A stretch of 64,000 nucleotides of DNA. It comes from a virus. Taxonomy: Duplodnaviria > Caudoviricetes. Position numbers and translations under genes: made by a program. Location: IMG/VR virus record IMGVR_UViG_3300027374_000002, positions 20,097 to 84,096 of that record; one strand, given 5' to 3'. The notes beneath the pieces are model-generated. The model had not been told where the DNA came from. It did no database searches and worked only from the letters and a program-made list of their open reading frames with translations. How positions within the stretch are numbered: position 1 is the stretch's first letter; every line of letters starts with the position of its first letter. Below are positions 1-64,000 of the stretch, one piece after another.

Positions 1-249
1 CTTGGGAACTCATCGCAGGAAAACGCAATCGTGGTGGATACCTTCGGCGGGAGTGGTTCCACGCTTATGGCTTGCGAAGCAATGAACCGCATTTGCTATA
101 CGATGGAACTCGATCCGAAGTACGCATCGGTTATCCTTCGCCGCTATGTGGAGGACACCGGCGATGCAGAGGGAGTTTATTGTGTGCGCAGCGAAAAGCA
201 AATACCTTATTCCGAACTTGTAAAGGAGCTGGAAACCAAAGTTGAATAA
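1..249 (+). CDS. DNA adenine/N4-cytosine methyltransferase, C-terminal part (5' end outside window)
   Basis: Frame is open from base 1; SAM-binding motif VDTFGGSGST followed by MELDPKY. Confidence 0.85.
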   Translation, partial: LGNSSQENAIVVDTFGGSGSTLMACEAMNRICYTMELDPKYASVILRRYVEDTGDAEGVYCVRSEKQIPYSELVKELETKVE

Positions 250-1000
250 GCCTGAATATCATATCGTAAGTCTTTCGGGTGGGAAGGACTCAACGGCTAT
301 GCTCTTAATGATGCTTGAAAAGGGGATGCAGATTGACTGCATCCTCTTTTGCGATACCGGCTTGGAATTTCCGGGAATGTACGAACACCTGGAAAAGCTC
401 GAAAAGTATATAGGCAGACCTATAACGCGAGTGCGTGCCGATAAGGATTTCGAGTACCTATTTAAAGACCATAAAATCGCAGGGGGAAGAAGTCAAACCT
501 TCATCGAGCAATACAGTGAAGGACACAACGGCTATGGTTGGGCAGGTCCCAAGATGCGGTGGTGTACATCTAAGCTGAAAGACCACCCTCGTGAAAAGTT
601 CCTGAGCAACTTGCGAAAGGACTATGACCTCATAGAGTATGTTGGGTTGGCAGCGGATGAGGGCTACCGCCTGGAACGGAAAGCAAACCAACGTGAGAAC
701 TGCCGGCACCCGCTGGTTGAGTGGGGTATAACCGAAGCTCAATGCCTGCAGTATTGCTATGATCATGGTTTTGACTGGGGCGGTCTGTATCAATATTTCA
801 AGCGGGTATCTTGCTGGTGCTGCCCTTTGCAGAGCCTTTCCGAACTTCGTAAACTTTACCGGTTCTTCCCTGAACTCTGGGCAAAGCTGAAATATTGGGA
901 CAGTTGTACTTGGCGCAAGTTCCGGGCGGACTATTCTGTTGTGGAACTTGAGGTCCGCTTCCGGCTTGAAGAAGAATGGGAGCAAGCAGGAAAAAAATAA
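242..1000 (+). CDS. PAPS reductase family protein (CysH/DndC-like)
   Basis: PP-loop SLSGGKDS, RWCT and SCWCCP cysteine motifs. Confidence 0.85.
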   Translation: MNKPEYHIVSLSGGKDSTAMLLMMLEKGMQIDCILFCDTGLEFPGMYEHLEKLEKYIGRPITRVRADKDFEYLFKDHKIAGGRSQTFIEQYSEGHNGYGWAGPKMRWCTSKLKDHPREKFLSNLRKDYDLIEYVGLAADEGYRLERKANQRENCRHPLVEWGITEAQCLQYCYDHGFDWGGLYQYFKRVSCWCCPLQSLSELRKLYRFFPELWAKLKYWDSCTWRKFRADYSVVELEVRFRLEEEWEQAGKK

Positions 1001-1111
1001 CAAGCCGGGCTTTCTTCGAGGAGTTGAAAACCCGCATTAACAAATTAAAAAAGTAACAATGTAAAAAAAAGAAAAAAGCAAAAAAAGTTTTTCATTATCG
1101 GCAAAATTCAG

Positions 1112-1140
1112 TGGATATTATTTCCGGTTAGAGCTAATAT
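1112..1140 (+). promoter_or_regulatory. Conserved cassette promoter, copy 1
   Basis: TGGATA-17 bp-TAATAT with TTAGAG in the spacer; same motif at 1821, 3539, 4454 and 23544. Confidence 0.75.
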
Positions 1141-1171
1141 GCGTGTACCAAAAAAACAAAGGAGGCATTCT

Positions 1172-1390
1172 ATGCATTTCAACGAAGAAACTTTGAAAAG
1201 GCTGAGGGAAAGATTTCCTGAAGGCGCACGGGTAAGGCTCACGGCAATGTCTGACAGGTTTGCGCCGCCTATTGGAACACTGGGAACGGTGATGTCGGTT
1301 GATGACATCGGGACCATTCACGTTGCGTGGGACAACGGTTCCACGCTTGGCGTAGTATACGGCGAGGACCACTGCGAAAGAGTGGACTGA
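1172..1390 (+). CDS. DUF4314-like phage protein
   Basis: ATG at 1172 after AGGAGG; PPIGTLGTVMSVDDIGTIHVAWDNGSTLGVVYGED pattern. Confidence 0.75.
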   Translation: MHFNEETLKRLRERFPEGARVRLTAMSDRFAPPIGTLGTVMSVDDIGTIHVAWDNGSTLGVVYGEDHCERVD

Positions 1391-1399
1391 AAGGCTGGT

Positions 1400-1735
1400 G
1401 TGCTGATGGGGAAGTTCAATTTTCATTTCGAAGCCGGAAGCGGCAGAGCGAAATCTGACATTGTGATTTATTCCTGCGGTGGCGTTTATGTAAGCAAGAC
1501 CGCAAGAGCGCGATTTAATCTTGATGGAGTTGGGTTAAGGTGGGGCGAAGATAAATCGCAACATATCCTGGCACTTCGAAAGGATAAAAACGCAAAGCAA
1601 ATCAAGGTGGGGAAAGGTCCCAACTTCCGCTGCCCGGCAGAGATTGCACGGTGCTACGAAGGAAGGTATAACCTTATGGAAGAGGAAGGCGTTCTGGTTT
1701 TGTATCAGGTAAAAAATGAGGAAAGCGAGGCTTAA
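1400..1735 (+). CDS. Hypothetical protein, beta-rich
   Basis: 111-aa ORF (GTG start) directly after the DUF4314-like gene. Confidence 0.55.
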   Translation: MLMGKFNFHFEAGSGRAKSDIVIYSCGGVYVSKTARARFNLDGVGLRWGEDKSQHILALRKDKNAKQIKVGKGPNFRCPAEIARCYEGRYNLMEEEGVLVLYQVKNEESEA

Positions 1736-1820
1736 ATTCTGGTTCATAAAAGGTGCTGAAAGTCAAGAGAATTTGCGAAAATAAATATAAATTTATATTT
1801 AAAAATTCTTCGATTATCGC

Positions 1821-1849
1821 TTGATATATGTGTGTTTTAGAGCGAATAT
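1821..1849 (+). promoter_or_regulatory. Conserved cassette promoter, copy 2
   Basis: TTGATA-17 bp-GAATAT with TTAGAG. Confidence 0.75.
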
Positions 1850-1893
1850 ACACGTACAAAAAACGAAGGGCAGCAGCCCACGGAGGATTAAAA

Positions 1894-2838
1894 ATGAAAG
1901 CAAACATCGAACAGCAAATCAGCAAAATGAAGGAACAGACCATCGGGGTTGAAGTTGAAATGAACAGCATCAGCCGCGAGAAGGCAGCAAAGAAGATAGC
2001 CGAGTATTTCGGCACGACAGCCTGGTACGCAGCCCGCGAATACGGATACAGCTCCTGGGCTTGCAAAGACCAGCAAGGCAGGGTTTGGAAATTCCAGAGA
2101 GACGGAAGCATCGCCGGACCGGACGAAGAAAAATGCGAAATGGTAACGCCGATCCTGACCTACGCGGACATGGACACCTTGCAGGAAATCATTAGAATTC
2201 TTCGCAAGAACGGCGCGAAGAGCGACTCAACCCGCGGCTGCGGAGTTCACATCCACATTGGTGCGAATGGACACACGCCTCAAACGCTCCGAACCCTGGC
2301 GAACATAATGGCAAGCCACGAGAGCCTGCTTTCCGAAGCGCTCAACATTTCAAGCTCCAGAATCAGAAGCTATTGCAGAACGGTTGATACCCGCTTCCTT
2401 ACCGAAGTAAATCGCAAGAAGCCCACCACGATGGCAGCCTTCGCAGACATCTGGTACAAGAGCCACAATGCAACCTGGGGCAGAACCGACCATTATAACG
2501 ATAGCCGCTACCACATGCTGAACTACCACGCAACCTTCACAAAAGGCACGATTGAATTCAGACTTTTCCAATTTGATGCACCTGCAAACGGCAAGCAGAA
2601 TGGGCTTCACGCCGGACAGCTCAAGAGCTACATTCAGCTTTGCCTGGCGCTTTCACAACTCGCAAAAGAGCTGAGAACCGCAAGCAGCAAACCCCAGCAG
2701 CACGAGAACCCGAAATACGCGATGAGAACCTGGTTGCTTAGACTCGGCTTCATAGGCGAGGAATTTAAAACCGCAAGAGAGTTCTTAACGAAGCGCCTTT
2801 CAGGGGATGCAGCCTTCCGCAACGGAAGAGTAGCGTAA
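1894..2838 (+). CDS. Putative amidoligase (COOH-NH2 ligase, Amidoligase_2-like)
   Basis: ATG after GGAGG; TIGVEVEM, CEMVTPIL, CGVHIHIG, SRYHMLN and TIEFRLF motifs. Confidence 0.85.
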   Translation: MKANIEQQISKMKEQTIGVEVEMNSISREKAAKKIAEYFGTTAWYAAREYGYSSWACKDQQGRVWKFQRDGSIAGPDEEKCEMVTPILTYADMDTLQEIIRILRKNGAKSDSTRGCGVHIHIGANGHTPQTLRTLANIMASHESLLSEALNISSSRIRSYCRTVDTRFLTEVNRKKPTTMAAFADIWYKSHNATWGRTDHYNDSRYHMLNYHATFTKGTIEFRLFQFDAPANGKQNGLHAGQLKSYIQLCLALSQLAKELRTASSKPQQHENPKYAMRTWLLRLGFIGEEFKTAREFLTKRLSGDAAFRNGRVA

Positions 2839-2852
2839 GGAGGTAGACGGTA

Positions 2853-3299
2853 ATGAAAAAGTATTATTTGGCATACGGCAGCAACTTAAATAAAGGGCAG
2901 ATGCAGATGCGATGCCCAGGTGCGGTTCCGGTTGGGACCGCAGAAATCAAAGGATACCAGCTCCTGTTCAAAGGCAGCAGGACGGGTTCCTACCTGACGA
3001 TTGAACAGAAGAAAGGTGCGGTGGTCCCGGTAGGAGTTTGGGAAGTTGACCGCTTCCACGAGCATCGGTTAGACATTTACGAAGGGTATCCTTCCTTCTA
3101 CTACAAGAGAAAAGTTAAGGTTACCCTGAAGGAAACACAGCAGGAAATTGAAGCATTCGTTTACATCATGCATGAGGACCGTCCGCTTGGGATACCATCC
3201 AATTTCTATGTGGAGGTATGCAAAAACGGCTATGATGATTTCGGATTTGATAAAAAATATTTACGCGCAGCAATCAAAGCAAGCGTAGGAGGTATGTAA
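2853..3299 (+). CDS. Gamma-glutamylcyclotransferase (AIG2-like)
   Basis: YLAYGSNL N-terminal motif, LDIYEG; usual partner of phage amidoligases. Confidence 0.85.
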   Translation: MKKYYLAYGSNLNKGQMQMRCPGAVPVGTAEIKGYQLLFKGSRTGSYLTIEQKKGAVVPVGVWEVDRFHEHRLDIYEGYPSFYYKRKVKVTLKETQQEIEAFVYIMHEDRPLGIPSNFYVEVCKNGYDDFGFDKKYLRAAIKASVGGM

Positions 3300-3300
3300 A

Positions 3301-3504
3301 ATGGAAACACCTGAAAAAACGTTACGAATTTGCCCGAAATGCGGAAATGAATACCGCGGAAGACCGGCGCTGTCCAGAGAGGATAACGCTACGGCTATTT
3401 GCCCGGATTGCGGTACGCGAGAGGCGCTGATTTCAATGGGAATCAGCGTGGAAGAACAGGACAAAATCATCGATGTAATCCATCAAAATTTCCCGCAAAG
3501 ATAA
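3301..3504 (+). CDS. Small zinc-ribbon protein
   Basis: CPKC...CPDC, RBS AGGAGG. Confidence 0.75.
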   Translation: METPEKTLRICPKCGNEYRGRPALSREDNATAICPDCGTREALISMGISVEEQDKIIDVIHQNFPQR

Positions 3505-3538
3505 ATAAATATTTCTTTATAATTCTTCGCAAATACGC

Positions 3539-3567
3539 TTGATAATTATTCGTTTTAGAGCGAATAT
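3539..3567 (+). promoter_or_regulatory. Conserved cassette promoter, copy 3
   Basis: TTGATA-17 bp-GAATAT with TTAGAG. Confidence 0.75.
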
Positions 3568-3609
3568 ACACATACCAAATCGGGCAGCAAGCCCACTAAG
3601 GAGGAAGGT

Positions 3610-4353
3610 ATGACCGTAGAAACCTTGAAAGAGCGTATTGCGAACGCGCAGAAGAAAATCGCAACCATGCAGGGAACCATTGAGAAGAAGCTAAACATAA
3701 TTGAAAAGAAGAAGCAGAAGCTCATAAAGCTCGGAGTTGCAGACCCGGACAGCAAAACAGTTGACGATGTTCGTAGCACTGGAAACACCGAAGCGATGTG
3801 GCTGATGTGCGATATTAAGTACCTGAAGGAAGACATCCAAAGGGGAAAGCGTGAGATTGAAGAAACAGAGCTAACGTTGAAAAAGTACGAAAAGCAGCTA
3901 ACGGGCGAGCTTGAACAGGAAGCGGTGCTTCGGGAAATACCGGAGGTGCTGAAGAAGCTCCGAGACGAGCTGGTTGCCCGGTGGGATGCTTGGGACCTGG
4001 AACGTAAAGCGAGGTATTGGAAAGACCGCCGTGAAATGGAGTGGGATGCATTCCGGAAGAAATACAAGTACGCAGACACCAGGTTCGCAGAACAGTCGGA
4101 TGAACAGATTCACAAGAGCAACATTCGTGATGCGGAATTTTTAATCTTTGACCTGGTACGAAGGGTTCAGGCAATAACCGGCGAAATAACGAGCTGGGCG
4201 AACATCAGAGCTACGCAAGGCACACAAGGGTTCACGGTCCTGAACGGCATCGTAATTGGCAAGGAAGGCAGGGCAGAAATCGAGAGCATACTTGCCGGAG
4301 GATACAACATCCAAAGGCTGCACATCAGGGTTCTGGTAAAAGAGTATAAATGA
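3610..4353 (+). CDS. Hypothetical phage protein, coiled-coil N-terminus
   Basis: 247 aa, RBS AGGAGG, own promoter and terminator; C-terminal AGGYNIQRLHIRVLV. Confidence 0.75.
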   Translation: MTVETLKERIANAQKKIATMQGTIEKKLNIIEKKKQKLIKLGVADPDSKTVDDVRSTGNTEAMWLMCDIKYLKEDIQRGKREIEETELTLKKYEKQLTGELEQEAVLREIPEVLKKLRDELVARWDAWDLERKARYWKDRREMEWDAFRKKYKYADTRFAEQSDEQIHKSNIRDAEFLIFDLVRRVQAITGEITSWANIRATQGTQGFTVLNGIVIGKEGRAEIESILAGGYNIQRLHIRVLVKEYK

Positions 4354-4379
4354 TTAATTGCCCCCTGAATATGCCGCAG

Positions 4380-4406
4380 AAAACCACCTTTTCGGGGGTG
4401 GTTTTT
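4380..4406 (+). terminator. Intrinsic terminator
   Basis: AAAACCACC...GGTGGTTTTT hairpin with T tract. Confidence 0.75.
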
Positions 4407-4453
4407 ATCGTAAAAATAAATAAATAAATCTTCAAAATAGTGCCTCAAATCGC

Positions 4454-4482
4454 TGGATATATATCTTTTTTAGAGTTAATAT
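4454..4482 (+). promoter_or_regulatory. Conserved cassette promoter, copy 4
   Basis: TGGATA-17 bp-TAATAT with TTAGAG. Confidence 0.75.
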
Positions 4483-4512
4483 ACACCTACAAAAAGCAAA
4501 GGAGACACCACC

Positions 4513-4707
4513 ATGACAGAAGCATACGCAAGGGAAAAAGCAGAAATTTTAGTAAGGGACCACAACCATTACAAGAAGTACGGAGACAAAGCAGCTTGCG
4601 CCGATTACAAAATGGCACTTGACCTTTTGATTTACTCGGCAGCCAGAATCGGATGCAAGATTTCCTACACAACTTCCAAGAACGGAATGCTCAGCCTGGT
4701 AGGTTAA
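4513..4707 (+). CDS. Hypothetical protein
   Basis: 64 aa, RBS AAGGAG, first gene after promoter copy 4. Confidence 0.65.
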   Translation: MTEAYAREKAEILVRDHNHYKKYGDKAACADYKMALDLLIYSAARIGCKISYTTSKNGMLSLVG

Positions 4708-4720
4708 GGAGGAAAGAAAA

Positions 4721-5068
4721 ATGGCGAAGATTTATGAAACGAGAGAAGCAGCAAGAGAAGCATGCGAAATTTACGGCACAACGGCTTGCAACCGCGCAGC
4801 AGACGCGATTGCCTTGGCGGACGCGGGTGAAGCCGGCAGAGCTTGGAACAGGGCGGACGAAGCGCAAATGAACGCGGAAGCGGCAATGAAAGCGCACGAT
4901 GAACTTTGGGAACTTTCCAAGCACAGATTAACCAAGAAGGAACGCGAGGCTTTCGAGCTTGCAGAACTTGGCGAAGGAAAAGCAATCAAAGCAGCGCAGG
5001 CTTGCGCAACAGCGGTTGAAAAAATTCAAGCCGCATTCGATGCAGAAAGAAAGGGGGCGAAAGCATGA
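4721..5068 (+). CDS. Hypothetical Ala-rich helical protein
   Basis: 115 aa, RBS AGGAGG. Confidence 0.65.
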   Translation: MAKIYETREAAREACEIYGTTACNRAADAIALADAGEAGRAWNRADEAQMNAEAAMKAHDELWELSKHRLTKKEREAFELAELGEGKAIKAAQACATAVEKIQAAFDAERKGAKA

Positions 5069-5505
5069 GAAAGCCAATAACCTTAAACGAGTACATTGCA
5101 AGCCTACAGAAGATAGCGGAAGCGCATGGCAACGATGAATTGATTTCCATCGGAGCCTGCTGCGGCGAGTTTAACGGAATGACATCCCCTTTCTCGCTTC
5201 GCATGGTGAGAAACGGAAAACAGCTATGCTGCTACGTTCCCGCATACAAGGAAGTACAGCCGGAGGTCGGGGTTCTCAGGAAGGATGGCAGACTTCAAAT
5301 CGCGGGCGGGACATTCCACTTCTGGGTTAAGCGCCACGAGGAATGCTCAGAATTCGGAATTGATGGCGGCAGGATTTCCAAGCTGACCATTACCAATGAA
5401 GGAACGGGGCGCGAGGTTGTAAACTATGACAGGGGCTGGGACATCGAACCCAAGACGAAAGGCGCGAAGGCGGCGCTTGAATGGGTACTTCGGAACTTCG
5501 GTTGA
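5065..5505 (+). CDS. Hypothetical phage protein
   Basis: ATGA overlap with upstream gene; C-terminal SEFGIDGGRISKL...NYDRGWDIEP pattern recalled from Firmicutes phage proteins. Confidence 0.7.
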   Translation: MRKPITLNEYIASLQKIAEAHGNDELISIGACCGEFNGMTSPFSLRMVRNGKQLCCYVPAYKEVQPEVGVLRKDGRLQIAGGTFHFWVKRHEECSEFGIDGGRISKLTITNEGTGREVVNYDRGWDIEPKTKGAKAALEWVLRNFG

Positions 5506-5519
5506 TAGGAGGTACGGCA

Positions 5520-5705
5520 ATGGAAAAACTTACGGATGTTTTGAAAGAGCTGAAAGACCAGAAGGTCGCAATCGTTGAAAAGGGCGAATTGCAATGGACC
5601 GGGTTGGCGCAGGACTTTCCTACCTACTATTACGATACCAGAAATGTGGTTAACCGAAGGCAAGCCGAGTTTAACCTGAACATAACAATCCTGGAATTGG
5701 ATTGA
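5520..5705 (+). CDS. Hypothetical protein
   Basis: ATG at 5520 after AGGAGG; 61 aa. Confidence 0.6.
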   Translation: MEKLTDVLKELKDQKVAIVEKGELQWTGLAQDFPTYYYDTRNVVNRRQAEFNLNITILELD

Positions 5706-5727
5706 TAAAAAAATAAAACTGAAAACA

Positions 5728-5785
5728 ACCAGCAGCTCCCGATGGGGCTGTTGCTCGTATAGGACCTTTAGAGGTCTTTTTTTAT
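5728..5785 (+). terminator. Tandem hairpins / intrinsic terminator before terL
   Basis: CAGCAGCTCC-CGAT-GGGGCTGTTG, then AGGACCTT-TA-GAGGTCTT followed by a T run. Confidence 0.65.
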
Positions 5786-5808
5786 TGCCGAAAAAAGGAG
5801 GTGAGAAG

Positions 5809-7410
5809 TTGCGAAAACTGAAAAAGTACGTACCGACCAAGTTCATGGCAAAGGACTCGCACTATGATAAAGCGGCGGCGGATTACGCTGTAAATTTCAT
5901 AGAGTGCCTGTGCCACACAAAAGGAACGTGGGCGGGGAAGCCGTTTGAACTTATAGATTGGCAGGAACAGATAATCCGTGATGTTTTTGGAGTTATTAAA
6001 CCGAATGGGTATCGACAATTCAACACGGCATACATTGAAATTCCGAAGAAGCAGGGCAAGTCGGAGTTGGCGGCGGCGGTCGCGCTTTTACTTACCTGCG
6101 GTGATTTCGAAGAACGTGCAGAGGTTTATGGCTGCGCAGCGGACCGGCAGCAAGCCAGCATTGTTTTTGAAGTGGCGGCGGATATGGTTCGTATGTGTCC
6201 GGCGCTCAACCGGCGAGTAAAAATTCTGGCGGCAACAAAGCGTATTGTTTACCTGCCTACGAACAGTTTCTATCAGGTGTTGTCAGCAGAAGCCTACAGT
6301 AAACACGGCTTTAATATACACGGCGTGGTGTTTGACGAACTGCACACGCAACCCAACCGGAAGCTGTTTGATGTTATGACCAAAGGCTCAGGTGATGCGA
6401 GAATGCAGCCGCTTTACTTTTTGATCACCACAGCCGGAACCGATACACATTCCATCTGCTATGAAACGCATCAAAAGGCAAAGGATATCCTGGCGGGAAG
6501 GAAGCACGATACAACCTTCTACCCGGTTATTTACGGTGCAGAAGAAGATGACGATTGGACCGATCCGAAGGTGTGGAAGAAGGCGAATCCATCTCTCGGA
6601 ATTACTGTGGGGTTTGATAAGGTGCAGGCAGCTTGCAATTCGGCAAAGCAAAACCCGGCAGAAGAAAACTCATTTCGGCAGCTTCGCTTGAACCAATGGG
6701 TAAAGCAAGCGGTGCGCTGGATGCCGATGGATAAATGGGAAAAGTGCAAAGCGGTAATTGATGAAGACGAGCTTGAAGGTCGGGTTTGCTACGGCGGGCT
6801 GGACCTATCTTCGACTTCGGATATTACGGCGTTTGTGCTGGTGTTCCCGCCTACCGATGACGATGACCGGTACATCGTTCTTCCGTATTTCTGGATACCG
6901 GAGGACAACATAACTACGCGCGTAAATAAGGACCACGTTCCGTATGACATTTGGGAGCGGCAGGGCTTTCTGGAAACTACCGAAGGTAACGTTGTGCATT
7001 ACGGCTACATTGAAAAATTTATCGAGCGGCTGGGTGAGCGATTTAATATCCGCGAGATTGCCTTCGACCGTTGGGGTGCAGTGCAGATGGTTCAAAACCT
7101 GGAAGGAATGGGTTTCACGGTGGTTCCTTTTGGGCAGGGGTTTAAAGATATGTCCCCACCTACGAAAGAGCTGATGAAGCTGGTTCTGGAACAGAAGATT
7201 GCGCATAGCGGACACCCGGTGCTTCACTGGATGATGGATAACGTGTGTGCGAGAACCGATCCGGCAGGAAACATAAAAATGGATAAAGAAAAATCAACTG
7301 AAAAAATAGACGGTGCTGTGGCTACTGTTATGGCGCTGGACCGCGCAATAAGGTGCGGTAACGATGCTTCGGAGTCTGTGTACGACAGCCGGGGCATTTT
7401 GTTTTTATAG
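5809..7410 (+). CDS. terL: Terminase large subunit
   Basis: TTG start after AGGAGGTG; Walker A IPKKQGKS, Walker B VVFDELH, nuclease GGLDLS and EKIDGAVA. Confidence 0.95.
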   Translation: MRKLKKYVPTKFMAKDSHYDKAAADYAVNFIECLCHTKGTWAGKPFELIDWQEQIIRDVFGVIKPNGYRQFNTAYIEIPKKQGKSELAAAVALLLTCGDFEERAEVYGCAADRQQASIVFEVAADMVRMCPALNRRVKILAATKRIVYLPTNSFYQVLSAEAYSKHGFNIHGVVFDELHTQPNRKLFDVMTKGSGDARMQPLYFLITTAGTDTHSICYETHQKAKDILAGRKHDTTFYPVIYGAEEDDDWTDPKVWKKANPSLGITVGFDKVQAACNSAKQNPAEENSFRQLRLNQWVKQAVRWMPMDKWEKCKAVIDEDELEGRVCYGGLDLSSTSDITAFVLVFPPTDDDDRYIVLPYFWIPEDNITTRVNKDHVPYDIWERQGFLETTEGNVVHYGYIEKFIERLGERFNIREIAFDRWGAVQMVQNLEGMGFTVVPFGQGFKDMSPPTKELMKLVLEQKIAHSGHPVLHWMMDNVCARTDPAGNIKMDKEKSTEKIDGAVATVMALDRAIRCGNDASESVYDSRGILFL

Positions 7411-7420
7411 GAGGTAGGCA

Positions 7421-8755
7421 ATGGGTATATTTTCACGATTATTTCGGGCGAGAGATAAACCCCAGAATAAAACGGTAGGTAGCAGCTTCTCGTTTCTGAT
7501 GGGTGGTTCTACGAGCGGGAAGTCGGTAACTGAACGTTCCTCAATGCAAATGACCGCAGTATATGCTTGCGTGAGAATACTTTCGGAGGCAATTGCGGGT
7601 TTGCCTTTGCACCTTTACCGCTATAAGGAAGGTGGTGGAAAGGAACAAGCGGTTGACACAAACCTCTACCGACTTTTGCATGATGAGCCTAATCCGGAAA
7701 TGACGAGTTTCGTTTTCAGGGAAACCTTGATGACTCACCTGCTGCTTTGGGGTAATGCTTACGCGCAAATCATCCGAAATGGCAAGGGTGAGGTTATTGC
7801 TTTGTACCCGTTGATGCCTAATAAGATGAGCGTGGACCGAGACGAAAAAGGGCAGTTATATTACACATATTCGCGGGCGAATGAGGAAGCGGCTACGATG
7901 ACGGGAAACACCGTAATCTTGAAACCAAGCGATGTGTTACACATTCCCGGACTTGGCTTTGACGGTTTGGTGGGATATAGCCCTATAGCTATGGCGAAAA
8001 ACGCAATCGGCATGGCAATCGCGTGCGAGGAATTCGGTGCGAAGTTCTTCGCAAACGGTGCTGCGCCGAGCGGGGTTCTGGAGCATCCCGGAACCATAAA
8101 AGACCCGGCTAAAGTGCGCGACAGTTGGAACTCAACTTTTGGCGGCTCAGCAAATTCCGGAAAGGTGGCAGTGTTAGAAGAGGGGATGAAATACACCCCG
8201 ATATCTATCTCACCAGAACAGGCGCAATTCCTTGAAACTCGGAAATTTCAAATTAACGAAATAGCTCGAATTTTCAGAGTTCCTCCGCATATGGTTGGGG
8301 ACCTTGAGAAATCGAGCTTTTCCAATATTGAGCAGCAGTCGCTGGAATTTGTAAAGTACACCCTTGAACCGTGGGTGGTGCGTTGGGAACAGGCGCTTTC
8401 AAGAGCGCTGCTATCCGCAACAGAGAAACCCACATACTTTTTCAAGTTCAACCTTGAGGGGTTGCTTCGCGGTGATTATCAAAGCCGTATGACCGGCTAC
8501 GCAACCGCGCGACAGAACGGGTGGATGTCTGCAAACGATATCCGCGAACTTGAAAACTTGGACCGCATTCCCGCAGAGGAGGGCGGCGATTTGTATTTAA
8601 TCAACGGCAACATGCTCCCGTTAAATAAGGCGGGTGCTTATGCAGAAAAAGGAAAGGAGGACAAAACAGACAATGAAGAAAGCACAAGCGAGGAAGTTCT
8701 GGACGTGGAAAAATCAAGCGGAAGCGGACGGAAAACCCGCCGAAAGAGTTCTTGA
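7421..8755 (+). CDS. Portal protein, HK97 family
   Basis: AVYACVRILSEAIAGLP, DGLVGYSPI, QFLETRKFQINEIARIFRVPP. Confidence 0.95.
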   Translation: MGIFSRLFRARDKPQNKTVGSSFSFLMGGSTSGKSVTERSSMQMTAVYACVRILSEAIAGLPLHLYRYKEGGGKEQAVDTNLYRLLHDEPNPEMTSFVFRETLMTHLLLWGNAYAQIIRNGKGEVIALYPLMPNKMSVDRDEKGQLYYTYSRANEEAATMTGNTVILKPSDVLHIPGLGFDGLVGYSPIAMAKNAIGMAIACEEFGAKFFANGAAPSGVLEHPGTIKDPAKVRDSWNSTFGGSANSGKVAVLEEGMKYTPISISPEQAQFLETRKFQINEIARIFRVPPHMVGDLEKSSFSNIEQQSLEFVKYTLEPWVVRWEQALSRALLSATEKPTYFFKFNLEGLLRGDYQSRMTGYATARQNGWMSANDIRELENLDRIPAEEGGDLYLINGNMLPLNKAGAYAEKGKEDKTDNEESTSEEVLDVEKSSGSGRKTRRKSS

Positions 8756-9443
8756 ACTCTACGGCACGATTGCGGAAGAGAGCTGGTTCGATGATGATGT
8801 CACCCCGCAGATGTTCAGAGATGAACTGAACGCAGGCGAAGGGGACATCACTGTTTGGATTAACTCGCCTGGCGGTGACTGCATTGCAGCAAGCCAGATT
8901 TATTCGATGCTTATGGATTACAAGGGCAACGTAACCGTGAAGATAGACGGTATCGCGGCATCGGCGGCATCGGTAATCGCAATGGCGGGAACCAAGGTTC
9001 TTATGGCACCTACGGCGTTAATTATGATTCACAATCCTGCAACGGCGGCGTTCGGTGACCACGAGGATATGAAGAAGGCAATTGAAATGCTGGACGAAGT
9101 AAAGGAAAGTATCATAAACGCCTACGAAATCAAGACCAACCAGTCCCGCGCAAAACTCTCGCACCTTATGGATGCGGAAACCTGGATGAACGCAAATAAA
9201 GCGATAGAGCTTGGGTTCGCGGATGACATCCTGACGGACGAAAAGCTGGCAGTGGATGTGCCTGCGTATGCCTTTTCCGGCAGAGCGGTGGAAACGCAGC
9301 TTTTCAACAAGATAACCGCCAAGGCAAAAACCAAAGCTCCGAAAGAACCGGAGGTGCCGGAAGCGGCTGAGGGTAAGCAGCCCTCGAAAACCGGGCGTTC
9401 CGTTGACGAGCTAATGGAACGGCTCAACCTTATGAAATATTAA
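8673..9443 (+). CDS. Head maturation protease, ClpP-like
   Basis: INSPGGD, GIAASAASVIAMAG, MIHNP, ETWM; ATG at 8673 after AGGAGG. Confidence 0.92.
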   Translation: MKKAQARKFWTWKNQAEADGKPAERVLELYGTIAEESWFDDDVTPQMFRDELNAGEGDITVWINSPGGDCIAASQIYSMLMDYKGNVTVKIDGIAASAASVIAMAGTKVLMAPTALIMIHNPATAAFGDHEDMKKAIEMLDEVKESIINAYEIKTNQSRAKLSHLMDAETWMNANKAIELGFADDILTDEKLAVDVPAYAFSGRAVETQLFNKITAKAKTKAPKEPEVPEAAEGKQPSKTGRSVDELMERLNLMKY

Positions 9444-9460
9444 AATTGGAGGAATAAAAA

Positions 9461-10666
9461 ATGACTATTTTGGAACTGCGTGAAAAACGCGCAAAAGCAT
9501 GGGAATCCGCAAAGGCATTCCTTGACTCGCACAGAACCGGTGATGGCACGCTCTCGGCAGAGGACGATGCAATCTACACGCGCATGGAAAACGACATCAG
9601 CGCACTGGGCAAAGAAATCGCCCGTATGGAAAGAGCAGAGGCTCTTGAAAACGAACTCAACAAACCCGTAAACGCGCCTCTTACGGCGAAACCCGAAGCG
9701 CCCAAGGCGGACATGAAAACCGGCAGGGCAACGGATGCGTACAAGAGAGCATTCTGGGACCACGCAAGAAGGCGCGACAGCATCGAAGTAAGAAATGCAC
9801 TGAGCATCGGCTCGGATACCGAGGGTGGCTTCCTTGTTCCGGACGAATTTGAGAACACTCTCATTACGGCATTGAACGATGAAAATATCATCCGTAAGTT
9901 CGCGCACATCTTTACCACTTCGAGCGGCGCACACAAAATCCCCGTGGTATCGCAGCGCGGCACCGCATCTTGGATTGACGAAGCCGGCTCGATTACCGAG
10001 AGCGATGATGTCTTCGGACAGCAGCTCATCGGCGCACACAAGGTCGGAACCCTCATCAAAGTTTCCGAAGAACTTCTTTCGGACTCGGCGTTCAACCTCG
10101 AATCCTATTTCACGAGCGAATTCGCGCGTAGAATCGGTAACGCGGAAGAAGAGGCGTTTCTCACAGGCAATGGCACTGGTAAGCCTACCGGCATTTTCAA
10201 CGCCACAGGAGGCGCAGAAATCGGCGTAACGGCGGCTGCGGCGAACACCATCACGGCGGACGAACTCATCGACCTGTTCTATTCGCTTAAGGCACCCTAT
10301 CGCAAAAACGCAATCTGGATTCTTAACGATTCCACGGTTAAAATCATCCGCAAGCTCAAGGACTCCAACGGTCAGTACCTGTGGCAGCCCGCATTGCGTG
10401 ACGGTGAGTTCGATACCATTCTCGGTAAGCGCATCTTCACTACGCCTTTCGCGCCGGAAGCGGCGGCGGGTGCAAAGACGATTGCGTTCGGTGATTTTTC
10501 GTATTACTGGATAGGAGACCGTCAGGGCGTATCGTTTAAGCGTTTGAACGAGCGTTATGCGGAAACCGGTCAGGTAGGTTTCCTCGCAACCAAGCGCGTG
10601 GACGGCAAACTCATCCTTCCCGAAGCAATCAAGGTGCTTCAGCACAAGGCTGCGGCGAAGGCGTAA
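9461..10666 (+). CDS. Major capsid protein, HK97 fold
   Basis: N-terminal coiled-coil delta domain, EGGFLVPDEF, IAFGDFSYY. Confidence 0.95.
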   Translation: MTILELREKRAKAWESAKAFLDSHRTGDGTLSAEDDAIYTRMENDISALGKEIARMERAEALENELNKPVNAPLTAKPEAPKADMKTGRATDAYKRAFWDHARRRDSIEVRNALSIGSDTEGGFLVPDEFENTLITALNDENIIRKFAHIFTTSSGAHKIPVVSQRGTASWIDEAGSITESDDVFGQQLIGAHKVGTLIKVSEELLSDSAFNLESYFTSEFARRIGNAEEEAFLTGNGTGKPTGIFNATGGAEIGVTAAAANTITADELIDLFYSLKAPYRKNAIWILNDSTVKIIRKLKDSNGQYLWQPALRDGEFDTILGKRIFTTPFAPEAAAGAKTIAFGDFSYYWIGDRQGVSFKRLNERYAETGQVGFLATKRVDGKLILPEAIKVLQHKAAAKA

Positions 10667-10688
10667 TTTAAAAAGGAGCGCGGCAGTG

Positions 10689-11000
10689 ATGAATAACCTG
10701 TTAGAGAAAGTTAAAGGGAACTTAATCCTTGCGCATGACGAAGACGATAAGCTCTTGGAAGGCTACATTGCTGCCGCCGTTTCCTACGCTGAAAAATACC
10801 AGCATATTCAAGACGGGTACTATCGGGAAAACGTAATGTCTGCTTCAACCGAGCAGGCGGTAATAATGCTTGCCAGCCATTTCTACGAAAGTAGGGATGG
10901 CTCGACAGGCGGTTTCTTCGGGGACAATGTTCAGGCGGGGCAGCAAGTATGGAACACAGTCAATCTGCTTTTAAGGTTGGACCGAGAGTGGAAGGTTTGA
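10689..11000 (+). CDS. Head-tail connector (gp6-like)
   Basis: Position after capsid; HDEDDKLLEGYIAAAVSYAE, AVIMLASHFYESR. Confidence 0.85.
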   Translation: MNNLLEKVKGNLILAHDEDDKLLEGYIAAAVSYAEKYQHIQDGYYRENVMSASTEQAVIMLASHFYESRDGSTGGFFGDNVQAGQQVWNTVNLLLRLDREWKV

Positions 11001-11001
11001 A

Positions 11002-11349
11002 ATGAGCTACGGAAAAATGAATAAGTTTGCGGAAATAGTCCGCACGCACAAGTTTAAAGATAAAGAAGGGTTTGTAAAACAGGGAGAGCATATTCTCGCA
11101 TCAGTCCGGGTTTATCAGGAAGGAAAGCACGGCTCAGAACGTTGGGCGAACCTTGCATCTTTTTCCGTTGCAACTGACCTTTTCCGGTTCAGGCGCATTC
11201 CTCGCGTAAAGATTACCACGCACGATTTTATCGTATGTGAAGGAAAGCGGTACGAGATAGTGTCCGTTGAAGATGTGAAAGGCAAGGGCATGTACACCGA
11301 GATACTTGCAAAGGTGAGCGAGGGAGATGAATGGCTAAGACAACGATAA
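11002..11349 (+). CDS. Head-tail adaptor / head closure protein
   Basis: Synteny; FRFRRIP...YEIVSVEDVKG pattern. Confidence 0.8.
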   Translation: MSYGKMNKFAEIVRTHKFKDKEGFVKQGEHILASVRVYQEGKHGSERWANLASFSVATDLFRFRRIPRVKITTHDFIVCEGKRYEIVSVEDVKGKGMYTEILAKVSEGDEWLRQR

Positions 11350-11762
11350 AAATGCCAGACGATTTCCTGATGAAACTTTCGAAGCTCGGAAGCCGGACAG
11401 ATGAGATTGCGGAAAAAGCATTGAAGGCTGGTGGCGAGATAATTCTTTCTAAAACGAAGAGTAATTTACAGGCAGTCGTTGGCAAAGATACAAAGGTTAA
11501 AAGCAGGTCCACAGGTGAGCTTGCTTCCGCGTTAGGACTTACCGGCGTGCGACAGGATCGTAACGGAAACAGCAACATAAAGCTGGGTTTTTCGGAACCG
11601 CGTAAAGGCGGCGAGAGCAACGCTAAAATCGCCAACATCCTCGAATACGGACGGGTGGGGCAACCGCCCAAGCCTTTCCTTAAACCCGCCACAAACGCCT
11701 GTAAAGGTGCTGTGGTGCAAAAAATGACGGACACTTTGGACCAGGAGATTAAAAAGCTATGA
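11331..11762 (+). CDS. HK97 gp10-like tail component
   Basis: STGELASAL, LEYG...PKPFLKPA. Confidence 0.85.
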   Translation: MAKTTIKMPDDFLMKLSKLGSRTDEIAEKALKAGGEIILSKTKSNLQAVVGKDTKVKSRSTGELASALGLTGVRQDRNGNSNIKLGFSEPRKGGESNAKIANILEYGRVGQPPKPFLKPATNACKGAVVQKMTDTLDQEIKKL

Positions 11763-12100
11763 GTATACTCGAAGAATTGCACTCCGTGCTTGGGAAAGTT
11801 AAGGTACCTATCGAAACGGGGATATTTACCGGCAAAGCACCTGGTGAGTATTTGGTGGTAACACCTCTTTCGGATAACTTCGCACTTCACGCAGATAATG
11901 CGCCGGGGACCGAGGTTTCCGAAGCGCGTATTTCCATTTTTACCGTATCGAACTATACCCGGTTAAAACGCCGTATTACAAGTGCGCTTTTGAAAGCGGA
12001 CTTCACTGTTACGGACCGAAGGTATCTCGGTTTTGATACCGAAACGAACTATCATGGTTATTCCATTGATGTTCAAAAAAACTACGAATTGGAGGATTAA
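11759..12100 (+). CDS. Putative tail terminator/completion protein
   Basis: Synteny directly before the major tail gene; 113 aa. Confidence 0.7.
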   Translation: MSILEELHSVLGKVKVPIETGIFTGKAPGEYLVVTPLSDNFALHADNAPGTEVSEARISIFTVSNYTRLKRRITSALLKADFTVTDRRYLGFDTETNYHGYSIDVQKNYELED

Positions 12101-12105
12101 AAATT

Positions 12106-12954
12106 ATGGCAACAATTGGACTTGACAAACTCTTTTATGCCGATATTACCGAAGATGAAAACGGCAACGAAGCCTACGGAAAACCGAAGCAACTCGCAAA
12201 GGCAATCTCGGCAGATTTGTCGGTTGAACTTAATGAAGCAACGCTGTACGCGGATGACGGTCAAGCGGAGGCGGTCAAGGAATTTAAAGGTGGAACGCTC
12301 TCGCTTGGCGTTGACGATATAGGTCACGTAGTAGCGGCAGACCTTGTCGGTGCAAAGCTCGATAAAAACGGTGTGCTTGTTTCGGGTTCGGAAGATACTT
12401 CGAAGTATGTGGCTATCGGTTTCAGAGCGAAGAAAGCGAACGGTAAGTACAAGTATTACTGGTTGTACAGAGTTCTGTTCGGTGTTCCCGCCACGAACCT
12501 GGCAACCAAGGGCGATTCAATTTCGTTCCAGACACCGACCATCGAAGGCAGCATTTTCCGCAGGAATAAACTTGACGGAAATAAAAACCATCCCTGGAAA
12601 GCGGAGGTTACGGAAACGAGCGAGAATGCTGTGGTTATTAACAAATGGTATGACGAGGTGTATGAACCGAGTTATGAAACATCCACGACAGACAGCGAAG
12701 CAAGCAGCGAAGAAGCCGCACATTACGAAGCCAAAGCCAATGAGAATGGCGGTACGGAAACGACAACTGAAATGGATAACTTAGGTAGCGGCGGTTATAT
12801 CGATGAGCCTGAACGGGTATCGGTAGAGATAGATGATACGGATGTTCCTCTGGGTCTCGGCGGAATACCCGAACCGGAAAGAAACGATGAGGAAGAGACA
12901 GACAATACATCTACTACAACCACGCGCAGTCATAGTGGCGGAGGAGGCAACTGA
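12106..12954 (+). CDS. Major tail protein (phi13-like) with acidic C-terminal extension
   Basis: MATIGLDKLFYA, LYADDG, VAIGFRAKK, WYDEVYEP; then about 94 low-complexity residues. Confidence 0.9.
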   Translation: MATIGLDKLFYADITEDENGNEAYGKPKQLAKAISADLSVELNEATLYADDGQAEAVKEFKGGTLSLGVDDIGHVVAADLVGAKLDKNGVLVSGSEDTSKYVAIGFRAKKANGKYKYYWLYRVLFGVPATNLATKGDSISFQTPTIEGSIFRRNKLDGNKNHPWKAEVTETSENAVVINKWYDEVYEPSYETSTTDSEASSEEAAHYEAKANENGGTETTTEMDNLGSGGYIDEPERVSVEIDDTDVPLGLGGIPEPERNDEEETDNTSTTTTRSHSGGGGN

Positions 12955-13331
12955 TGGATGAGAGAGCAGTAAGTATTAACATAGGAGGCAAGGATTATGA
13001 ACTCATCCTTACAACCAGAGCAACAAAGGCAATCGCAAGTCGTTACGGCGGTTTAGAGAACCTTGGCGAAAAGCTGATGAAGAGCGAGAACTTCGAGCAG
13101 GCACTTGACGAAGTTGTATGGCTTATAGTTACGCTTGCAAACCAGTCGGTTCAGATTTTCAACCTTCGCAATAAGGGAAGCGAAAAGCCGCTTCTTACAG
13201 CGGAGGAGGTAGAACTTTTAACTATTCCCACAGATTTGGCAACCTACAAGGATGCAATTACGGAATGTTTATTTAAAGGAACAAAGCGCAACGTGGAGAG
13301 TGAAGAATCAAAAAACGCAGTGGGCGGGTAA
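12954..13331 (+). CDS. Tail assembly chaperone (gpG analogue)
   Basis: Between MTP and TMP; ends at a slippery heptamer. Confidence 0.85.
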   Translation: MDERAVSINIGGKDYELILTTRATKAIASRYGGLENLGEKLMKSENFEQALDEVVWLIVTLANQSVQIFNLRNKGSEKPLLTAEEVELLTIPTDLATYKDAITECLFKGTKRNVESEESKNAVGG

Positions 13332-13519
13332 ACGATGACGAGTTGTTTACCCGTCTGCTTTATTACGGGTTAGCGCATTTGCACTTAACGCAAGACGAAA
13401 TTTGGCTGATGCCTTTCGGCTTACTGCTGGATTTGTGGGAATGTCATAAACAGTTCCACGGGATAAGTAAAGCGAAGGTGGAGGTCTTCATCGACGATAT
13501 TATCCCAGATGGTATATGA
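13310..13519 (+). CDS. -1 frameshift extension of the tail chaperone (gpGT analogue)
   Basis: A AAA AAC at 13310-13316; -1 frame open for 69 codons (RSGRVNDDELFTRLLYYG...IIPDGI) to TGA at 13517-13519. Confidence 0.8.
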   Translation, partial: KKRSGRVNDDELFTRLLYYGLAHLHLTQDEIWLMPFGLLLDLWECHKQFHGISKAKVEVFIDDIIPDGI

Positions 13520-13571
13520 CATAAATAGACAAAAACGATACATAAATAGCTTTTGATTTTCGCATAAGTAA

Positions 13572-13607
13572 TTGACTTTGCCCTTAAAATATGCTATTAT
13601 TTAAGGG
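13572..13607 (+). promoter_or_regulatory. Sigma-A promoter of the Fic moron with overlapping inverted repeat
   Basis: TTGACT-17 bp-TATTAT with TG extension; CCCTTAAA/TTTAAGGG inverted repeat around the -10. Confidence 0.75.
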
Positions 13608-13621
13608 TAAAGGAGTATCGT

Positions 13622-14671
13622 ATGAAAGAGTTTTGCTATGCAGGATTAAAAAACAAGCAGTGGGATTCTGAAATTTTGGGGTATATTGCTCAGATTTATC
13701 AGGAAAAAGGGAAGCAAGAACTTTATTTAAAACAGAAACCTGCGGATCTTGATGTACTTGTCGAAATTGCAAAGGTGCAGAGTACTGAAGCATCAAATGA
13801 AATTGAAGGCATAAGAACAACAAATACGAGATTAAAACAGCTTGTTCAGGATAAAACCACGCCGAGAAACCGCGATGAAAAGGAAATAGCAGGTTATAGG
13901 GATGCACTAAATATTATTCATGAGAATTTTGAGTCGATACCGATAACGCCGAATTTTATTTTACAATTGCATAAAATTCTTTTAAGCCACGCTGAAACCG
14001 GAATGGACGGAAAATATAAGAATGTTCAAAATTATATAAGCGCAACAGACAGCAATGGAAGGACGTACACATTGTTTACGCCACTTTCACCGTTTGAAAC
14101 ACCGATAGCAATGCAAACGCTGTGTGAAGAATTTAATAGGACATTGGGAAGTGGAGACGTTGACCCGCTCATACTCATACCTATTTTTATTCATGATTTT
14201 TTGTGTATTCACCCGTTTCTTGACGGTAATGGAAGGATGTCTCGACTTTTAACAACATTACTTTTGTATCGTTCAGGGTTTTATGTCGGGAAATACATTT
14301 CCTTGGAAGCAAAAATTGCGAAGCACAAGGATTTATATTATGACGCACTCCAAGCAAGCCAGGATGGTTGGCATGATAATTGCGATAATCCGTTGCCGTT
14401 TGTAAAATACTTGCTGGGTATAATAGTTTCAGCTTATCGAGATTTTGAACAGCGAATGGAAATTGTAAGTGAAAAAATTCCTGCGAAAGAAATGGTACGT
14501 AAAGCAATACAATGCAAGATAGGCAAATTTACTAAACAGGAAATAAAAGAATTGTGTCCAACATTAAGTGTAAGCTCTATTGAAGCTGCGTTCCGTGAGC
14601 TTATAAGTGAAGGCGATATTGAACGTAAAGGTATAGGGCGTTCAGTGTATTACATCAGATTAAAATATTGA
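13622..14671 (+). CDS. Fic family protein with C-terminal winged HTH (moron)
   Basis: HPFLDGNGRMSR catalytic motif, SNEIEG inhibitory motif, AT-rich, own promoter. Confidence 0.93.
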   Translation: MKEFCYAGLKNKQWDSEILGYIAQIYQEKGKQELYLKQKPADLDVLVEIAKVQSTEASNEIEGIRTTNTRLKQLVQDKTTPRNRDEKEIAGYRDALNIIHENFESIPITPNFILQLHKILLSHAETGMDGKYKNVQNYISATDSNGRTYTLFTPLSPFETPIAMQTLCEEFNRTLGSGDVDPLILIPIFIHDFLCIHPFLDGNGRMSRLLTTLLLYRSGFYVGKYISLEAKIAKHKDLYYDALQASQDGWHDNCDNPLPFVKYLLGIIVSAYRDFEQRMEIVSEKIPAKEMVRKAIQCKIGKFTKQEIKELCPTLSVSSIEAAFRELISEGDIERKGIGRSVYYIRLKY

Positions 14672-14698
14672 TTTTGTAATTTATTAAAAATATTAGAA

Positions 14699-14730
14699 GA
14701 GCATCTATCCCCAAGGGTAGGTGCTTTTCT
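14699..14730 (+). terminator. Hairpin after the Fic gene
   Basis: AGCATCTATCC-CCAA-GGGTAGGTGCT followed by TTTCTT. Confidence 0.6.
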
Positions 14731-14759
14731 TATGCAAAAAAAACAAGGAGGCAAGCAAA

Positions 14760-17495
14760 ATGGCAGATAATTTCGGATTGAAGATAGGGCTTGAAGGCGA
14801 GAAAGAATTCAAGAAAGCGCTGTCGGAAATCAATCAGTCATTTAAGGTGCTTGGCTCCGAAATGAAGCTGGTTGATTCGCAGTTCGATAAAAATGACCAG
14901 TCGGTTGCTGCGCTTACGGCTCGGAACGAAGTTCTGGAAAAGTCTATCGAAGCGCAAAAATCAAAAATTGAAACATTGCGCTCCGCGCTTTCAAGCGCGG
15001 CATCGTCCTTTGGTGAAACGGACAAACGAACTCAGGCTTGGCAAGTTCAGTTAAACAATGCACAAGCCGAACTTAACGGAATGGAAAAAGAGCTTAAACA
15101 AAACCAAACAGCTCTTAAGTCCACCAGTTCGGGAATGGATGATGCGAAGAAGTCAGCCGATAAAATGGGTGATGAAATTGAGGATGCAGGCAAACAAGCC
15201 GAAAAATCCTCGCCCAAGATGGAAGCTCTCGGCAGTGTATGCAAAGGTGTAGCTGGGGCTATCACTGCTGCGTTCGCTGCCGTTTCTGCTGCCGCCATCG
15301 CCGCGGGTAAAGCATTGGTGGATATGACGAAGGAAGGCGCGGCGTATGCAGATAACGTTCTCACCGAATCAACCGTAACCGGCATTGCAACAGACAAACT
15401 TCAAGAGTACATGTATGCCGCCGAACTCGTAGATGTTTCGGTTGAAACGTTGACGAAGTCGATGGCAAAAAACATCAAATCAATGAAGTCGGCGGCAGAC
15501 GGTTCGAAAGCATATGAAGAAGCGTATGCGCAGCTTGGTGTTGCTGTTGTCGATGCGAACGGAGAGTTGCGCGATAGCGATACTGTGTATTGGGAATTAA
15601 TCGATGCGCTTGGGAAAATCGAGAATGAAACCGAGCGAGATGCGATTGCAATGCAGGTGCTTGGCAAGTCCGCGCAAGAACTCAATCCGTTAATTGTCGC
15701 AGGTGCGGACCGAATGTCGGAGCTGGGGGAAGAAGCGCGAAAGGCAGGATATGTCCTGTCGGACGATACTCTTGCGGCTTACGGCGCATACGATGACCAA
15801 CTTCAAAAACTGACCACGGGTGCGACTGCTGCGAAAAACTCTCTCGGTACTGTTTTGTTACCGATACTTACCGAGCTTTCTGGCGCAGGGGTTGACCTTC
15901 TGGGAGACTTCGCACGCGGCATTCAGGAATGCGGCGGTGATATCAGCAAGATGGCAAGTGTTATAAGCGAGATATTGCCGAAAGCACTAAATACCGTGAT
16001 GAAGTATGTACCGCAAATTCTGGACTTGATTGTTTCGGTGGTTGGCTCAATCGGTAAAGCGATAGTAGACAACCTTCCTATGATAGTCACCGCCGTTTCT
16101 CAGATAATCTTTACGATATTAAACGGCTTAATTTCCGCGCTTCCGCAGATAGCGGACGGGGCGCTGCAGTTGGTATTGGCTTTGGTGGACGGTATAATCG
16201 ACCAGTTGCCGATGCTGATTGATGTTGCGTTGAAAGTAATTGAAACGCTTGTCGCAGGGTTAGCACAGGCACTTCCGAAGCTGATACCCGCAATCGTTCA
16301 GGTAGTTGTGCAAGTAGCGAAAACGCTTATAAACAATCTGCCTACAATCTTGAAAGCGGTGCTTGAACTCATAAAAGGCGTTGCAAAAGGAATACTTGAC
16401 GCAATTCCTGTAATCATTAAAGCGCTGCCGGAAATTATAAAAGCAATAGTTTCTTTTATTCTCGGTGCAATACCGGAAATCATCGATGCAGGCATACAGC
16501 TTTTGACCTCACTTGTGGCTGCATTGCCAGAAATTATCCAGGCAATAGTTGAAGTCTTCCCTGAGATTATAAATGCAATAATTGAAGCGGTATTGGATGC
16601 GATTCCGCTGATAATTGATGCTGGCATAAAATTGCTTACCGCGCTTATTACAGCGCTGCCTGACATTATCGTTACAATAGTAGAGGCAATTCCGAAGATT
16701 ATATCGAGTATAATCGATGCGGTTATTGGTGCGATTCCGTTGCTGATTGAAGCAGGCATTCAACTTTTGATTTCGTTGGTAGCAGCGTTGCCGCAAATTA
16801 TAACAGCAATAGTAGAAGCTATTCCGAAAATTATCAACGGAATTATTGAAGCAATTCTCGGCTCAATTCCACAACTCATCCAAGCGGGTATTCAACTGTT
16901 TATGTCATTGATTGCGAACCTTCCTACAATCATCGTAGAACTTGTGAAGGCGGTTCCGCAAATCATAAAAGCGCTGGTCGATGGTTTCTCGCAAGGTATA
17001 AGCTCATTCGTTGAAATTGGCGCTAATTTGGTGCGCGGTCTTTGGGAAGGAATCAAGAGCCTTGCTGGTTGGATTTGGGATAAAGTTAGCAGTTGGGCGA
17101 AAGACCTCTGGAGCGGCATAAAGAATTTCTTCGGGATTCACTCACCGTCTAAAAAGATGGCATGGATTGGTGACATGATGATGGAGGGTTTGGCTGGCGG
17201 TATTGACGAGTCTGCGGGTGAAGTTATGGATTCGGCAATGGATATGACGCGGGATTTGAATTCCGTATTCAATGAACTTTCAGCCGACTTAGGCTCAGAA
17301 CCGTTGCAGTTCGATGTTAGCAAAACTGTAAACGGCGTTCGGGATACGGCAGCAGGGGCTTCGGGTAGCATCACTATTCAGCTTAACATCGATAAATTCA
17401 ACAACTATTCAAGCGAAGATATATCCGACCTAACCAATGAAATTATGGAAACGGCGGGTAATTTTATGAAGAGAAAAGGAGTAGTGTTCGCGTGA
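14760..17495 (+). CDS. Tape measure protein
   Basis: ATG at 14760 after GGAGG; MADNFGLKIGLEGEKEF start; long amphipathic repeats. Confidence 0.92.
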   Translation: MADNFGLKIGLEGEKEFKKALSEINQSFKVLGSEMKLVDSQFDKNDQSVAALTARNEVLEKSIEAQKSKIETLRSALSSAASSFGETDKRTQAWQVQLNNAQAELNGMEKELKQNQTALKSTSSGMDDAKKSADKMGDEIEDAGKQAEKSSPKMEALGSVCKGVAGAITAAFAAVSAAAIAAGKALVDMTKEGAAYADNVLTESTVTGIATDKLQEYMYAAELVDVSVETLTKSMAKNIKSMKSAADGSKAYEEAYAQLGVAVVDANGELRDSDTVYWELIDALGKIENETERDAIAMQVLGKSAQELNPLIVAGADRMSELGEEARKAGYVLSDDTLAAYGAYDDQLQKLTTGATAAKNSLGTVLLPILTELSGAGVDLLGDFARGIQECGGDISKMASVISEILPKALNTVMKYVPQILDLIVSVVGSIGKAIVDNLPMIVTAVSQIIFTILNGLISALPQIADGALQLVLALVDGIIDQLPMLIDVALKVIETLVAGLAQALPKLIPAIVQVVVQVAKTLINNLPTILKAVLELIKGVAKGILDAIPVIIKALPEIIKAIVSFILGAIPEIIDAGIQLLTSLVAALPEIIQAIVEVFPEIINAIIEAVLDAIPLIIDAGIKLLTALITALPDIIVTIVEAIPKIISSIIDAVIGAIPLLIEAGIQLLISLVAALPQIITAIVEAIPKIINGIIEAILGSIPQLIQAGIQLFMSLIANLPTIIVELVKAVPQIIKALVDGFSQGISSFVEIGANLVRGLWEGIKSLAGWIWDKVSSWAKDLWSGIKNFFGIHSPSKKMAWIGDMMMEGLAGGIDESAGEVMDSAMDMTRDLNSVFNELSADLGSEPLQFDVSKTVNGVRDTAAGASGSITIQLNIDKFNNYSSEDISDLTNEIMETAGNFMKRKGVVFA
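16473..17000 (+). repeat. Four 132-bp (44-aa) repeats within the TMP
   Basis: PxxIxAGIxL units start at 16473, 16605, 16737 and 16869. Confidence 0.85.
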
Positions 17496-18220
17496 TACAA
17501 TTCACATACAATGGAATATCATCTGCGGATATGGGCGTCCGCATACAGTCAAAGAGCATATATTCGGCACCTAAGTTCGACATCAGCAGTGTTGCTATTC
17601 CTGGCAGGGACGGTGAGCTGTTGGTGCCGAGCGGTAGGTTTCCGAATGCGACAGTTTCTTATACCTGTTTTGTGCCGGCAAAAAGTATAGATGAGTTGGG
17701 CAAAAAGTTAACTGCAATTAAAGCGTGGCTTTATACGCAGCCTGACCGGTACCACATTTTGTCGGACAGCTACGACACACTGTTTTTTCGCAAAGCTGTT
17801 ATAAGCAACAAGCTGGACATTGGTGAACAGTGCAGAAAGATTGGTACTTTTACGATAACATTTTCCTGCTATCCGTTCAGGTATTCGTTGGAAGGACAGC
17901 GGAAAATTGATAGCACAAATTCCATTACAATGATAAATCCGTATCCGTTTAACGCAAAGCCGTACATAAAAGTGAACGGCAGGGGCGAAGGAAGGCTCAT
18001 AATTCAGTCGGAAGGTTCGAATAAAATTTGGATCTTCAAAACCTTAAACGGATATACAGAAGCGGACAGTGAGCAAATGAACTTTTATCACGATATGCAG
18101 TCTAAGAATGACACCGTGAGCGGGGATGGTTTTCCTATTCTGTACCCCGGTAGAAACGAGGTATCGTTTGAAGGCGCAATAACAAGTATCGAAATTATTC
18201 CAAGGTGGATGTGCTTATGA
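17492..18220 (+). CDS. Distal tail protein (Dit)
   Basis: After TMP; FTYNGISS, IPGRDGEL, GTFTITFSCYPFRY. Confidence 0.85.
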   Translation: MIQFTYNGISSADMGVRIQSKSIYSAPKFDISSVAIPGRDGELLVPSGRFPNATVSYTCFVPAKSIDELGKKLTAIKAWLYTQPDRYHILSDSYDTLFFRKAVISNKLDIGEQCRKIGTFTITFSCYPFRYSLEGQRKIDSTNSITMINPYPFNAKPYIKVNGRGEGRLIIQSEGSNKIWIFKTLNGYTEADSEQMNFYHDMQSKNDTVSGDGFPILYPGRNEVSFEGAITSIEIIPRWMCL

Positions 18221-21200
18221 TTCCTATTTTATTCAAAGCCGATGCCACCGACTTCAGTACCTATGGCATTGGCGCTCTTACTGAAGCTCTTACTTGTGAA
18301 GTAACAGAAGAGCGCAACGGCACTTTTGAGTGTAAAATAACCTACCCTTCAAGCGGGCGGCTTTACAGTGAAATCCTGAAGGACCGTATAATCAAGGCAA
18401 AGCCGAATGATACCAAGGCGGCGCAGGCATTCCGAATTTATAAAATTTCGCTGCCTATCAACGGAACGATTACGGTTTACGCGCAGCACATTTCCTATGA
18501 CCTTTCAGGTATTGGAGTGCTACCGTTCGAGAAAAAGTCAACCACGCCGCAGCTTGCTATGGATTATATCCTCCAACACGCGACTCAGGCGCACAACTTC
18601 TCGTTCCAGACGGACTATTCGGTGGCAAAGGACTTTTCTGTGGATAAACCCAAGAGCATCAGAGCTTGCTTGGGAGGAGAGGAAGGGTCTGTGCTTTCGC
18701 TTTGGGGTGGCGAATTTGAATGGGACAACTTTGAAATCAAACATCACCAGGGGCGCGGGGAACACACCGATGTTGTTATTGAATACGGAAAAAACCTGAC
18801 AAAATTTAATCATGAAAGCGAGGACACGGAGGTCTATACTTCGTTGCTGCCCTTTGCTTTTATGGATAGTGATGAAGACGGTCAAATATTGGTAACGCTT
18901 CCGGAGGTCTTACTCCCGGTGGAAGGTTCCGAGCTGCTGCATACAAAAACTTTATTTCTGGATTTAACCGAGTCATTTGAAGATGGAACGCTAATCACGG
19001 AAAATATGCTGCGGAATAAAGCGCTTTCGTATATTTCGAACCATTCACTTGCAGCATCGGTTCCTAACATAACCATCTCTTTCGAACCTCTCTGGCAGCA
19101 ACCGGAATATACGGCAGTTTTGGAACGGCTCTCACTTTGTGATACGGTAACGATTAAACATTCGGTGCTGGGAGTGAAAGCAAAGGCAAAAGTTATCAAA
19201 ACTGTTTATAACACTCTTTCAGAGAAGTATACCTCTGTGTCGCTCGGTTCGGCAAAAGGAAGTCTTCTGAGTTCAATTGAGCAGAGTACAACCGAGCTTG
19301 AAAAGGTGATGGAAAAAGCAAACGCGTCCGCGAATAAGGTGCCGATGCTTATTAACTCGGCTATCCGCCGTGCAACTGAGTTAATAACTGGGCAGACCGG
19401 CGGGTATGTGGTAATCCATACAAATGCGGAAACAGGGCAACCGTATGAGCTGTTGATTATGGATGCACCGAAAATTGAAGATGCGGTTAACATTTGGCGT
19501 TGGAACGTAAACGGTCTCGGCTTTTCAAGTAAGGGGTACAATGGACCCTATGACACGGCTATTACCGCAGATGGCAGAATAGTTGCAGATTTCATTTCTT
19601 CCGGAACGCTGGTGGCAAATATCATAAAAGCCGGTACGATTTCTTCCGTTGACGGTTCTTCGTTTTGGAACTTGGATACAGGTGAGGTGGTCATAAAAGC
19701 CTATGCAAAAATGGAAGCAGTCGAAAAGGTTCAAACGGAAGCAAATAACGCACAGAGTTCCGCAAACCAAGCACAGACTTCTGCGAATAAGGCACAGGCT
19801 TCTGCAGACAAAGCACAAACTACGGCGAATCAGGCGCAGACAGCAGTAGATGATTTGGCTTCAGATGTAGGTGTGCTTTCCGGCAATGTTGGTGCGCTTA
19901 CCACAAGTGTTAAAACCGTAACTACAAAGCAGGCTTCGCTTGAAAGCAGCGTTGATGGTTTGACGAGTTCAGTTTCCGCTGTTACTACCAGAGTTACAAC
20001 GGCAGAAGGAAAACTTGTCTCGGTGGAAGCAGCGGTCTCAACGTTGAAGCAAACTACCACCGAAATATCTGCGGAGGTTTCGAAGAAGGTTGATGAAACC
20101 TATGGAAGCAGCGCTTCAGCCTTTGGCTGGGTGTTGAAATCCACAGGCTTTTATGTGTATTCAAATGCAACCGCGGTAATGTCGATAACCAGTTCTGGAC
20201 TCTCGGTTGTAGGTGCAATCGATGCGACCAGCGGCTCTATAGGAAATCTTACGATTGACGGTTATCTGTATTTCGGTGGAGACAAGTCATATTATATCAG
20301 CGCGAACTATAACGATGGAAACTATTACATAAGCCTTCCGGGGTTGAGAATAGATAAGGCTTCGACAGCAGTTTTCAGCGGAAAGCTCTCCGCGCCGAGT
20401 GGAACTATTGGCGGATTTACGATTTCAACCTCGTCTATTTACAAAAGCAAAACTTCATACAGTAATTCAACAGAAGGTGTCTATATAGGCACGGACGGTA
20501 TTGGCTTGGGTGCGGGGACTTTTTATGTTACTGCCGCGGGTAAGCTCTACGCGACTAATGCGGAAATATCCGGGACGATAACGGCAACAAGTGGAACGAT
20601 AGGTGGATTCACTATAAATTCGAGTAGCCTTACGAACGCAGGCGGCGGTTCTTCAATTCAAATTACAAGCGGGAACTATACGACTTATCTTGGAGCGAAT
20701 ACTTGTTATAGCAGATATCAGGAATCGGCAGGTTCAAGGGGCTGGTCTTTATCGCATAGCGCCATATCAATATCATCATATAATTCGAGCGTTTATTGCG
20801 GAATCAAGATAACGCCGACTTATTCAAAACGCTTAAGTACAAGTTCTTATTCCAGCACAACGGTTGCTGAAGGCTGTATTACTGCATTTTCTGAGCCTTC
20901 CTATAATGTCGATGGCGGCTATACAACCGGTTCTGCAGTTCCGTTTATTTTGGGATTGTGCAGAAAATATGCAAAATCGCCGTATATGCCTTCTCAGGAA
21001 TGGGGTGCATATTTAAGGTTTGTAAACTACCAACTTGCTGAGCTGGTTTATGACAGCTACTATTCAGGTTCTTGGCGAATGCGAGACGTAAACACGGGAA
21101 GAACCTATGACCTTGTTGGGCATAAATTCTATTTTTGGAGTTATAACAGCAGTGTTTCTAACGATTCACGTGTTTCCATTTCGAGTAGTATTCATGGCTT

Positions 21201-21396
21201 AACATCTGTATCAGGGGCAATAGTTATCCCGAAGGAAAAAAGCACAAACGGCGAGGGCAGCAACCTTAATGGCGATAACAACTTAATAAATAAAAGAGCC
21301 AATTACGGGATTTATATTTCTGGCACAACCGTTTATGTGGTAGTAGATAGTAATGGGCTGCCACACGGGTTTTATTGCTTAATTTTCGGGAGGTAA
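18217..21396 (+). CDS. Tail tip / Tal-like protein with coiled coil and receptor-binding C-terminus
   Basis: N-terminal CEVTEERNG...QAFRIY...VYAQHISYDL baseplate-hub domain, heptad repeats, two SGTIGGFTI units, Ser/Tyr/Gly-rich end. Confidence 0.88.
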   Translation: MIPILFKADATDFSTYGIGALTEALTCEVTEERNGTFECKITYPSSGRLYSEILKDRIIKAKPNDTKAAQAFRIYKISLPINGTITVYAQHISYDLSGIGVLPFEKKSTTPQLAMDYILQHATQAHNFSFQTDYSVAKDFSVDKPKSIRACLGGEEGSVLSLWGGEFEWDNFEIKHHQGRGEHTDVVIEYGKNLTKFNHESEDTEVYTSLLPFAFMDSDEDGQILVTLPEVLLPVEGSELLHTKTLFLDLTESFEDGTLITENMLRNKALSYISNHSLAASVPNITISFEPLWQQPEYTAVLERLSLCDTVTIKHSVLGVKAKAKVIKTVYNTLSEKYTSVSLGSAKGSLLSSIEQSTTELEKVMEKANASANKVPMLINSAIRRATELITGQTGGYVVIHTNAETGQPYELLIMDAPKIEDAVNIWRWNVNGLGFSSKGYNGPYDTAITADGRIVADFISSGTLVANIIKAGTISSVDGSSFWNLDTGEVVIKAYAKMEAVEKVQTEANNAQSSANQAQTSANKAQASADKAQTTANQAQTAVDDLASDVGVLSGNVGALTTSVKTVTTKQASLESSVDGLTSSVSAVTTRVTTAEGKLVSVEAAVSTLKQTTTEISAEVSKKVDETYGSSASAFGWVLKSTGFYVYSNATAVMSITSSGLSVVGAIDATSGSIGNLTIDGYLYFGGDKSYYISANYNDGNYYISLPGLRIDKASTAVFSGKLSAPSGTIGGFTISTSSIYKSKTSYSNSTEGVYIGTDGIGLGAGTFYVTAAGKLYATNAEISGTITATSGTIGGFTINSSSLTNAGGGSSIQITSGNYTTYLGANTCYSRYQESAGSRGWSLSHSAISISSYNSSVYCGIKITPTYSKRLSTSSYSSTTVAEGCITAFSEPSYNVDGGYTTGSAVPFILGLCRKYAKSPYMPSQEWGAYLRFVNYQLAELVYDSYYSGSWRMRDVNTGRTYDLVGHKFYFWSYNSSVSNDSRVSISSSIHGLTSVSGAIVIPKEKSTNGEGSNLNGDNNLINKRANYGIYISGTTVYVVVDSNGLPHGFYCLIFGR
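19762..19845 (+). repeat. 21-bp (7-aa) tandem repeats in the tail tip protein
   Basis: ANQAQTS/ANKAQAS/ADKAQTT/ANQAQTA. Confidence 0.8.
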
Positions 21397-21398
21397 AA

Positions 21399-21779
21399 AT
21401 GAAGATTTACTATCTTCAAAATGAAAACGAAGAGATAATTGAGGACGGATTCGAGCGGTTTAACGATAACTGCAAAGTGATGGATCGTGAGAATTACCAC
21501 ATAGTGAATGGCTATAACGGCGCATTATTCTTCTACGAATATACAAAGACGGAAGAATACAAGCAAAAAGCAAAAGCCTTTGCCGAATATGGGCGGCTTG
21601 AAAACCTGCGTCTGCAACGCAATGAAAAATGCTTCTCGGTTATAAATCGCGGAGCGCTCTGGTATGAGAAGCTCACTCTGGAAGAAAAGGCAGAGTTGGA
21701 AATCTGGTATCAGAGTTGGCTCGATGTTACAGAGACTGGTGTCGCACCCGAAACACCGGAATGGTTAAAAAACAAGTAA
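21399..21779 (+). CDS. Putative tail fibre assembly/chaperone protein
   Basis: After the tail tip gene; LRLQRN...WYQSWLDVT...PETPEW pattern. Confidence 0.6.
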   Translation: MKIYYLQNENEEIIEDGFERFNDNCKVMDRENYHIVNGYNGALFFYEYTKTEEYKQKAKAFAEYGRLENLRLQRNEKCFSVINRGALWYEKLTLEEKAELEIWYQSWLDVTETGVAPETPEWLKNK

Positions 21780-21797
21780 TAAAAGGAGAGTGTCATT

Positions 21798-22193
21798 ATG
21801 ATTTTAATTGAAGTTGTAAAAGCAAAAGAACCCCTGCAGCGGTTGACCGCGAGGCGCTTTTCAAGTTATCGGGTTCTGAGGGAACTTGTAAAACTGCGCA
21901 AAACAGTCGATGCTGAGACAGAGTTCTACACTGAAGCTGAAAAGAAAGCCGTGGAACTTTATTCCGAAAAGGATGAAAACGGCTCTCCCGTTTTTCTTGC
22001 GGACGGAAGACTTAAGCTGAAGGATGTTCAAGCGAAGAAAGATTTTGAAGCGGAAATCTTGAAGTTGAACGAAACGCCGGTTGATGGAATAACACCGGTG
22101 TGCATCCGTGAGGAAGATTTCAAATCAACGGACGATTTGCCCACGCCGGAGGAAATGCTGCTTCTGGAAGGACTGGTCGTATTCGAAGATTAA
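21798..22193 (+). CDS. Hypothetical phage protein
   Basis: 131 aa, RBS AAGGAG, between tail and lysis genes. Confidence 0.7.
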   Translation: MILIEVVKAKEPLQRLTARRFSSYRVLRELVKLRKTVDAETEFYTEAEKKAVELYSEKDENGSPVFLADGRLKLKDVQAKKDFEAEILKLNETPVDGITPVCIREEDFKSTDDLPTPEEMLLLEGLVVFED

Positions 22194-22205
22194 AGGAGGT
22201 AGAAT

Positions 22206-22475
22206 TTGGGCACTGTGGCTGCGATTATTATTTCGATTGCATCAGTGATCACTGCGCTTGGGGTTATTCTGGGAGTAATTCTTTCGGTGCATAAGTGGTA
22301 CTTGAAGCAGGAAAAACAGGATGACGATATTAAGGTCATAAAGGAAGAACAGTCTATTCTCACGCAGGGTGTGCTTGCGTGCTTAAAAGGACTGAAAGAG
22401 CAGGGCTGTGATGGTCCTGTAACGATAGCGATTGATAAGATTGAAACTTATATCAATCAACAGGCGCATAAATAA
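22206..22475 (+). CDS. Single-TM holin-like (XhlA-like) protein
   Basis: TTG start after AGGAGG; N-terminal TM helix then coiled coil. Confidence 0.6.
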   Translation: MGTVAAIIISIASVITALGVILGVILSVHKWYLKQEKQDDDIKVIKEEQSILTQGVLACLKGLKEQGCDGPVTIAIDKIETYINQQAHK

Positions 22476-22487
22476 AGGAGGCAAAAA

Positions 22488-22868
22488 GTGAACGACATCT
22501 TAATAAATATCATTTCGGCGGTGGTGACTACGGTGTTGCTGCCGCTTATTACTTGGGCGGGAACGAAGCTCATTCAGTACATCGGCACAAAGGTCAAAAA
22601 TGAAAAGGCAGCAACGTTGCTTTCTACCGCAACGACTGTCGTGCTAAACGCTGTGAGAAGCGTGTTCCAAACGTATGTGGAGAGCTTGAAAGCAAGCGGT
22701 TCTTTCGGACCGGATGCGCAAGTGGAAGCGTTAAAAAAGGCAAAGGATATCGCTCTTTCTCAGTTTGGTGAAGATGTGAAAAAATACATTACCACAAACT
22801 TCGGTAATCTTGACGGGTGGCTTACCAACCAAATCGAAAGTTCAATTAACCTTTTGAAAAACGCATGA
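22488..22868 (+). CDS. Holin, LL-H-like
   Basis: N-terminal TM segment; AVRSVFQTYV...EALKKAK...QIESSI pattern. Confidence 0.7.
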   Translation: MNDILINIISAVVTTVLLPLITWAGTKLIQYIGTKVKNEKAATLLSTATTVVLNAVRSVFQTYVESLKASGSFGPDAQVEALKKAKDIALSQFGEDVKKYITTNFGNLDGWLTNQIESSINLLKNA

Positions 22869-22895
22869 TGCGGAAGTAAAACTGAATAAACTCTG

Positions 22896-22938
22896 AAAGC
22901 CTATCTGGGAGTTAATCCTGGGTAGGCTTTATTTTTTT
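22896..22938 (+). terminator. Intrinsic terminator ending the late operon
   Basis: AAAGCCTATCTGGG...CCTGGGTAGGCTTT followed by a T run. Confidence 0.75.
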
Positions 22939-22995
22939 ATAAAAATACCCCCTCAAAATAGGTTTGAAATCTCCGAATGGTAGGAGGACCTTTTT

Positions 22996-23403
22996 ATGAC
23001 AGATGAATTGAGAAACCGGGTTCTTGCGTTACGGCGTGAGGGTTTAGGGTTTTCAAAGATTGCACGGGAGCTGGATATCCCTGCGGATACGGTGCGCACG
23101 TTTCTCAATCGGTACAATAAACGATATGAGAACCGATGTCTTTGTTGCGAGAAAATGATAGAGTCATTGCCACATCGGAAGCGGAAACAGTTCTGCTCTG
23201 ACCGCTGCCGTTTACTTTGGTGGAATTCACACCAGACCGTTATAAAAAGGAAAACCTTCTACAAATATATCTGCCCGCAATGCGGAAAGGAGTTCACTGC
23301 TTATGGAAACGCCAAGAGAAAATACTGTTCAAGAAGTTGTTTCGCCGCTGCCCGCCGGAAGGGGAATGACGAAAGAAGAAGCGGAGAGGATAACGGGTTA
23401 TAA
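22996..23403 (+). CDS. HTH plus zinc-finger regulator
   Basis: N-terminal HTH; CLCC, FCSDRC, CPQC and YCSRSC motifs. Confidence 0.8.
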   Translation: MTDELRNRVLALRREGLGFSKIARELDIPADTVRTFLNRYNKRYENRCLCCEKMIESLPHRKRKQFCSDRCRLLWWNSHQTVIKRKTFYKYICPQCGKEFTAYGNAKRKYCSRSCFAAARRKGNDERRSGEDNGL

Positions 23404-23542
23404 ACTCGCCATGAGTATGGCAGATTCAATGCTTGCGCAAGGGATTATATCGGAAGCCGAGCATTATAAAATCGACCAGAAAATGTGTGAAAAATATTGT
23501 ATCAAAATTACCTCTATTTTCCGAAATTATGCCCGAAAATGA
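23366..23542 (+). CDS. SHOCT-like small protein
   Basis: MLAQGIISEAEHYKID; lies directly before the recombinase genes. Confidence 0.65.
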   Translation: MTKEEAERITGYKLAMSMADSMLAQGIISEAEHYKIDQKMCEKYCIKITSIFRNYARK

Positions 23543-23543
23543 G

Positions 23544-23572
23544 TGGATATAAATTCGGTTTAGAGGTAATAT
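23544..23572 (+). promoter_or_regulatory. Conserved cassette promoter, copy 5 (drives the recombinase triad)
   Basis: TGGATA-17 bp-TAATAT with TTAGAG; leader closely resembles copy 1. Confidence 0.7.
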
Positions 23573-23601
23573 ACGCATGCCAAAAAACAAGGAGGTTTTC
23601 T

Positions 23602-23997
23602 ATGGAAAACAAGCTGGAAAAATTGAAGCAACAACGACCTTTGAGGGTTTGCGCGTATGTTCGCCGCAAGCCCGTTCCTGCGGCTCTGCCGGACATCCAA
23701 ACCGAATACTACAACCGGTTAATCAATGGTGTCGATGGTTGGACGAACGCCGGGATTTATACCGACCTGCGGCTGAAAGACAGGGATATGAAGCGAATGC
23801 TGAAAGACTGCAAGAAGCGCAAAATTGACTTGATTATTACAAAGTCGGTTTCCAGGTTTTCGCGCGATGTGAGGAAGTTCGAAAAGATAATGAGCATTTT
23901 GAAAAAATGCGGGGTAGGCGTTTTCTTCGAGCTTGAAAACCTATATTCCCTTGATGCGGAAGCGGCTCTCCGGTTTGATATGCTTTTGGCAGATTGA
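23602..23997 (+). CDS. Resolvase N-terminal-domain protein lacking the catalytic Ser
   Basis: VCAYVRRKP in place of YxRxS; IDLIITKSVSRFSR; 131 aa. Confidence 0.8.
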   Translation: MENKLEKLKQQRPLRVCAYVRRKPVPAALPDIQTEYYNRLINGVDGWTNAGIYTDLRLKDRDMKRMLKDCKKRKIDLIITKSVSRFSRDVRKFEKIMSILKKCGVGVFFELENLYSLDAEAALRFDMLLAD

Positions 23998-24007
23998 GGA
24001 GGGTGAA

Positions 24008-25324
24008 ATGGAAAGGACGGTACAGTTAGTAAGACCTACGCTTCCGAAGGCAGCGCAAATAAAAAGGGTATGCGCATACGCCAGAGTTTCAAGTGGAAAG
24101 GATGAAATGCTGCATTCGCTTTCGGCGCAGGTCAGTTATTACCAACGCCTCATTCAGTCCCGCGCAGCTTGGAAGTTCTGCGGGGTATATGCGGACGAAG
24201 CTGAAACCGGAACGAAGGACTCCCGTGAGCAGTTTCAGGAAATGCTGGCAGAATGTCGCAAGGGAAACATTGACCTGATCATCACAAAGTCCATCACCAG
24301 GTTTGCGCGAAACACAGTAACGCTTCTGCAGGCGGTTCGAGAACTCAAGGATATGGGCATCGAGATTTACTTCGAAGAGCAGAACATTTTCACGCTCTCA
24401 ACCGAAGGCGAAGTGATGCTGACAATTCTCGCATCGTATGCGCAGGAAGAGAGCAGGTCAGCAAGCGAAAATCAGCTCTGGAGGGTAAAGCGGAACTTCG
24501 AAGAAGGCAAGGTCTGGGGGATGCAGATTTACGGTTACAAAGCAGTAGATTGTCAGCTCCAGATTATTCCGGAGGAAGCGGAAGTGGTGAAGCGAATTTT
24601 CGCAGAGTTCCTTGCCGGGAAAGGAAGGGAATCAATTCTGCGCGGCTTGAATCGAGATGGCATCAAACCCAGGCGTGCAGAAAAATGGCAAAGGACATCG
24701 GTTTATAATATCCTGCGCAACTACGCTTATACCGGCAACCTGATTTTACAGAAAACCTACCGAGAAAATTTTATGACAAAAAAATCGATAGTGAACGATG
24801 GTAGGAAACCAAAGTATCATTGTCAGGAAACGCACGAGCCGATTATTTCAATGGAAACATACCAGCAAGCGCAGGCTGAGATTGAACGCCGAAACGCGAA
24901 TCTTCCGAAGAAAGCTCCGTATATGATGTACCTATTTACGAGCCTGATTCGCTGCCCATATTGCGGGGTGAATTACCGCCGGTGCAAAGGTTATAGTTCC
25001 TGGCTTTGGCGCTGTAACACATTTGTGGTTCACGGGAAGCAATCCTGCCCGCAGTCAAAACAGATACGCGAAGATACGATGGTGAGCGTTACCGAAGAGG
25101 TGCTTGGCATCACCGGGTTAAACTACAAGAACATCCACGATGCCATTGATTTTATCGATGCCTTTGAAGGAAACCGGCTGGTGTTTCACTTGAAGAACGG
25201 CGAGGTGGTTGAGCGTGTTTGGAAAGACAGGTCCCGCGCCGAAAGCTGGACACCGGAAATGAAATTGAAAGCGAAGATTAAGGAAGCGGAAAGACAAGAA
25301 GAGTTAAAAAGGAGGGTGCAATAA
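24008..25324 (+). CDS. Large serine recombinase
   Basis: CAYARVSS, TKSITRFARN, recombinase domain, Zn ribbon CPYC...C. Confidence 0.92.
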   Translation: MERTVQLVRPTLPKAAQIKRVCAYARVSSGKDEMLHSLSAQVSYYQRLIQSRAAWKFCGVYADEAETGTKDSREQFQEMLAECRKGNIDLIITKSITRFARNTVTLLQAVRELKDMGIEIYFEEQNIFTLSTEGEVMLTILASYAQEESRSASENQLWRVKRNFEEGKVWGMQIYGYKAVDCQLQIIPEEAEVVKRIFAEFLAGKGRESILRGLNRDGIKPRRAEKWQRTSVYNILRNYAYTGNLILQKTYRENFMTKKSIVNDGRKPKYHCQETHEPIISMETYQQAQAEIERRNANLPKKAPYMMYLFTSLIRCPYCGVNYRRCKGYSSWLWRCNTFVVHGKQSCPQSKQIREDTMVSVTEEVLGITGLNYKNIHDAIDFIDAFEGNRLVFHLKNGEVVERVWKDRSRAESWTPEMKLKAKIKEAERQEELKRRVQ

Positions 25325-26898
25325 TGCCGAAGGTTACAGTAATTCCAGCAACAAAGGATTTTTATACCGGCGTTGATAATAACACGTTCAAAAAGAAAAA
25401 GGTGGCTGCATATGCGCGAGTTTCCACCGCAAGTGAAGAACAGGAAACCTCATACGATGCGCAGGTTGATTACTATACGAAGTATATTCAGGGACGACCG
25501 GATTGGGAGTTTGTAAAAGTTTATACGGACAAGGCAATAACCGGTACGAATACCAAGCGTAGGAAAGGGTTCAAAGAAATGATAGACGATGCGCTTGCCG
25601 GAAAGATTGATTTAATTGTTACTAAGTCCATCAGCCGATTTGCACGAAACACGGTTGACACTCTGGTTACGGTCCGAAAGCTGAAAGAGAAAGGCATAGA
25701 GGTTTACTTTGAAAAGGAAAACATCTACACGTTGGATAGCAAGGGCGAGTTGCTCATAACGATTATGAGTTCGCTGGCGCAGGACGAAAGCCGAAGCATA
25801 AGTGATAACGTAACGTGGGGACAGCGGAAGCGATTTGCGGACGGAAAAGTTAATATGCCTTATAAAAGGTTTCTGGGTTATAAAAAAGGTGAAAACGATC
25901 TGCCGGAAATCGTGCCGGAACAGGCAGAGGTGGTCAGGTTGATTTACTCGCTTTTTCTGGAAGGCAAGACGAGCTACGGCATAGCGAATTACCTGACAGA
26001 ACAGCAAATCCCTACCCCGACAGGGAAGGTTATTCCCTGGAAATCAAGCACTATTGAAAGTATTCTACAAAATGAAAAATACAGAGGTTCGGCGCTTCTG
26101 CAGAAGAAATATACGGTGGACTTCCTCGAAAAGAAAATGATAGTCAACGATGGAAAGGTCCCGCAGTATTATGTAGAAGACAGCCACCCGGCAATAATAA
26201 CGCCAGCGGAATTTGAAATTGTGCAAGGTGAAATTCAGCGCCGGAAAGCAAACAAAGGGAAATATAGCTGTTGCGCACCTTTTGCTTCAAAGGTTGTGTG
26301 CGGCGATTGTGGCGAGTTCTACGGGCAAAAGGTCTGGCATTCGAATAGTAAATACCGAAAGATAATATACCGCTGTAACGGCAAATATCACGGCGAGAAA
26401 TGCGCAACGCCCACCCTCACGGAAGAGCAGTTGAAAGAGGGGTTCCTCAAAGCCATCAACAGCTTGATAGGCATTAAGGAAAGCCTGCTGGAAGATTGCC
26501 GGGAAATGCAGGCGGTGCTATCCGACACTGCAGCATTGGACGAAGAATTGAAAACCGTAACCGATGAGTTTATGGTGGTTCGAGAAATGCTTCGGAAGAT
26601 GATTGAAGATAACTCGCGCAAGGTTCAGGACCAGGATGAGTTCTGGGCGAAATACAACCCGCTGGATGAGAGAGCGAAAAAGGCTGATGCGCGAATTAAG
26701 GAATTGATGGAGCAGCGCACACAGCGCATACAGAAAGCGGAAACAATCGGCGCGTTTATGTTCGAGCTTCACGAGCGCGATGAAGCGGTGGAAGAATTCG
26801 ATAATAAGCTCTGGTTTATGACGGTTGATAAAGTGGTGGTTCAAAGGGACGGAAAGCTGATTTATCATTTCCGCAACGGATTAACGGTTGAAGTGTAG
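25324..26898 (+). CDS. Large serine recombinase (probable prophage integrase)
   Basis: AAYARVST, TKSISRFARN, CGDCG Zn ribbon, coiled coil. Confidence 0.93.
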   Translation: MPKVTVIPATKDFYTGVDNNTFKKKKVAAYARVSTASEEQETSYDAQVDYYTKYIQGRPDWEFVKVYTDKAITGTNTKRRKGFKEMIDDALAGKIDLIVTKSISRFARNTVDTLVTVRKLKEKGIEVYFEKENIYTLDSKGELLITIMSSLAQDESRSISDNVTWGQRKRFADGKVNMPYKRFLGYKKGENDLPEIVPEQAEVVRLIYSLFLEGKTSYGIANYLTEQQIPTPTGKVIPWKSSTIESILQNEKYRGSALLQKKYTVDFLEKKMIVNDGKVPQYYVEDSHPAIITPAEFEIVQGEIQRRKANKGKYSCCAPFASKVVCGDCGEFYGQKVWHSNSKYRKIIYRCNGKYHGEKCATPTLTEEQLKEGFLKAINSLIGIKESLLEDCREMQAVLSDTAALDEELKTVTDEFMVVREMLRKMIEDNSRKVQDQDEFWAKYNPLDERAKKADARIKELMEQRTQRIQKAETIGAFMFELHERDEAVEEFDNKLWFMTVDKVVVQRDGKLIYHFRNGLTVEV

Positions 26899-26908
26899 GG
26901 CATAACGC

Positions 26909-26937
26909 TTTACACATCATTTAAAAAATGATATAAT
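26909..26937 (+). promoter_or_regulatory. Sigma-A promoter
   Basis: TTTACA-17 bp-TATAAT with TG extension. Confidence 0.7.
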
Positions 26938-26969
26938 TTCACTACCAAACGAAAACAGGGGTAGTAAAA

Positions 26970-27209
26970 TTGGATAGAATGTCCGCAAGATTTGTGGCTA
27001 AGAGATTTGGATTCAGCACAGATTTAGTTTATCAAATGTGGGAAGAAATGGGCTTGATTATTAAAAACGGTACTAACTCTTGGAAGTTGACCGAGTTGGG
27101 CGAGAAAAACGGGGGCTTGATGTCCTCTGTTGGATATGTACCTACGTTTGAATTTAAGGTCATTGAAAAGCTGATGATGGATTTTTATAACATCGTATTC
27201 AAGAAATAA
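26970..27209 (+). CDS. Small winged-helix-like hypothetical protein
   Basis: TTG start; WKLTELGEKNG wing-like segment. Confidence 0.55.
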   Translation: MDRMSARFVAKRFGFSTDLVYQMWEEMGLIIKNGTNSWKLTELGEKNGGLMSSVGYVPTFEFKVIEKLMMDFYNIVFKK

Positions 27210-27231
27210 AAGTTTATTTACGGAGCGAAGC

Positions 27232-27894
27232 ATGGGGAAAAAACTTTTATCAAAAATCATTATAGGTATCGCTGCGGTTTGCGTGTTTTCATTCTTCGTT
27301 GTTGGCTGCTCTGCGAGTGATGAAAAATTACTTTCAAATGCGCGGAACCAGGCAGATGCACTATTGAGTGATAAAGGTTATTCCTGCACCGAAATTAGAA
27401 CTGAATTCCTGAACACGCTGACATCAAACGAAAAAGAATACAAAATATATAGTTTAACCATTTATCTGGAAACGGAGGAAACCGGAGACTATGAGTCTAT
27501 TTGGGGAGCATTATCGGTTTTAAAGAATTCAAATTATGATATGGACTGCTTCAAAGAGGGCAGAATATCCATTATGGAATATGTGTTTTATGAAGGTGGC
27601 ACTTATAGCATTTCATCGTTGAACAGCTACATGCTTGAAAAGAAAGGTGATTATAAGTTCAAATACGTTACAGAAACCGTTCCGCACCCAGACCTTCCGT
27701 ATGTGGGAATGTCAGAAGAACTTATCAGTTTTACAGGACTTGGCGAATATGCATCAAGAGTAAAACATGAAGGTGATAACCAGCATAGGCATTGGGTAAC
27801 TTATACCTATTATTTCAGTGAAAATGGAAAAACCACTTATATCGTTCAATGTCAGGATGGCAAGGTAACATCTGTTTCCGGAACGAGCAATTAA
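27232..27894 (+). CDS. Putative lipoprotein
   Basis: Basic N-terminus, hydrophobic core, VVGC lipobox. Confidence 0.75.
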   Translation: MGKKLLSKIIIGIAAVCVFSFFVVGCSASDEKLLSNARNQADALLSDKGYSCTEIRTEFLNTLTSNEKEYKIYSLTIYLETEETGDYESIWGALSVLKNSNYDMDCFKEGRISIMEYVFYEGGTYSISSLNSYMLEKKGDYKFKYVTETVPHPDLPYVGMSEELISFTGLGEYASRVKHEGDNQHRHWVTYTYYFSENGKTTYIVQCQDGKVTSVSGTSN

Positions 27895-27932
27895 AATTGA
27901 GCTGGTTTCCCGCTGTTTTTGAATTCTACCCA

Positions 27933-27961
27933 TTGACAGCGGGCTGCCTGTTTGATATAAT
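27933..27961 (+). promoter_or_regulatory. Consensus sigma-A promoter of the RNase III operon
   Basis: TTGACA-17 bp-TATAAT with TG extension. Confidence 0.85.
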
Positions 27962-28171
27962 AAAAGCACAGAGAAGGGCATTGCAAAAAAAATAGTCGGA
28001 TGTAAAGCATCTTGGATTTGCGACCTGTTATGCAAGTGACAGGGAACAAGGACGAATGATTTATATAACACCATTTTTTGAGTTGATGCCTGACGGGGCT
28101 ACAAGGGCGTAGTCTATATTCGTCAGGCTCATTTTATGCCCTCTGTGAAATAAACACGGAGGTATTTTTTT

Positions 28172-29242
28172 ATGAAGGATGAACAGTACACCGAGATTGA
28201 ACAGCAAATCGGTTACGAGTTCGAGAACAGGTTGTTATTGCAGCAAGCGTTCACCCGGAAAAGCTATACGGAAGAAACGCACGATGGCGATAACAATGAA
28301 GTGTTGGAGTTCATTGGCGATAAGGTTCTGGACCTGATCATCGTCAAGGTTCTGACTGAGTATTACGGTGAAATTAACGAACGCAACGAGTATGAGTGCG
28401 AATACACAGAAGGCAAGCTCACTGAGTTTAAGAAGCATCTGGTGGAAAGTAAGATGCTGGCTGAGCGCATAGACGAGCTTGGATTCGCGGATTACTTAAT
28501 TATGGGGAAAGGGGACAAAAAGAATAATGTCCAGAACGAAACCCATGTGAAAGAGGATTTATTTGAAGCAATTCTCGGCGCTGTTGCCCTTGACAGCGGT
28601 TGGGATATGGCTGCAATGCAGGACGCGGTGGAAATGATGCTGCACGTTGATTGCTATTTGGATGAAGGGTTCGATGAGGACCAGGACTATGTTTCCATCA
28701 TCCAGCGTTGGCAGCAGAAGCGCATCGGGGAATTACCCGATTACAAGTTTACGGACAAGCAGACTTACGACTTAAACCGCATGCTTCGGTGTTACACCTT
28801 TGTAAACCGGCGTGAAAGAATGGAAGCGGGTGAAGGTGATATTGTTTGTGAATTGCGCATTGATGATGGTGAACCGTTTGTTGGTTTCGGGTATTCAAAG
28901 AGCCTGGCAAGAATGGCGGCGGCGGAGCTTGCGTATGATTATTTGGATGAAAACGGTCTTCTGCGCACAATGCAGGATGAGATTGGTGAACCTTCGCGCG
29001 AAAGAGCAGTGAGCCAACTTCACGAGCTGTCCCAGAAGGGATACTTCTCTGCGCCGGTTTATGAGTTCGAAGAGGACCACGATGAAAACGGGAACCCGGT
29101 CTGGACCTGCGAATGCAGCATCGCCGAATATGAGGACGCATATTTTTACGAGGCAAGTTCGAAGAAGGAAGCGAAACGGCTGGCAGCTTATGAAATGCTT
29201 CTCTCGATTCTAAACCATACAAATGAGGAGGATGACAGATGA
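28172..29242 (+). CDS. RNase III family endoribonuclease with two dsRBDs
   Basis: NEVLEFIGD and EDLFEAILGA (catalytic acidic residues present); two dsRBD-like segments ending SKSLARMAAA and SKKEAKRLAA. Confidence 0.9.
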   Translation: MKDEQYTEIEQQIGYEFENRLLLQQAFTRKSYTEETHDGDNNEVLEFIGDKVLDLIIVKVLTEYYGEINERNEYECEYTEGKLTEFKKHLVESKMLAERIDELGFADYLIMGKGDKKNNVQNETHVKEDLFEAILGAVALDSGWDMAAMQDAVEMMLHVDCYLDEGFDEDQDYVSIIQRWQQKRIGELPDYKFTDKQTYDLNRMLRCYTFVNRRERMEAGEGDIVCELRIDDGEPFVGFGYSKSLARMAAAELAYDYLDENGLLRTMQDEIGEPSRERAVSQLHELSQKGYFSAPVYEFEEDHDENGNPVWTCECSIAEYEDAYFYEASSKKEAKRLAAYEMLLSILNHTNEEDDR

Positions 29243-30648
29243 GAGTTGTATCAACAAAGCTGAAAATGGTTGATGCGTTTACGGAAGCGGAGTTTTTCGG
29301 AACCATAAATCAGTGGATGAAAAATGCCGGTCCTTGCAAGGCGGTGGCTGAACAGCTCGAAGCCTGCGAAGAGAAAGTTGGTGTGCATCTGGAAGCGGAA
29401 TATTGTATTGCGGATACTTTCCAAATCGAAAAGGAAGATTCAACGTTCACCCTGTTCAAGTTGGAACAGGAATTCCATCAGCAGACCTGGACGAACGAAG
29501 TTATTCTTAAAAGTGCCGGCAGTGAGAAGGAGGTGTTCTTCCACATTGATTGCTCCCGCGATGCGACCAGATTTGACGAAGCACCTGAAATGCGCACAGA
29601 GGTTATTCGCACTTTTGTAAACAGCGGGTATGTAAAGCAACCGAAGGTTCCTATTACTTCCAGGACCGTTGAAGCAACCAATGACCTGCTCGATTGGATA
29701 GCGGCTGCTATTCAGGAAGAATATACTGAGGAATTGCCGTTAATTCTTGCGACTACATATTTTGGAAGCCAGGCAATCGAGATTGATGATTTTGCGCTTT
29801 CGAGGAAGTTGGCAGGACTTGCGTACATTGTGGTGTGCGATAACGAATACACAAGACTTCTGAAGGATAAGGCGAAATGTGCAGTGCCGTTCAATGGCGC
29901 GGTTACAATTTACTGCAAAGGTGGGAAGCCGCGTCAGTTCCGGAAAAAGGATGCGTTCCTGGGCGCAACGCTTGATAAGCAGATAGCAAATGAAGTGCAA
30001 AGGTTTGTAACCGCAGCGGTTGATGCCGAAGCACCGACTTGGGAAGCACTTCACGCTGAGCTGGTTCATAAGGAAGCGAAAGAAAATGCTGCTCTGGCAG
30101 AAGAAGCGTTCGATGCAAACGAAACGCTGGACGAAAAGCTGAAAAGGGCAGAGGAAAGAATCGCAGCGCTGGTGCAAGAGAACATGCAGTTGACTGCAAA
30201 GAACGAAAGCCTGAACAGAGCGCTTACGAAAAACGATGCCGTTCAAACGGTATTAGAGGCTTCAAGCATTCCGGAGTTCTTCGAAGGCGAACAGCACGAT
30301 TTGGTGGTTTCCATTTTACAGAAAGCGCTGTCGAACTGCGGCACAAAGGATACTCGGCAGAAAGAACTGCTCACCGACCTTTTGGCGCATAACCATATAA
30401 TCGGAAAAGGCAAGGAACTGTTCGAAGTGGTTAAGTCTATATTCGCTGATGGTGAAGACCTTTCCGCGAAAGAGCTGGCAGAGCTGAAAAGGGTGGGCTT
30501 TGAAATCACAAGCGAGAACACGCACTACAAGCTGGTTTATAAGGGAAGCAAATACTGGTTCAGCTTGGCGAAAACCACGAGCGATAAAACCCGCAGCGGG
30601 AAGAACCTGACTTCGGACATTACGAAAACACTCTCGGTCTATAAATAG
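29239..30648 (+). CDS. Hypothetical protein with coiled coil and HicA-like C-terminal domain
   Basis: ATGA overlap with the RNase III gene; LKRVGFEI...THYKL...KTTSDKTRSGKN. The HicA call is pattern-based. Confidence 0.7.
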   Translation: MRVVSTKLKMVDAFTEAEFFGTINQWMKNAGPCKAVAEQLEACEEKVGVHLEAEYCIADTFQIEKEDSTFTLFKLEQEFHQQTWTNEVILKSAGSEKEVFFHIDCSRDATRFDEAPEMRTEVIRTFVNSGYVKQPKVPITSRTVEATNDLLDWIAAAIQEEYTEELPLILATTYFGSQAIEIDDFALSRKLAGLAYIVVCDNEYTRLLKDKAKCAVPFNGAVTIYCKGGKPRQFRKKDAFLGATLDKQIANEVQRFVTAAVDAEAPTWEALHAELVHKEAKENAALAEEAFDANETLDEKLKRAEERIAALVQENMQLTAKNESLNRALTKNDAVQTVLEASSIPEFFEGEQHDLVVSILQKALSNCGTKDTRQKELLTDLLAHNHIIGKGKELFEVVKSIFADGEDLSAKELAELKRVGFEITSENTHYKLVYKGSKYWFSLAKTTSDKTRSGKNLTSDITKTLSVYK

Positions 30649-30658
30649 GAGAAAGAAA

Positions 30659-30820
30659 ATGCGTACAACAGCAATCTGCCCGGAATGCGGCGCAGTCCAG
30701 AAAGGGTTAATTTTACAGGAAACAAAAGGCTCGGTTGTCTGCAATAAATGCGGTAAGCAGTTTGAGGCTCCTTTTGAAGAACCCGCAGAAGAACCGGAAA
30801 AGAAAAGCAAGCCGGAATAG
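30659..30820 (+). CDS. 53-aa zinc-ribbon protein (not in the ORF track)
   Basis: MRTTAICPECG...VVCNKCG; RBS AGGAG. Confidence 0.7.
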   Translation: MRTTAICPECGAVQKGLILQETKGSVVCNKCGKQFEAPFEEPAEEPEKKSKPE

Positions 30821-30839
30821 TTTTCTACCATTTTAATGA

Positions 30840-30882
30840 AAAAACCGTCATCCCAACCGGGTGGCGGTAAATTTTTTTTATT
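30840..30882 (+). terminator. Intrinsic terminator
   Basis: ACCGTCATCC...GGGTGGCGGT followed by a T run. Confidence 0.6.
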
Positions 30883-30997
30883 TTTTTGCAACTTTTTTTG
30901 AAAACACCATCAAAATAGTAGTTCGGATCGTGTATATACCTATGAACACTTTCACACTCACTTAAAAAATCCCATCGAGTGTGAAGAGGAGGTTTTT

Positions 30998-31126
30998 ATG
31001 AATTATTTTAATATTCATAAGCATTACACTCTTTGTGTAGTGTGCGGGCGTAAAGTCCGTTCAAAATACCCCTTCCAGATTATCTGTGATGAGTGTTTTG
31101 AAGAAGAACTTGATAGATTAGATTAA
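30998..31126 (+). CDS. 42-aa Cys-rich peptide (not in the ORF track)
   Basis: AGGAGG RBS; CVVC...CDEC. Confidence 0.55.
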   Translation: MNYFNIHKHYTLCVVCGRKVRSKYPFQIICDECFEEELDRLD

Positions 31127-31149
31127 TCTATCCGAGAAAACAATCATCC

Positions 31150-31170
31150 CTTAATCGGGGTGGTGGTTTT
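31150..31170 (+). repeat. 21-bp direct repeat, copy 1 (3' arm of a terminator)
   Basis: CTTAATCGGGGTGGTGGTTTT, identical at 33025-33045. Confidence 0.9.
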
Positions 31171-31191
31171 TCTTTTTTATCGTAAAATCCA

Positions 31192-31220
31192 TTGTGAAAG
31201 TTACGAAAATGTAGTATTAT
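31192..31220 (+). promoter_or_regulatory. Sigma-A-like promoter of the GmrSD-like gene
   Basis: TTGTGA-17 bp-TATTAT. Confidence 0.55.
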
Positions 31221-31241
31221 AAAAGAGAAGAAGATTGCGAG

Positions 31242-33008
31242 GTGAACTCAATGCCCACTAACAATAAATACGAAGATATGAGCGCCCTTGATGCGCTGCG
31301 CTTTGCCGAGAACCATACCTTATTGCTGCCGGATATCCAGAGGGAATATGTATGGGACTATCAGGAAATCGAAAGGCTGTTTGAATCAATAGTGGACGAG
31401 TACCCGATTGGCTCTTGTATTTTCTGGAAAACCAACCGCGCAACCATAAACGCAGAAAAACCGAACCTGTATTATTTTCTGCGTGAGTACGAGCGCTGGA
31501 AAACGAAGAATGAAAAAGCGCCGGAGGTGTTTAGCAACGAAATTGATTATTACATCGTGCTTGATGGACAGCAGCGTATCACCTCACTGAACATTGCACT
31601 TTATGGTTCGTATACATATTACAAGGGCGGCAGGGGACACGCTTGGGATAATCCAAAGTCGTGGTTGACAAAAGAGCTTTATTATAACCTTGATTTCTAC
31701 GCGGCATCCAATGAAGAAGAGGATGATGAGAACCCCAGGAAGCGCTTTGTTTTTTTAACAAAGGAGGATGCGGAAGCGGGACATTATTACAAAATAAAAA
31801 ATTTACTCGCATTCGATAAATTGCAGCGGTTTGTGCTTGCTTTGAATAATCTGACAACCGATGAAAAGGTAATCGATGACTTGTCAATGCTCTTTGAGCG
31901 TCTGCACAACGCTTCCGGGAATGGGTTGATTCATTACTATTGTATTTCCGAAAATACATACGATGAAGCTCTGGACATCTTTGTGCGCGTAAACTCCACC
32001 GGCAGAAAGCTCTCAAAATCTGACTTACTTTTTTCGACCTTGATAGACGGGTGGAAGACCGGCAAAGAGAATATTGAAAACCTTCTCGCCACGATGAATT
32101 CCAAAGGGGACAAGTTCAATTTCACCAGAGATTACTTGATGCGACTTTGCCTGGTTCTGGTTGATGCTAATACAAACCTGAAAATAAACTCTTTAAATCA
32201 AAAGACGGTTTTATCGATTCGTGATAATTGGGATGCGATATACGCCGCCGCAGATACCATGTCAACTGTCCTGGCAGACATTGGTCTTTCCAACGAAACC
32301 TTGACTTCGTATAACGCAACGATGCCCATCGTTTATTTCTTATACAAGGGCGGCAAGATAAAAGATAAAGAAGCGAAAAAGGAAGTGCGTAAATTCCTGT
32401 CGGTTGCTATGGCTCAGCGCCTCTTCGGTGTTGCAAGTAACGATGCTTTGAATAAAACGCGCAACGTGCTGAAAGCGCTTGATTGCAAGAAGGCGGTTTT
32501 CGGGTTATCACTTTTCGCGGAAACCACGCTCACCGGTGGCAGAACATTTACGGTTTCTGAAAAGGACATCGACCATTGGCTGAATACCTACGAAAAAGGG
32601 CAAAGCACATATTTGCTTTTGGCGCTGCTTTACCCGAATTACAAGTTGAGCCAGGTTGCGTTCCATCAGGACCATTGTCACCCACACGTATCTTTTGATG
32701 ATAAAAATATAATTGCACTGGGGCTGACCGAAGAAAAAGTGAAGGAGTGGCAGAAGAAGCGTAATCTCCTTCCGAACCTTCAATTTTTGGAAGGTACAGA
32801 AAACGAGTCAAAGAATAAAACACCGCTTTATGAATGGGTGAACGCAGGGTATAACTTTTTGTATCGTCCCGCGGGCGTTTCACTTGAACTGAAAGATTTT
32901 GATGTGTTCTTTAATGAAAGAAGGAAGCTGATTAAAAAAGAACTCGCATCGATATTCGGCGTTACGCTTCCGGAAGAAAACCCGGACAGCAATACTGAAG
33001 AAGCATAA
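31242..33008 (+). CDS. GmrSD-like (DUF262 + HNH) modification-dependent restriction endonuclease
   Basis: LPDIQREYVW, VLDGQQR, FVRVNSTG, C-terminal QDHCHP...NLQFL...NESK. Confidence 0.88.
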   Translation: MNSMPTNNKYEDMSALDALRFAENHTLLLPDIQREYVWDYQEIERLFESIVDEYPIGSCIFWKTNRATINAEKPNLYYFLREYERWKTKNEKAPEVFSNEIDYYIVLDGQQRITSLNIALYGSYTYYKGGRGHAWDNPKSWLTKELYYNLDFYAASNEEEDDENPRKRFVFLTKEDAEAGHYYKIKNLLAFDKLQRFVLALNNLTTDEKVIDDLSMLFERLHNASGNGLIHYYCISENTYDEALDIFVRVNSTGRKLSKSDLLFSTLIDGWKTGKENIENLLATMNSKGDKFNFTRDYLMRLCLVLVDANTNLKINSLNQKTVLSIRDNWDAIYAAADTMSTVLADIGLSNETLTSYNATMPIVYFLYKGGKIKDKEAKKEVRKFLSVAMAQRLFGVASNDALNKTRNVLKALDCKKAVFGLSLFAETTLTGGRTFTVSEKDIDHWLNTYEKGQSTYLLLALLYPNYKLSQVAFHQDHCHPHVSFDDKNIIALGLTEEKVKEWQKKRNLLPNLQFLEGTENESKNKTPLYEWVNAGYNFLYRPAGVSLELKDFDVFFNERRKLIKKELASIFGVTLPEENPDSNTEEA

Positions 33009-33024
33009 ATAAAAACCATCACCT

Positions 33025-33045
33025 CTTAATCGGGGTGGTGGTTTT
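33025..33045 (+). repeat. 21-bp direct repeat, copy 2 (bidirectional terminator)
   Basis: Identical to 31150-31170; part of the AAAACCATCACC...GGTGGTGGTTTT hairpin. Confidence 0.9.
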
Positions 33046-33202
33046 CTTCATTTTCGGAAGCGGCTTCATCAATAGCTTTCCGCGCGCGGTTGCGTTGCAT
33101 ATCGTAAAAAGCATACAGTAAAAGCGCGACTGTTTCTTCCGGCGTGTTGGGATTATGGAAGTGGAACTTCAGCTCCGGACGGGAGGGTTTATTCCTCGTC
33201 AT
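33026..33202 (-). CDS. Small hypothetical protein
   Basis: Likely ATG at 33202; ELKFHFHNPNTPEETV; overlaps the end of the upstream gene. Confidence 0.5.
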   Translation of the reverse strand: MTRNKPSRPELKFHFHNPNTPEETVALLLYAFYDMQRNRARKAIDEAASENEENHHPD

Positions 33203-34148
33203 CGTTTCCGGTTTCTTCTTCGCCATCTTCCGATGATACCTCGTTGAGGTTTTCGTCAAGCGTGAGTTCTTCTACCTGACCGCCGTTCTGGAAAAGCGCA
33301 TCGTCATTTACTTCGTAGAACTCATCGTCATCGCCAATATTATCAAGCCCGGAGTAGTCCTTTGCGAAGAGCGCGTTCAACTGAAGTTTGGCTGCGTTGG
33401 ATTTTTTCTTTCCGTTATATTCCAGAACCATTACTTCGGCGTAGCCCATGCAACCTGCCCGGCGTTCCTTCGCGGTGCGGGTGAGCTGCTTAATGGAAAT
33501 AGCGCCGAGCTTTTCTTTGAACAGGTCATCGTCCAGCGCTTCTTTATAGACCACGACCAGCTTTGCAACGGCTTTCATAATGTTTGCGCTGAAGGAATTA
33601 TAGTCTCCTTCCCAAGCGCCGATAATAAGCCGTAACACGCGGTCTAAGGCGTGGTATCCATGTTTGTCGAAGATGTACTCAAGCGTGGAAACTGCGCAAA
33701 TCGCGCCCGGTTTTTTGGAAGAACCGATTATCATTCCATAGGATTCAACCAGGTCTCGTATCATTAATTGTTTGTCATTTCCGGCTTCGATATTTGCCAT
33801 AAAGATTTCGTAAGGAATGAGCGGCTTGACGAACTTCATCTGGTTTGCGAAGATGTCCGCTTCATGCGAATAGTCAAGGTCATCGTAAACCATACACCAG
33901 ACCGGCGTTTCGCGGGAACCGGAAACGAGCGCCACGATTTCAATGGTGTGCTGCCCGTTGAATACATAATTGATTCCATTGCGGCGGCTGACTTTTACAG
34001 GGTTTATTTGGTAAAGGTCGAAGTTTTCTGCCGCGCGGTTGATATGAGAGCGGGAGAGGTTGCGTTGATACTCCTGGTTGGATACCAAGTTTTTTATGGG
34101 TATTTGCTCAAAATGTACGTTGGGTACGAAAGCAGAGAAATCGGGCAT
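33189..34148 (-). CDS. ParB/Srx-fold protein (DUF6551-like)
   Basis: IPIKNL...EYQR...NPVKVS...FNGQHT; acidic tail. Confidence 0.75.
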   Translation of the reverse strand: MPDFSAFVPNVHFEQIPIKNLVSNQEYQRNLSRSHINRAAENFDLYQINPVKVSRRNGINYVFNGQHTIEIVALVSGSRETPVWCMVYDDLDYSHEADIFANQMKFVKPLIPYEIFMANIEAGNDKQLMIRDLVESYGMIIGSSKKPGAICAVSTLEYIFDKHGYHALDRVLRLIIGAWEGDYNSFSANIMKAVAKLVVVYKEALDDDLFKEKLGAISIKQLTRTAKERRAGCMGYAEVMVLEYNGKKKSNAAKLQLNALFAKDYSGLDNIGDDDEFYEVNDDALFQNGGQVEELTLDENLNEVSSEDGEEETGNDDEE

Positions 34149-34150
34149 TT

Positions 34151-35083
34151 TTAGACCTCCTCAATTAAAAACAGCAATTCGGTTACTGCGGAAGCAAGCT
34201 CGTCAAGTATGGTTTGTACTTTTATGAGTGCCGGCTTGGAAACGGTGCTGAAATTTGTGTTTTGTTTGGTGCGTTGTATTGAATCAAGCCACGATGGGAT
34301 GGTGAGCGTTAAGCTGTTGATGGCTGCATCAGGATCGAAGGTTGGCATATCTTTTACGGATGATTGTGCGCCGGAAGCGGAAGGAGTGTAATTGCTTTGA
34401 ATAACGGCTCTGCTTTTTTTGAATTTCAGGATTACCTGGTTTCGGGAATTGCCGAGCCGCTTGTTTAATTTTTGAAGCTCTTCCGGAGACATCCTTTCAA
34501 CTTCCAAGATGCTATTGTGCGATATTTTATAACGCCCGGATAGTATCTTGGGTACAAGCTCTGGGGCTTTCCTGCCGATTTCCAAAATGGCGCGGGTGTA
34601 GCGGGCATACTTCTGTATGGTGCCGAAGGATACGTTGTTTTCTTTTGCAAGCCGCTGCGCAGTAACGTGGCGGCAGGGGAGTATTTCGCTTTCCGGTAAA
34701 AAATCATCTTCCTCCTGTGGGTTCAAAAGGTCATCGCGTTTATTTGAGTTGATGAGCTTTTCCGTTTCATACTGCATTCCGATGAGGAAGTGGCGTGCTT
34801 CTTCGGTTATGTTGTCGCGCTTGCATTGTGTTGCACAAATCCATACAACGGCAGCTTCCTTGCAATCGAACGGCATTTCTTCAACTGAAAAGGGAATATG
34901 ATATCGGGTACAAATATCGTAACGGCAATGACCGTCAATGATGAACCCGCGCCAGACTTTTATGGGTTCCAGACAGCCGTTATTGAGAATGCTGGTTTCG
35001 AGTTCCAGGAATTCCTTTTGCGGATGTGGGCGAATGAGAGACTTAAACTCTCTGCATATTTCGAGCGTATGGTTAGTTTCCAT
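34151..35083 (-). CDS. ParB-like N-terminal domain plus HTH protein
   Basis: LETSILNNGCLEPIKVWRGFIIDGHCRY; HTH TAQRLAKENNVSFGTIQKY. Confidence 0.8.
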   Translation of the reverse strand: METNHTLEICREFKSLIRPHPQKEFLELETSILNNGCLEPIKVWRGFIIDGHCRYDICTRYHIPFSVEEMPFDCKEAAVVWICATQCKRDNITEEARHFLIGMQYETEKLINSNKRDDLLNPQEEDDFLPESEILPCRHVTAQRLAKENNVSFGTIQKYARYTRAILEIGRKAPELVPKILSGRYKISHNSILEVERMSPEELQKLNKRLGNSRNQVILKFKKSRAVIQSNYTPSASGAQSSVKDMPTFDPDAAINSLTLTIPSWLDSIQRTKQNTNFSTVSKPALIKVQTILDELASAVTELLFLIEEV

Positions 35084-35474
35084 TAGGAACCTCCGGCTCG
35101 ATGCGTTTTATTGTTTTTAATGAAAAAACTGCCGCTGCTTTAGATGAAATAACTTCACCCGAAAGACGGTAGGAGTAGTTAGTTTCCAGACCGCCGATAA
35201 CTTCGCAAAGACGGGTGATAAAAGAGCGGCTGTAAATTTCATAGGAATTATCGGAATTCATCAGGCTCATATTAACCTTGTGCGACTGGTCTCCTGACAG
35301 CTCTTTTTCTACTGGGCGAATAGCGACAGCCATCATTGATGGGTTGACCAGAAGTTGAATATACTTCGGATCGCCCAGAAGGTGAATGGTTTGCTTGTGG
35401 ATGCGTATTCTGTATTTTTTCAGGTCAATAGCAATTGTGGTGGGTGTAGAAGTGGGACTACTCATGTGAGCCAC
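35073..35474 (-). CDS. Hypothetical protein, paralogue of the recombinase C-terminal domain
   Basis: YIQLLVNP...AIRP...YRLSG. Confidence 0.75.
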   Translation of the reverse strand: MAHMSSPTSTPTTIAIDLKKYRIRIHKQTIHLLGDPKYIQLLVNPSMMAVAIRPVEKELSGDQSHKVNMSLMNSDNSYEIYSRSFITRLCEVIGGLETNYSYRLSGEVISSKAAAVFSLKTIKRIEPEVPNGN

Positions 35475-36228
35475 CTCCGGCTGTTATGCCAACGGAAAGA
35501 GAGGGCTGGTCCTGACCACCCGTGGGTGTTTCTTCCGGCTTCAGTTGAGCATCCTCTTTAATTGTATAAATTGCGTAACCGTCAAAGATATTGATTTGCA
35601 TCGACTGCTTATGTTCGTTATAAGGCAAGCCGAATTGATTCTGCCAATCTTGCGGAAATACCGGTGTTCTGGAAACTTTCGGTTTTGCGCCGTCGGGGAA
35701 AGTCTTCTGGTAAACTTCGGCAGCGGTAAGGTCATACGCAATCAAGTATTCGCCGTTCGAGTGGATGAGCTTGCCAAGAAGTTTGTACCTGAAATCCGGG
35801 TTCCATCCCATAAGCTCAACAATTTTTGCGAAGAACAGCTTGCAAGTTATTGGCTTGGGTTTGCGTTTTCCTTTTCCAGGTTCAGTACACCACATAAAGG
35901 AATCGCGGGAACCTTCGTTGCAAGGGCGAAGGGCGAGTATCTTTCTTTCGCGGTTAACGAGTACCTGCGCGTACCCGGAGTTGGGGAACTTGGAAAGGCA
36001 GGCGGCATTGACATAGAATTTACAGTTGTTAAAGGAAACGGAAGGCTCGTGCATATGCGCGAAGAATTCACGCCTTACAACCTGGAAATCGTCAAAGTTA
36101 AAGTCCTCGCTCAGTTCCAGCAGTTCGTCATTCTCGCCAAGAACAGGGGGAACATTTCCATCTGGTATAGGAACGCCGTTCGGGGTAGGCTGCTCAAGGT
36201 CAGTGGTGTTTTCTTCATTTTCAATCAT
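35458..36228 (-). CDS. Hypothetical protein, paralogue of the recombinase C-terminal domain
   Basis: DFQVVRREFF, PSVSF, GWNPDFRYKLLG, FGLPY. Confidence 0.8.
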   Translation of the reverse strand: MIENEENTTDLEQPTPNGVPIPDGNVPPVLGENDELLELSEDFNFDDFQVVRREFFAHMHEPSVSFNNCKFYVNAACLSKFPNSGYAQVLVNRERKILALRPCNEGSRDSFMWCTEPGKGKRKPKPITCKLFFAKIVELMGWNPDFRYKLLGKLIHSNGEYLIAYDLTAAEVYQKTFPDGAKPKVSRTPVFPQDWQNQFGLPYNEHKQSMQINIFDGYAIYTIKEDAQLKPEETPTGGQDQPSLSVGITAGGGSHE

Positions 36229-38131
36229 TAGGTATTACCTCCTGTGGCGTTATGCCAGTTAATTCTTGATTTATGTACGTTTGCAATTCCTCAAAGCCTG
36301 TCACTCGGATTTGCTTTCCGGTTTCAAATAATTGACCTTCCATTCGTATTTTCCAATCCGACTCGCTTTGATTTGCAAGCGCGGAGAGAGTCTGCTCGTG
36401 TAAATAGTACGGCTTACCGAAACTATCGGTCCACGCTTGCGGTATTGCACGGATGCGGTTGCGCGAGGGGGTATAAGGTTGGACTGTACCTTTGCCGCCA
36501 GCTTCGGTTGCTTCCTGGCTTGTTAAAACATAGGACTTGAAGAACGCTTCCGAATTGGTGGTATCAAAGATGTACGCGATTTCATTATCCTTTTCATATA
36601 GTGAACCGATGATGCGGTAACGGCAATCGGCGTTCCATCCGAAAAGCGAGAAGAGGGTGTCGTTGAAAGCGGCGGTTGATATCGGGCGAGAGTAGTATAC
36701 CTTCTCTGATATCTTCGAGCAGATGACAGCCTGACGGTTTGATTTGTCAGTTGTGCGAATGGCGAATTTCTTTTCTATCGGATTAATCAATAGTTCGATG
36801 TAATTTCTTTCGCCCAGCTTCCGGATGCACTCGGTGCTTAACTTGAGCTTTTTCTCTGCAAAGGTAATAGAGGGGCGGCGGACACTATCGAAGAATTCAG
36901 TGCGTGTTATTTCAAACCCGCGCATGTCAAAGTCTCCGGCTTCAACAGGTATCTTTATTTCCTGCGGGACTTGGGGTTCTGCGGGTTGCTCATTTTCCGG
37001 AGTGGTGTAAACGCTGTTCGCAGCTTCGAAATAGTCTATTTCCTTGAAGCCTGCCCAGCGGGGGTTGATAACAACAAAACCCTTTAATATGCCGCTGTCA
37101 ATTACGCGAAGTTCCGGAAGGAAGGATTTATTCCTGTATTTGGCATTATCCAGCATGCGCTGAACCGCAATGAAATCATCTCTTGATACAATGGCTTCAT
37201 GGTGCTTGTGGTATCTGCTTTGGGGACGGTCTCCGCGATTTTTTACAGACTTATGATCGCGGTAATTTGGCGTGAATGTTTTTCGGGTAAGAACATCGCC
37301 GCAGTGTCGCTCGTTGCGTAGGATTTGAACTACACCGCTTGAAGTCCACTTGTTTGTGTTTCCGAGATATGACTTTCTGCCGAGCGCGTTCAAAGTGTCC
37401 GCTATCTGCTGCGTTGAGTAACCATAAAGATACATATAAAATGTGAGCTTTACGGTGGGTGCTTCTTCTGGATTGATGATTAAATTCCCATCTTCATCGT
37501 GCGTATAACCGAGCAGCTTCGGAGTAAGGGGAATGCCATGGTCCAAGCGCATACGCAGAGAGGTTTCCATACTGCGGCTGCGGGTGTGTGATTCTTCCTC
37601 TGCCATAGTTGCTTGGAAGGACAGCGCCATTTGCGAATCGTCATTCAAAGAGAAGATGCATTCCGATTCAAAGAAAACTCCGACAGGGGGTTTCAATTCA
37701 GCAAGGTCGCGCGTAAGTCCGATGCAGTCAACCACGTTTCTGGCAAAACGCGAAACGCTTTTTGTAATGATAAGGTCAGCTTCGCCGGCTTTGCAGTCGG
37801 CAATCATCTGGTTGAAATTATCGCGGTGTAGGCGGGAGGTTCCGCTTATGCCTTCGTCTGCGTAAATTTTGATAAGAGTCCAGTGGGGGTGCTTCTGTAC
37901 GAATTCTTCATAGTATTGTCTTTGAAGCTCGAAGGAAGTGGTCTGCCGGACATCGTCTGTCGAAACGCGGACATAAATAACCACCCGCATAGGCGTATCG
38001 TTGTCATAATAGTCGACTCTTTTCCGCGCGGGTGTGAATTCGTAGTTCTCTTCATCAATTTCAAAGCGCATACGCTTTCGCGTTTTGGCTTTCTCGCGTT
38101 CCTTGGAAACGCGGCGTTCTTCATCAATCAT
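36221..38131 (-). CDS. Large serine recombinase with extra C-terminal domain
   Basis: VIYVRVST, TKSVSRFARN, recombinase domain; no Zn ribbon, extra domain in its place. Confidence 0.92.
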   Translation of the reverse strand: MIDEERRVSKEREKAKTRKRMRFEIDEENYEFTPARKRVDYYDNDTPMRVVIYVRVSTDDVRQTTSFELQRQYYEEFVQKHPHWTLIKIYADEGISGTSRLHRDNFNQMIADCKAGEADLIITKSVSRFARNVVDCIGLTRDLAELKPPVGVFFESECIFSLNDDSQMALSFQATMAEEESHTRSRSMETSLRMRLDHGIPLTPKLLGYTHDEDGNLIINPEEAPTVKLTFYMYLYGYSTQQIADTLNALGRKSYLGNTNKWTSSGVVQILRNERHCGDVLTRKTFTPNYRDHKSVKNRGDRPQSRYHKHHEAIVSRDDFIAVQRMLDNAKYRNKSFLPELRVIDSGILKGFVVINPRWAGFKEIDYFEAANSVYTTPENEQPAEPQVPQEIKIPVEAGDFDMRGFEITRTEFFDSVRRPSITFAEKKLKLSTECIRKLGERNYIELLINPIEKKFAIRTTDKSNRQAVICSKISEKVYYSRPISTAAFNDTLFSLFGWNADCRYRIIGSLYEKDNEIAYIFDTTNSEAFFKSYVLTSQEATEAGGKGTVQPYTPSRNRIRAIPQAWTDSFGKPYYLHEQTLSALANQSESDWKIRMEGQLFETGKQIRVTGFEELQTYINQELTGITPQEVIPND

Positions 38132-38777
38132 CGGAAGTTCCTTTTTCGGTTATATTTTCTGGGGTAGTATCTTCGGGCAGAACTTTCCAATCCGGTGAGG
38201 GAAGGAAGAAGGTGTCTTTCAGGTCATTCTGGTAATAAGAAGCCAGGGTGAAAATATCCTCCGAAATAAAATAAATCCCGATAGGAGGTGTGTGCGCTGC
38301 AAGCAGTCTGGCGCATAATGTAACCTCGTGCATTTTCTTAGAAACGTTCGAGACCTTCTGGGTTATAATTAAATCGATCTTGCCTTCCATTGCATCGTTT
38401 AATAAACGACTCCATTCGGAAGCGGATTCCATGTTGGGGGCGGTTGCGCCTTCGTCAATATAGAAATCAATGAGCGTCCAATTCGGGCAGAGGTTGATTG
38501 TGTCTTTGAACTGTTGCTTATGAAATGCGAGGTAATCCTCGTACCGGGTTTGATTAAAATACCTAATATAAACGCCAACCTTGAATGGCGTTGCGGGGTT
38601 CGGGAATTCGTGGCGAATACTGTGGAACCAATTTTTATGGTCAGCAACCTTCTGTGCGTGTTCGGAGTTGGTGCCGAAAATTGAAAGCTGCTGGGGCGCG
38701 TTTGCTATTTCCTGAAACTTATTTATAATGTCTATTTCGTTGGGCATAAAAATCCTCAAGGCATAATTATGTGACAA
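38124..38777 (-). CDS. Resolvase-domain protein lacking the catalytic Ser
   Basis: VGVYIRYFN; FYIDEG; KIDLIITQKVSNVS. Confidence 0.8.
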   Translation of the reverse strand: MSHNYALRIFMPNEIDIINKFQEIANAPQQLSIFGTNSEHAQKVADHKNWFHSIRHEFPNPATPFKVGVYIRYFNQTRYEDYLAFHKQQFKDTINLCPNWTLIDFYIDEGATAPNMESASEWSRLLNDAMEGKIDLIITQKVSNVSKKMHEVTLCARLLAAHTPPIGIYFISEDIFTLASYYQNDLKDTFFLPSPDWKVLPEDTTPENITEKGTSDD

Positions 38778-38867
38778 TTATAGAGTCCCGCGCCGGAAAA
38801 AGGAATAAACCAGCGGTCAAGTAAATAACCACTGGTTTATGAAAAAGGCATCTTTTTTGAAATTAAT

Positions 38868-38900
38868 AAAAAAAGAGTGGAGCTGTCTCCACTCTTTCTT
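38868..38900. terminator. Hairpin/terminator after the XRE gene
   Basis: AAGAGTGGAG-CTGT-CTCCACTCTT with an A run on the left and TTCTT on the right. Confidence 0.7.
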
Positions 38901-38901
38901 G

Positions 38902-39261
38902 TTAGTCTTCTTTGTTTGTACGCATTGAGGTTTTGATTTCCTGAATGATTTTCAGGAGCGATTCAAGTTCCGCGGCGGTGCAGTCTTTGAAGATTTTTTC
39001 GAACTCACCTTGATAAATCGAATTGACGGTAGGAACGTTCGGACGAAGGATCTCATCAGCCGACACTCGGATTACCTCGATGATTTTGCAAAAGGTGAGA
39101 ATGCTCAGTTGCTTCTTGCCGCATTCAATATCGGAAAGGTGGGAAGCATTGAGGTTCGCAGAATAGGCAACATCCGCTTGCGTTAGCCCCGCGGCTTGCC
39201 TTGCTTCTCGGAGGCGATTTCCGATTTTTTTTAGTTTTTTTGATTCGATATTCTCTTCCAC
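38902..39261 (-). CDS. XRE-family HTH regulator
   Basis: IGNRLREARQAAGLTQADVA...HLSDIECG. Confidence 0.9.
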   Translation of the reverse strand: MEENIESKKLKKIGNRLREARQAAGLTQADVAYSANLNASHLSDIECGKKQLSILTFCKIIEVIRVSADEILRPNVPTVNSIYQGEFEKIFKDCTAAELESLLKIIQEIKTSMRTNKED

Positions 39262-39273
39262 GGTTGCACCTCC

Positions 39274-39358
39274 TTCGGCTATAGCTTATATTTTGACCTA
39301 ATTTTATCATCTATAGCCGAAATTCAAAATCAGCTATGGACGAGAATATCGGCTATGG
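39274..39358. promoter_or_regulatory. Operator-like repeats between the divergent XRE genes
   Basis: TTCGGCTATAG (39274-39284) / CTATAGCCGAA (39311-39321) perfect inverted repeat; TCGGCTATGG at 39349. Confidence 0.65.
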
Positions 39359-39398
39359 CATATAATTGAGTGGACTTTTTTTGGAGGAAAAACGAAAG

Positions 39399-39761
39399 AT
39401 GGCACTCAATTACATTTTACTTGGCAAGCGTGTGAGGGACCTTCGCGTTAAGCGTAAGATGTCCCAGGCAGAACTCTCAGAGCTTATTGAAAAGTCCCCG
39501 CCTTATGTCAGCTACATAGAGAGCGGAATTAAAAGCCCCAGCCTGGACACGCTCATTTTGCTTGCGAATGCTCTGGGCGTTACTGCTGATATGCTTTTGG
39601 CAGAGAGCCTGGATAACCACCTGATGGTGGATGTGGGGGAATACGCTGAATTGCTCAATGACTGCTCCCCATATGAGCGGAGGGTTTTGATTGAAAATGC
39701 GCGGGCGCTGAAAAAGACGATGCGTGAATACCACTTTTTGTCAAAGCGCAAGAACCGGTAA
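39399..39761 (+). CDS. XRE-family HTH regulator
   Basis: LGKRVRDLRVKRKMSQAELSE...YVSYIESG. Confidence 0.9.
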   Translation: MALNYILLGKRVRDLRVKRKMSQAELSELIEKSPPYVSYIESGIKSPSLDTLILLANALGVTADMLLAESLDNHLMVDVGEYAELLNDCSPYERRVLIENARALKKTMREYHFLSKRKNR

Positions 39762-39949
39762 TTATATTTTATATTCCAGAGCAGAGCGGCGCAATAGACC
39801 GACAGTTATGAAAATGACTGCCGGTTAAAGCGCTGCCTTTTTTACATTTTTGCGATTTCCGATTACATTTTCCAAAGCGCCAACTTTTCTATTTTAGAGT
39901 ATGGTATAATTTCACCGGAAATATAGCAGCTTCGGCGGTTAAGAGGTAA

Positions 39950-40249
39950 ATGGAAAATATAACATTAGAATATTTATTGCAGAAGCACTTCGGTTTGAAA
40001 GGAAACCTTTATCTTAAAAAACCCGAAGTTGTGGGTTATGTAGGAGGGAACCGCAGCCGGGGTGATTATGATCCACCTTCGCCTGAATATCGGTATTTTA
40101 CGAAAGCGGGGTGCAGAGCATACGCCCGGTTCACCGATTTTATATTCGATTTTTCCAAGCATGTGCGTTTGCATATGAGCGAAGAGCTGGGAAAAGAAAT
40201 CACAAGGTTGGTGGACCTATTTGACAATTACGAATACTGCTCGGAATAG
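39950..40249 (+). CDS. Hypothetical protein
   Basis: 99 aa; RBS GAGG; extended -10 TGGTATAAT upstream. Confidence 0.65.
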   Translation: MENITLEYLLQKHFGLKGNLYLKKPEVVGYVGGNRSRGDYDPPSPEYRYFTKAGCRAYARFTDFIFDFSKHVRLHMSEELGKEITRLVDLFDNYEYCSE

Positions 40250-40888
40250 GTGGTGGCTATGTGGAAAGGGAAGAAGGTCCCCTGGTATTCTTTTGAGCTT
40301 GACGATTATTCTGCGCCAAGCTGCACTTCGTTTACAAAACTGTTCTTCGGCTCGGTTGAAGATTTCAAGAAGATGCTTGAAAATATTCCCGCCGGCAAAA
40401 TGGACGAATTAAAAAATACCTTTGAGCATTTTGAAGCGGGGGAAAGAAGAATAACTCATTATGCGGGCTACATTAAAACTCGGTTCGCAATTTCGGTTCA
40501 GGTTCTGGACGAGAAATCGTTTGATTTGGAAGACGTGAATTATCTTTACGAGAACTCGTATGGCTTTTATTATCGGGTTCGTTTTTCGCGTGCTTCCGGG
40601 ACAGCCTATTTGCTGAAAAGGAATAAAATGTTTTACATTGCGTACCGCGTTAAAATTGAGAACGCGGAATATCGTGGTACGCAAAATCCAGACGAACGGT
40701 GGCACCCGCTTGGCGATATGATTTGGGGGCATCCGGGGGTGTTAAAGTTAGAGGCTAAATCGCTCAAAAACACTCTCGCCTTAATCGAGTCGAGCTTTGA
40801 AAACGAGCAGGTTGCAAGGGCAAGATTTGACGATTTGTCTTTGTGTGACTGGTCATCATTTTTTGAAGAGGTATTTGGTGATGGTTGA
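40250..40888 (+). CDS. Hypothetical protein
   Basis: 212-aa ORF in a tightly packed operon. Confidence 0.7.
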   Translation: MVAMWKGKKVPWYSFELDDYSAPSCTSFTKLFFGSVEDFKKMLENIPAGKMDELKNTFEHFEAGERRITHYAGYIKTRFAISVQVLDEKSFDLEDVNYLYENSYGFYYRVRFSRASGTAYLLKRNKMFYIAYRVKIENAEYRGTQNPDERWHPLGDMIWGHPGVLKLEAKSLKNTLALIESSFENEQVARARFDDLSLCDWSSFFEEVFGDG

Positions 40889-41213
40889 AAAACAAGAAGA
40901 AGCAAAAAAGTATCCGGTAGTGCTTGAATTAGACGGAATTTATTATCGAGTTTGTCGTGACGAAAAATGGCAAAATAGATGCTTCTCGGACCTGACTAAA
41001 ACAGAACAAGAAGCGTTTATGTCCACGCTCTCTCCGGAAGGATTGAAGCGAATTTGTCTCGTCTTGTCGGAAAGTTTAAGGACGGTTGCTTCGGTGGCTT
41101 TGAGTCTCGAAATGCAGATGGAAATTAATAAAGGGTTGGAGCAGGCGAGAGCCGGAAATTTTATTCCCGCGGAAGAGGTGTTTGCCGAATTCAAAAGGAA
41201 GTATGGATTATGA
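40881..41213 (+). CDS. Hypothetical protein with antitoxin-like C-terminus
   Basis: ATG at 40881; ends EINKGLEQARAGNFIPAEEVFAEFKRKYGL. Confidence 0.6.
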   Translation: MVEKQEEAKKYPVVLELDGIYYRVCRDEKWQNRCFSDLTKTEQEAFMSTLSPEGLKRICLVLSESLRTVASVALSLEMQMEINKGLEQARAGNFIPAEEVFAEFKRKYGL

Positions 41214-42268
41214 AAAAGAGAATTAAAGGACATTTATATTTTTTGCAGGACTTGAGACGAGTGAAAGGTGTCTATCGGTATGTGGGAACGGACGATGGAA
41301 CGCTGTTCTCTGCGAATTATGGAAGAACAAAAATCTATGCATCGGAACTGCCAGAGTGGTTTGTGTATGGTCGCTTTTATAAGCGGTTCGGCTACCTTTC
41401 TACCAAGGGCATCAAGGCTGTAAGGTATGTTCCGAATTGGCATTCAAATCACTTCTTAAAGGATGACCACTTGCAGATTTCGTATGATAAGACCGAGAGC
41501 GAGCTGGGGGATTATTGGGAAGATACAACTTGGGTTTGGGGTTCGGAAATTTTGGATGTTCTTAAGGGCGCACAGATATACTCGACTTATGACATTACCC
41601 CCATAATATGCCAGCTTAAAGAGAAAGTAGAGTGGTTGCGGAAAGCTCACCCGGAGGAGTTTAGTGAGGAAAAGTGGCGCTTTGATTTAGAAAAGTGGAA
41701 GAAAGAACCTCTTAAAAACGGATTGCCCCCCAGATATGCTGCGGTTTTAATTAATTCTTGCTTTTGGGGTGCGAAAAAGGAAACCTTGTATGGCAGCGAA
41801 GATGAAATAAAGAAATTCATAGAAAATCTGCCAAGTAATTATGGCAACCCGGAAGAAACCATTCAAGAACTTCAGTACATAAAAAAATCATTTGATTACC
41901 TGGAGGGTTTTGAATTAGAGAGTGTGAATTCCCAGGGCGAGCCATACGAATTACAGTTTTATTCTTCATTGCTTTCGCAAATTCTGTTGCGGGACGGTGA
42001 CAAATATGAGTTGTGTGCTTCGGCAGAAATTATTCGGTTTAAATATCGAAAGAAAGGATGTCAGCTCTGGACTGAATCCAATGACCTGAACACAAATCCA
42101 ATCGTTGAAAAAGCGAACCCGGAAGGAACGAACTTCAAGACAAAAGCGTTCATTAGGGTGAAAACCTATGACTCGGCAAAAGAGGCTGTTTCAGAAATGT
42201 GGGATTCAATTCCGGCAATGACGACAGTGGTGAAGTATATTTTTGGGGCGATAATTAATGAGGGGTAA
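41210..42268 (+). CDS. Hypothetical protein
   Basis: 352 aa; ATGA overlap with the upstream gene. Confidence 0.7.
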   Translation: MKKRIKGHLYFLQDLRRVKGVYRYVGTDDGTLFSANYGRTKIYASELPEWFVYGRFYKRFGYLSTKGIKAVRYVPNWHSNHFLKDDHLQISYDKTESELGDYWEDTTWVWGSEILDVLKGAQIYSTYDITPIICQLKEKVEWLRKAHPEEFSEEKWRFDLEKWKKEPLKNGLPPRYAAVLINSCFWGAKKETLYGSEDEIKKFIENLPSNYGNPEETIQELQYIKKSFDYLEGFELESVNSQGEPYELQFYSSLLSQILLRDGDKYELCASAEIIRFKYRKKGCQLWTESNDLNTNPIVEKANPEGTNFKTKAFIRVKTYDSAKEAVSEMWDSIPAMTTVVKYIFGAIINEG

Positions 42269-42728
42269 AGACACAATCGAAGAAAATAAGGCTCTCATTG
42301 AAGAGTTTCCTTTTCTGCTGCCCCGAAACCGGTGGACAGACAAAGTGCCAGAAGATTATGATTTTTCGTACACCGAGCTGGACAATATGCCGGATGGTTG
42401 GCGGTCTGCTTTTGGCGTGCAGATGTGCAGAGAATTAAAAGAAATCCTGGTAAAAGCGGGGGCTTTGACAGACTATCGAATTACCGACATAAAGGAAAAG
42501 TACGGAACGCTTCGGTGGTATGAGAATGGGTTCCCGGTCAAGGCGCAAAGAGAGTACCTTGATTGGCAATCTAAATACTTGAACCTTTCTGAAAGAACCT
42601 GCATCAAATGCGGGGCAAAGGCAACCAAAATTTCCGTATGTTATATCTCACCTTATTGCAACAAGTGCGCCGGCGAGATGCCCTTTGTGAAGTTTGAAGA
42701 ATTGAAAAATAAAGGAAGGAAAAAATGA
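42258..42728 (+). CDS. Conserved phage-type hypothetical protein
   Basis: MPDGW...DIKEKYGTLRWY...SERTCIKCG pattern recalled from phage proteins. Confidence 0.7.
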   Translation: MRGKDTIEENKALIEEFPFLLPRNRWTDKVPEDYDFSYTELDNMPDGWRSAFGVQMCRELKEILVKAGALTDYRITDIKEKYGTLRWYENGFPVKAQREYLDWQSKYLNLSERTCIKCGAKATKISVCYISPYCNKCAGEMPFVKFEELKNKGRKK

Positions 42729-42904
42729 CTACTTTTGAACCCGAAAAACGGGATATAATTGACGAGCTGAACGAGCTTGTGCTTCGGGCAAATTGGGGAA
42801 CTGTTGACCGCATAGATGGGCAACCAAAAGGCGTGGTCATAATTCAAAAAGCCATTGATGAAATTATGCAATTGAGGAAGCTGAAGAGAGGAATAAAAGA
42901 ATGA
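42725..42904 (+). CDS. 59-aa hypothetical protein (not in the ORF track)
   Basis: Fills the gap exactly with 4-bp overlaps at both ends; RBS AAGGAAGG. Confidence 0.6.
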   Translation: MTTFEPEKRDIIDELNELVLRANWGTVDRIDGQPKGVVIIQKAIDEIMQLRKLKRGIKE

Positions 42905-43716
42905 AGTTTTATGTGGTTGCCGATGTTCATGGGTTCTACGACTTGATGATAAAGGCACTAACTGAAAAGGGATATTTCGAAGACACCGAGCCGCACAAGC
43001 TCGTGATTTGTGGTGACCTTTTTGACAGGGGTTCGCAGTCAAAAGAATTAGAAAAATTTGTGGTTGACTTGCTTGAAAAAGACGAAGTGATTTTAATTCG
43101 CGGAAACCATGAGGACCTGATGCTTGACTTGGTAAATAGGCTGGGTGAGTATGTTGTCAGGGGAATCGAACATACGCATCATTACAGAAATCGGACCGTC
43201 AGAACTTTGATGGATTTGACTCGATGCAGTCTTGGAAAAATAAAGCAGCAGCCCGATGTGGTCGCTGAAAAAATGAGAGCTACACCTTTCCTCAAAAAGA
43301 TAATTCCGGCGATGCTTGACTTCTATGAAACCAAGAGTTATATTTTCGTCCATGGATGGATTCCCTGTCACGCCAGCGGGTATGGAGGGGAAGCCGACTG
43401 GTTCAATTACCAGGAAAATTGGCGAGAAATGCCCAAGAGCGACTGGATGCTTGCACGCTGGTATAATGGAATGCTGGCTGCTTTCCAGGGGTGCTATGAA
43501 CCTGGAAAAACAATCGTCTGTGGACACTGGCACTGCGCCTTCGGGCATACTTATTTAGAGAAAAAAGACCTGACACCGGAAGAGATGCGGTCAAGGTCTT
43601 TTGAGAGAGATTGCACTCCGTATTACGGTGAAGGCGTGATTGCTATTGATGCAAGCACTGTCCTGAGCAGGTTTGTGAATTGCATCGTCCTTGAAGACGA
43701 AGAAATAAATCAATGA
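42901..43716 (+). CDS. Calcineurin-like metallophosphoesterase
   Basis: ADVHG, GDLFDRG, GNHED, VHG, GHWH. Confidence 0.9.
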   Translation: MKFYVVADVHGFYDLMIKALTEKGYFEDTEPHKLVICGDLFDRGSQSKELEKFVVDLLEKDEVILIRGNHEDLMLDLVNRLGEYVVRGIEHTHHYRNRTVRTLMDLTRCSLGKIKQQPDVVAEKMRATPFLKKIIPAMLDFYETKSYIFVHGWIPCHASGYGGEADWFNYQENWREMPKSDWMLARWYNGMLAAFQGCYEPGKTIVCGHWHCAFGHTYLEKKDLTPEEMRSRSFERDCTPYYGEGVIAIDASTVLSRFVNCIVLEDEEINQ

Positions 43717-43724
43717 GGTGAAAC

Positions 43725-43928
43725 ATGGAAAACTTAACACTTGAAAAAGTCAAGGCGGCAGAGGACTTTCTGAAAATTATGTTTGAGGTCAACCATTCAA
43801 TAAAGAAAGTTTCAAAAGAAGAAGTGAGCATCAAACTTGGTGGTCAGGAATTGAAGGTTCCGCTTAATTCGGAAACTTACCAAATTTTGTACGACGCAGT
43901 TCGGGGAATCGCGGGATATTCCGAATAA
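43725..43928 (+). CDS. Hypothetical protein
   Basis: 67 aa; RBS GAGGTG. Confidence 0.6.
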   Translation: MENLTLEKVKAAEDFLKIMFEVNHSIKKVSKEEVSIKLGGQELKVPLNSETYQILYDAVRGIAGYSE

Positions 43929-44100
43929 AAAAAGACAATCAGCCAGAGAGCTGGTGATTGTGTTTACGTTTTGCTGTACGCGCCGACACTTCGCCTGTGT
44001 GCCACTTCTTTCCAAAGTTCGAACAGGTGAGCGGGTTTTTGGAACTGCGGCTGTGTGGCGAAATGTGGCGGCTTTCGTTTGAAAAAGCCATAAAAATTGA

Positions 44101-44160
44101 ATTTGAACGGTGATGAGAGGTTTTGAACGGTCAGTGGTCGATTTGAACGGTCAGTGATTT
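44101..44160 (+). repeat. Three tandem 20-bp-period repeats
   Basis: TTTGAACGGT at 44102, 44122 and 44142; copies 2 and 3 share 15 bp. Confidence 0.85.
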
Positions 44161-44186
44161 TTGTATCAAAATCTCTCATCTTTCAC

Positions 44187-44227
44187 AAAAAACGGTGAAA
44201 AGTTTTAACGCTTTCCACCGTTTTTTC
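44187..44227. terminator. Bidirectional terminator
   Basis: AAAAAACGGTG...CACCGTTTTTT. Confidence 0.7.
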
Positions 44228-44363
44228 TTTGATTTTCTGTTATAAATTCCCATTTGCAACTATTTGCTACCGATTTTGGACTGTTTTTGCATAAAAATAC
44301 ACCGTCTGCATTAGAAGCGCAAACGGTGTAAAAAAATTTGTTACTTGCCAGATATAGTCATAT

Positions 44364-45575
44364 TTAAAATTCATAATTCACTAATTCAATTTCGTTGAAA
44401 TAGAAATCTTCTGAATATGTAGTATATCCGCGGTTGACTTTCGAGCTTTCGACTTCCTTATCTTCCGTATGCCCCGACCAGAGCATAACCAATTCGAGGC
44501 TGCATCTGCATTCCTTGCAACGGCTTATAAAGGTATATCTGAGTTCGTGCAAACGGCGTTTAGGGAAAATCATTTTGAAAACGTTGTCAATGTACCTGTA
44601 ATGTACCGTCTTTGCTTTTTCAAAATCAATGTAGGGCAAAACTTTACGGAGCATAGGCGAAATAGGAATTTGACGGTGAACGTCGGGAAGGCCTTGACGG
44701 GTTTTCTCTGTAATGCAGTCAATATAATCGTGTTTGCCCTGAACGTATGAAATAGCTTTCAGTTCGCCAACACGCATACCCGTTTAAAGCAGTAATAAAA
44801 TCGCGGGTACCGCTTTTAAATGACTGTTAGCAATACAGAAGTCAACAATTTTTCTTTCTTCGGCATAAGTGAACGCTTCGCCTTTTTCAACTTTATATCG
44901 AGGTAAAACGACCTTTAAAAGAGGATTTTTAATATTGTAATCGTCGCAGGCGATTTTATAACTTGCGCCGAGCTGTTGTTTTACCTTCTTTGCTGTTCGG
45001 TTTTTGCCTTCTTCGGTAAGCAAGAAAATATAATTCTGAATATCATTTCTTGTTAATTCGTCTAAGTGTAACTGCCCAAACGCCGGAATTATATGTGTGC
45101 GCCACGTTGAAACATAGCCGTTATAGGTGCTTTCCTTTGTTATAGGTTTAATAATATTAAGCCAAGTAATAGAGAAGTCTTTTATTAAAGGCACCTTGCT
45201 CTGCATAGCTTTTTCCTGCTCCCTGAGCTTATCAAGGAATTTCTGTTTTAATTCCTTTTGGCTTTTGGAAGCAACGTTGATATGGAAACCGTCACGGTTA
45301 TATCTGATTTGGTACATTCCCCGTAATTCAGTGCAGGGCAGTACTCTACCATTTATCGTAATAAATTGTTTTATGCTTTCAGGCATATCTTCTATCTCCT
45401 GTTTGGTAAATTTAATAAACTTTTTGTCGGAAAGATCCGCGGGCTGAACTTTATTCTTTACAGCTTTTAAGGCAGCCGAATCCGCCACTAACTGTAATAC
45501 AGAAGCGGTTAAATCGGCTGAGTCAGGTGATGACTGTATTAAATTGAGTAAAGCATTCAATTCAGTGTTGTTCAT
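44364..45575 (-). pseudogene. Tyrosine integrase interrupted by one in-frame TAA
   Basis: Reads ...AILLLL-TAA(44784-44786)-TGMRVGEL... in one frame; HELR, WSGH and GY catalytic motifs lie downstream of the stop. Confidence 0.9.
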
Positions 45576-46134
45576 AAAATCCTTTCCAAATAGGTGCAAA
45601 TACATAATAACCAGAAGTGGAAGGACTTTCAACAAGGTGTTTTAACGGAATGTTCGAGCTAAATTCACGTATTTTTGGTGTTCTTTTGCGATTTTTTGTG
45701 CTATCCCCACCCAACACACAACATAATTTTTCCTCCTTCTTAAAACTACATTTCCCATAAGTGCATAGGTCGGAGGTGAAACATTGTTTAAAATAAAAGC
45801 ACTACAAAAGAAAAAAGATGGCGCAAATCATAATTTTAAAAATACCCGCCAAGGCAAAAAAATTGTGTGATTACAAAAATTAAAATAGCCAAACTGTTTT
45901 TACACAGTCTGGCTTCTTTTATATTAAGTTACAAAAAGAGTTTGGTGGTTAAGCGCAAAGCAATTATTTTGCCGACGTTTTTGCTTTTGCTACGGCCTAT
46001 GCTATACTACAAAACCTCTACCAAAATACGTTGCACTATTCTTTACGGTGAAACTACACGGTAAGCTACTAAAAAAGAAAGAAAAAAGCGGGGGCAACAG
46101 AGAAGGGAAAATATGTTTTTAGTTTAGCTGTGGG

Positions 46135-46617
46135 TTAAAAGTATTCTACACTGTCTAAAAATGCTTTTACGTTAGGTAAACTAAGCGCGTCAAAAACAGA
46201 TTTTTGAAGTTTTTGTCCTTTGTTTGGCATTAAATAAATGCTGACGGTTACTTGGTTTTGTTTAAGGTCGTTAGGCGTAAAATCATAGCGTTCTTCATAA
46301 TAGTCTGAATATCCTACCGTTCCTTTAATGTGAGCGGCAATGGCTGTTCCTTTGCCTCTTGTGACGGGGTAAAATTCACCGCAAAGTTTCAGTTCACAGT
46401 CTTCAATAAATTCTTCCATAGCTTCTTTAGCATTTAGTTCTGCTTCTTCAAATTCTACGTCTATAAAAATTCTACAACCTTTAAGAATTCCTTGTTCAGA
46501 CTCAAATTCAAGCAAATGGTAATGACCGCCCGGCATTTTAAGATTGAGTTTAAAATCTTCGGGTAAAGCGAATGTCATGTTTGATCCAATAAGTTTTCCA
46601 TTTTTTATCTTGAGCAT
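46135..46617 (-). CDS. Hypothetical cargo protein
   Basis: 160 aa, AT-rich, abuts the upstream gene. Confidence 0.65.
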   Translation of the reverse strand: MLKIKNGKLIGSNMTFALPEDFKLNLKMPGGHYHLLEFESEQGILKGCRIFIDVEFEEAELNAKEAMEEFIEDCELKLCGEFYPVTRGKGTAIAAHIKGTVGYSDYYEERYDFTPNDLKQNQVTVSIYLMPNKGQKLQKSVFDALSLPNVKAFLDSVEYF

Positions 46618-46619
46618 AT

Positions 46620-47420
46620 TTATTCTCCGCGTTTACAGTTTTCTTCCCATTGTAACATTTTCAGTTCAAAAAGTTTTGCATTTTCTTCGTTATAAAATCT
46701 AAAGCAAGAGAATAGTGCAAGTTTATAATCAAGGCTATTCGTATCACTGTTTGCCAAGACGAAATGACCTTTATGTTTCCTTACTAATCGCTTAATAAAA
46801 GGTGACAGTAAAGGCATTTCTTTAATATATCTATCAATGCAACTGCCCTGTTTCAAATGCTTCATTTTAACTGCTTTGACAAACTTCATAATTTGTTTAT
46901 AGTAATTATGTAAAGCAGTTCTGTCTAAAATATCTGGTACCGAGGCAAATAGGTCGGGTTCGACGTCGGTTTTGATTATTTCCCCAAACATAGGGTATAA
47001 GCCTTTGAGGTATTCGTATAACCCGTTTTTGTAATGCTCTATGTCGTTTTCTTCTTCATCAAAGTTTTTAGATATTGGTGCGCCTTCAAATATATATTCT
47101 ATTCTATCTTTGAAGTAATCAAAACAGCAGATATCAAAGTCAATTTCGGCTACGCAACTATTATTTATGTAATCTCCGTCTATATGTTCCCTGTCTAAAA
47201 AACGAGCTAAACTTCGTATCCCTAATTGGTCAATATACTTTTCAAATGGTATGGGTTCGCGGGGCTTAAGTTTTTTAAAGATTATATTTTCGTTTGTATA
47301 AAGGTTAAATAAAATTACAGCATCAAGGCAAGCCAAAGCTCGCAATATTTCTTCTTCTGAGTGTTGTTCAATATTAGGTATGTCTTTTGTGAATTCTTTG
47401 ATAAATTGCTTGTCTTTCAT
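46620..47420 (-). CDS. Hypothetical cargo protein
   Basis: 266 aa, RBS AGAGG, AT-rich. Confidence 0.7.
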   Translation of the reverse strand: MKDKQFIKEFTKDIPNIEQHSEEEILRALACLDAVILFNLYTNENIIFKKLKPREPIPFEKYIDQLGIRSLARFLDREHIDGDYINNSCVAEIDFDICCFDYFKDRIEYIFEGAPISKNFDEEENDIEHYKNGLYEYLKGLYPMFGEIIKTDVEPDLFASVPDILDRTALHNYYKQIMKFVKAVKMKHLKQGSCIDRYIKEMPLLSPFIKRLVRKHKGHFVLANSDTNSLDYKLALFSCFRFYNEENAKLFELKMLQWEENCKRGE

Positions 47421-47489
47421 AAATTTACCTCTTTGTGGTTCATTAATACAAGTATAGCAGTTGTTAGGGAATAGCGCAATTATTTTGTT

Positions 47490-47526
47490 TGTCGAAGAAT
47501 GTCGAAACGAAGGAGCGTGTGTCGAA
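47490..47526 (+). promoter_or_regulatory. Three Spo0A-box matches (TGTCGAA)
   Basis: Exact TGTCGAA at 47490, 47500 and 47520; 0A-box consensus is TGNCGAA. Confidence 0.6.
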
Positions 47527-47640
47527 AATCCCTATTGAGAGCATAAAATATCCCTATCAACATTTATATTCATATATGCGAATTTAGTACAATATAACTG
47601 ATATAAGTATCACTATAAAATGCTATATTGGTGAGCGAAA

Positions 47641-47970
47641 ATGAATGAAATCGTCGAGCGCATTTATGAATTGATTGCAAAAAGCGGAATTAGCAAATCT
47701 GAGCTGTCAAAAAGAATTGGTATATCAAAAAATATGATACAGTATTGGAAGAAGGAAAATGCGTTGCCCGCACTTTCTGTCATTGAACGTATTTGTGAAA
47801 CTTTTAATATTTCGGTAGAGCAATTTTTCTGCGGTATGGGTGCCGAGTATAAAAATCCTATGCAGGATAAATTTTTAGATGAATGGCGTTTACTTAATGA
47901 TAAGGAAAAATTAGCTGTCAAAAATTGTATAGCTGCGTTCAAAGCTAATAAGGCGGTGCATAATGATTAA
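47641..47970 (+). CDS. XRE-family repressor
   Basis: ISKSELSKRIGISKNMIQYWKK. Confidence 0.9.
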   Translation: MNEIVERIYELIAKSGISKSELSKRIGISKNMIQYWKKENALPALSVIERICETFNISVEQFFCGMGAEYKNPMQDKFLDEWRLLNDKEKLAVKNCIAAFKANKAVHND

Positions 47971-48280
47971 TGTAACTGAACGAATTGGCGAGCTTATGGT
48001 TTTGAAAGGTTGGACAGCATATGAGTTATCAAACCAAACCGGAATTTCAACAAATGCAATTTATGATTGGTTTAAAATCGGTGCCGTGCCTACGCTTCAA
48101 AACATAATAAAAATATGTGAAGCTATGGAAATTTCTCTTGAACAGTTTTTCTGTGGCGGTGATTATAAATATACGGATGAAGAAAATGAAATTTTGAAAG
48201 AGTGGGTTGGCTTATCTGAATTAGAAAGAAGCACACTTATGAATTTGATAGAAACATTTAGGATATTAAAGAATAGTTAA
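47963..48280 (+). CDS. XRE-family repressor (paralogue)
   Basis: WTAYELSNQTGISTNAIYDWFK; shares ISxEQFFCG with the upstream gene. Confidence 0.9.
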   Translation: MINVTERIGELMVLKGWTAYELSNQTGISTNAIYDWFKIGAVPTLQNIIKICEAMEISLEQFFCGGDYKYTDEENEILKEWVGLSELERSTLMNLIETFRILKNS

Positions 48281-48285
48281 AAAAT

Positions 48286-48311
48286 CCCTCGGAACGGTTA
48301 CGCTCCGAGGG
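48286..48311 (+). terminator. Hairpin after the XRE pair
   Basis: CCCTCGGA...TCCGAGGG. Confidence 0.55.
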
Positions 48312-48498
48312 CATTGTTTTATTATAGCATATAATGTTGACACTGATTGTCATAATTATGAAAATATTTTAGAAAATTTTTTTTCTTAAAAAATGCCCCT
48401 CTCACCTCTTGACAGCTACTTTTTAAAGTCTTATAATAACCGTACATTGTAAACATTTGTTTAGTTTATGGCGGAGTAAGATTTAATTTTAGAGGGGG

Positions 48499-48705
48499 GT
48501 GTTTATAGTGGAAGATTGGTCAGTCAGCAAAAGAATTTGTATAAACTGTGGTAAACAAATAGTTGGTTATAGAGATGCCAAAGGTTTGGTAAAAATTAGT
48601 TGCCCGCGGTGTGGTTTAAGTATGGTAAGCAAATTAATTAGTAGGCGACACGAAAGAATTGATATTTACGCGCCAGACGGTGCAATTATCGATGAAATAA
48701 ATTGA
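48499..48705 (+). CDS. Small zinc-ribbon protein
   Basis: CINC...CPRC. Confidence 0.65.
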   Translation: MFIVEDWSVSKRICINCGKQIVGYRDAKGLVKISCPRCGLSMVSKLISRRHERIDIYAPDGAIIDEIN

Positions 48706-49137
48706 ATAGCGTATAACGACGGTTATGGTCGTAATTGAAACAGTATTACACCTCTAAATCCATAATCAGGTCATATACAAGAACGTTTGAGGTAATGCCG
48801 AGCAAATCGTGATAGCCCCGACGAAGTAGATTCCATTTTGGAGTTTATTTTGTCGGGGCTTTTTCATTTCTAAAATCTTCACTAAATTGTCGCCAGTGAA
48901 CGGTCATTTTTGAGCTTACTTCCAGTAAGGGCTAAATTTAAAAATGATTTGTAGTAAGAAAAAGAAAAAATACGAATATAATATACCGATTTGGTTCCGT
49001 ACCTATTATATGTTCGCAATTTTGCGGATATGAAAAAAATTTTTAAAAAATTTAAAATTATTTTTTTATTGTGGCAAGTAGGTTGCCACAATGAAGTTTA
49101 AACTTCAATCAGAAATCGACAAAAAGGAGGTGAGTAC

Positions 49138-49479
49138 ATGCAAAGCACAGCGGAACGCAGAATGTCGTTGCTTGAGATTTTGTGTCGGCGTAAGAAAGAC
49201 AGCTTAATAAGTCTTGCAAGCGACCTTGGCGTATCCGTGCGTACAGTTCGTAATGATATACAAGTGCTTGCGTGTACCTATCCTATTTATACAGTGACGG
49301 GCCAACAAGGTGGCGTATTTATTGAGAGATGGTTCAAGTTTGGAATGGTGTATATGACCACCGAGCAAATTGAATTATTAAAACGTCTTAACGAAGGGCT
49401 TTCAGAGCGAGATCAAAAAACAATGCAAAGCATTTTAGATACATATACAAGACCAGCAAGCAATAAAGGAGATAACTAA
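49138..49479 (+). CDS. HTH (DeoR/HTH_11-like) DNA-binding protein
   Basis: LASDLGVSVRTVRNDIQVL; RBS AGGAGGTG. Confidence 0.85.
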   Translation: MQSTAERRMSLLEILCRRKKDSLISLASDLGVSVRTVRNDIQVLACTYPIYTVTGQQGGVFIERWFKFGMVYMTTEQIELLKRLNEGLSERDQKTMQSILDTYTRPASNKGDN

Positions 49480-49781
49480 TGTATTCGTTAGAACAAATAA
49501 GAGAAGATTTAAGGGATATTCGTTACTACTATGCGCATAAAGACGTGTTTGATAAAAACGAAGTAAGCGTTGGTGTAAACGTAGTTAAAAGAAAAGTTGA
49601 GAAATACAATGCGGTTATAGTATTTGCACCTCCCAGATTTTACGATTTGTATGTTGGGCTGTATGTAGATGGGTATGCTCCTTCTGCTTATGCTATGAAG
49701 TGCGGTTATGCAACGAATTATATTTATAAGGTTAATAACGAATTACAAAGTTTCTTTCAGAAAAATTTAAAGGAGGATTAA
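49479..49781 (+). CDS. Putative transcriptional activator (ArpU/sigma region 4-like)
   Basis: C-terminal HTH-like segment AYAMKCGYATNYIYKVNNEL. Confidence 0.5.
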   Translation: MYSLEQIREDLRDIRYYYAHKDVFDKNEVSVGVNVVKRKVEKYNAVIVFAPPRFYDLYVGLYVDGYAPSAYAMKCGYATNYIYKVNNELQSFFQKNLKED

Positions 49782-49785
49782 TCAA

Positions 49786-49980
49786 GTGATAGATTTACCC
49801 GAATTTGTTATGGACGCGGATAACGTTTATAGGACAAGCAAGTATATTGTGAAGCAGAGTTTACAAGTTCAGCTTAACTATGCAGAGGCTAATGCAATAG
49901 TTAGTTGTGATGCTTTCTATAAACGTACAAAGCGCAGAGATAAAGAATACGAGCAGATTTTTTACGACAGAAAGCGATAG
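49786..49980 (+). CDS. Hypothetical protein, possibly frameshift-truncated
   Basis: GTG after AGGAGG; -1 frame continues 17 codons to 50030. Confidence 0.55.
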   Translation: MIDLPEFVMDADNVYRTSKYIVKQSLQVQLNYAEANAIVSCDAFYKRTKRRDKEYEQIFYDRKR

Positions 49981-50241
49981 ACGGAAAGCGTTTGCCTTCC
50001 ACTATGTTCACGCGTAAATACGTAGATTAATTTCGGTAATTAGCTAACGGCAACGATTTACGATTAGTGCGGTACTTGCAAGACAAAGGTGGCCACCTTC
50101 CGCTTATCGCACGAAATGTGTAATTTCAATAAAGTCCGTGGCTTTACATAATAACTAAAACTTAATATCGGGCAAGCAGACTTGTTAAATGCAGACGTGC
50201 AGCCCACAATCAAAAACTACATTTTATAAGGAGAAACAATT

Positions 50242-50535
50242 TTGGCAGGTAAAAATTCAAGCGGAGCAGATGCGTCCGCAGGAAACAATTACAACGAGCG
50301 CAAATGGCTTGTACCTTCTAAGCGCGCAAAGGGTTACGCCGAAGAGCGCAAATTAAAGGTGCATAAATTCGGCAAGAAGCAGGGCGAGGAGCTTACCGAG
50401 TATGATAAGGGTATTCGTTCGGGTTATCTCCTCTGTCAATCAGACCACGCCGGTATGTTCAAGTTCAAGAAAGCGTTGGGCGAAGGTAAGGACATACAGG
50501 AAGCAAGAAAAATTTCCAGAAAGAAAGGCAATTAA
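50242..50535 (+). CDS. Small Lys/Arg-rich protein
   Basis: TTG after AAGGAG; basic, no TM. Confidence 0.7.
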   Translation: MAGKNSSGADASAGNNYNERKWLVPSKRAKGYAEERKLKVHKFGKKQGEELTEYDKGIRSGYLLCQSDHAGMFKFKKALGEGKDIQEARKISRKKGN

Positions 50536-50562
50536 AATTAAAAAATAAGGAGAAATAAAATT

Positions 50563-50916
50563 ATGCAGAATCAGGGAATTAAAGTAGAAAAATCAAGTTT
50601 TGAGTTTAAAGGTAATACGTGTTACGAATACTTCATCGGCGCAAATATCCGCGGCAGAGACGTAAAGATTAAGCTGGGACCTTCCGATCCCTTGGACAAG
50701 GGCGGTTACGCAGTTTTGGACATTGTATTCGGTAACGAAGATACGGCGGAATTCGTAGTAGAACCGTTCGAGTTTCAGGACGCTACGGGCAAGATTATAA
50801 CGGGTAAACGCTATATTGTGCGTACTACGGATAAGGAAACGGGTGAAATTTTCGAGTGCGCCGTCAAGCCCGTGCGCAATTCGGATAAGAGCCTGTTGGC
50901 TATGCTTATTAAATAA
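50563..50916 (+). CDS. Putative ssDNA-binding protein
   Basis: 117 aa, beta-rich with aromatic residues, in a rolling-circle element; the function is inferred. Confidence 0.45.
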   Translation: MQNQGIKVEKSSFEFKGNTCYEYFIGANIRGRDVKIKLGPSDPLDKGGYAVLDIVFGNEDTAEFVVEPFEFQDATGKIITGKRYIVRTTDKETGEIFECAVKPVRNSDKSLLAMLIK

Positions 50917-50989
50917 GCTGAAAGTACATTGACGTAGCGGCTTGCGGTTAATGTCCGTAAGCCGCTCAAATTTTAAAAGGAGATTATTT

Positions 50990-52024
50990 ATGATAAAAAA
51001 TAAAACCAAAACCATTATTACGGTCGTTGCAATTATTCTGTGCCTTGCGCTTGCGGGCGGATGGATAGCGCAGACAGTAATAAATAAACAAAAAGCAAAC
51101 GAGCCTACTGTCAATACTGCGGTTGACGAAACCGCCGAAGGTATGCAGTTGGATATTGCAAAAGAGAACAACGGCGTAAAGCTGATGTCCGCAAGGATAG
51201 CTTCGGAAGATTATGGCGAATACGGAGTTTCCGCACAGGCCGAATCCGCTTATACGCTTACAGCTTCTAACGACAGCGGGGACAGCTCGCTGGACAGATA
51301 CGTCTGGTCGTTTACGTTTAACGACGGTACTTCTTCGTGGGCAAACGGAAAGAAGGCGAGCGATTACATAACGGTGACGCCCTCAAGCAATTCAAAGACC
51401 GCTACGGTTAGTTGTAAACAGGAATTCGGAGAAACGATAATAATTACGGTAGCATCCGAAGTAAACCGCTCGGCAACAGCAACGTGTACAGTTGAATACG
51501 TGAAAAAGATTACGGATATTTCGTTTACGGTCAACGACGATAGAATTTTCGTTTTAGGCAGCCAAAATACTTTCCGCTTAAATCCCGTGTACGGAGTGGG
51601 AACAAAAACCGGTGATTTGTCTATCGAAAGTGTGAGCGTTACGGTATCTGAACAAATCGAAGATGACGTATATTTAGCGTCACATGAAATGACGGGTCAA
51701 TATTGGATGCAAACCGCAACTTTTTCGCCGGATAGCTCTATAACGCCGTTTGACTTAATGGATTATTCCAATCGCGGTGATTTTCCTCATATCAATGACG
51801 GCAAGCTTGCTTACAATGCCGTTTTAAAGGACGCAAATTCGTCGTTAGCTGTTTCTTCCGTTTTTTATTTAGATATATCGTTATCTTATAACTACGCGTA
51901 TAAAGGCGATACGGTTCAAAGCGGCGATACCGCAACGGCACAGCATCCTTATTCTGCGGGTACGCTTACCGAATACACCGTAGTAGCAAGCGTTTCGGTG
52001 GATAAAACCGATATTGCGTTTTAA
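50990..52024 (+). CDS. N-terminally membrane-anchored beta-rich (Ig-like) protein
   Basis: ATG at 50990 after AAGGAG; TM IITVVAIILCLALAGGWIA; Ser/Thr-rich beta strands. Confidence 0.75.
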   Translation: MIKNKTKTIITVVAIILCLALAGGWIAQTVINKQKANEPTVNTAVDETAEGMQLDIAKENNGVKLMSARIASEDYGEYGVSAQAESAYTLTASNDSGDSSLDRYVWSFTFNDGTSSWANGKKASDYITVTPSSNSKTATVSCKQEFGETIIITVASEVNRSATATCTVEYVKKITDISFTVNDDRIFVLGSQNTFRLNPVYGVGTKTGDLSIESVSVTVSEQIEDDVYLASHEMTGQYWMQTATFSPDSSITPFDLMDYSNRGDFPHINDGKLAYNAVLKDANSSLAVSSVFYLDISLSYNYAYKGDTVQSGDTATAQHPYSAGTLTEYTVVASVSVDKTDIAF

Positions 52025-52045
52025 CGTGAGATAAGGGGTGCTGCA

Positions 52046-52660
52046 ATGAAAACGGTTGCTGCAATGAAAACGGTTGCTAAAATAATCGCCTATGTAGCGA
52101 TAGCCCTTGTCGTTGTGTTAGGTGTAGGACTTATTTACAAGTTCACAAACGGCTTTAACGAGGATTTCAAGACCTTTTATATCGAGTATGACGGTAAAGA
52201 AATTTTAACCGAATATAACGAAATGACGTTGGAAAGCGGGAAAAAGCATCAGTTTACCGTTAAATACACTTTCGATAAAGAAGATGCCGAGCCGAAGGGG
52301 TATTCCGTTAAGGTAATACCTAATATGAAAAGCGATTTCGATTATGAGGCGGACGGAGAAAGATACCTGTTTTCCAAAATAAGCGATTTCACTTCGTGCT
52401 TTACCATAACGAAAAGCGATACGTCTTTTGAGTTGGAAATGCCGAAAGAATTCAATCTTCAGAAAGCATTATCCATAATTCACGACGGGAAGCAGGTTAC
52501 TGTTCCGGACGACGCTGAAGTAAAAAATCCTATGCCGTTTTGTCTGGTTATCTCGTCTTACAACGGTAAAGTAACGTACAAAATCAATTTCGGTGTTTTA
52601 AGTACGACCGTTAAAGACGTTACGCTCGACAAATCCGAAATAGTGTTCGGCGGTACGTAA
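52046..52660 (+). CDS. N-terminally membrane-anchored protein
   Basis: TM IIAYVAIALVVVLGVGLIY; C-terminal motif shared with the upstream gene. Confidence 0.75.
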   Translation: MKTVAAMKTVAKIIAYVAIALVVVLGVGLIYKFTNGFNEDFKTFYIEYDGKEILTEYNEMTLESGKKHQFTVKYTFDKEDAEPKGYSVKVIPNMKSDFDYEADGERYLFSKISDFTSCFTITKSDTSFELEMPKEFNLQKALSIIHDGKQVTVPDDAEVKNPMPFCLVISSYNGKVTYKINFGVLSTTVKDVTLDKSEIVFGGT

Positions 52661-52671
52661 GGCGGTGGCGT

Positions 52672-54900
52672 ATGAGAGCGATTACAAAACGGTTTTTATA
52701 CGCTTTGCTTTCACTTGTCTTATGTGTTGTAACGGTATTTTGCGGACAAGTAACATTGTCCGCCTATGCCACTACGGACGAAAGCGTGCAGGCAACTTAC
52801 GAAAACACCAACGTGTTGAACAACCTTAAAGGCGCAACGATAGGCGGCAAGGAATTTAATTTAGCGGACTATCCGCATAATTCTGACGGCAAACCGCAGG
52901 TAATATCCTTCGTCGAGTTCTGCTATTCCTACTACGCCGAAAAACAAGCGGACTACGGGCTTTATGTCTACGTTTACAATCCGCAGGATATAGCGTTCGA
53001 TATGTCAAGCGAGCGCAACCAAATACAGCTTACCTACGGTGATAAGCCGAGCTATTCAAAGTACGTTTTGCAGTTTTTAAACTACTCCACCGAGGCAGGT
53101 TACGAAGGGCGGTTCTGGAAGTTCAAGGTGAAGTTATCAGAAGCGCAGAGAGCGGCAATTTTGAAAGAGCTTTCCGACAACGAGCGTATTTACAAGATAA
53201 GCGGCATTGAGCTTTCCTATAAAAACGTAGTTACCGAATACGCCTGCGGACAGACTTACACTTATAAGGGTTACGCCTTGGGTTACGGTTCGGAGCTGGC
53301 GGCAAGCGATACGCTTTCCTGCAAGGTTGACGGGTTGGATAAGTATTTGTCGTTAGACGTGCATAGCACATTTTTTAGGGGCAAAGGCACGAACGGCAAA
53401 AAGTATATTCAGGATACCTTGCACAGCGTGTACTTTTCCGTTCCAAACGAAATTATAGACGAGTACGGAAAGATGACGGCAGTTCACGCAACGTGGCTGA
53501 ACGCCTACACCGCGCCTGCGTTGGTTACGGGCAACAGCGGTTACTATGAAACAATGCTGAACCATATAGGCGAGAATACGGGGCTTCCGGCAACATACAG
53601 CGATTTAAAGTTTAAATACAGTTTTCGGACGGAGGAAGATTTAGTCGATACGTCTATTGGCGGAGTTCATTTTTCGGGCTACCACAGCGGCTACAATTAT
53701 CCGTCTAAGCTGTCGGGTAAAATCACAAATCACATACCCGTCTTGCATTGGCTGTTTAAGGCAACGAACGGAAACGCCGATACATTCGATGTGCCGAGCG
53801 AGGACATTTTGAGCTATATGCAAAGGTATTCTGCGCAACACGGCGGCGAGCTGGTAAACGGCAGATACAGTAAAGATTTATTTGCAAGCGTTGACAATGC
53901 GTTCACCGATATAAACATTCAGGCGGACGAAACGTACTCTCTGACTTCGGAAGTTATAAGCAAAAATTTCTGGGAAAAGCTGTTCGGCGGTTCGCACGTT
54001 GAAGAAATAGAAGTGTTTGACAATATCAAGGCTATCGAAGCGGTTGATTACAACGATATAGCCAACCTCGAAAGCGTGCAAGTCTGTAAGAAGTACTACG
54101 TTGATGACGCCGATTATAAAGAGTTCAAAGAGTTTTGCCAAACTTCAAAACATAAAGACGAAACGGTTTATTTGTTCCGCTATAAACAGTCCGAGTATTT
54201 TTCGGCGGAAGTTTACGAAGGCACTTGGAAAGAAACATGGTCTTTCAATGCAGGCGGCGCAATCATAGCTCCCGGCTACGTCTATTCTTACCAAAACGAC
54301 GATACGAACGCCTTTTTAATGCAACAGTGGGTGCAGCTCGACTTCGATATTATCGACCTTACCTTTACGAAGGACGGCGTTGAAACGGTTATACCCGTGA
54401 TTATGTCGCCTATGGATATCGTAGCCGACGGCGACCACCCTGTTGTTACCACGCCTGAGCCAAAAGATTGGTGGAAAATCATATTAGGGTTAATTGCGTT
54501 TATCGTAATTCTAATACTGCTATTGAAGTTCTGTCCTGCGGTCATTTTCGTAATAGGCAAAATTTTGCTGTTCCCGTTCAAGTGTATAGGCGCGCTGTTC
54601 AAGGCGATAAGCAATTCGATAAAGCGACGGAAAGAGCGACGGCGTGAGAAGCAAGAAAAGGAAATCAAGCACGAAAAGAAACGTCGTAGGCGAGCGGAAG
54701 AAAGAAAGCGCAGGGAAAGCGGAGAACTGCCGGACAACGTTTGGACGGATGACGGAAACGCCAAACCGAAGCGCAAACAAAAGCTGACGAAACCGCCAGA
54801 ACTTAAAGGCAACGTAACGCCCGAAGAAGTCGATTCCTATTTAGATAGCATTGATTGGGATAGCGTTGATTGGGAAAAGTTAGACGGTAAAGGCGGCTAA
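52672..54900 (+). CDS. Large type I membrane protein (spike/adsorption protein candidate)
   Basis: Signal peptide ending AYA, about 570-aa ectodomain, long C-terminal hydrophobic segment, very basic then acidic tail. Confidence 0.75.
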   Translation: MRAITKRFLYALLSLVLCVVTVFCGQVTLSAYATTDESVQATYENTNVLNNLKGATIGGKEFNLADYPHNSDGKPQVISFVEFCYSYYAEKQADYGLYVYVYNPQDIAFDMSSERNQIQLTYGDKPSYSKYVLQFLNYSTEAGYEGRFWKFKVKLSEAQRAAILKELSDNERIYKISGIELSYKNVVTEYACGQTYTYKGYALGYGSELAASDTLSCKVDGLDKYLSLDVHSTFFRGKGTNGKKYIQDTLHSVYFSVPNEIIDEYGKMTAVHATWLNAYTAPALVTGNSGYYETMLNHIGENTGLPATYSDLKFKYSFRTEEDLVDTSIGGVHFSGYHSGYNYPSKLSGKITNHIPVLHWLFKATNGNADTFDVPSEDILSYMQRYSAQHGGELVNGRYSKDLFASVDNAFTDINIQADETYSLTSEVISKNFWEKLFGGSHVEEIEVFDNIKAIEAVDYNDIANLESVQVCKKYYVDDADYKEFKEFCQTSKHKDETVYLFRYKQSEYFSAEVYEGTWKETWSFNAGGAIIAPGYVYSYQNDDTNAFLMQQWVQLDFDIIDLTFTKDGVETVIPVIMSPMDIVADGDHPVVTTPEPKDWWKIILGLIAFIVILILLLKFCPAVIFVIGKILLFPFKCIGALFKAISNSIKRRKERRREKQEKEIKHEKKRRRRAEERKRRESGELPDNVWTDDGNAKPKRKQKLTKPPELKGNVTPEEVDSYLDSIDWDSVDWEKLDGKGG

Positions 54901-54909
54901 CACAAAACG

Positions 54910-54948
54910 GATGCCGAGAGATTTTCTTTCGGCATCTTATTTTTTTTA
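54910..54948 (+). terminator. Intrinsic terminator
   Basis: GATGCCGA...TCGGCATC followed by a T run. Confidence 0.75.
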
Positions 54949-54971
54949 ATACTTTTTTAAGGAGATTTATA

Positions 54972-55265
54972 ATGAAAATTTTTAAACGAATAATGGTAAT
55001 TGCGGTTTTGGTCGTAATTGCTCTTTTAATAAGTTACCTCGTATTCACAAAAAATAACGTCGCAAGCAAAAACCACGCTTTTTGCGAAGCGGACACAATT
55101 TGCGAAAACTTTCGCCTCAGCGGTGTGAATGCCCGCAATTATGAATTGTTTGCCCTTAAAGATTGCGGGCAGAGCGGCAGAGCTGCTGAAAATCACGAAA
55201 TTTCGCAGGCGCAGTATAGCCGAGAAATTTGTGAACTTGATTTAGGGGGTAACGTCAATGCGTAG
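54972..55265 (+). CDS. Small single-TM protein
   Basis: IMVIAVLVVIALLISYLVF; RBS AAGGAG. Confidence 0.65.
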   Translation: MKIFKRIMVIAVLVVIALLISYLVFTKNNVASKNHAFCEADTICENFRLSGVNARNYELFALKDCGQSGRAAENHEISQAQYSREICELDLGGNVNA

Positions 55266-57348
55266 AGTTTTAAATATCATACTCACGGTTTTACTTACAA
55301 TCGGGTTTATCCTTTTGGGCGCGTTCGTGTTCCGTTCGTCGTATATACGGCTCGGCTATGCGTTCAAGGACTTCGGACTTTCGGTTGCGTATTACTTTTG
55401 CGAAATGTTTGGAAATAAGCACAGCATAACGCCTACGGTAAATTCCATACCCGAAGTTCAGACGCCGCAGGTAACGCTGCCTACCAACTTTGACGGGTTC
55501 AAGGACAATACCGCGAGTTACTTTTCTTTACTGTTCAATTCGGACAATTTTAACGGTTGGCTGGGGCATATATCGGGGGTAATGGCTGATTTTGCAAAGA
55601 TTTTAGTAATAATCCTGCCGTGCATTGTCGCTTTTATATTTATAATTAAAGCATTGTATAAACGTGAGAATAACAAACACGGCAAGGAAACGATACCATT
55701 GCGGATATTCAAATTTATAGCTCGGTTTACCTATCAACCGTTAAAGCGGTTTATCGTCGGCTACATAGAATTTATCCGCTCGCACGCTTGGATATGGATT
55801 TGCTGGCTCATTCTATGGGGGCTGAATTTCAACCTCGGAACGGTTGCGGTTGAGTTCTTTGCGTACTACTTTTATTTTGCCGTCGAGTTTGATTTCGGTA
55901 CTGTTTACACGCAGTTTGTCAAGCTGTTTGCCGACCTTAAAACGCCGTTCGTTTATTTCCCTTGGTGGACGCTCTTATTCCTCATTTATCCGCTGTTCGA
56001 TAAGTTCCGTAAGCGCATAGCAAATTCAAGGCTACGCCACTATGAAGCACGGAATTGCGGGTTTATTAATGAGCTTCCTATCGTTTCTTTAACGTGCGGT
56101 TCAATGGGTAAGAAAAAAACTACGGCAATTACCGATATGGCACTGTCGCAGGAAGTTATGTTTAGGCAGAAAGCCTTTGATATATTGCAGAAGAATGATA
56201 TGAAATTTCCGCATTTTCCGTGGATACTTTTTGAAAAAGCTATGCAGGCTGAAATAGAAAGCGGACGGGTTTATAATCTTGCTACCGTTAAATATTGGGT
56301 TGCGGAATTAGAGGAACGCGGTGAGTTGTTTGGCTATGACAGCGAGCATTACGGGTTGGTTTTTGATGACGGTTTGAAAGAGGATAGTCTTTACAAGGTG
56401 TTATCAACGTATGCGCAAGCCTATTTTATTTACATAATCGAAAGCAGTCTTATTGTTTCCAACTACTCCATAAGAGAGGACAACCTGTTGCTTGACAGTG
56501 GTAATTTCCCTTTATGGCTTATGGACTTCTTCCCTACTAATTTCAGGCGGGATAGCTGCCACGCTCACATTCTTGATTTTGACGTTTTAAGGCTCGGCAA
56601 GAAAGTTTTGGACGAGAACCCCAACGCCGGCAGCTTCGAGTTCGGTGTTATAGGCATTACAGAAATAGGAAAGGAACGCGGCAATAATCTTGAATTGCAG
56701 GAAAAGAAAAAGTCTTCTGACGAGGCGAACCAAAAGAACGACAAGTTCAATTCTTGGCTTAAAATGTGTCGTCATAGCGCAACGGTTGATAATTTCCCGT
56801 TTATAAAGGTTTTTGCAGACGAGCAACGGCCTGAAAGCTGGGGCGCAGATGCAAGAGATTTGTGTGATATTGTAAATATAACTGCAAGCGGTGAAATGAA
56901 GTTAGCTATGCCCTTCTATACCATTGGCGATATGATTTCCGAATGGGCTTTCAATAAGTTTATCGGACTGTATTACGATTTTCGTTTTAGGCGCGGAGAT
57001 AATACACTTCTAATTCACATTTTAAAATGTCTAACCTTTTGGCTGTGGAAACGCAATATCAAGATATACAATCGTTATGGCTATTCTGTGCTTAAAATCG
57101 AAAAGGAACGCGGCACTATGGACGGTAAGATTTATAAGAAAAAGTATTATCTTATGAGTGCAAAAATCTACCGTAAGCGTTTTGCTACGGACTGTTTTGC
57201 GGACTATTTTAACGATATGGCTTTGCGCACAAATGTCGGGCTTAATGATTATCGAGAGTATCTAACTGAACGCGCGAGCGTTGACGAGTTACAGGCGCAA
57301 AACAGCTATTTTGTAAACGCACTCTACGGAATTGGAGGTAATGATTAA
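55258..57348 (+). CDS. Multi-TM P-loop ATPase, pI/Zot-like
   Basis: Several N-terminal TM segments; Walker A variant GSMGKKKT, Walker B variant VIGITE, FIKVFADEQRP...ARDLC. Confidence 0.7.
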   Translation: MRRVLNIILTVLLTIGFILLGAFVFRSSYIRLGYAFKDFGLSVAYYFCEMFGNKHSITPTVNSIPEVQTPQVTLPTNFDGFKDNTASYFSLLFNSDNFNGWLGHISGVMADFAKILVIILPCIVAFIFIIKALYKRENNKHGKETIPLRIFKFIARFTYQPLKRFIVGYIEFIRSHAWIWICWLILWGLNFNLGTVAVEFFAYYFYFAVEFDFGTVYTQFVKLFADLKTPFVYFPWWTLLFLIYPLFDKFRKRIANSRLRHYEARNCGFINELPIVSLTCGSMGKKKTTAITDMALSQEVMFRQKAFDILQKNDMKFPHFPWILFEKAMQAEIESGRVYNLATVKYWVAELEERGELFGYDSEHYGLVFDDGLKEDSLYKVLSTYAQAYFIYIIESSLIVSNYSIREDNLLLDSGNFPLWLMDFFPTNFRRDSCHAHILDFDVLRLGKKVLDENPNAGSFEFGVIGITEIGKERGNNLELQEKKKSSDEANQKNDKFNSWLKMCRHSATVDNFPFIKVFADEQRPESWGADARDLCDIVNITASGEMKLAMPFYTIGDMISEWAFNKFIGLYYDFRFRRGDNTLLIHILKCLTFWLWKRNIKIYNRYGYSVLKIEKERGTMDGKIYKKKYYLMSAKIYRKRFATDCFADYFNDMALRTNVGLNDYREYLTERASVDELQAQNSYFVNALYGIGGND

Positions 57349-58427
57349 TGGCTTATAATTGGCAGCAGCAAGTTGAACCCAAGGGCGGCTTTTACCCCGA
57401 AACCAAGGTGTATTTTGATGGCAGTCATTATATAGCAATTCCGCATACGGAACGTCCGTTTAAGCCGCGTAAAAAGCATATTGAAGAAATTGTTTCAGAG
57501 CAAAATAAGTGGCCACAGTTGGAAGAATTATCTGCTGAGGAAGCGGCTGATTCGCCTTTTACAGAGAATGAAATTAGCGCACCGGAAGAAAAACCCGATG
57601 CGCTTATAGGCGTTGAAAATAATAATTCCCCCCATAATATGTGCCAAATAACGCAGAAATTGGGTAAAAAAGAGCTTTTTGAAAAGTTTTATAGAGAGCA
57701 TATAAATGAAAAAAGGTCAGAACGTCGTAAAAAGATAATTGAAGCAATGTTGCCATTTTTTGAAGATAGAACGGCTACCGAAAATTACGTTGACGCTAAT
57801 ATGGCAAGAAAAAAACGCAACTTGATTTGTAGGCGTGTCAGAATGGTGCGCAAAGCCAATCTTGCCGATTTCAACTTTTTCGTAACGCTTACTTATGATG
57901 ATAAAAAACATACGGAATGTAGTTTCAAAAAACAGTTGAAAACCTGTTTCAGAAATTTGTGTTATAGAAGAAATTGGAAGTATATGGGTGTATGGGAGCG
58001 TTCTCCCGAAAGGAAGCGTTTACATTTCCATGGTCTCTTTAATATTCCCGATAATGCTGTAGTTGGCGAATTTCAAGAAGTAACCGATTATAGCACTAAT
58101 CTACATGCAATGCAAACCATAAATCAAAATACATATTTTGCTGAAAGATTTGGACGTAACGATTTCAAAGAACTTGATAAAAGACTGTTGGGTGAGGCCC
58201 TTGGCTATTTAATGAAGTACTTGGAAAAGACAGGGGAAAAGATAGTTTATAGTAAAGGACTGCCGCAATTTTTCATATCCGATATTATGGAAGACGATAT
58301 TGTATGTACCATAGGTCAAGAGGATAAAAAACTGTTACTTTTCGATGATTTCAAATGTTGGGATGAGGGGGTAAATGTCGGAACGGTAAGCAAGGTAACG
58401 ATAGCGCAACTACGCAAGAGTAATTAA
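57348..58427 (+). CDS. Rolling-circle replication initiator (HUH endonuclease)
   Basis: Motif I FVTLTY, motif II LHFHGL, motif III YLMKY. Confidence 0.9.
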   Translation: MAYNWQQQVEPKGGFYPETKVYFDGSHYIAIPHTERPFKPRKKHIEEIVSEQNKWPQLEELSAEEAADSPFTENEISAPEEKPDALIGVENNNSPHNMCQITQKLGKKELFEKFYREHINEKRSERRKKIIEAMLPFFEDRTATENYVDANMARKKRNLICRRVRMVRKANLADFNFFVTLTYDDKKHTECSFKKQLKTCFRNLCYRRNWKYMGVWERSPERKRLHFHGLFNIPDNAVVGEFQEVTDYSTNLHAMQTINQNTYFAERFGRNDFKELDKRLLGEALGYLMKYLEKTGEKIVYSKGLPQFFISDIMEDDIVCTIGQEDKKLLLFDDFKCWDEGVNVGTVSKVTIAQLRKSN

Positions 58428-58440
58428 TAATAACAGGGTC

Positions 58441-58616
58441 ACCCTCAATTAAAATAGAAAGGTGTAACGGAAAAATGGGTGCTTCGCCAAGCGGTTCAGC
58501 GGCGAACACCCATTCCGTTCCATTCTATTTTTTGGGGTTTTGTTTTGTTAATCGTGGCGTGTGCTTGTCTGCGGAGCGCAGCGCCGCCTCGTATCAAGAC
58601 AAGCACACGCCACGAT
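58441..58616. other. Two large hairpins, putative rolling-circle origin (dso/sso)
   Basis: Imperfect stem of about 100 nt at 58441-58538; perfect 20-bp inverted repeat 58551-58570/58597-58616. Confidence 0.65.
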
Positions 58617-58796
58617 CTCAAAGTGGGTTATAATTTATTATTTTTGGGGTTTGCAGTTCGTTAAGAAGTTTTTTAAAAATTTAAATAAATTTTTTATTTA
58701 TGACTATGTGTGTCACATTTATTATGGTATAATTGCTTTAAGTAATATATTATGTTTTTATTAAAATTTGTAAATTTGTTTTAGGGATAAGTTGTT

Positions 58797-59276
58797 ATGA
58801 AAAAATGTCCACGTTGTCAACTCAATTATATAGAAGATTTTGAAGATTACTGTGATGTTTGCTTGACAGAAATTGAGCAAAATGGTAAGCGGCGATATAA
58901 TAAGGGCTTAGCTCTCGGGAATGAGGTTAATGAAAAAGAAATTAAAGTACAAATTACTGCCAATCAGATTTTTCAAGCAGTACGCTATTTGAGTTATAAC
59001 TATGGTGAGTACAGTATTTACGAAACCGAAAATCAGTTTTCGTATCGAAATGTCCTCAATAAGTTGTTGTCATCATTTCGTTATGGTAAGAAAAAATATG
59101 ATTGTGGTGCTGGCTTTGCGTATGTATTTGATGAAGATGAAATTTGGAATAATTATTTTTTAGTTAATGATGATTATAGAGAAATCATAAATCGTAGAAA
59201 ATTAAATTGTTTTGCTGATTTGTTGGCGGCTGCTAAGTATTGGCTTTCATTACCGTATAAGTCACGTAGGGTTTAA
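58797..59276 (+). CDS. Hypothetical protein with N-terminal zinc finger
   Basis: CPRC...CDVC. Confidence 0.65.
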   Translation: MKKCPRCQLNYIEDFEDYCDVCLTEIEQNGKRRYNKGLALGNEVNEKEIKVQITANQIFQAVRYLSYNYGEYSIYETENQFSYRNVLNKLLSSFRYGKKKYDCGAGFAYVFDEDEIWNNYFLVNDDYREIINRRKLNCFADLLAAAKYWLSLPYKSRRV

Positions 59277-59359
59277 AGGGTTAAGGCTTTAGTATCATTG
59301 ACTTTATTATGGAATTTTGTTATAATTTAATTCGTAATTTTTAAGTTTTAGGGGTTTTT

Positions 59360-61183
59360 ATGAATATTGAAAAATACAGACCGAATTCGTTAACTGTTAG
59401 CGCAATACTTGGACTTATTGCATCTAACGAAATTGCTGTACCCGAAATACAAAGACCATTTGTTTGGAAGAGTAAGCAAGTACGAGATTTGCTTGATTCC
59501 CTTTACAAAGGATATCCTACAGGATATTTAATTTTATGGAAAAACCCTTCTGTTAAATTGAAAGATGGGACATTATCTTCCGGCAAAAAGATTTTGATAG
59601 ATGGACAACAAAGGATTACCGCTTTAATGACTGCGGTTGCGGGTATTCCCGTTGTCAACAGCGAGTATAAAAAAGCGAGAATTAAAATTGCATTTGACCC
59701 TTTTGCAGCTTTATCCGACGATAAAGACGCTGCTGTTTTTGAGGTGCAAGATCAAAGCCATCTGAGAAGTAAACGTTGGATTGCTGACATTGCCGAGGTT
59801 TTTAAAACAGGATTTTCATCTTGGAATTTCGTCCATGAGTATTGTAAAAACAATCCCGATATGGAACCAGAGAAGCTGAATACAGTATTACAAAATTTAC
59901 AATATATTGGGAACAGACCAATTGGTGTTATCGAACTTGAAGAACATTTAGATATTGATATTGTAACTGATATATTTATACGAATTAATTCAAAAGGTAC
60001 AGCTTTAAGTCAGGGTGATTTCGTTATGTCCAAGATAGCGTCTGATGAAACGCATGGCGGAAATATGTTGCGCCGTGCAATAGATTATTTCTCGCATTTG
60101 TGTGTTGATTCGGCATTCTATAGTTCTTTAAAAGAGAACGATGAAGATTTTGTTAATAGCGAATACTTTAGCAAAATATCTTGGTTAAAAGATGATACAG
60201 AAACCGTATTCGATCCTGAGTGTGATGATATTATAAGAATCGCCTTTATGCACAAATTCCCGCGTGCTAAATTGGCTGATTTGGTTGGGTTGCTTTCAGG
60301 AAGAAATTTCGAGACTCGTGAGTATAGCGAGGACATAATCGAGTCTACATATGTTGCTCTCAAAGAGGGTGTGTTAAATGTAGTTAATAAGCATAATTTT
60401 ACGCAGTTTATGATAGCCATAAAAAGCGCGGGGTTTATATCTCCCAAACTTATCAATTCAAATATGGCACTTGATTTTGCATATACTTTGTATTTGCGCC
60501 TCCACGAGACTCAAGAAGTTAGTGTATCAGAGATAAAAAATATAGTTCAAAAATGGTATGTTTTATCCGTTTTGACAGGAAGATACAGCACGTCGCCGGA
60601 AACGGTATTTGCTAAAGATTTGCGTTTGATTAAAGAAAACGGCGTGAAGCAAACATTAAAAGATATTGAAGCCGCCACACTTTCTGATAGCTTTTGGGAT
60701 GTCGCGCTCGTTCAAAATCTTAGCAATACCTCTACTAAAAATCCTGCATATATGGTGTTTATGGCTGCGCAAGTTAAGAACAACGAATTATCGTTGTTGT
60801 CAAGCAATGTAACTGTTAGGGAATTGATAATGTTGGGTGGTGATATTCATCATATATTCCCTAAAGAATATCTTAAATCTTTTGGCTATGAAAAGAGTCA
60901 ATATAATCAAGATGGCAACTACGTGTATCTTGACCGACCTGTAAATATTTCTATCGGTAAAAAGTCGCCCAAAGTTTATTTTTCACAAGCTCTTTCGCAG
61001 TGTGACACGCAAGAAATCGTTTGCGGTAACATTACAGATAAAAATCAGTTGTTAGCTAACTTAAAAGTAAATTGTATTCCGGATACAATTTTTGAAATGG
61101 AAGAAAACAGATATCAGGAATTTTTAGCCGCAAGGCGCCAGATGATGGCAAAGAAAATTAAAGATTACTATTATAGCCTTTAA
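59360..61183 (+). CDS. GmrSD-like (DUF262 + HNH) protein
   Basis: VPEIQRPFVW, LIDGQQR, FIRINSKG, DIHHIFPK. Confidence 0.88.
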   Translation: MNIEKYRPNSLTVSAILGLIASNEIAVPEIQRPFVWKSKQVRDLLDSLYKGYPTGYLILWKNPSVKLKDGTLSSGKKILIDGQQRITALMTAVAGIPVVNSEYKKARIKIAFDPFAALSDDKDAAVFEVQDQSHLRSKRWIADIAEVFKTGFSSWNFVHEYCKNNPDMEPEKLNTVLQNLQYIGNRPIGVIELEEHLDIDIVTDIFIRINSKGTALSQGDFVMSKIASDETHGGNMLRRAIDYFSHLCVDSAFYSSLKENDEDFVNSEYFSKISWLKDDTETVFDPECDDIIRIAFMHKFPRAKLADLVGLLSGRNFETREYSEDIIESTYVALKEGVLNVVNKHNFTQFMIAIKSAGFISPKLINSNMALDFAYTLYLRLHETQEVSVSEIKNIVQKWYVLSVLTGRYSTSPETVFAKDLRLIKENGVKQTLKDIEAATLSDSFWDVALVQNLSNTSTKNPAYMVFMAAQVKNNELSLLSSNVTVRELIMLGGDIHHIFPKEYLKSFGYEKSQYNQDGNYVYLDRPVNISIGKKSPKVYFSQALSQCDTQEIVCGNITDKNQLLANLKVNCIPDTIFEMEENRYQEFLAARRQMMAKKIKDYYYSL

Positions 61184-61213
61184 TATAATAATTTCATAAT
61201 TGGAGATAAGTTA

Positions 61214-63829
61214 ATGAATAAACAACAGTTAGCGGCAAAAATTTGGAAAGCAGCAAATGAAATGCGTTCTAAAATAGAAGCGAATGAATATAAAGACTAC
61301 ATTTTAGGTTTTATTTTCTATAAATTCCTCTCTGAGAACGAAGAACGGTATTTTAGAAAAATGGAAGCAACTAAAGAAGATATTGTTGAGTTAAAAGAGA
61401 ATGATCCTCCTGCTAAAATTGCAAAGAGGAATATTGGTTATTTCATTGAATACAAAAACTTATTTTCCACTTGGCGCGAACTTGGGGATGATTTTAGCAT
61501 TGACAACGTTATTACAGCATTAAATGCTTTCGCGCGTTTGAATTATCACAATCATAATGAGCAAGAAGATAAATTACAAAGAACTATTTATTATGATATT
61601 TTTAAAACTCTTAATGATGGATTAACAAAATTAGGCGAGAATGCTCAAGCGCAGACCAAAGCAGTTAAAAAGTTAATCAAGATTATTGATGAAATCCCTA
61701 TCAACGAAAATGACGAATATGACGTTTTAGGTTTCATTTATGAATATTTAATAAGTAATTTTGCCGCTAACGCAGGTAAAAAGGCTGGTGAATTTTATAC
61801 GCCACACGAAGTATCCCTGCTTATGAGTGAATTAATTGCTGACCATCTTAAAGAAAGAAAAGAAATTAAAATTTACGACCCTACTTCTGGTTCGGGTTCA
61901 TTGCTTATCAATATAGGCAGCGCGGTTGCGAAAAGGATAATTGGCAAGGATAAAATTAAGTATTACGCTCAAGAGTTAAAAGAAAACACCTATAATTTAA
62001 CTCGTATGAATTTAATTATGCACGGTATAACACCGGATAATATTATCGTGCGTTGCGGAGATACATTGGGCAGAGATTGGCCAATGATATATGATGAAAG
62101 CGACCCTGATAATAGTTATGAGCCTCTTTGTAATTTAGACGCCGTAGTTTCAAACCCGCCCTATTCTCAAAAGTGGGAACCAGAAAACAAAAAATATCAA
62201 CCCCGATTTGCGGATTATGGTGTTGCTCCTAAAACCAAGGCTGACTATGCGTTCCTCCTGCACAATTTATACCACCTTGACGCCAATGGAATTATGACTA
62301 TAGTATTACCTCATGGCGTTTTGTTCAGAGGTGGTGATGAAGCAGAAATTCGTACTAATTTAGTTGAAAAGAATAATATTGATGCCATTATTGGTTTACC
62401 TGCCAATATCTTCTTTGGTACGGGTATTCCGACAATAATTATGGTTTTGAAAAAAGGAACGTCGCGAAATGACCTTGATGACGTTCTCATAATTGATGCT
62501 TCGAAGGGGTTTGAAAAAGAAGGCAAAAGTAATAAATTGCGCGCAAGAGATATAAAGAAAATCGTTGATGTTTATGTTGCGCGTAGAGAAGTGCAAAATT
62601 TTTCACGTAGAGTTTCCCGCGACCTTATTCGCCAGAACGATTATAATTTAAATATTCCCCGTTATGTTGATAATAGCGAAAAGTCTGAAAGTTATGATAT
62701 TTATGCTTCAATGTTTGGAGGTATCCCTAAGAGCGAGATTGATGAGCTCAACAGCTATTTTGAAGTTTTTACCACGCTTCGAGGACAATTGTTTACAGAC
62801 AGCACTACGCCATATGTAAATATCAAAACAGATAATATCAAAGCTACTATTGAGGGCAATCAAGAAGTTATAAATTTTAAAGAAAGTTTAAATAAGGCTT
62901 TTTCCGGATTTGACGATTTTTTATATAGTGAATTGGTTGATAAAATGCAGTCAATAACAGTCGCCAATGAAGAAAATGTAATTACAGAAGATATTTTTAA
63001 GCGATTGATTGATATCCCTCTTATTGACAAATATGAGGCTTATCAGTTGCTTGATAATAAATGGAAACAAATTTCTATAGATTTGGAAATTATTCGTTCT
63101 GAGGGGCAATCTGTTATTATGCAGGTTGATCCTAATTTGGTCATAAAGAAAAAAGGTGATGAAGAAGTTGAAGTTCAGGATGGCTGGATTGGACATATTA
63201 TTCCATTTGATATTGCTCAAAAAGTTTATTTCAGTGAAGATTTAAATTCTATTTTACAAATTGAAACTGAATTAAGTGATATAGCTAATCAGTATGAAGA
63301 ATTTATTGAGCAGATTCCTGAAGACGACAGGGGCGGAGATTTCTTGAATGAAGATAATACTGCTTTTGTTCCTAAAGAGGTTGCTAAAGCTGTAAAGCCC
63401 TATGCAAAAGGCAAACAACCGGAGGCGGATACTGTTGACGAAATTCTTTGTAAAGTAAATGCTTTAATGGTAAAAGAAAAGAAATTAAGAAAGGATGTAA
63501 AAGATGCGAAGAGCGCATTACATAATAATACAAAATCTTTGATTGAGTCTTTGACCATTGATGACGCATATAAACTTTTAAAAATTAAATGGATTGACTC
63601 TGTTGCAGAAGCAATTAAACTCTTACCTAACTCCATCGTAAGTGCATTAATTAGTAAGGTTTCTGCACTTACAAAGAAGTATAGCGTAAGTCTTGTTGAT
63701 TTAGATGATGAAATAAGCAAATCAAGTAGCGATTTGGTTACTCTTTTGGACGAGCTTGAAGGCGACGAATTTGATATGAAAGGCATAAAACAGCTTAGAA
63801 AAATGCTTGAAGGTGCTGAAAATGAGTGA
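61214..63829 (+). CDS. hsdM: Type I R-M methyltransferase subunit, long form
   Basis: GEFYTP, IYDPTSGSGSLL, VVSNPPYS; about 350-aa C-terminal extension. Confidence 0.95.
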   Translation: MNKQQLAAKIWKAANEMRSKIEANEYKDYILGFIFYKFLSENEERYFRKMEATKEDIVELKENDPPAKIAKRNIGYFIEYKNLFSTWRELGDDFSIDNVITALNAFARLNYHNHNEQEDKLQRTIYYDIFKTLNDGLTKLGENAQAQTKAVKKLIKIIDEIPINENDEYDVLGFIYEYLISNFAANAGKKAGEFYTPHEVSLLMSELIADHLKERKEIKIYDPTSGSGSLLINIGSAVAKRIIGKDKIKYYAQELKENTYNLTRMNLIMHGITPDNIIVRCGDTLGRDWPMIYDESDPDNSYEPLCNLDAVVSNPPYSQKWEPENKKYQPRFADYGVAPKTKADYAFLLHNLYHLDANGIMTIVLPHGVLFRGGDEAEIRTNLVEKNNIDAIIGLPANIFFGTGIPTIIMVLKKGTSRNDLDDVLIIDASKGFEKEGKSNKLRARDIKKIVDVYVARREVQNFSRRVSRDLIRQNDYNLNIPRYVDNSEKSESYDIYASMFGGIPKSEIDELNSYFEVFTTLRGQLFTDSTTPYVNIKTDNIKATIEGNQEVINFKESLNKAFSGFDDFLYSELVDKMQSITVANEENVITEDIFKRLIDIPLIDKYEAYQLLDNKWKQISIDLEIIRSEGQSVIMQVDPNLVIKKKGDEEVEVQDGWIGHIIPFDIAQKVYFSEDLNSILQIETELSDIANQYEEFIEQIPEDDRGGDFLNEDNTAFVPKEVAKAVKPYAKGKQPEADTVDEILCKVNALMVKEKKLRKDVKDAKSALHNNTKSLIESLTIDDAYKLLKIKWIDSVAEAIKLLPNSIVSALISKVSALTKKYSVSLVDLDDEISKSSSDLVTLLDELEGDEFDMKGIKQLRKMLEGAENE

Positions 63830-64000
63830 AAATACTAAAACTCCTCGTATCCGCTTCAAAGGCTTCACAGACGCTTGGGAACAGCGTAAGTTTAAAGAAA
63901 GTGTTGAAATTGAGCGTGGAGGCTCGCCAAGACCTATTAATGATTATATTACAAATGAGCCTAATGGTTTAAATTGGATTAAGATTGGCGATGCGCCAGA
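63822..64000 (+). CDS. hsdS: Type I R-M specificity subunit (5' part)
   Basis: PRIRFKGFTDAWEQRK, ERGGSPRPI, WIKIGDA; runs off the end of the window. Confidence 0.9.
   Translation, partial: MSENTKTPRIRFKGFTDAWEQRKFKESVEIERGGSPRPINDYITNEPNGLNWIKIGDAP

Follow-up and report, generated by a model that had tools for sequence, protein, structure and literature searches.

A conserved cassette of serine-recombinase and ParB-fold genes in Ca. Heliusvirales prophages

Serine integrases are major genome-engineering tools, in which a zinc-ribbon/coiled-coil part provides site recognition and direction control; to our knowledge, all characterised members use this domain for both purposes. Catalytically silent resolvase dimers work at the accessory sites of res, and a single site next to the Cre gene of phage P1 resolves or cyclises the phage circle. 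In the phages Phi1207.3 and Phi10394.4 of Streptococcus pyogenes, two serine recombinase genes follow the lysis cassette and integration occurs at a fixed dinucleotide inside comEC. The locus described here occupies positions 33026-39761 of a 64,000-nt stretch of viral DNA (the window), itself part of an 84-kb record, and lies inside a prophage of the Ca. Heliusvirales, a common gut phage family. A preliminary description had reported no replication, conjugation or capsid genes, which holds inside the stretch but not for the surrounding prophage, where terminase, portal, capsid and tail genes lie upstream of the cassette.

Seven ORFs on the minus strand (g1-g7), all of them present and overlapping or abutting, make up a compact operon; ahead of it lie a conserved palindrome with a -10 box, a terminator and two divergent XRE genes. 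Domain matches bear out the divergent XRE pair noted earlier. The cro-like regulator xreP (39366-39761, plus strand; HTH_3, 5e-17) is divergent from the cassette and adjoins it in most loci, and the cI-like regulator xreM (38902-39261, minus strand, in the operon direction; HTH_31/HTH_3, about 1e-9) is kept 5' of g1/g2 across loci. An intrinsic-terminator-like hairpin 3' of xreM (38869-38900, minus strand), with a 14-pair stem and then a T run, recurs in the aligned intergenic regions of several relatives, and a further hairpin lies at the operon end (33012-33045) between a convergent GmrSD gene and g7.

The large serine recombinase (LSR) of the cassette, g2 (36221-38131, minus strand), matched the Resolvase domain (PF00239, 1.9e-23) and, at residues 221-328, the Recombinase domain (PF07508, 4.9e-22) in the domain search, and its best PHROG was the phrog_95 integrase (5e-83). 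Every one of 80 distinct homologues keeps the catalytic Ser and Arg, and this strict conservation points to real recombination chemistry. No match to the zinc ribbon (PF13408, Zn_ribbon_recom) was found in g2 at E<=0.01, whereas both LSRs of a neighbouring canonical cluster (cluster A, see below) match it. Instead, the g2 C-terminus is homologous to g3 (27% identity over 203 aa, E 3e-28) and g4 (E 2e-5), which also match each other (E 1e-4), all three E-values coming from a tiny local database. Judged by these matches, g2 is a catalytically intact LSR that has lost the zinc-ribbon/coiled-coil part and carries a predicted beta-barrel domain at that end.

Three neighbouring genes, g1, g3 and g4, resemble parts of g2. 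First listed as 38124-38777, g1 (38124-38747, minus strand) has its true start at ATG 38747 according to the alignment of relatives; it shows a weak Resolvase match (E 6.7e-4) and 30% identity over 125 aa to the g2 N-terminus. Of 67 distinct g1 homologues, 65 have Phe in place of the nucleophile Ser, and the surrounding motif YIRYF-NQT is conserved. By sequence comparison, the g2 catalytic domain has a conserved but inactive copy in g1, and g3 (35458-36228, minus strand; 256 aa) and the shorter, positionally conserved g4 (35073-35474, minus strand; 133 aa) are free copies of the g2 barrel. The dead resolvase, the LSR with an atypical C-terminal domain and the two paralogues of that domain proposed in the preliminary description are all upheld. 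The barrel-domain (g3) family extends to 2020 cluster representatives at E<=1e-3, and a protein atlas gave these proteins only automatic names such as 'putative integrase'. The core of the g3 AlphaFold model (residues 60-180) has a pLDDT of about 90, and the best structural matches to the triplicated domain, MraZ (VIA-align Z 4.1, rmsd 3.1 over 85 residues), four B3 domains (Z 2.3-2.9) and, in Foldseek, sliding clamps (E 4.5e-3, TM 0.09), all fall below a reliable level.

Two ParB-fold proteins follow in the operon. The model of g5 (34151-35083, minus strand; mean pLDDT 83) consists of a ParB N-domain, an HTH and a helical C-terminus, and matched pNOB8 ParB, Spo0J, Noc and KorB over the ParB N-domain and HTH fold with a Foldseek probability of 1.0 (E 2e-5); the g5 profile gave chance matches only against PDB sequences. 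The GxxR-type (DGHxRY) and NQ..RRN..E boxes are kept, with G51 invariant and H52 and R54 nearly so. The product of g6 (33189-34148, minus strand), which carries QR and NGQHT motifs, belongs to DUF6551 (PF20188; E 1e-31, 110.8 bits against a Pfam gathering cut-off of 26.8) and is the most conserved in the cassette (62-96% identity). CTP or ATP binding has been demonstrated in vitro for members of this family, in line with the nucleotide binding put forward earlier for ParB-fold domains, and both the ParB-HTH protein and the second ParB-fold protein (QR/NGQHT) of that account stand. The small ORF that it listed, g7 (33026-33202, minus strand), is coupled to the g6 stop and probably starts at ATG 33202 to give 58 aa; it is sublineage-specific, with protein-level conservation only in the closest relative (L084) and no counterpart in other loci. 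None of the nine cassette proteins matched a ParA-type family and no parS was identified; the lack of a ParA-type partner counts against the reading that we favour below.

The only conserved cis element reported for the cassette is a palindrome in the operon promoter (38805-38840), a candidate operator or recombinase site. Previously described as a 12-bp near-perfect inverted repeat (38806-38839), it is real and measures 13 nt per arm (38805-38817 and 38828-38840), with one mismatch and a 10-nt centre. It is present in a single copy in the 84-kb record, and no further recombination subsites were recognised. Its position is fixed in more than 20 lineages, and in the intergenic alignment the outer bases are conserved while the inner bases covary symmetrically. 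Each lineage has its own version of the palindrome, including a lineage without g1, where it occurs at the same place. The -10 box TATAAT (38777-38782, minus strand), a column kept in almost all aligned lineages, lies 24 nt past the palindrome and is followed by the RBS and ATG of g1. No recombination product was observed at the palindrome, which may be an operator only or a second terminator, and this too weighs against a recombination role for it.

A possible explanation, and the one that we favour, is that these genes form an accessory cassette with its own regulation, carried by a temperate Ca. Heliusvirales prophage and encoding a multi-subunit serine-recombinase system, probably distinct from the integrase, that acts on phage DNA at the promoter palindrome. 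The g2 protein would be the subunit doing the chemistry, with g1, g3 and g4 as architectural subunits that build the synaptic complex, a role that may be likened to that of the silent resolvase dimers at res accessory sites, and g5 and g6 would serve as nucleotide-gated DNA-loading or regulatory proteins. The single-copy palindrome may be operator and recombination site at once. In that case recombination would take place between phage-genome copies; the system would resolve or cyclise the circle after excision or during replication and handle it as an episome. Such a function would resemble that of Cre-lox and ParB in phage P1. The multi-subunit, nucleotide-regulated recombination machine of the preliminary description is thereby retained in part: a conserved unit with one catalytic subunit, non-catalytic paralogues and two ParB-fold proteins agrees with it, but its targeted-transposon and excision-switch variants are not supported by the evidence that follows.

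Genes g2-g6 stand in one order in 79 viral contigs and in the 80 loci examined among 293 matches in GTDB species genomes, and their spacing too is the same wherever there is enough sequence, as expected from the earlier view of the seven-gene set as one unit. A discrete 7-kb unit that includes xreP is common to six genomes at 85-88% nucleotide identity and with common homology limits. Carriers of g3 were found only among 19 metagenomic phage records, apart from one remote match in 72,556 plasmids; such rarity on plasmids is odd for an episome-maintenance kit. The paper describing the Heliusvirales makes no mention of the cassette genes, and the cassette is not a described standard integration module, an identity (an already characterised IME module) that the preliminary description had named as a way in which its proposal might fail. 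Only a subset of Heliusvirales carries the cassette, with a patchy distribution among related phages, and it is therefore dispensable. All examined bacterial-chromosome copies lie within chromosomal DNA, either as integrated prophages or stand-alone; like dispensability, this speaks against the favoured reading. In Anaerotignum, an intact stand-alone cassette sits between host genes, a copy that a role in phage-genome resolution leaves unexplained.

The occurrence of the cassette in both phage and non-phage contexts, with its own regulators and as a 7-kb unit with shared limits, would also suit a selfish mobile element of the TnpX/TndX kind, excised and inserted by its LSR and hitch-hiking in prophages. 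We consider this very unlikely. Neither terminal repeats nor conserved element ends of the cassette were found, and in one relative (G413) 2 bp separate the stop codon of g6 from that of the next recombinase gene, results that also argue against the targeted transposon suggested earlier. The breakpoints of the stand-alone copy fall within the XRE operator region and 20 bp past g6. Its phage-borne relatives have a further 100 bp in common, with a terminator, and the copy therefore looks like a deletion remnant. The empty site of this copy was not recovered, relatives sharing only the NMO gene. Sorting the DNA 3' of g6 into phage and host by homology gave results too noisy for use.

Homology between this prophage and its nearest relative ends at about position 44187, the limit of an end block (44102-44187, plus strand) of three TTTGAACGGT repeats with 20-bp spacing. 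In a close relative (G002), host genes (radical SAM and SecD) follow the same end block, and in another genome (G001) the prophage lies within a 163-kb chromosomal contig; the phage is therefore treated as integrated. The ends of the 84-kb record contain the two halves of an hsdS gene, a hint of circularity, and an episomal phage-plasmid reading of the record was dropped in view of these two genomes. A search for a left-end partner of the end block, as direct or inverted repeats, gave nothing above chance, viral contigs scanned with the end-block pattern gave 0 matches (and two irrelevant ones with the metallophosphatase protein), and the prophage ends contained no tRNA. The canonical recombinases of cluster A (23497-26898, plus strand) lie 6 kb from the cassette and comprise a dead resolvase of 166 aa, with YVRRK in place of YxRVS, and LSRs of 463 and 524 aa that both match Resolvase, Recombinase and Zn_ribbon. 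In G004 and G005, the far end of the prophage carries homologues of cluster A.

Several features would be consistent with the cassette being an integration or excision machine, with g2 as an alternative integrase or with the cassette setting direction at the att sites, an explanation that we regard as unlikely. The cassette is located where an integrase classically lies, next to the lysogeny switch and in the same direction as the cI-like gene, and it is at or near one prophage edge in G004, G005 and L163. Six Heliusvirales records in GenBank contain a comEC fragment that begins at aa 251, and all six have the cassette. In cassette-carrying phages the att arms contain repeated motifs (TATCCCCC in the comEC phages, three copies of TTTGAACGGT here), and g3 and g4 might bind such arm-type repeats round the crossover, by analogy with the arm-binding domain and Xis of lambda. 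The palindrome half-site and one arm repeat both contain CAGTGGT, a weak link given 7 copies in 84 kb versus about 10 by chance. However, attachment-site use does not follow g2. In four integrated relatives comEC is split at the same codon, with one common comEC attB and attP core, and the C-terminus of the cluster A LSR shares 58% identity between two comEC phages versus 27% with a phage using another site. In contrast, g2 is 60% identical between the comEC phages G005 and G413 and 82% identical between G006 and G413, yet G006 has no comEC within 10 kb. Across these five genomes, of which G006 may be a remnant, comEC use tracks the canonical cluster A LSR and not g2, which suggests that the cassette is probably not the phage's integrase and does not support the excision switch proposed in the preliminary description; cluster A is the probable true integrase. 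In addition, attP is to one side of the cassette in G005, to the other in G413 and at a distance of 5 kb in this window, and Heliusvirales prophages with cluster A only, lacking the cassette, are still integrated in the G004 chromosome. A first inference, that the cassette's edge location marked it as the integrase, was dropped given cluster A at the other edge and the identity comparison.

The patchy presence among related phages could alternatively reflect prophage-borne defence or superinfection exclusion, in which ParB/DGQHR-like NTPases would sense foreign DNA. The cassette lies in a cargo hot spot with further defence genes next to it, namely GmrSD and an RNase III cassette here, an RM system in G005, and Abi_2 with a nuclease toxin in L115. 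It also has XRE regulators of its own, and an intact stand-alone copy has been kept in a chromosome. However, we know of no defence system with a serine recombinase and inactive paralogues as its core, and the strict conservation of the recombinase active site indicates real recombination chemistry, making a defensive role rather improbable.

Returning to the recombinase system that we favour, we tentatively propose that the cassette represents a new class of serine-recombinase machine, in which active and inactive specialised subunits share out the catalytic and DNA-binding modules and are coupled with two nucleotide-gated proteins of ParB fold for a reaction other than integration. Such a reaction might be the maintenance and resolution of the excised circle where lysogeny at comEC is reversible ('active'), or the exclusion of foreign DNA through recombination. 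The cassette exemplifies a widespread natural alternative to known serine integrases (2020 cluster representatives for the barrel family and 293 cassette matches in GTDB species genomes), with the zinc-ribbon/coiled-coil domain replaced and the enzyme placed amid inactive paralogues and predicted NTP-binding ParB-fold proteins. Knowledge of its reaction could bring to light a new means by which recombination is regulated or targeted, could assign a role to orphan phage ParB-fold proteins, and may account for the way in which lysogeny is managed by the very common gut prophages that disrupt the competence gene comEC. Carriers are available in culture, among them Jutongia huaianensis NSJ-37, Kineothrix alysoides KNHs209, Anaerocolumna sp. 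MB42-C2 and Anaerotignum neopropionicum DSM 3847, and the question is therefore directly testable.

Compared with described systems, g2 resembles LSRs such as phiC31, Bxb1, A118, SPbeta SprA, CcrA/B and TnpX in its Resolvase domain with Ser and Arg and in its Recombinase domain, but differs in having a beta-barrel domain instead of the zinc-ribbon/coiled-coil, in being encoded with two free barrel copies and a dead catalytic-domain protein, and in that attB choice in relatives does not track it. What resembles Phi1207.3 and Phi10394.4 is cluster A, together with the insertion of relatives into comEC, rather than the cassette; the paper on those phages describes neither ParB-fold genes nor a triplicated domain. 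Similarly, g5 is comparable to the CTP-dependent clamps ParB, KorB and Noc, its model superposing on the ParB N-domain and HTH and its GxxR-type box being kept, and g6 through a ParB-fold family whose other members bind CTP or ATP in vitro; unlike those systems, the cassette has no ParA, no identified parS and virtually no presence on plasmids. As with the Tn3/gamma-delta resolvase at res and the RK2 ParA resolvase at the parCBA promoter, the candidate site of the g2 operon lies in its own promoter and non-catalytic subunits would give the synapse its shape, a comparison of how the systems may work only. The cassette differs from these in having one palindrome rather than three subsites and proposed architectural subunits encoded as separate genes, and g2 contains a Recombinase domain in place of a simple HTH. 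Finally, P1 is a plasmid prophage and Cre a tyrosine recombinase, whereas g2 is a serine recombinase and all examined chromosomal copies of the cassette lie within chromosomal DNA; nevertheless, as in the Cre-lox and ParB-parS systems of P1, a single site lies by the recombinase gene beside the immunity repressor, an analogy drawn from gene layout.

The seven genes of the cassette are minus-strand ORFs (33026-38777) that all overlap or abut, as the preliminary description had proposed. The first, g1 (listed as 38124-38777, its start shifted to the ATG at 38747 by alignment with relatives), gave a Resolvase match below threshold and shares 30% identity with the N-terminus of g2, a large serine recombinase (LSR). 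The nucleophilic serine of g2 was invariant in 80/80 distinct homologues, while the equivalent position in g1 is phenylalanine in 65 of 67 homologues and lies inside a conserved YIRYF-NQT motif, so the dead resolvase is, judging by its sequence, a maintained pseudo-enzyme rather than a decaying gene. A domain search of g2 identified a Resolvase and a Recombinase domain; the zinc ribbon that both LSRs 6 kb away carry was not detected. In its C-terminal half, g2 shows homology to g3 (E 3e-28) and g4 (E 2e-5), bearing out the atypical C-terminal domain and its two paralogues. In the g3 model, residues 60-180 form a confidently predicted core (pLDDT ~90) with a beta-beta-alpha-beta-beta ... alpha-beta-beta-beta layout. 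Its matches were weak, comprising MraZ (Z 4.1) and several plant B3 DNA-binding domains (Z 2.3-2.9) in a fold search and sliding clamps (E 4.5e-3, poor TM) in Foldseek, and a DNA-binding pseudobarrel is a plausible reading of the modelled domain. A profile search with the triplicated domain recovered 2020 cluster representatives at E<=1e-3, most of which are stand-alone proteins of 120-300 aa.

Both ParB-fold assignments were also upheld. Pfam gave no match for g5, and its predicted structure (mean pLDDT 83) superposes on the ParB N-domain and HTH of pNOB8 ParB, Spo0J, Noc and KorB (probability 1.0), while g6 matches DUF6551 (E 1e-31), fusions of which in phages are reported to bind CTP or ATP (2025 preprint). 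The last ORF, g7, is kept in the nearest relative only and probably starts at the ATG at 33202, overlapping the g6 stop.

Upstream of the operon, the cI-like gene xreM is followed directly by a clean terminator hairpin (38869-38900), then a palindrome (38805-38840), a TATAAT box 24 nt beyond it, a ribosome-binding site and the g1 start. This palindrome, first described as a near-perfect inverted repeat, is single-copy in the 84-kb record and keeps its position in more than 20 aligned lineages, with conserved outer bases (ATAAACC / GGTTTAT) and symmetrically varying inner bases; where g1 is missing, the equivalent place upstream of g2 is taken by another palindrome, AAATAGACTAnAGG. The sequence conservation argues for recognition by a protein, and a role as an RNA hairpin is also conceivable. 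In the g1-bearing lineage (L097, L090 and L093), the interval between the divergent XRE genes contains a palindromic operator (TATAGCCTACAGGCTATA-like) in triplicate, ~150 bp upstream of the cro-like xreP.

We tentatively propose that the cassette encodes a hetero-oligomeric recombinase acting between genome copies at the palindrome. This reading draws on three features: g2 is competent for chemistry, its inactive paralogues are conserved, and the coiled-coil control element has been lost. On this view g2 would perform the catalysis, with architecture and regulation supplied in trans. The promoter palindrome, single and conserved, is the only candidate recombination site, which favours a reaction that takes place between copies of the genome (resolution or cyclisation), and g5 and g6 may act as NTP-gated DNA-handling partners.

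The gene set is conserved as a unit, with g2-g6 order and spacing constant in 79 IMG/VR loci and in the best 80 of 293 GTDB genome matches; carriers among those 80 are mostly Clostridia, the closest being mouse-gut Christensenellaceae MAGs (96% identity). One large lineage has g1 and another is without it. Within the phage collection, g3 was found in 19 metagenomic records only (16 from Ca. Heliusvirales), and 72,556 plasmids yielded one remote match; the Heliusvirales paper is silent on the cassette genes. This patchy distribution, together with neighbouring defence genes and the retention of a stand-alone copy, would fit a defence system, which we nevertheless consider unlikely, and a selfish cassette seems more improbable still. 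The stand-alone copy, intact and comprising g1-g6 plus the two XRE genes, is flanked by host genes in Anaerotignum neopropionicum (permease and nitronate monooxygenase on one side, NRPS-like genes on the other), and the 7-kb unit recurs in five other genomes at 85-88% nucleotide identity with matching homology limits. Because the stand-alone copy breaks off within the XRE operator region and 20 bp past g6, and phage-borne relatives share 100 bp more, terminator included, it resembles a remnant more than a precise element. A search for its empty site recovered none.

The claimed lack of replication and capsid genes applies to the cassette but not to its surroundings. Within the 84,096-bp source record, it sits inside a Heliusvirales prophage colinear with Dorea phage NatCom_31361, ordered as replication, terminase, head, tail and lysis genes, cluster A, cargo, cassette, XRE switch and a few early genes. 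Cluster A (23497-26898) encodes a 166-aa dead resolvase with YVRRK instead of YxRVS, then two canonical zinc-ribbon LSRs. The cargo comprises an RNase III cassette and GmrSD. The former (RNase III and a 469-aa protein, 27950-30644) has 76% nucleotide identity to a copy in a Christensenellaceae MAG (G001:C3:57868-60552), where it occupies another locus that is not part of the prophage, and by this comparison behaves as mobile cargo. Two GmrSD_N (DUF262) proteins are present (31242-33008 and 59360-61183), one of them in the interval that separates cluster A from the cassette; DUF262 is itself a ParB-like fold. The last early gene before the prophage end encodes a calcineurin-like metallophosphatase (42901-43716), a candidate directionality factor for cluster A by analogy with that of Bxb1, gp47, which is phosphoesterase-like; a metallophosphatase also lies near the cassette in locus L103.

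The nearest relative (G002) is homologous at the nucleotide level up to ~44187, just after a block with three TTTGAACGGT repeats. Beyond this point come radical-SAM and SecD genes in G002 and a separate small element (44364-58427) in the present record. That element carries tandem XRE genes, a rolling-circle Rep (PF23343) and a tyrosine integrase that seems to be divided between ORFs of 283 and 137 aa. The record ends, after hsdM, with the first 57 codons of an hsdS gene (63830-64000) and starts with the last 219 codons of an hsdS on the same strand (record positions 1-660), reflecting either a circular molecule with a ~400-bp gap or an assembly break in repeated hsdS copies. Directly left of the prophage GC jump, near contig position 5000, a HamA domain protein and a DEAD/ResIII helicase form a Hachiman-like pair (record positions 769-4841).

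An integrase role for the cassette at the prophage edge was first suggested by G004 (Anaerocolumna), where an intact comEC adjoins the g6 end and TerL lies 29 kb further in, and by L163, where host genes follow g6. This is countered by cluster A at the other edge, attP placement and site use. Cluster A homologues occupy the opposite edge from the cassette in G004 (followed by mgtE) and G005, placing attP between two convergent recombinase clusters in the circular phage, and G004 has two further Heliusvirales prophages with cluster A and without the cassette. Four prophages (G005, G413, G415 and G416) split comEC at the same codon (about residue 251-262, AISG|LH junction), from which attB was reconstructed across those codons, and have in common an attP core with TATCCCCC repeats in both arms. 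In G413, G415 and G416 the attP is on the XRE side, but in G005 it lies past g6, with 8 kb of cargo in between; one attB is used by two different circular permutations of the phage. The comEC-splitting prophages are Lachnospiraceae-type Heliusvirales (L145/L179/L182 in G413, L151, L155, and L161/L183 in G005). The 'complete genome' record of NatCom_31361 (PV036443.1) has comEC fragments at both ends and so is, from its sequence, a prophage cut out with host flanks; comEC from residue 251 also occurs in six other PV0364xx records.

The C-terminal 185 aa of the cluster A LSR are 58% identical between G005 and G413, which use the same attB, versus 27% over 104 aa between G004 and G413, which use different sites. 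Pairwise g2 identities among these three genomes are 60-66%, with mixed site use, and G006, with 82% g2 identity to G413, has no comEC within 10 kb. Attachment-site use thus follows cluster A in the few genomes compared. The position of the cassette and the att arm repeats would suit an accessory of integration or direction control, a role we regard as doubtful. In L103 (10983-20016, G414:C11), g6 is separated from a convergent LSR pair by 10 kb of genes for sugar use (alpha-L-rhamnosidase, MFS transporters), which represent either host DNA lying between two elements or phage cargo of an unusual kind at the attP hot spot. With moderate confidence, and on few genomes, integration of the phage is assigned to cluster A and some other activity to the cassette, the cluster A LSRs probably being the true integrase pair. 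Phi1207.3 of S. pyogenes, in which an LSR pair follows the lysis genes and the phage inserts into comEC, provides a precedent for this arrangement.
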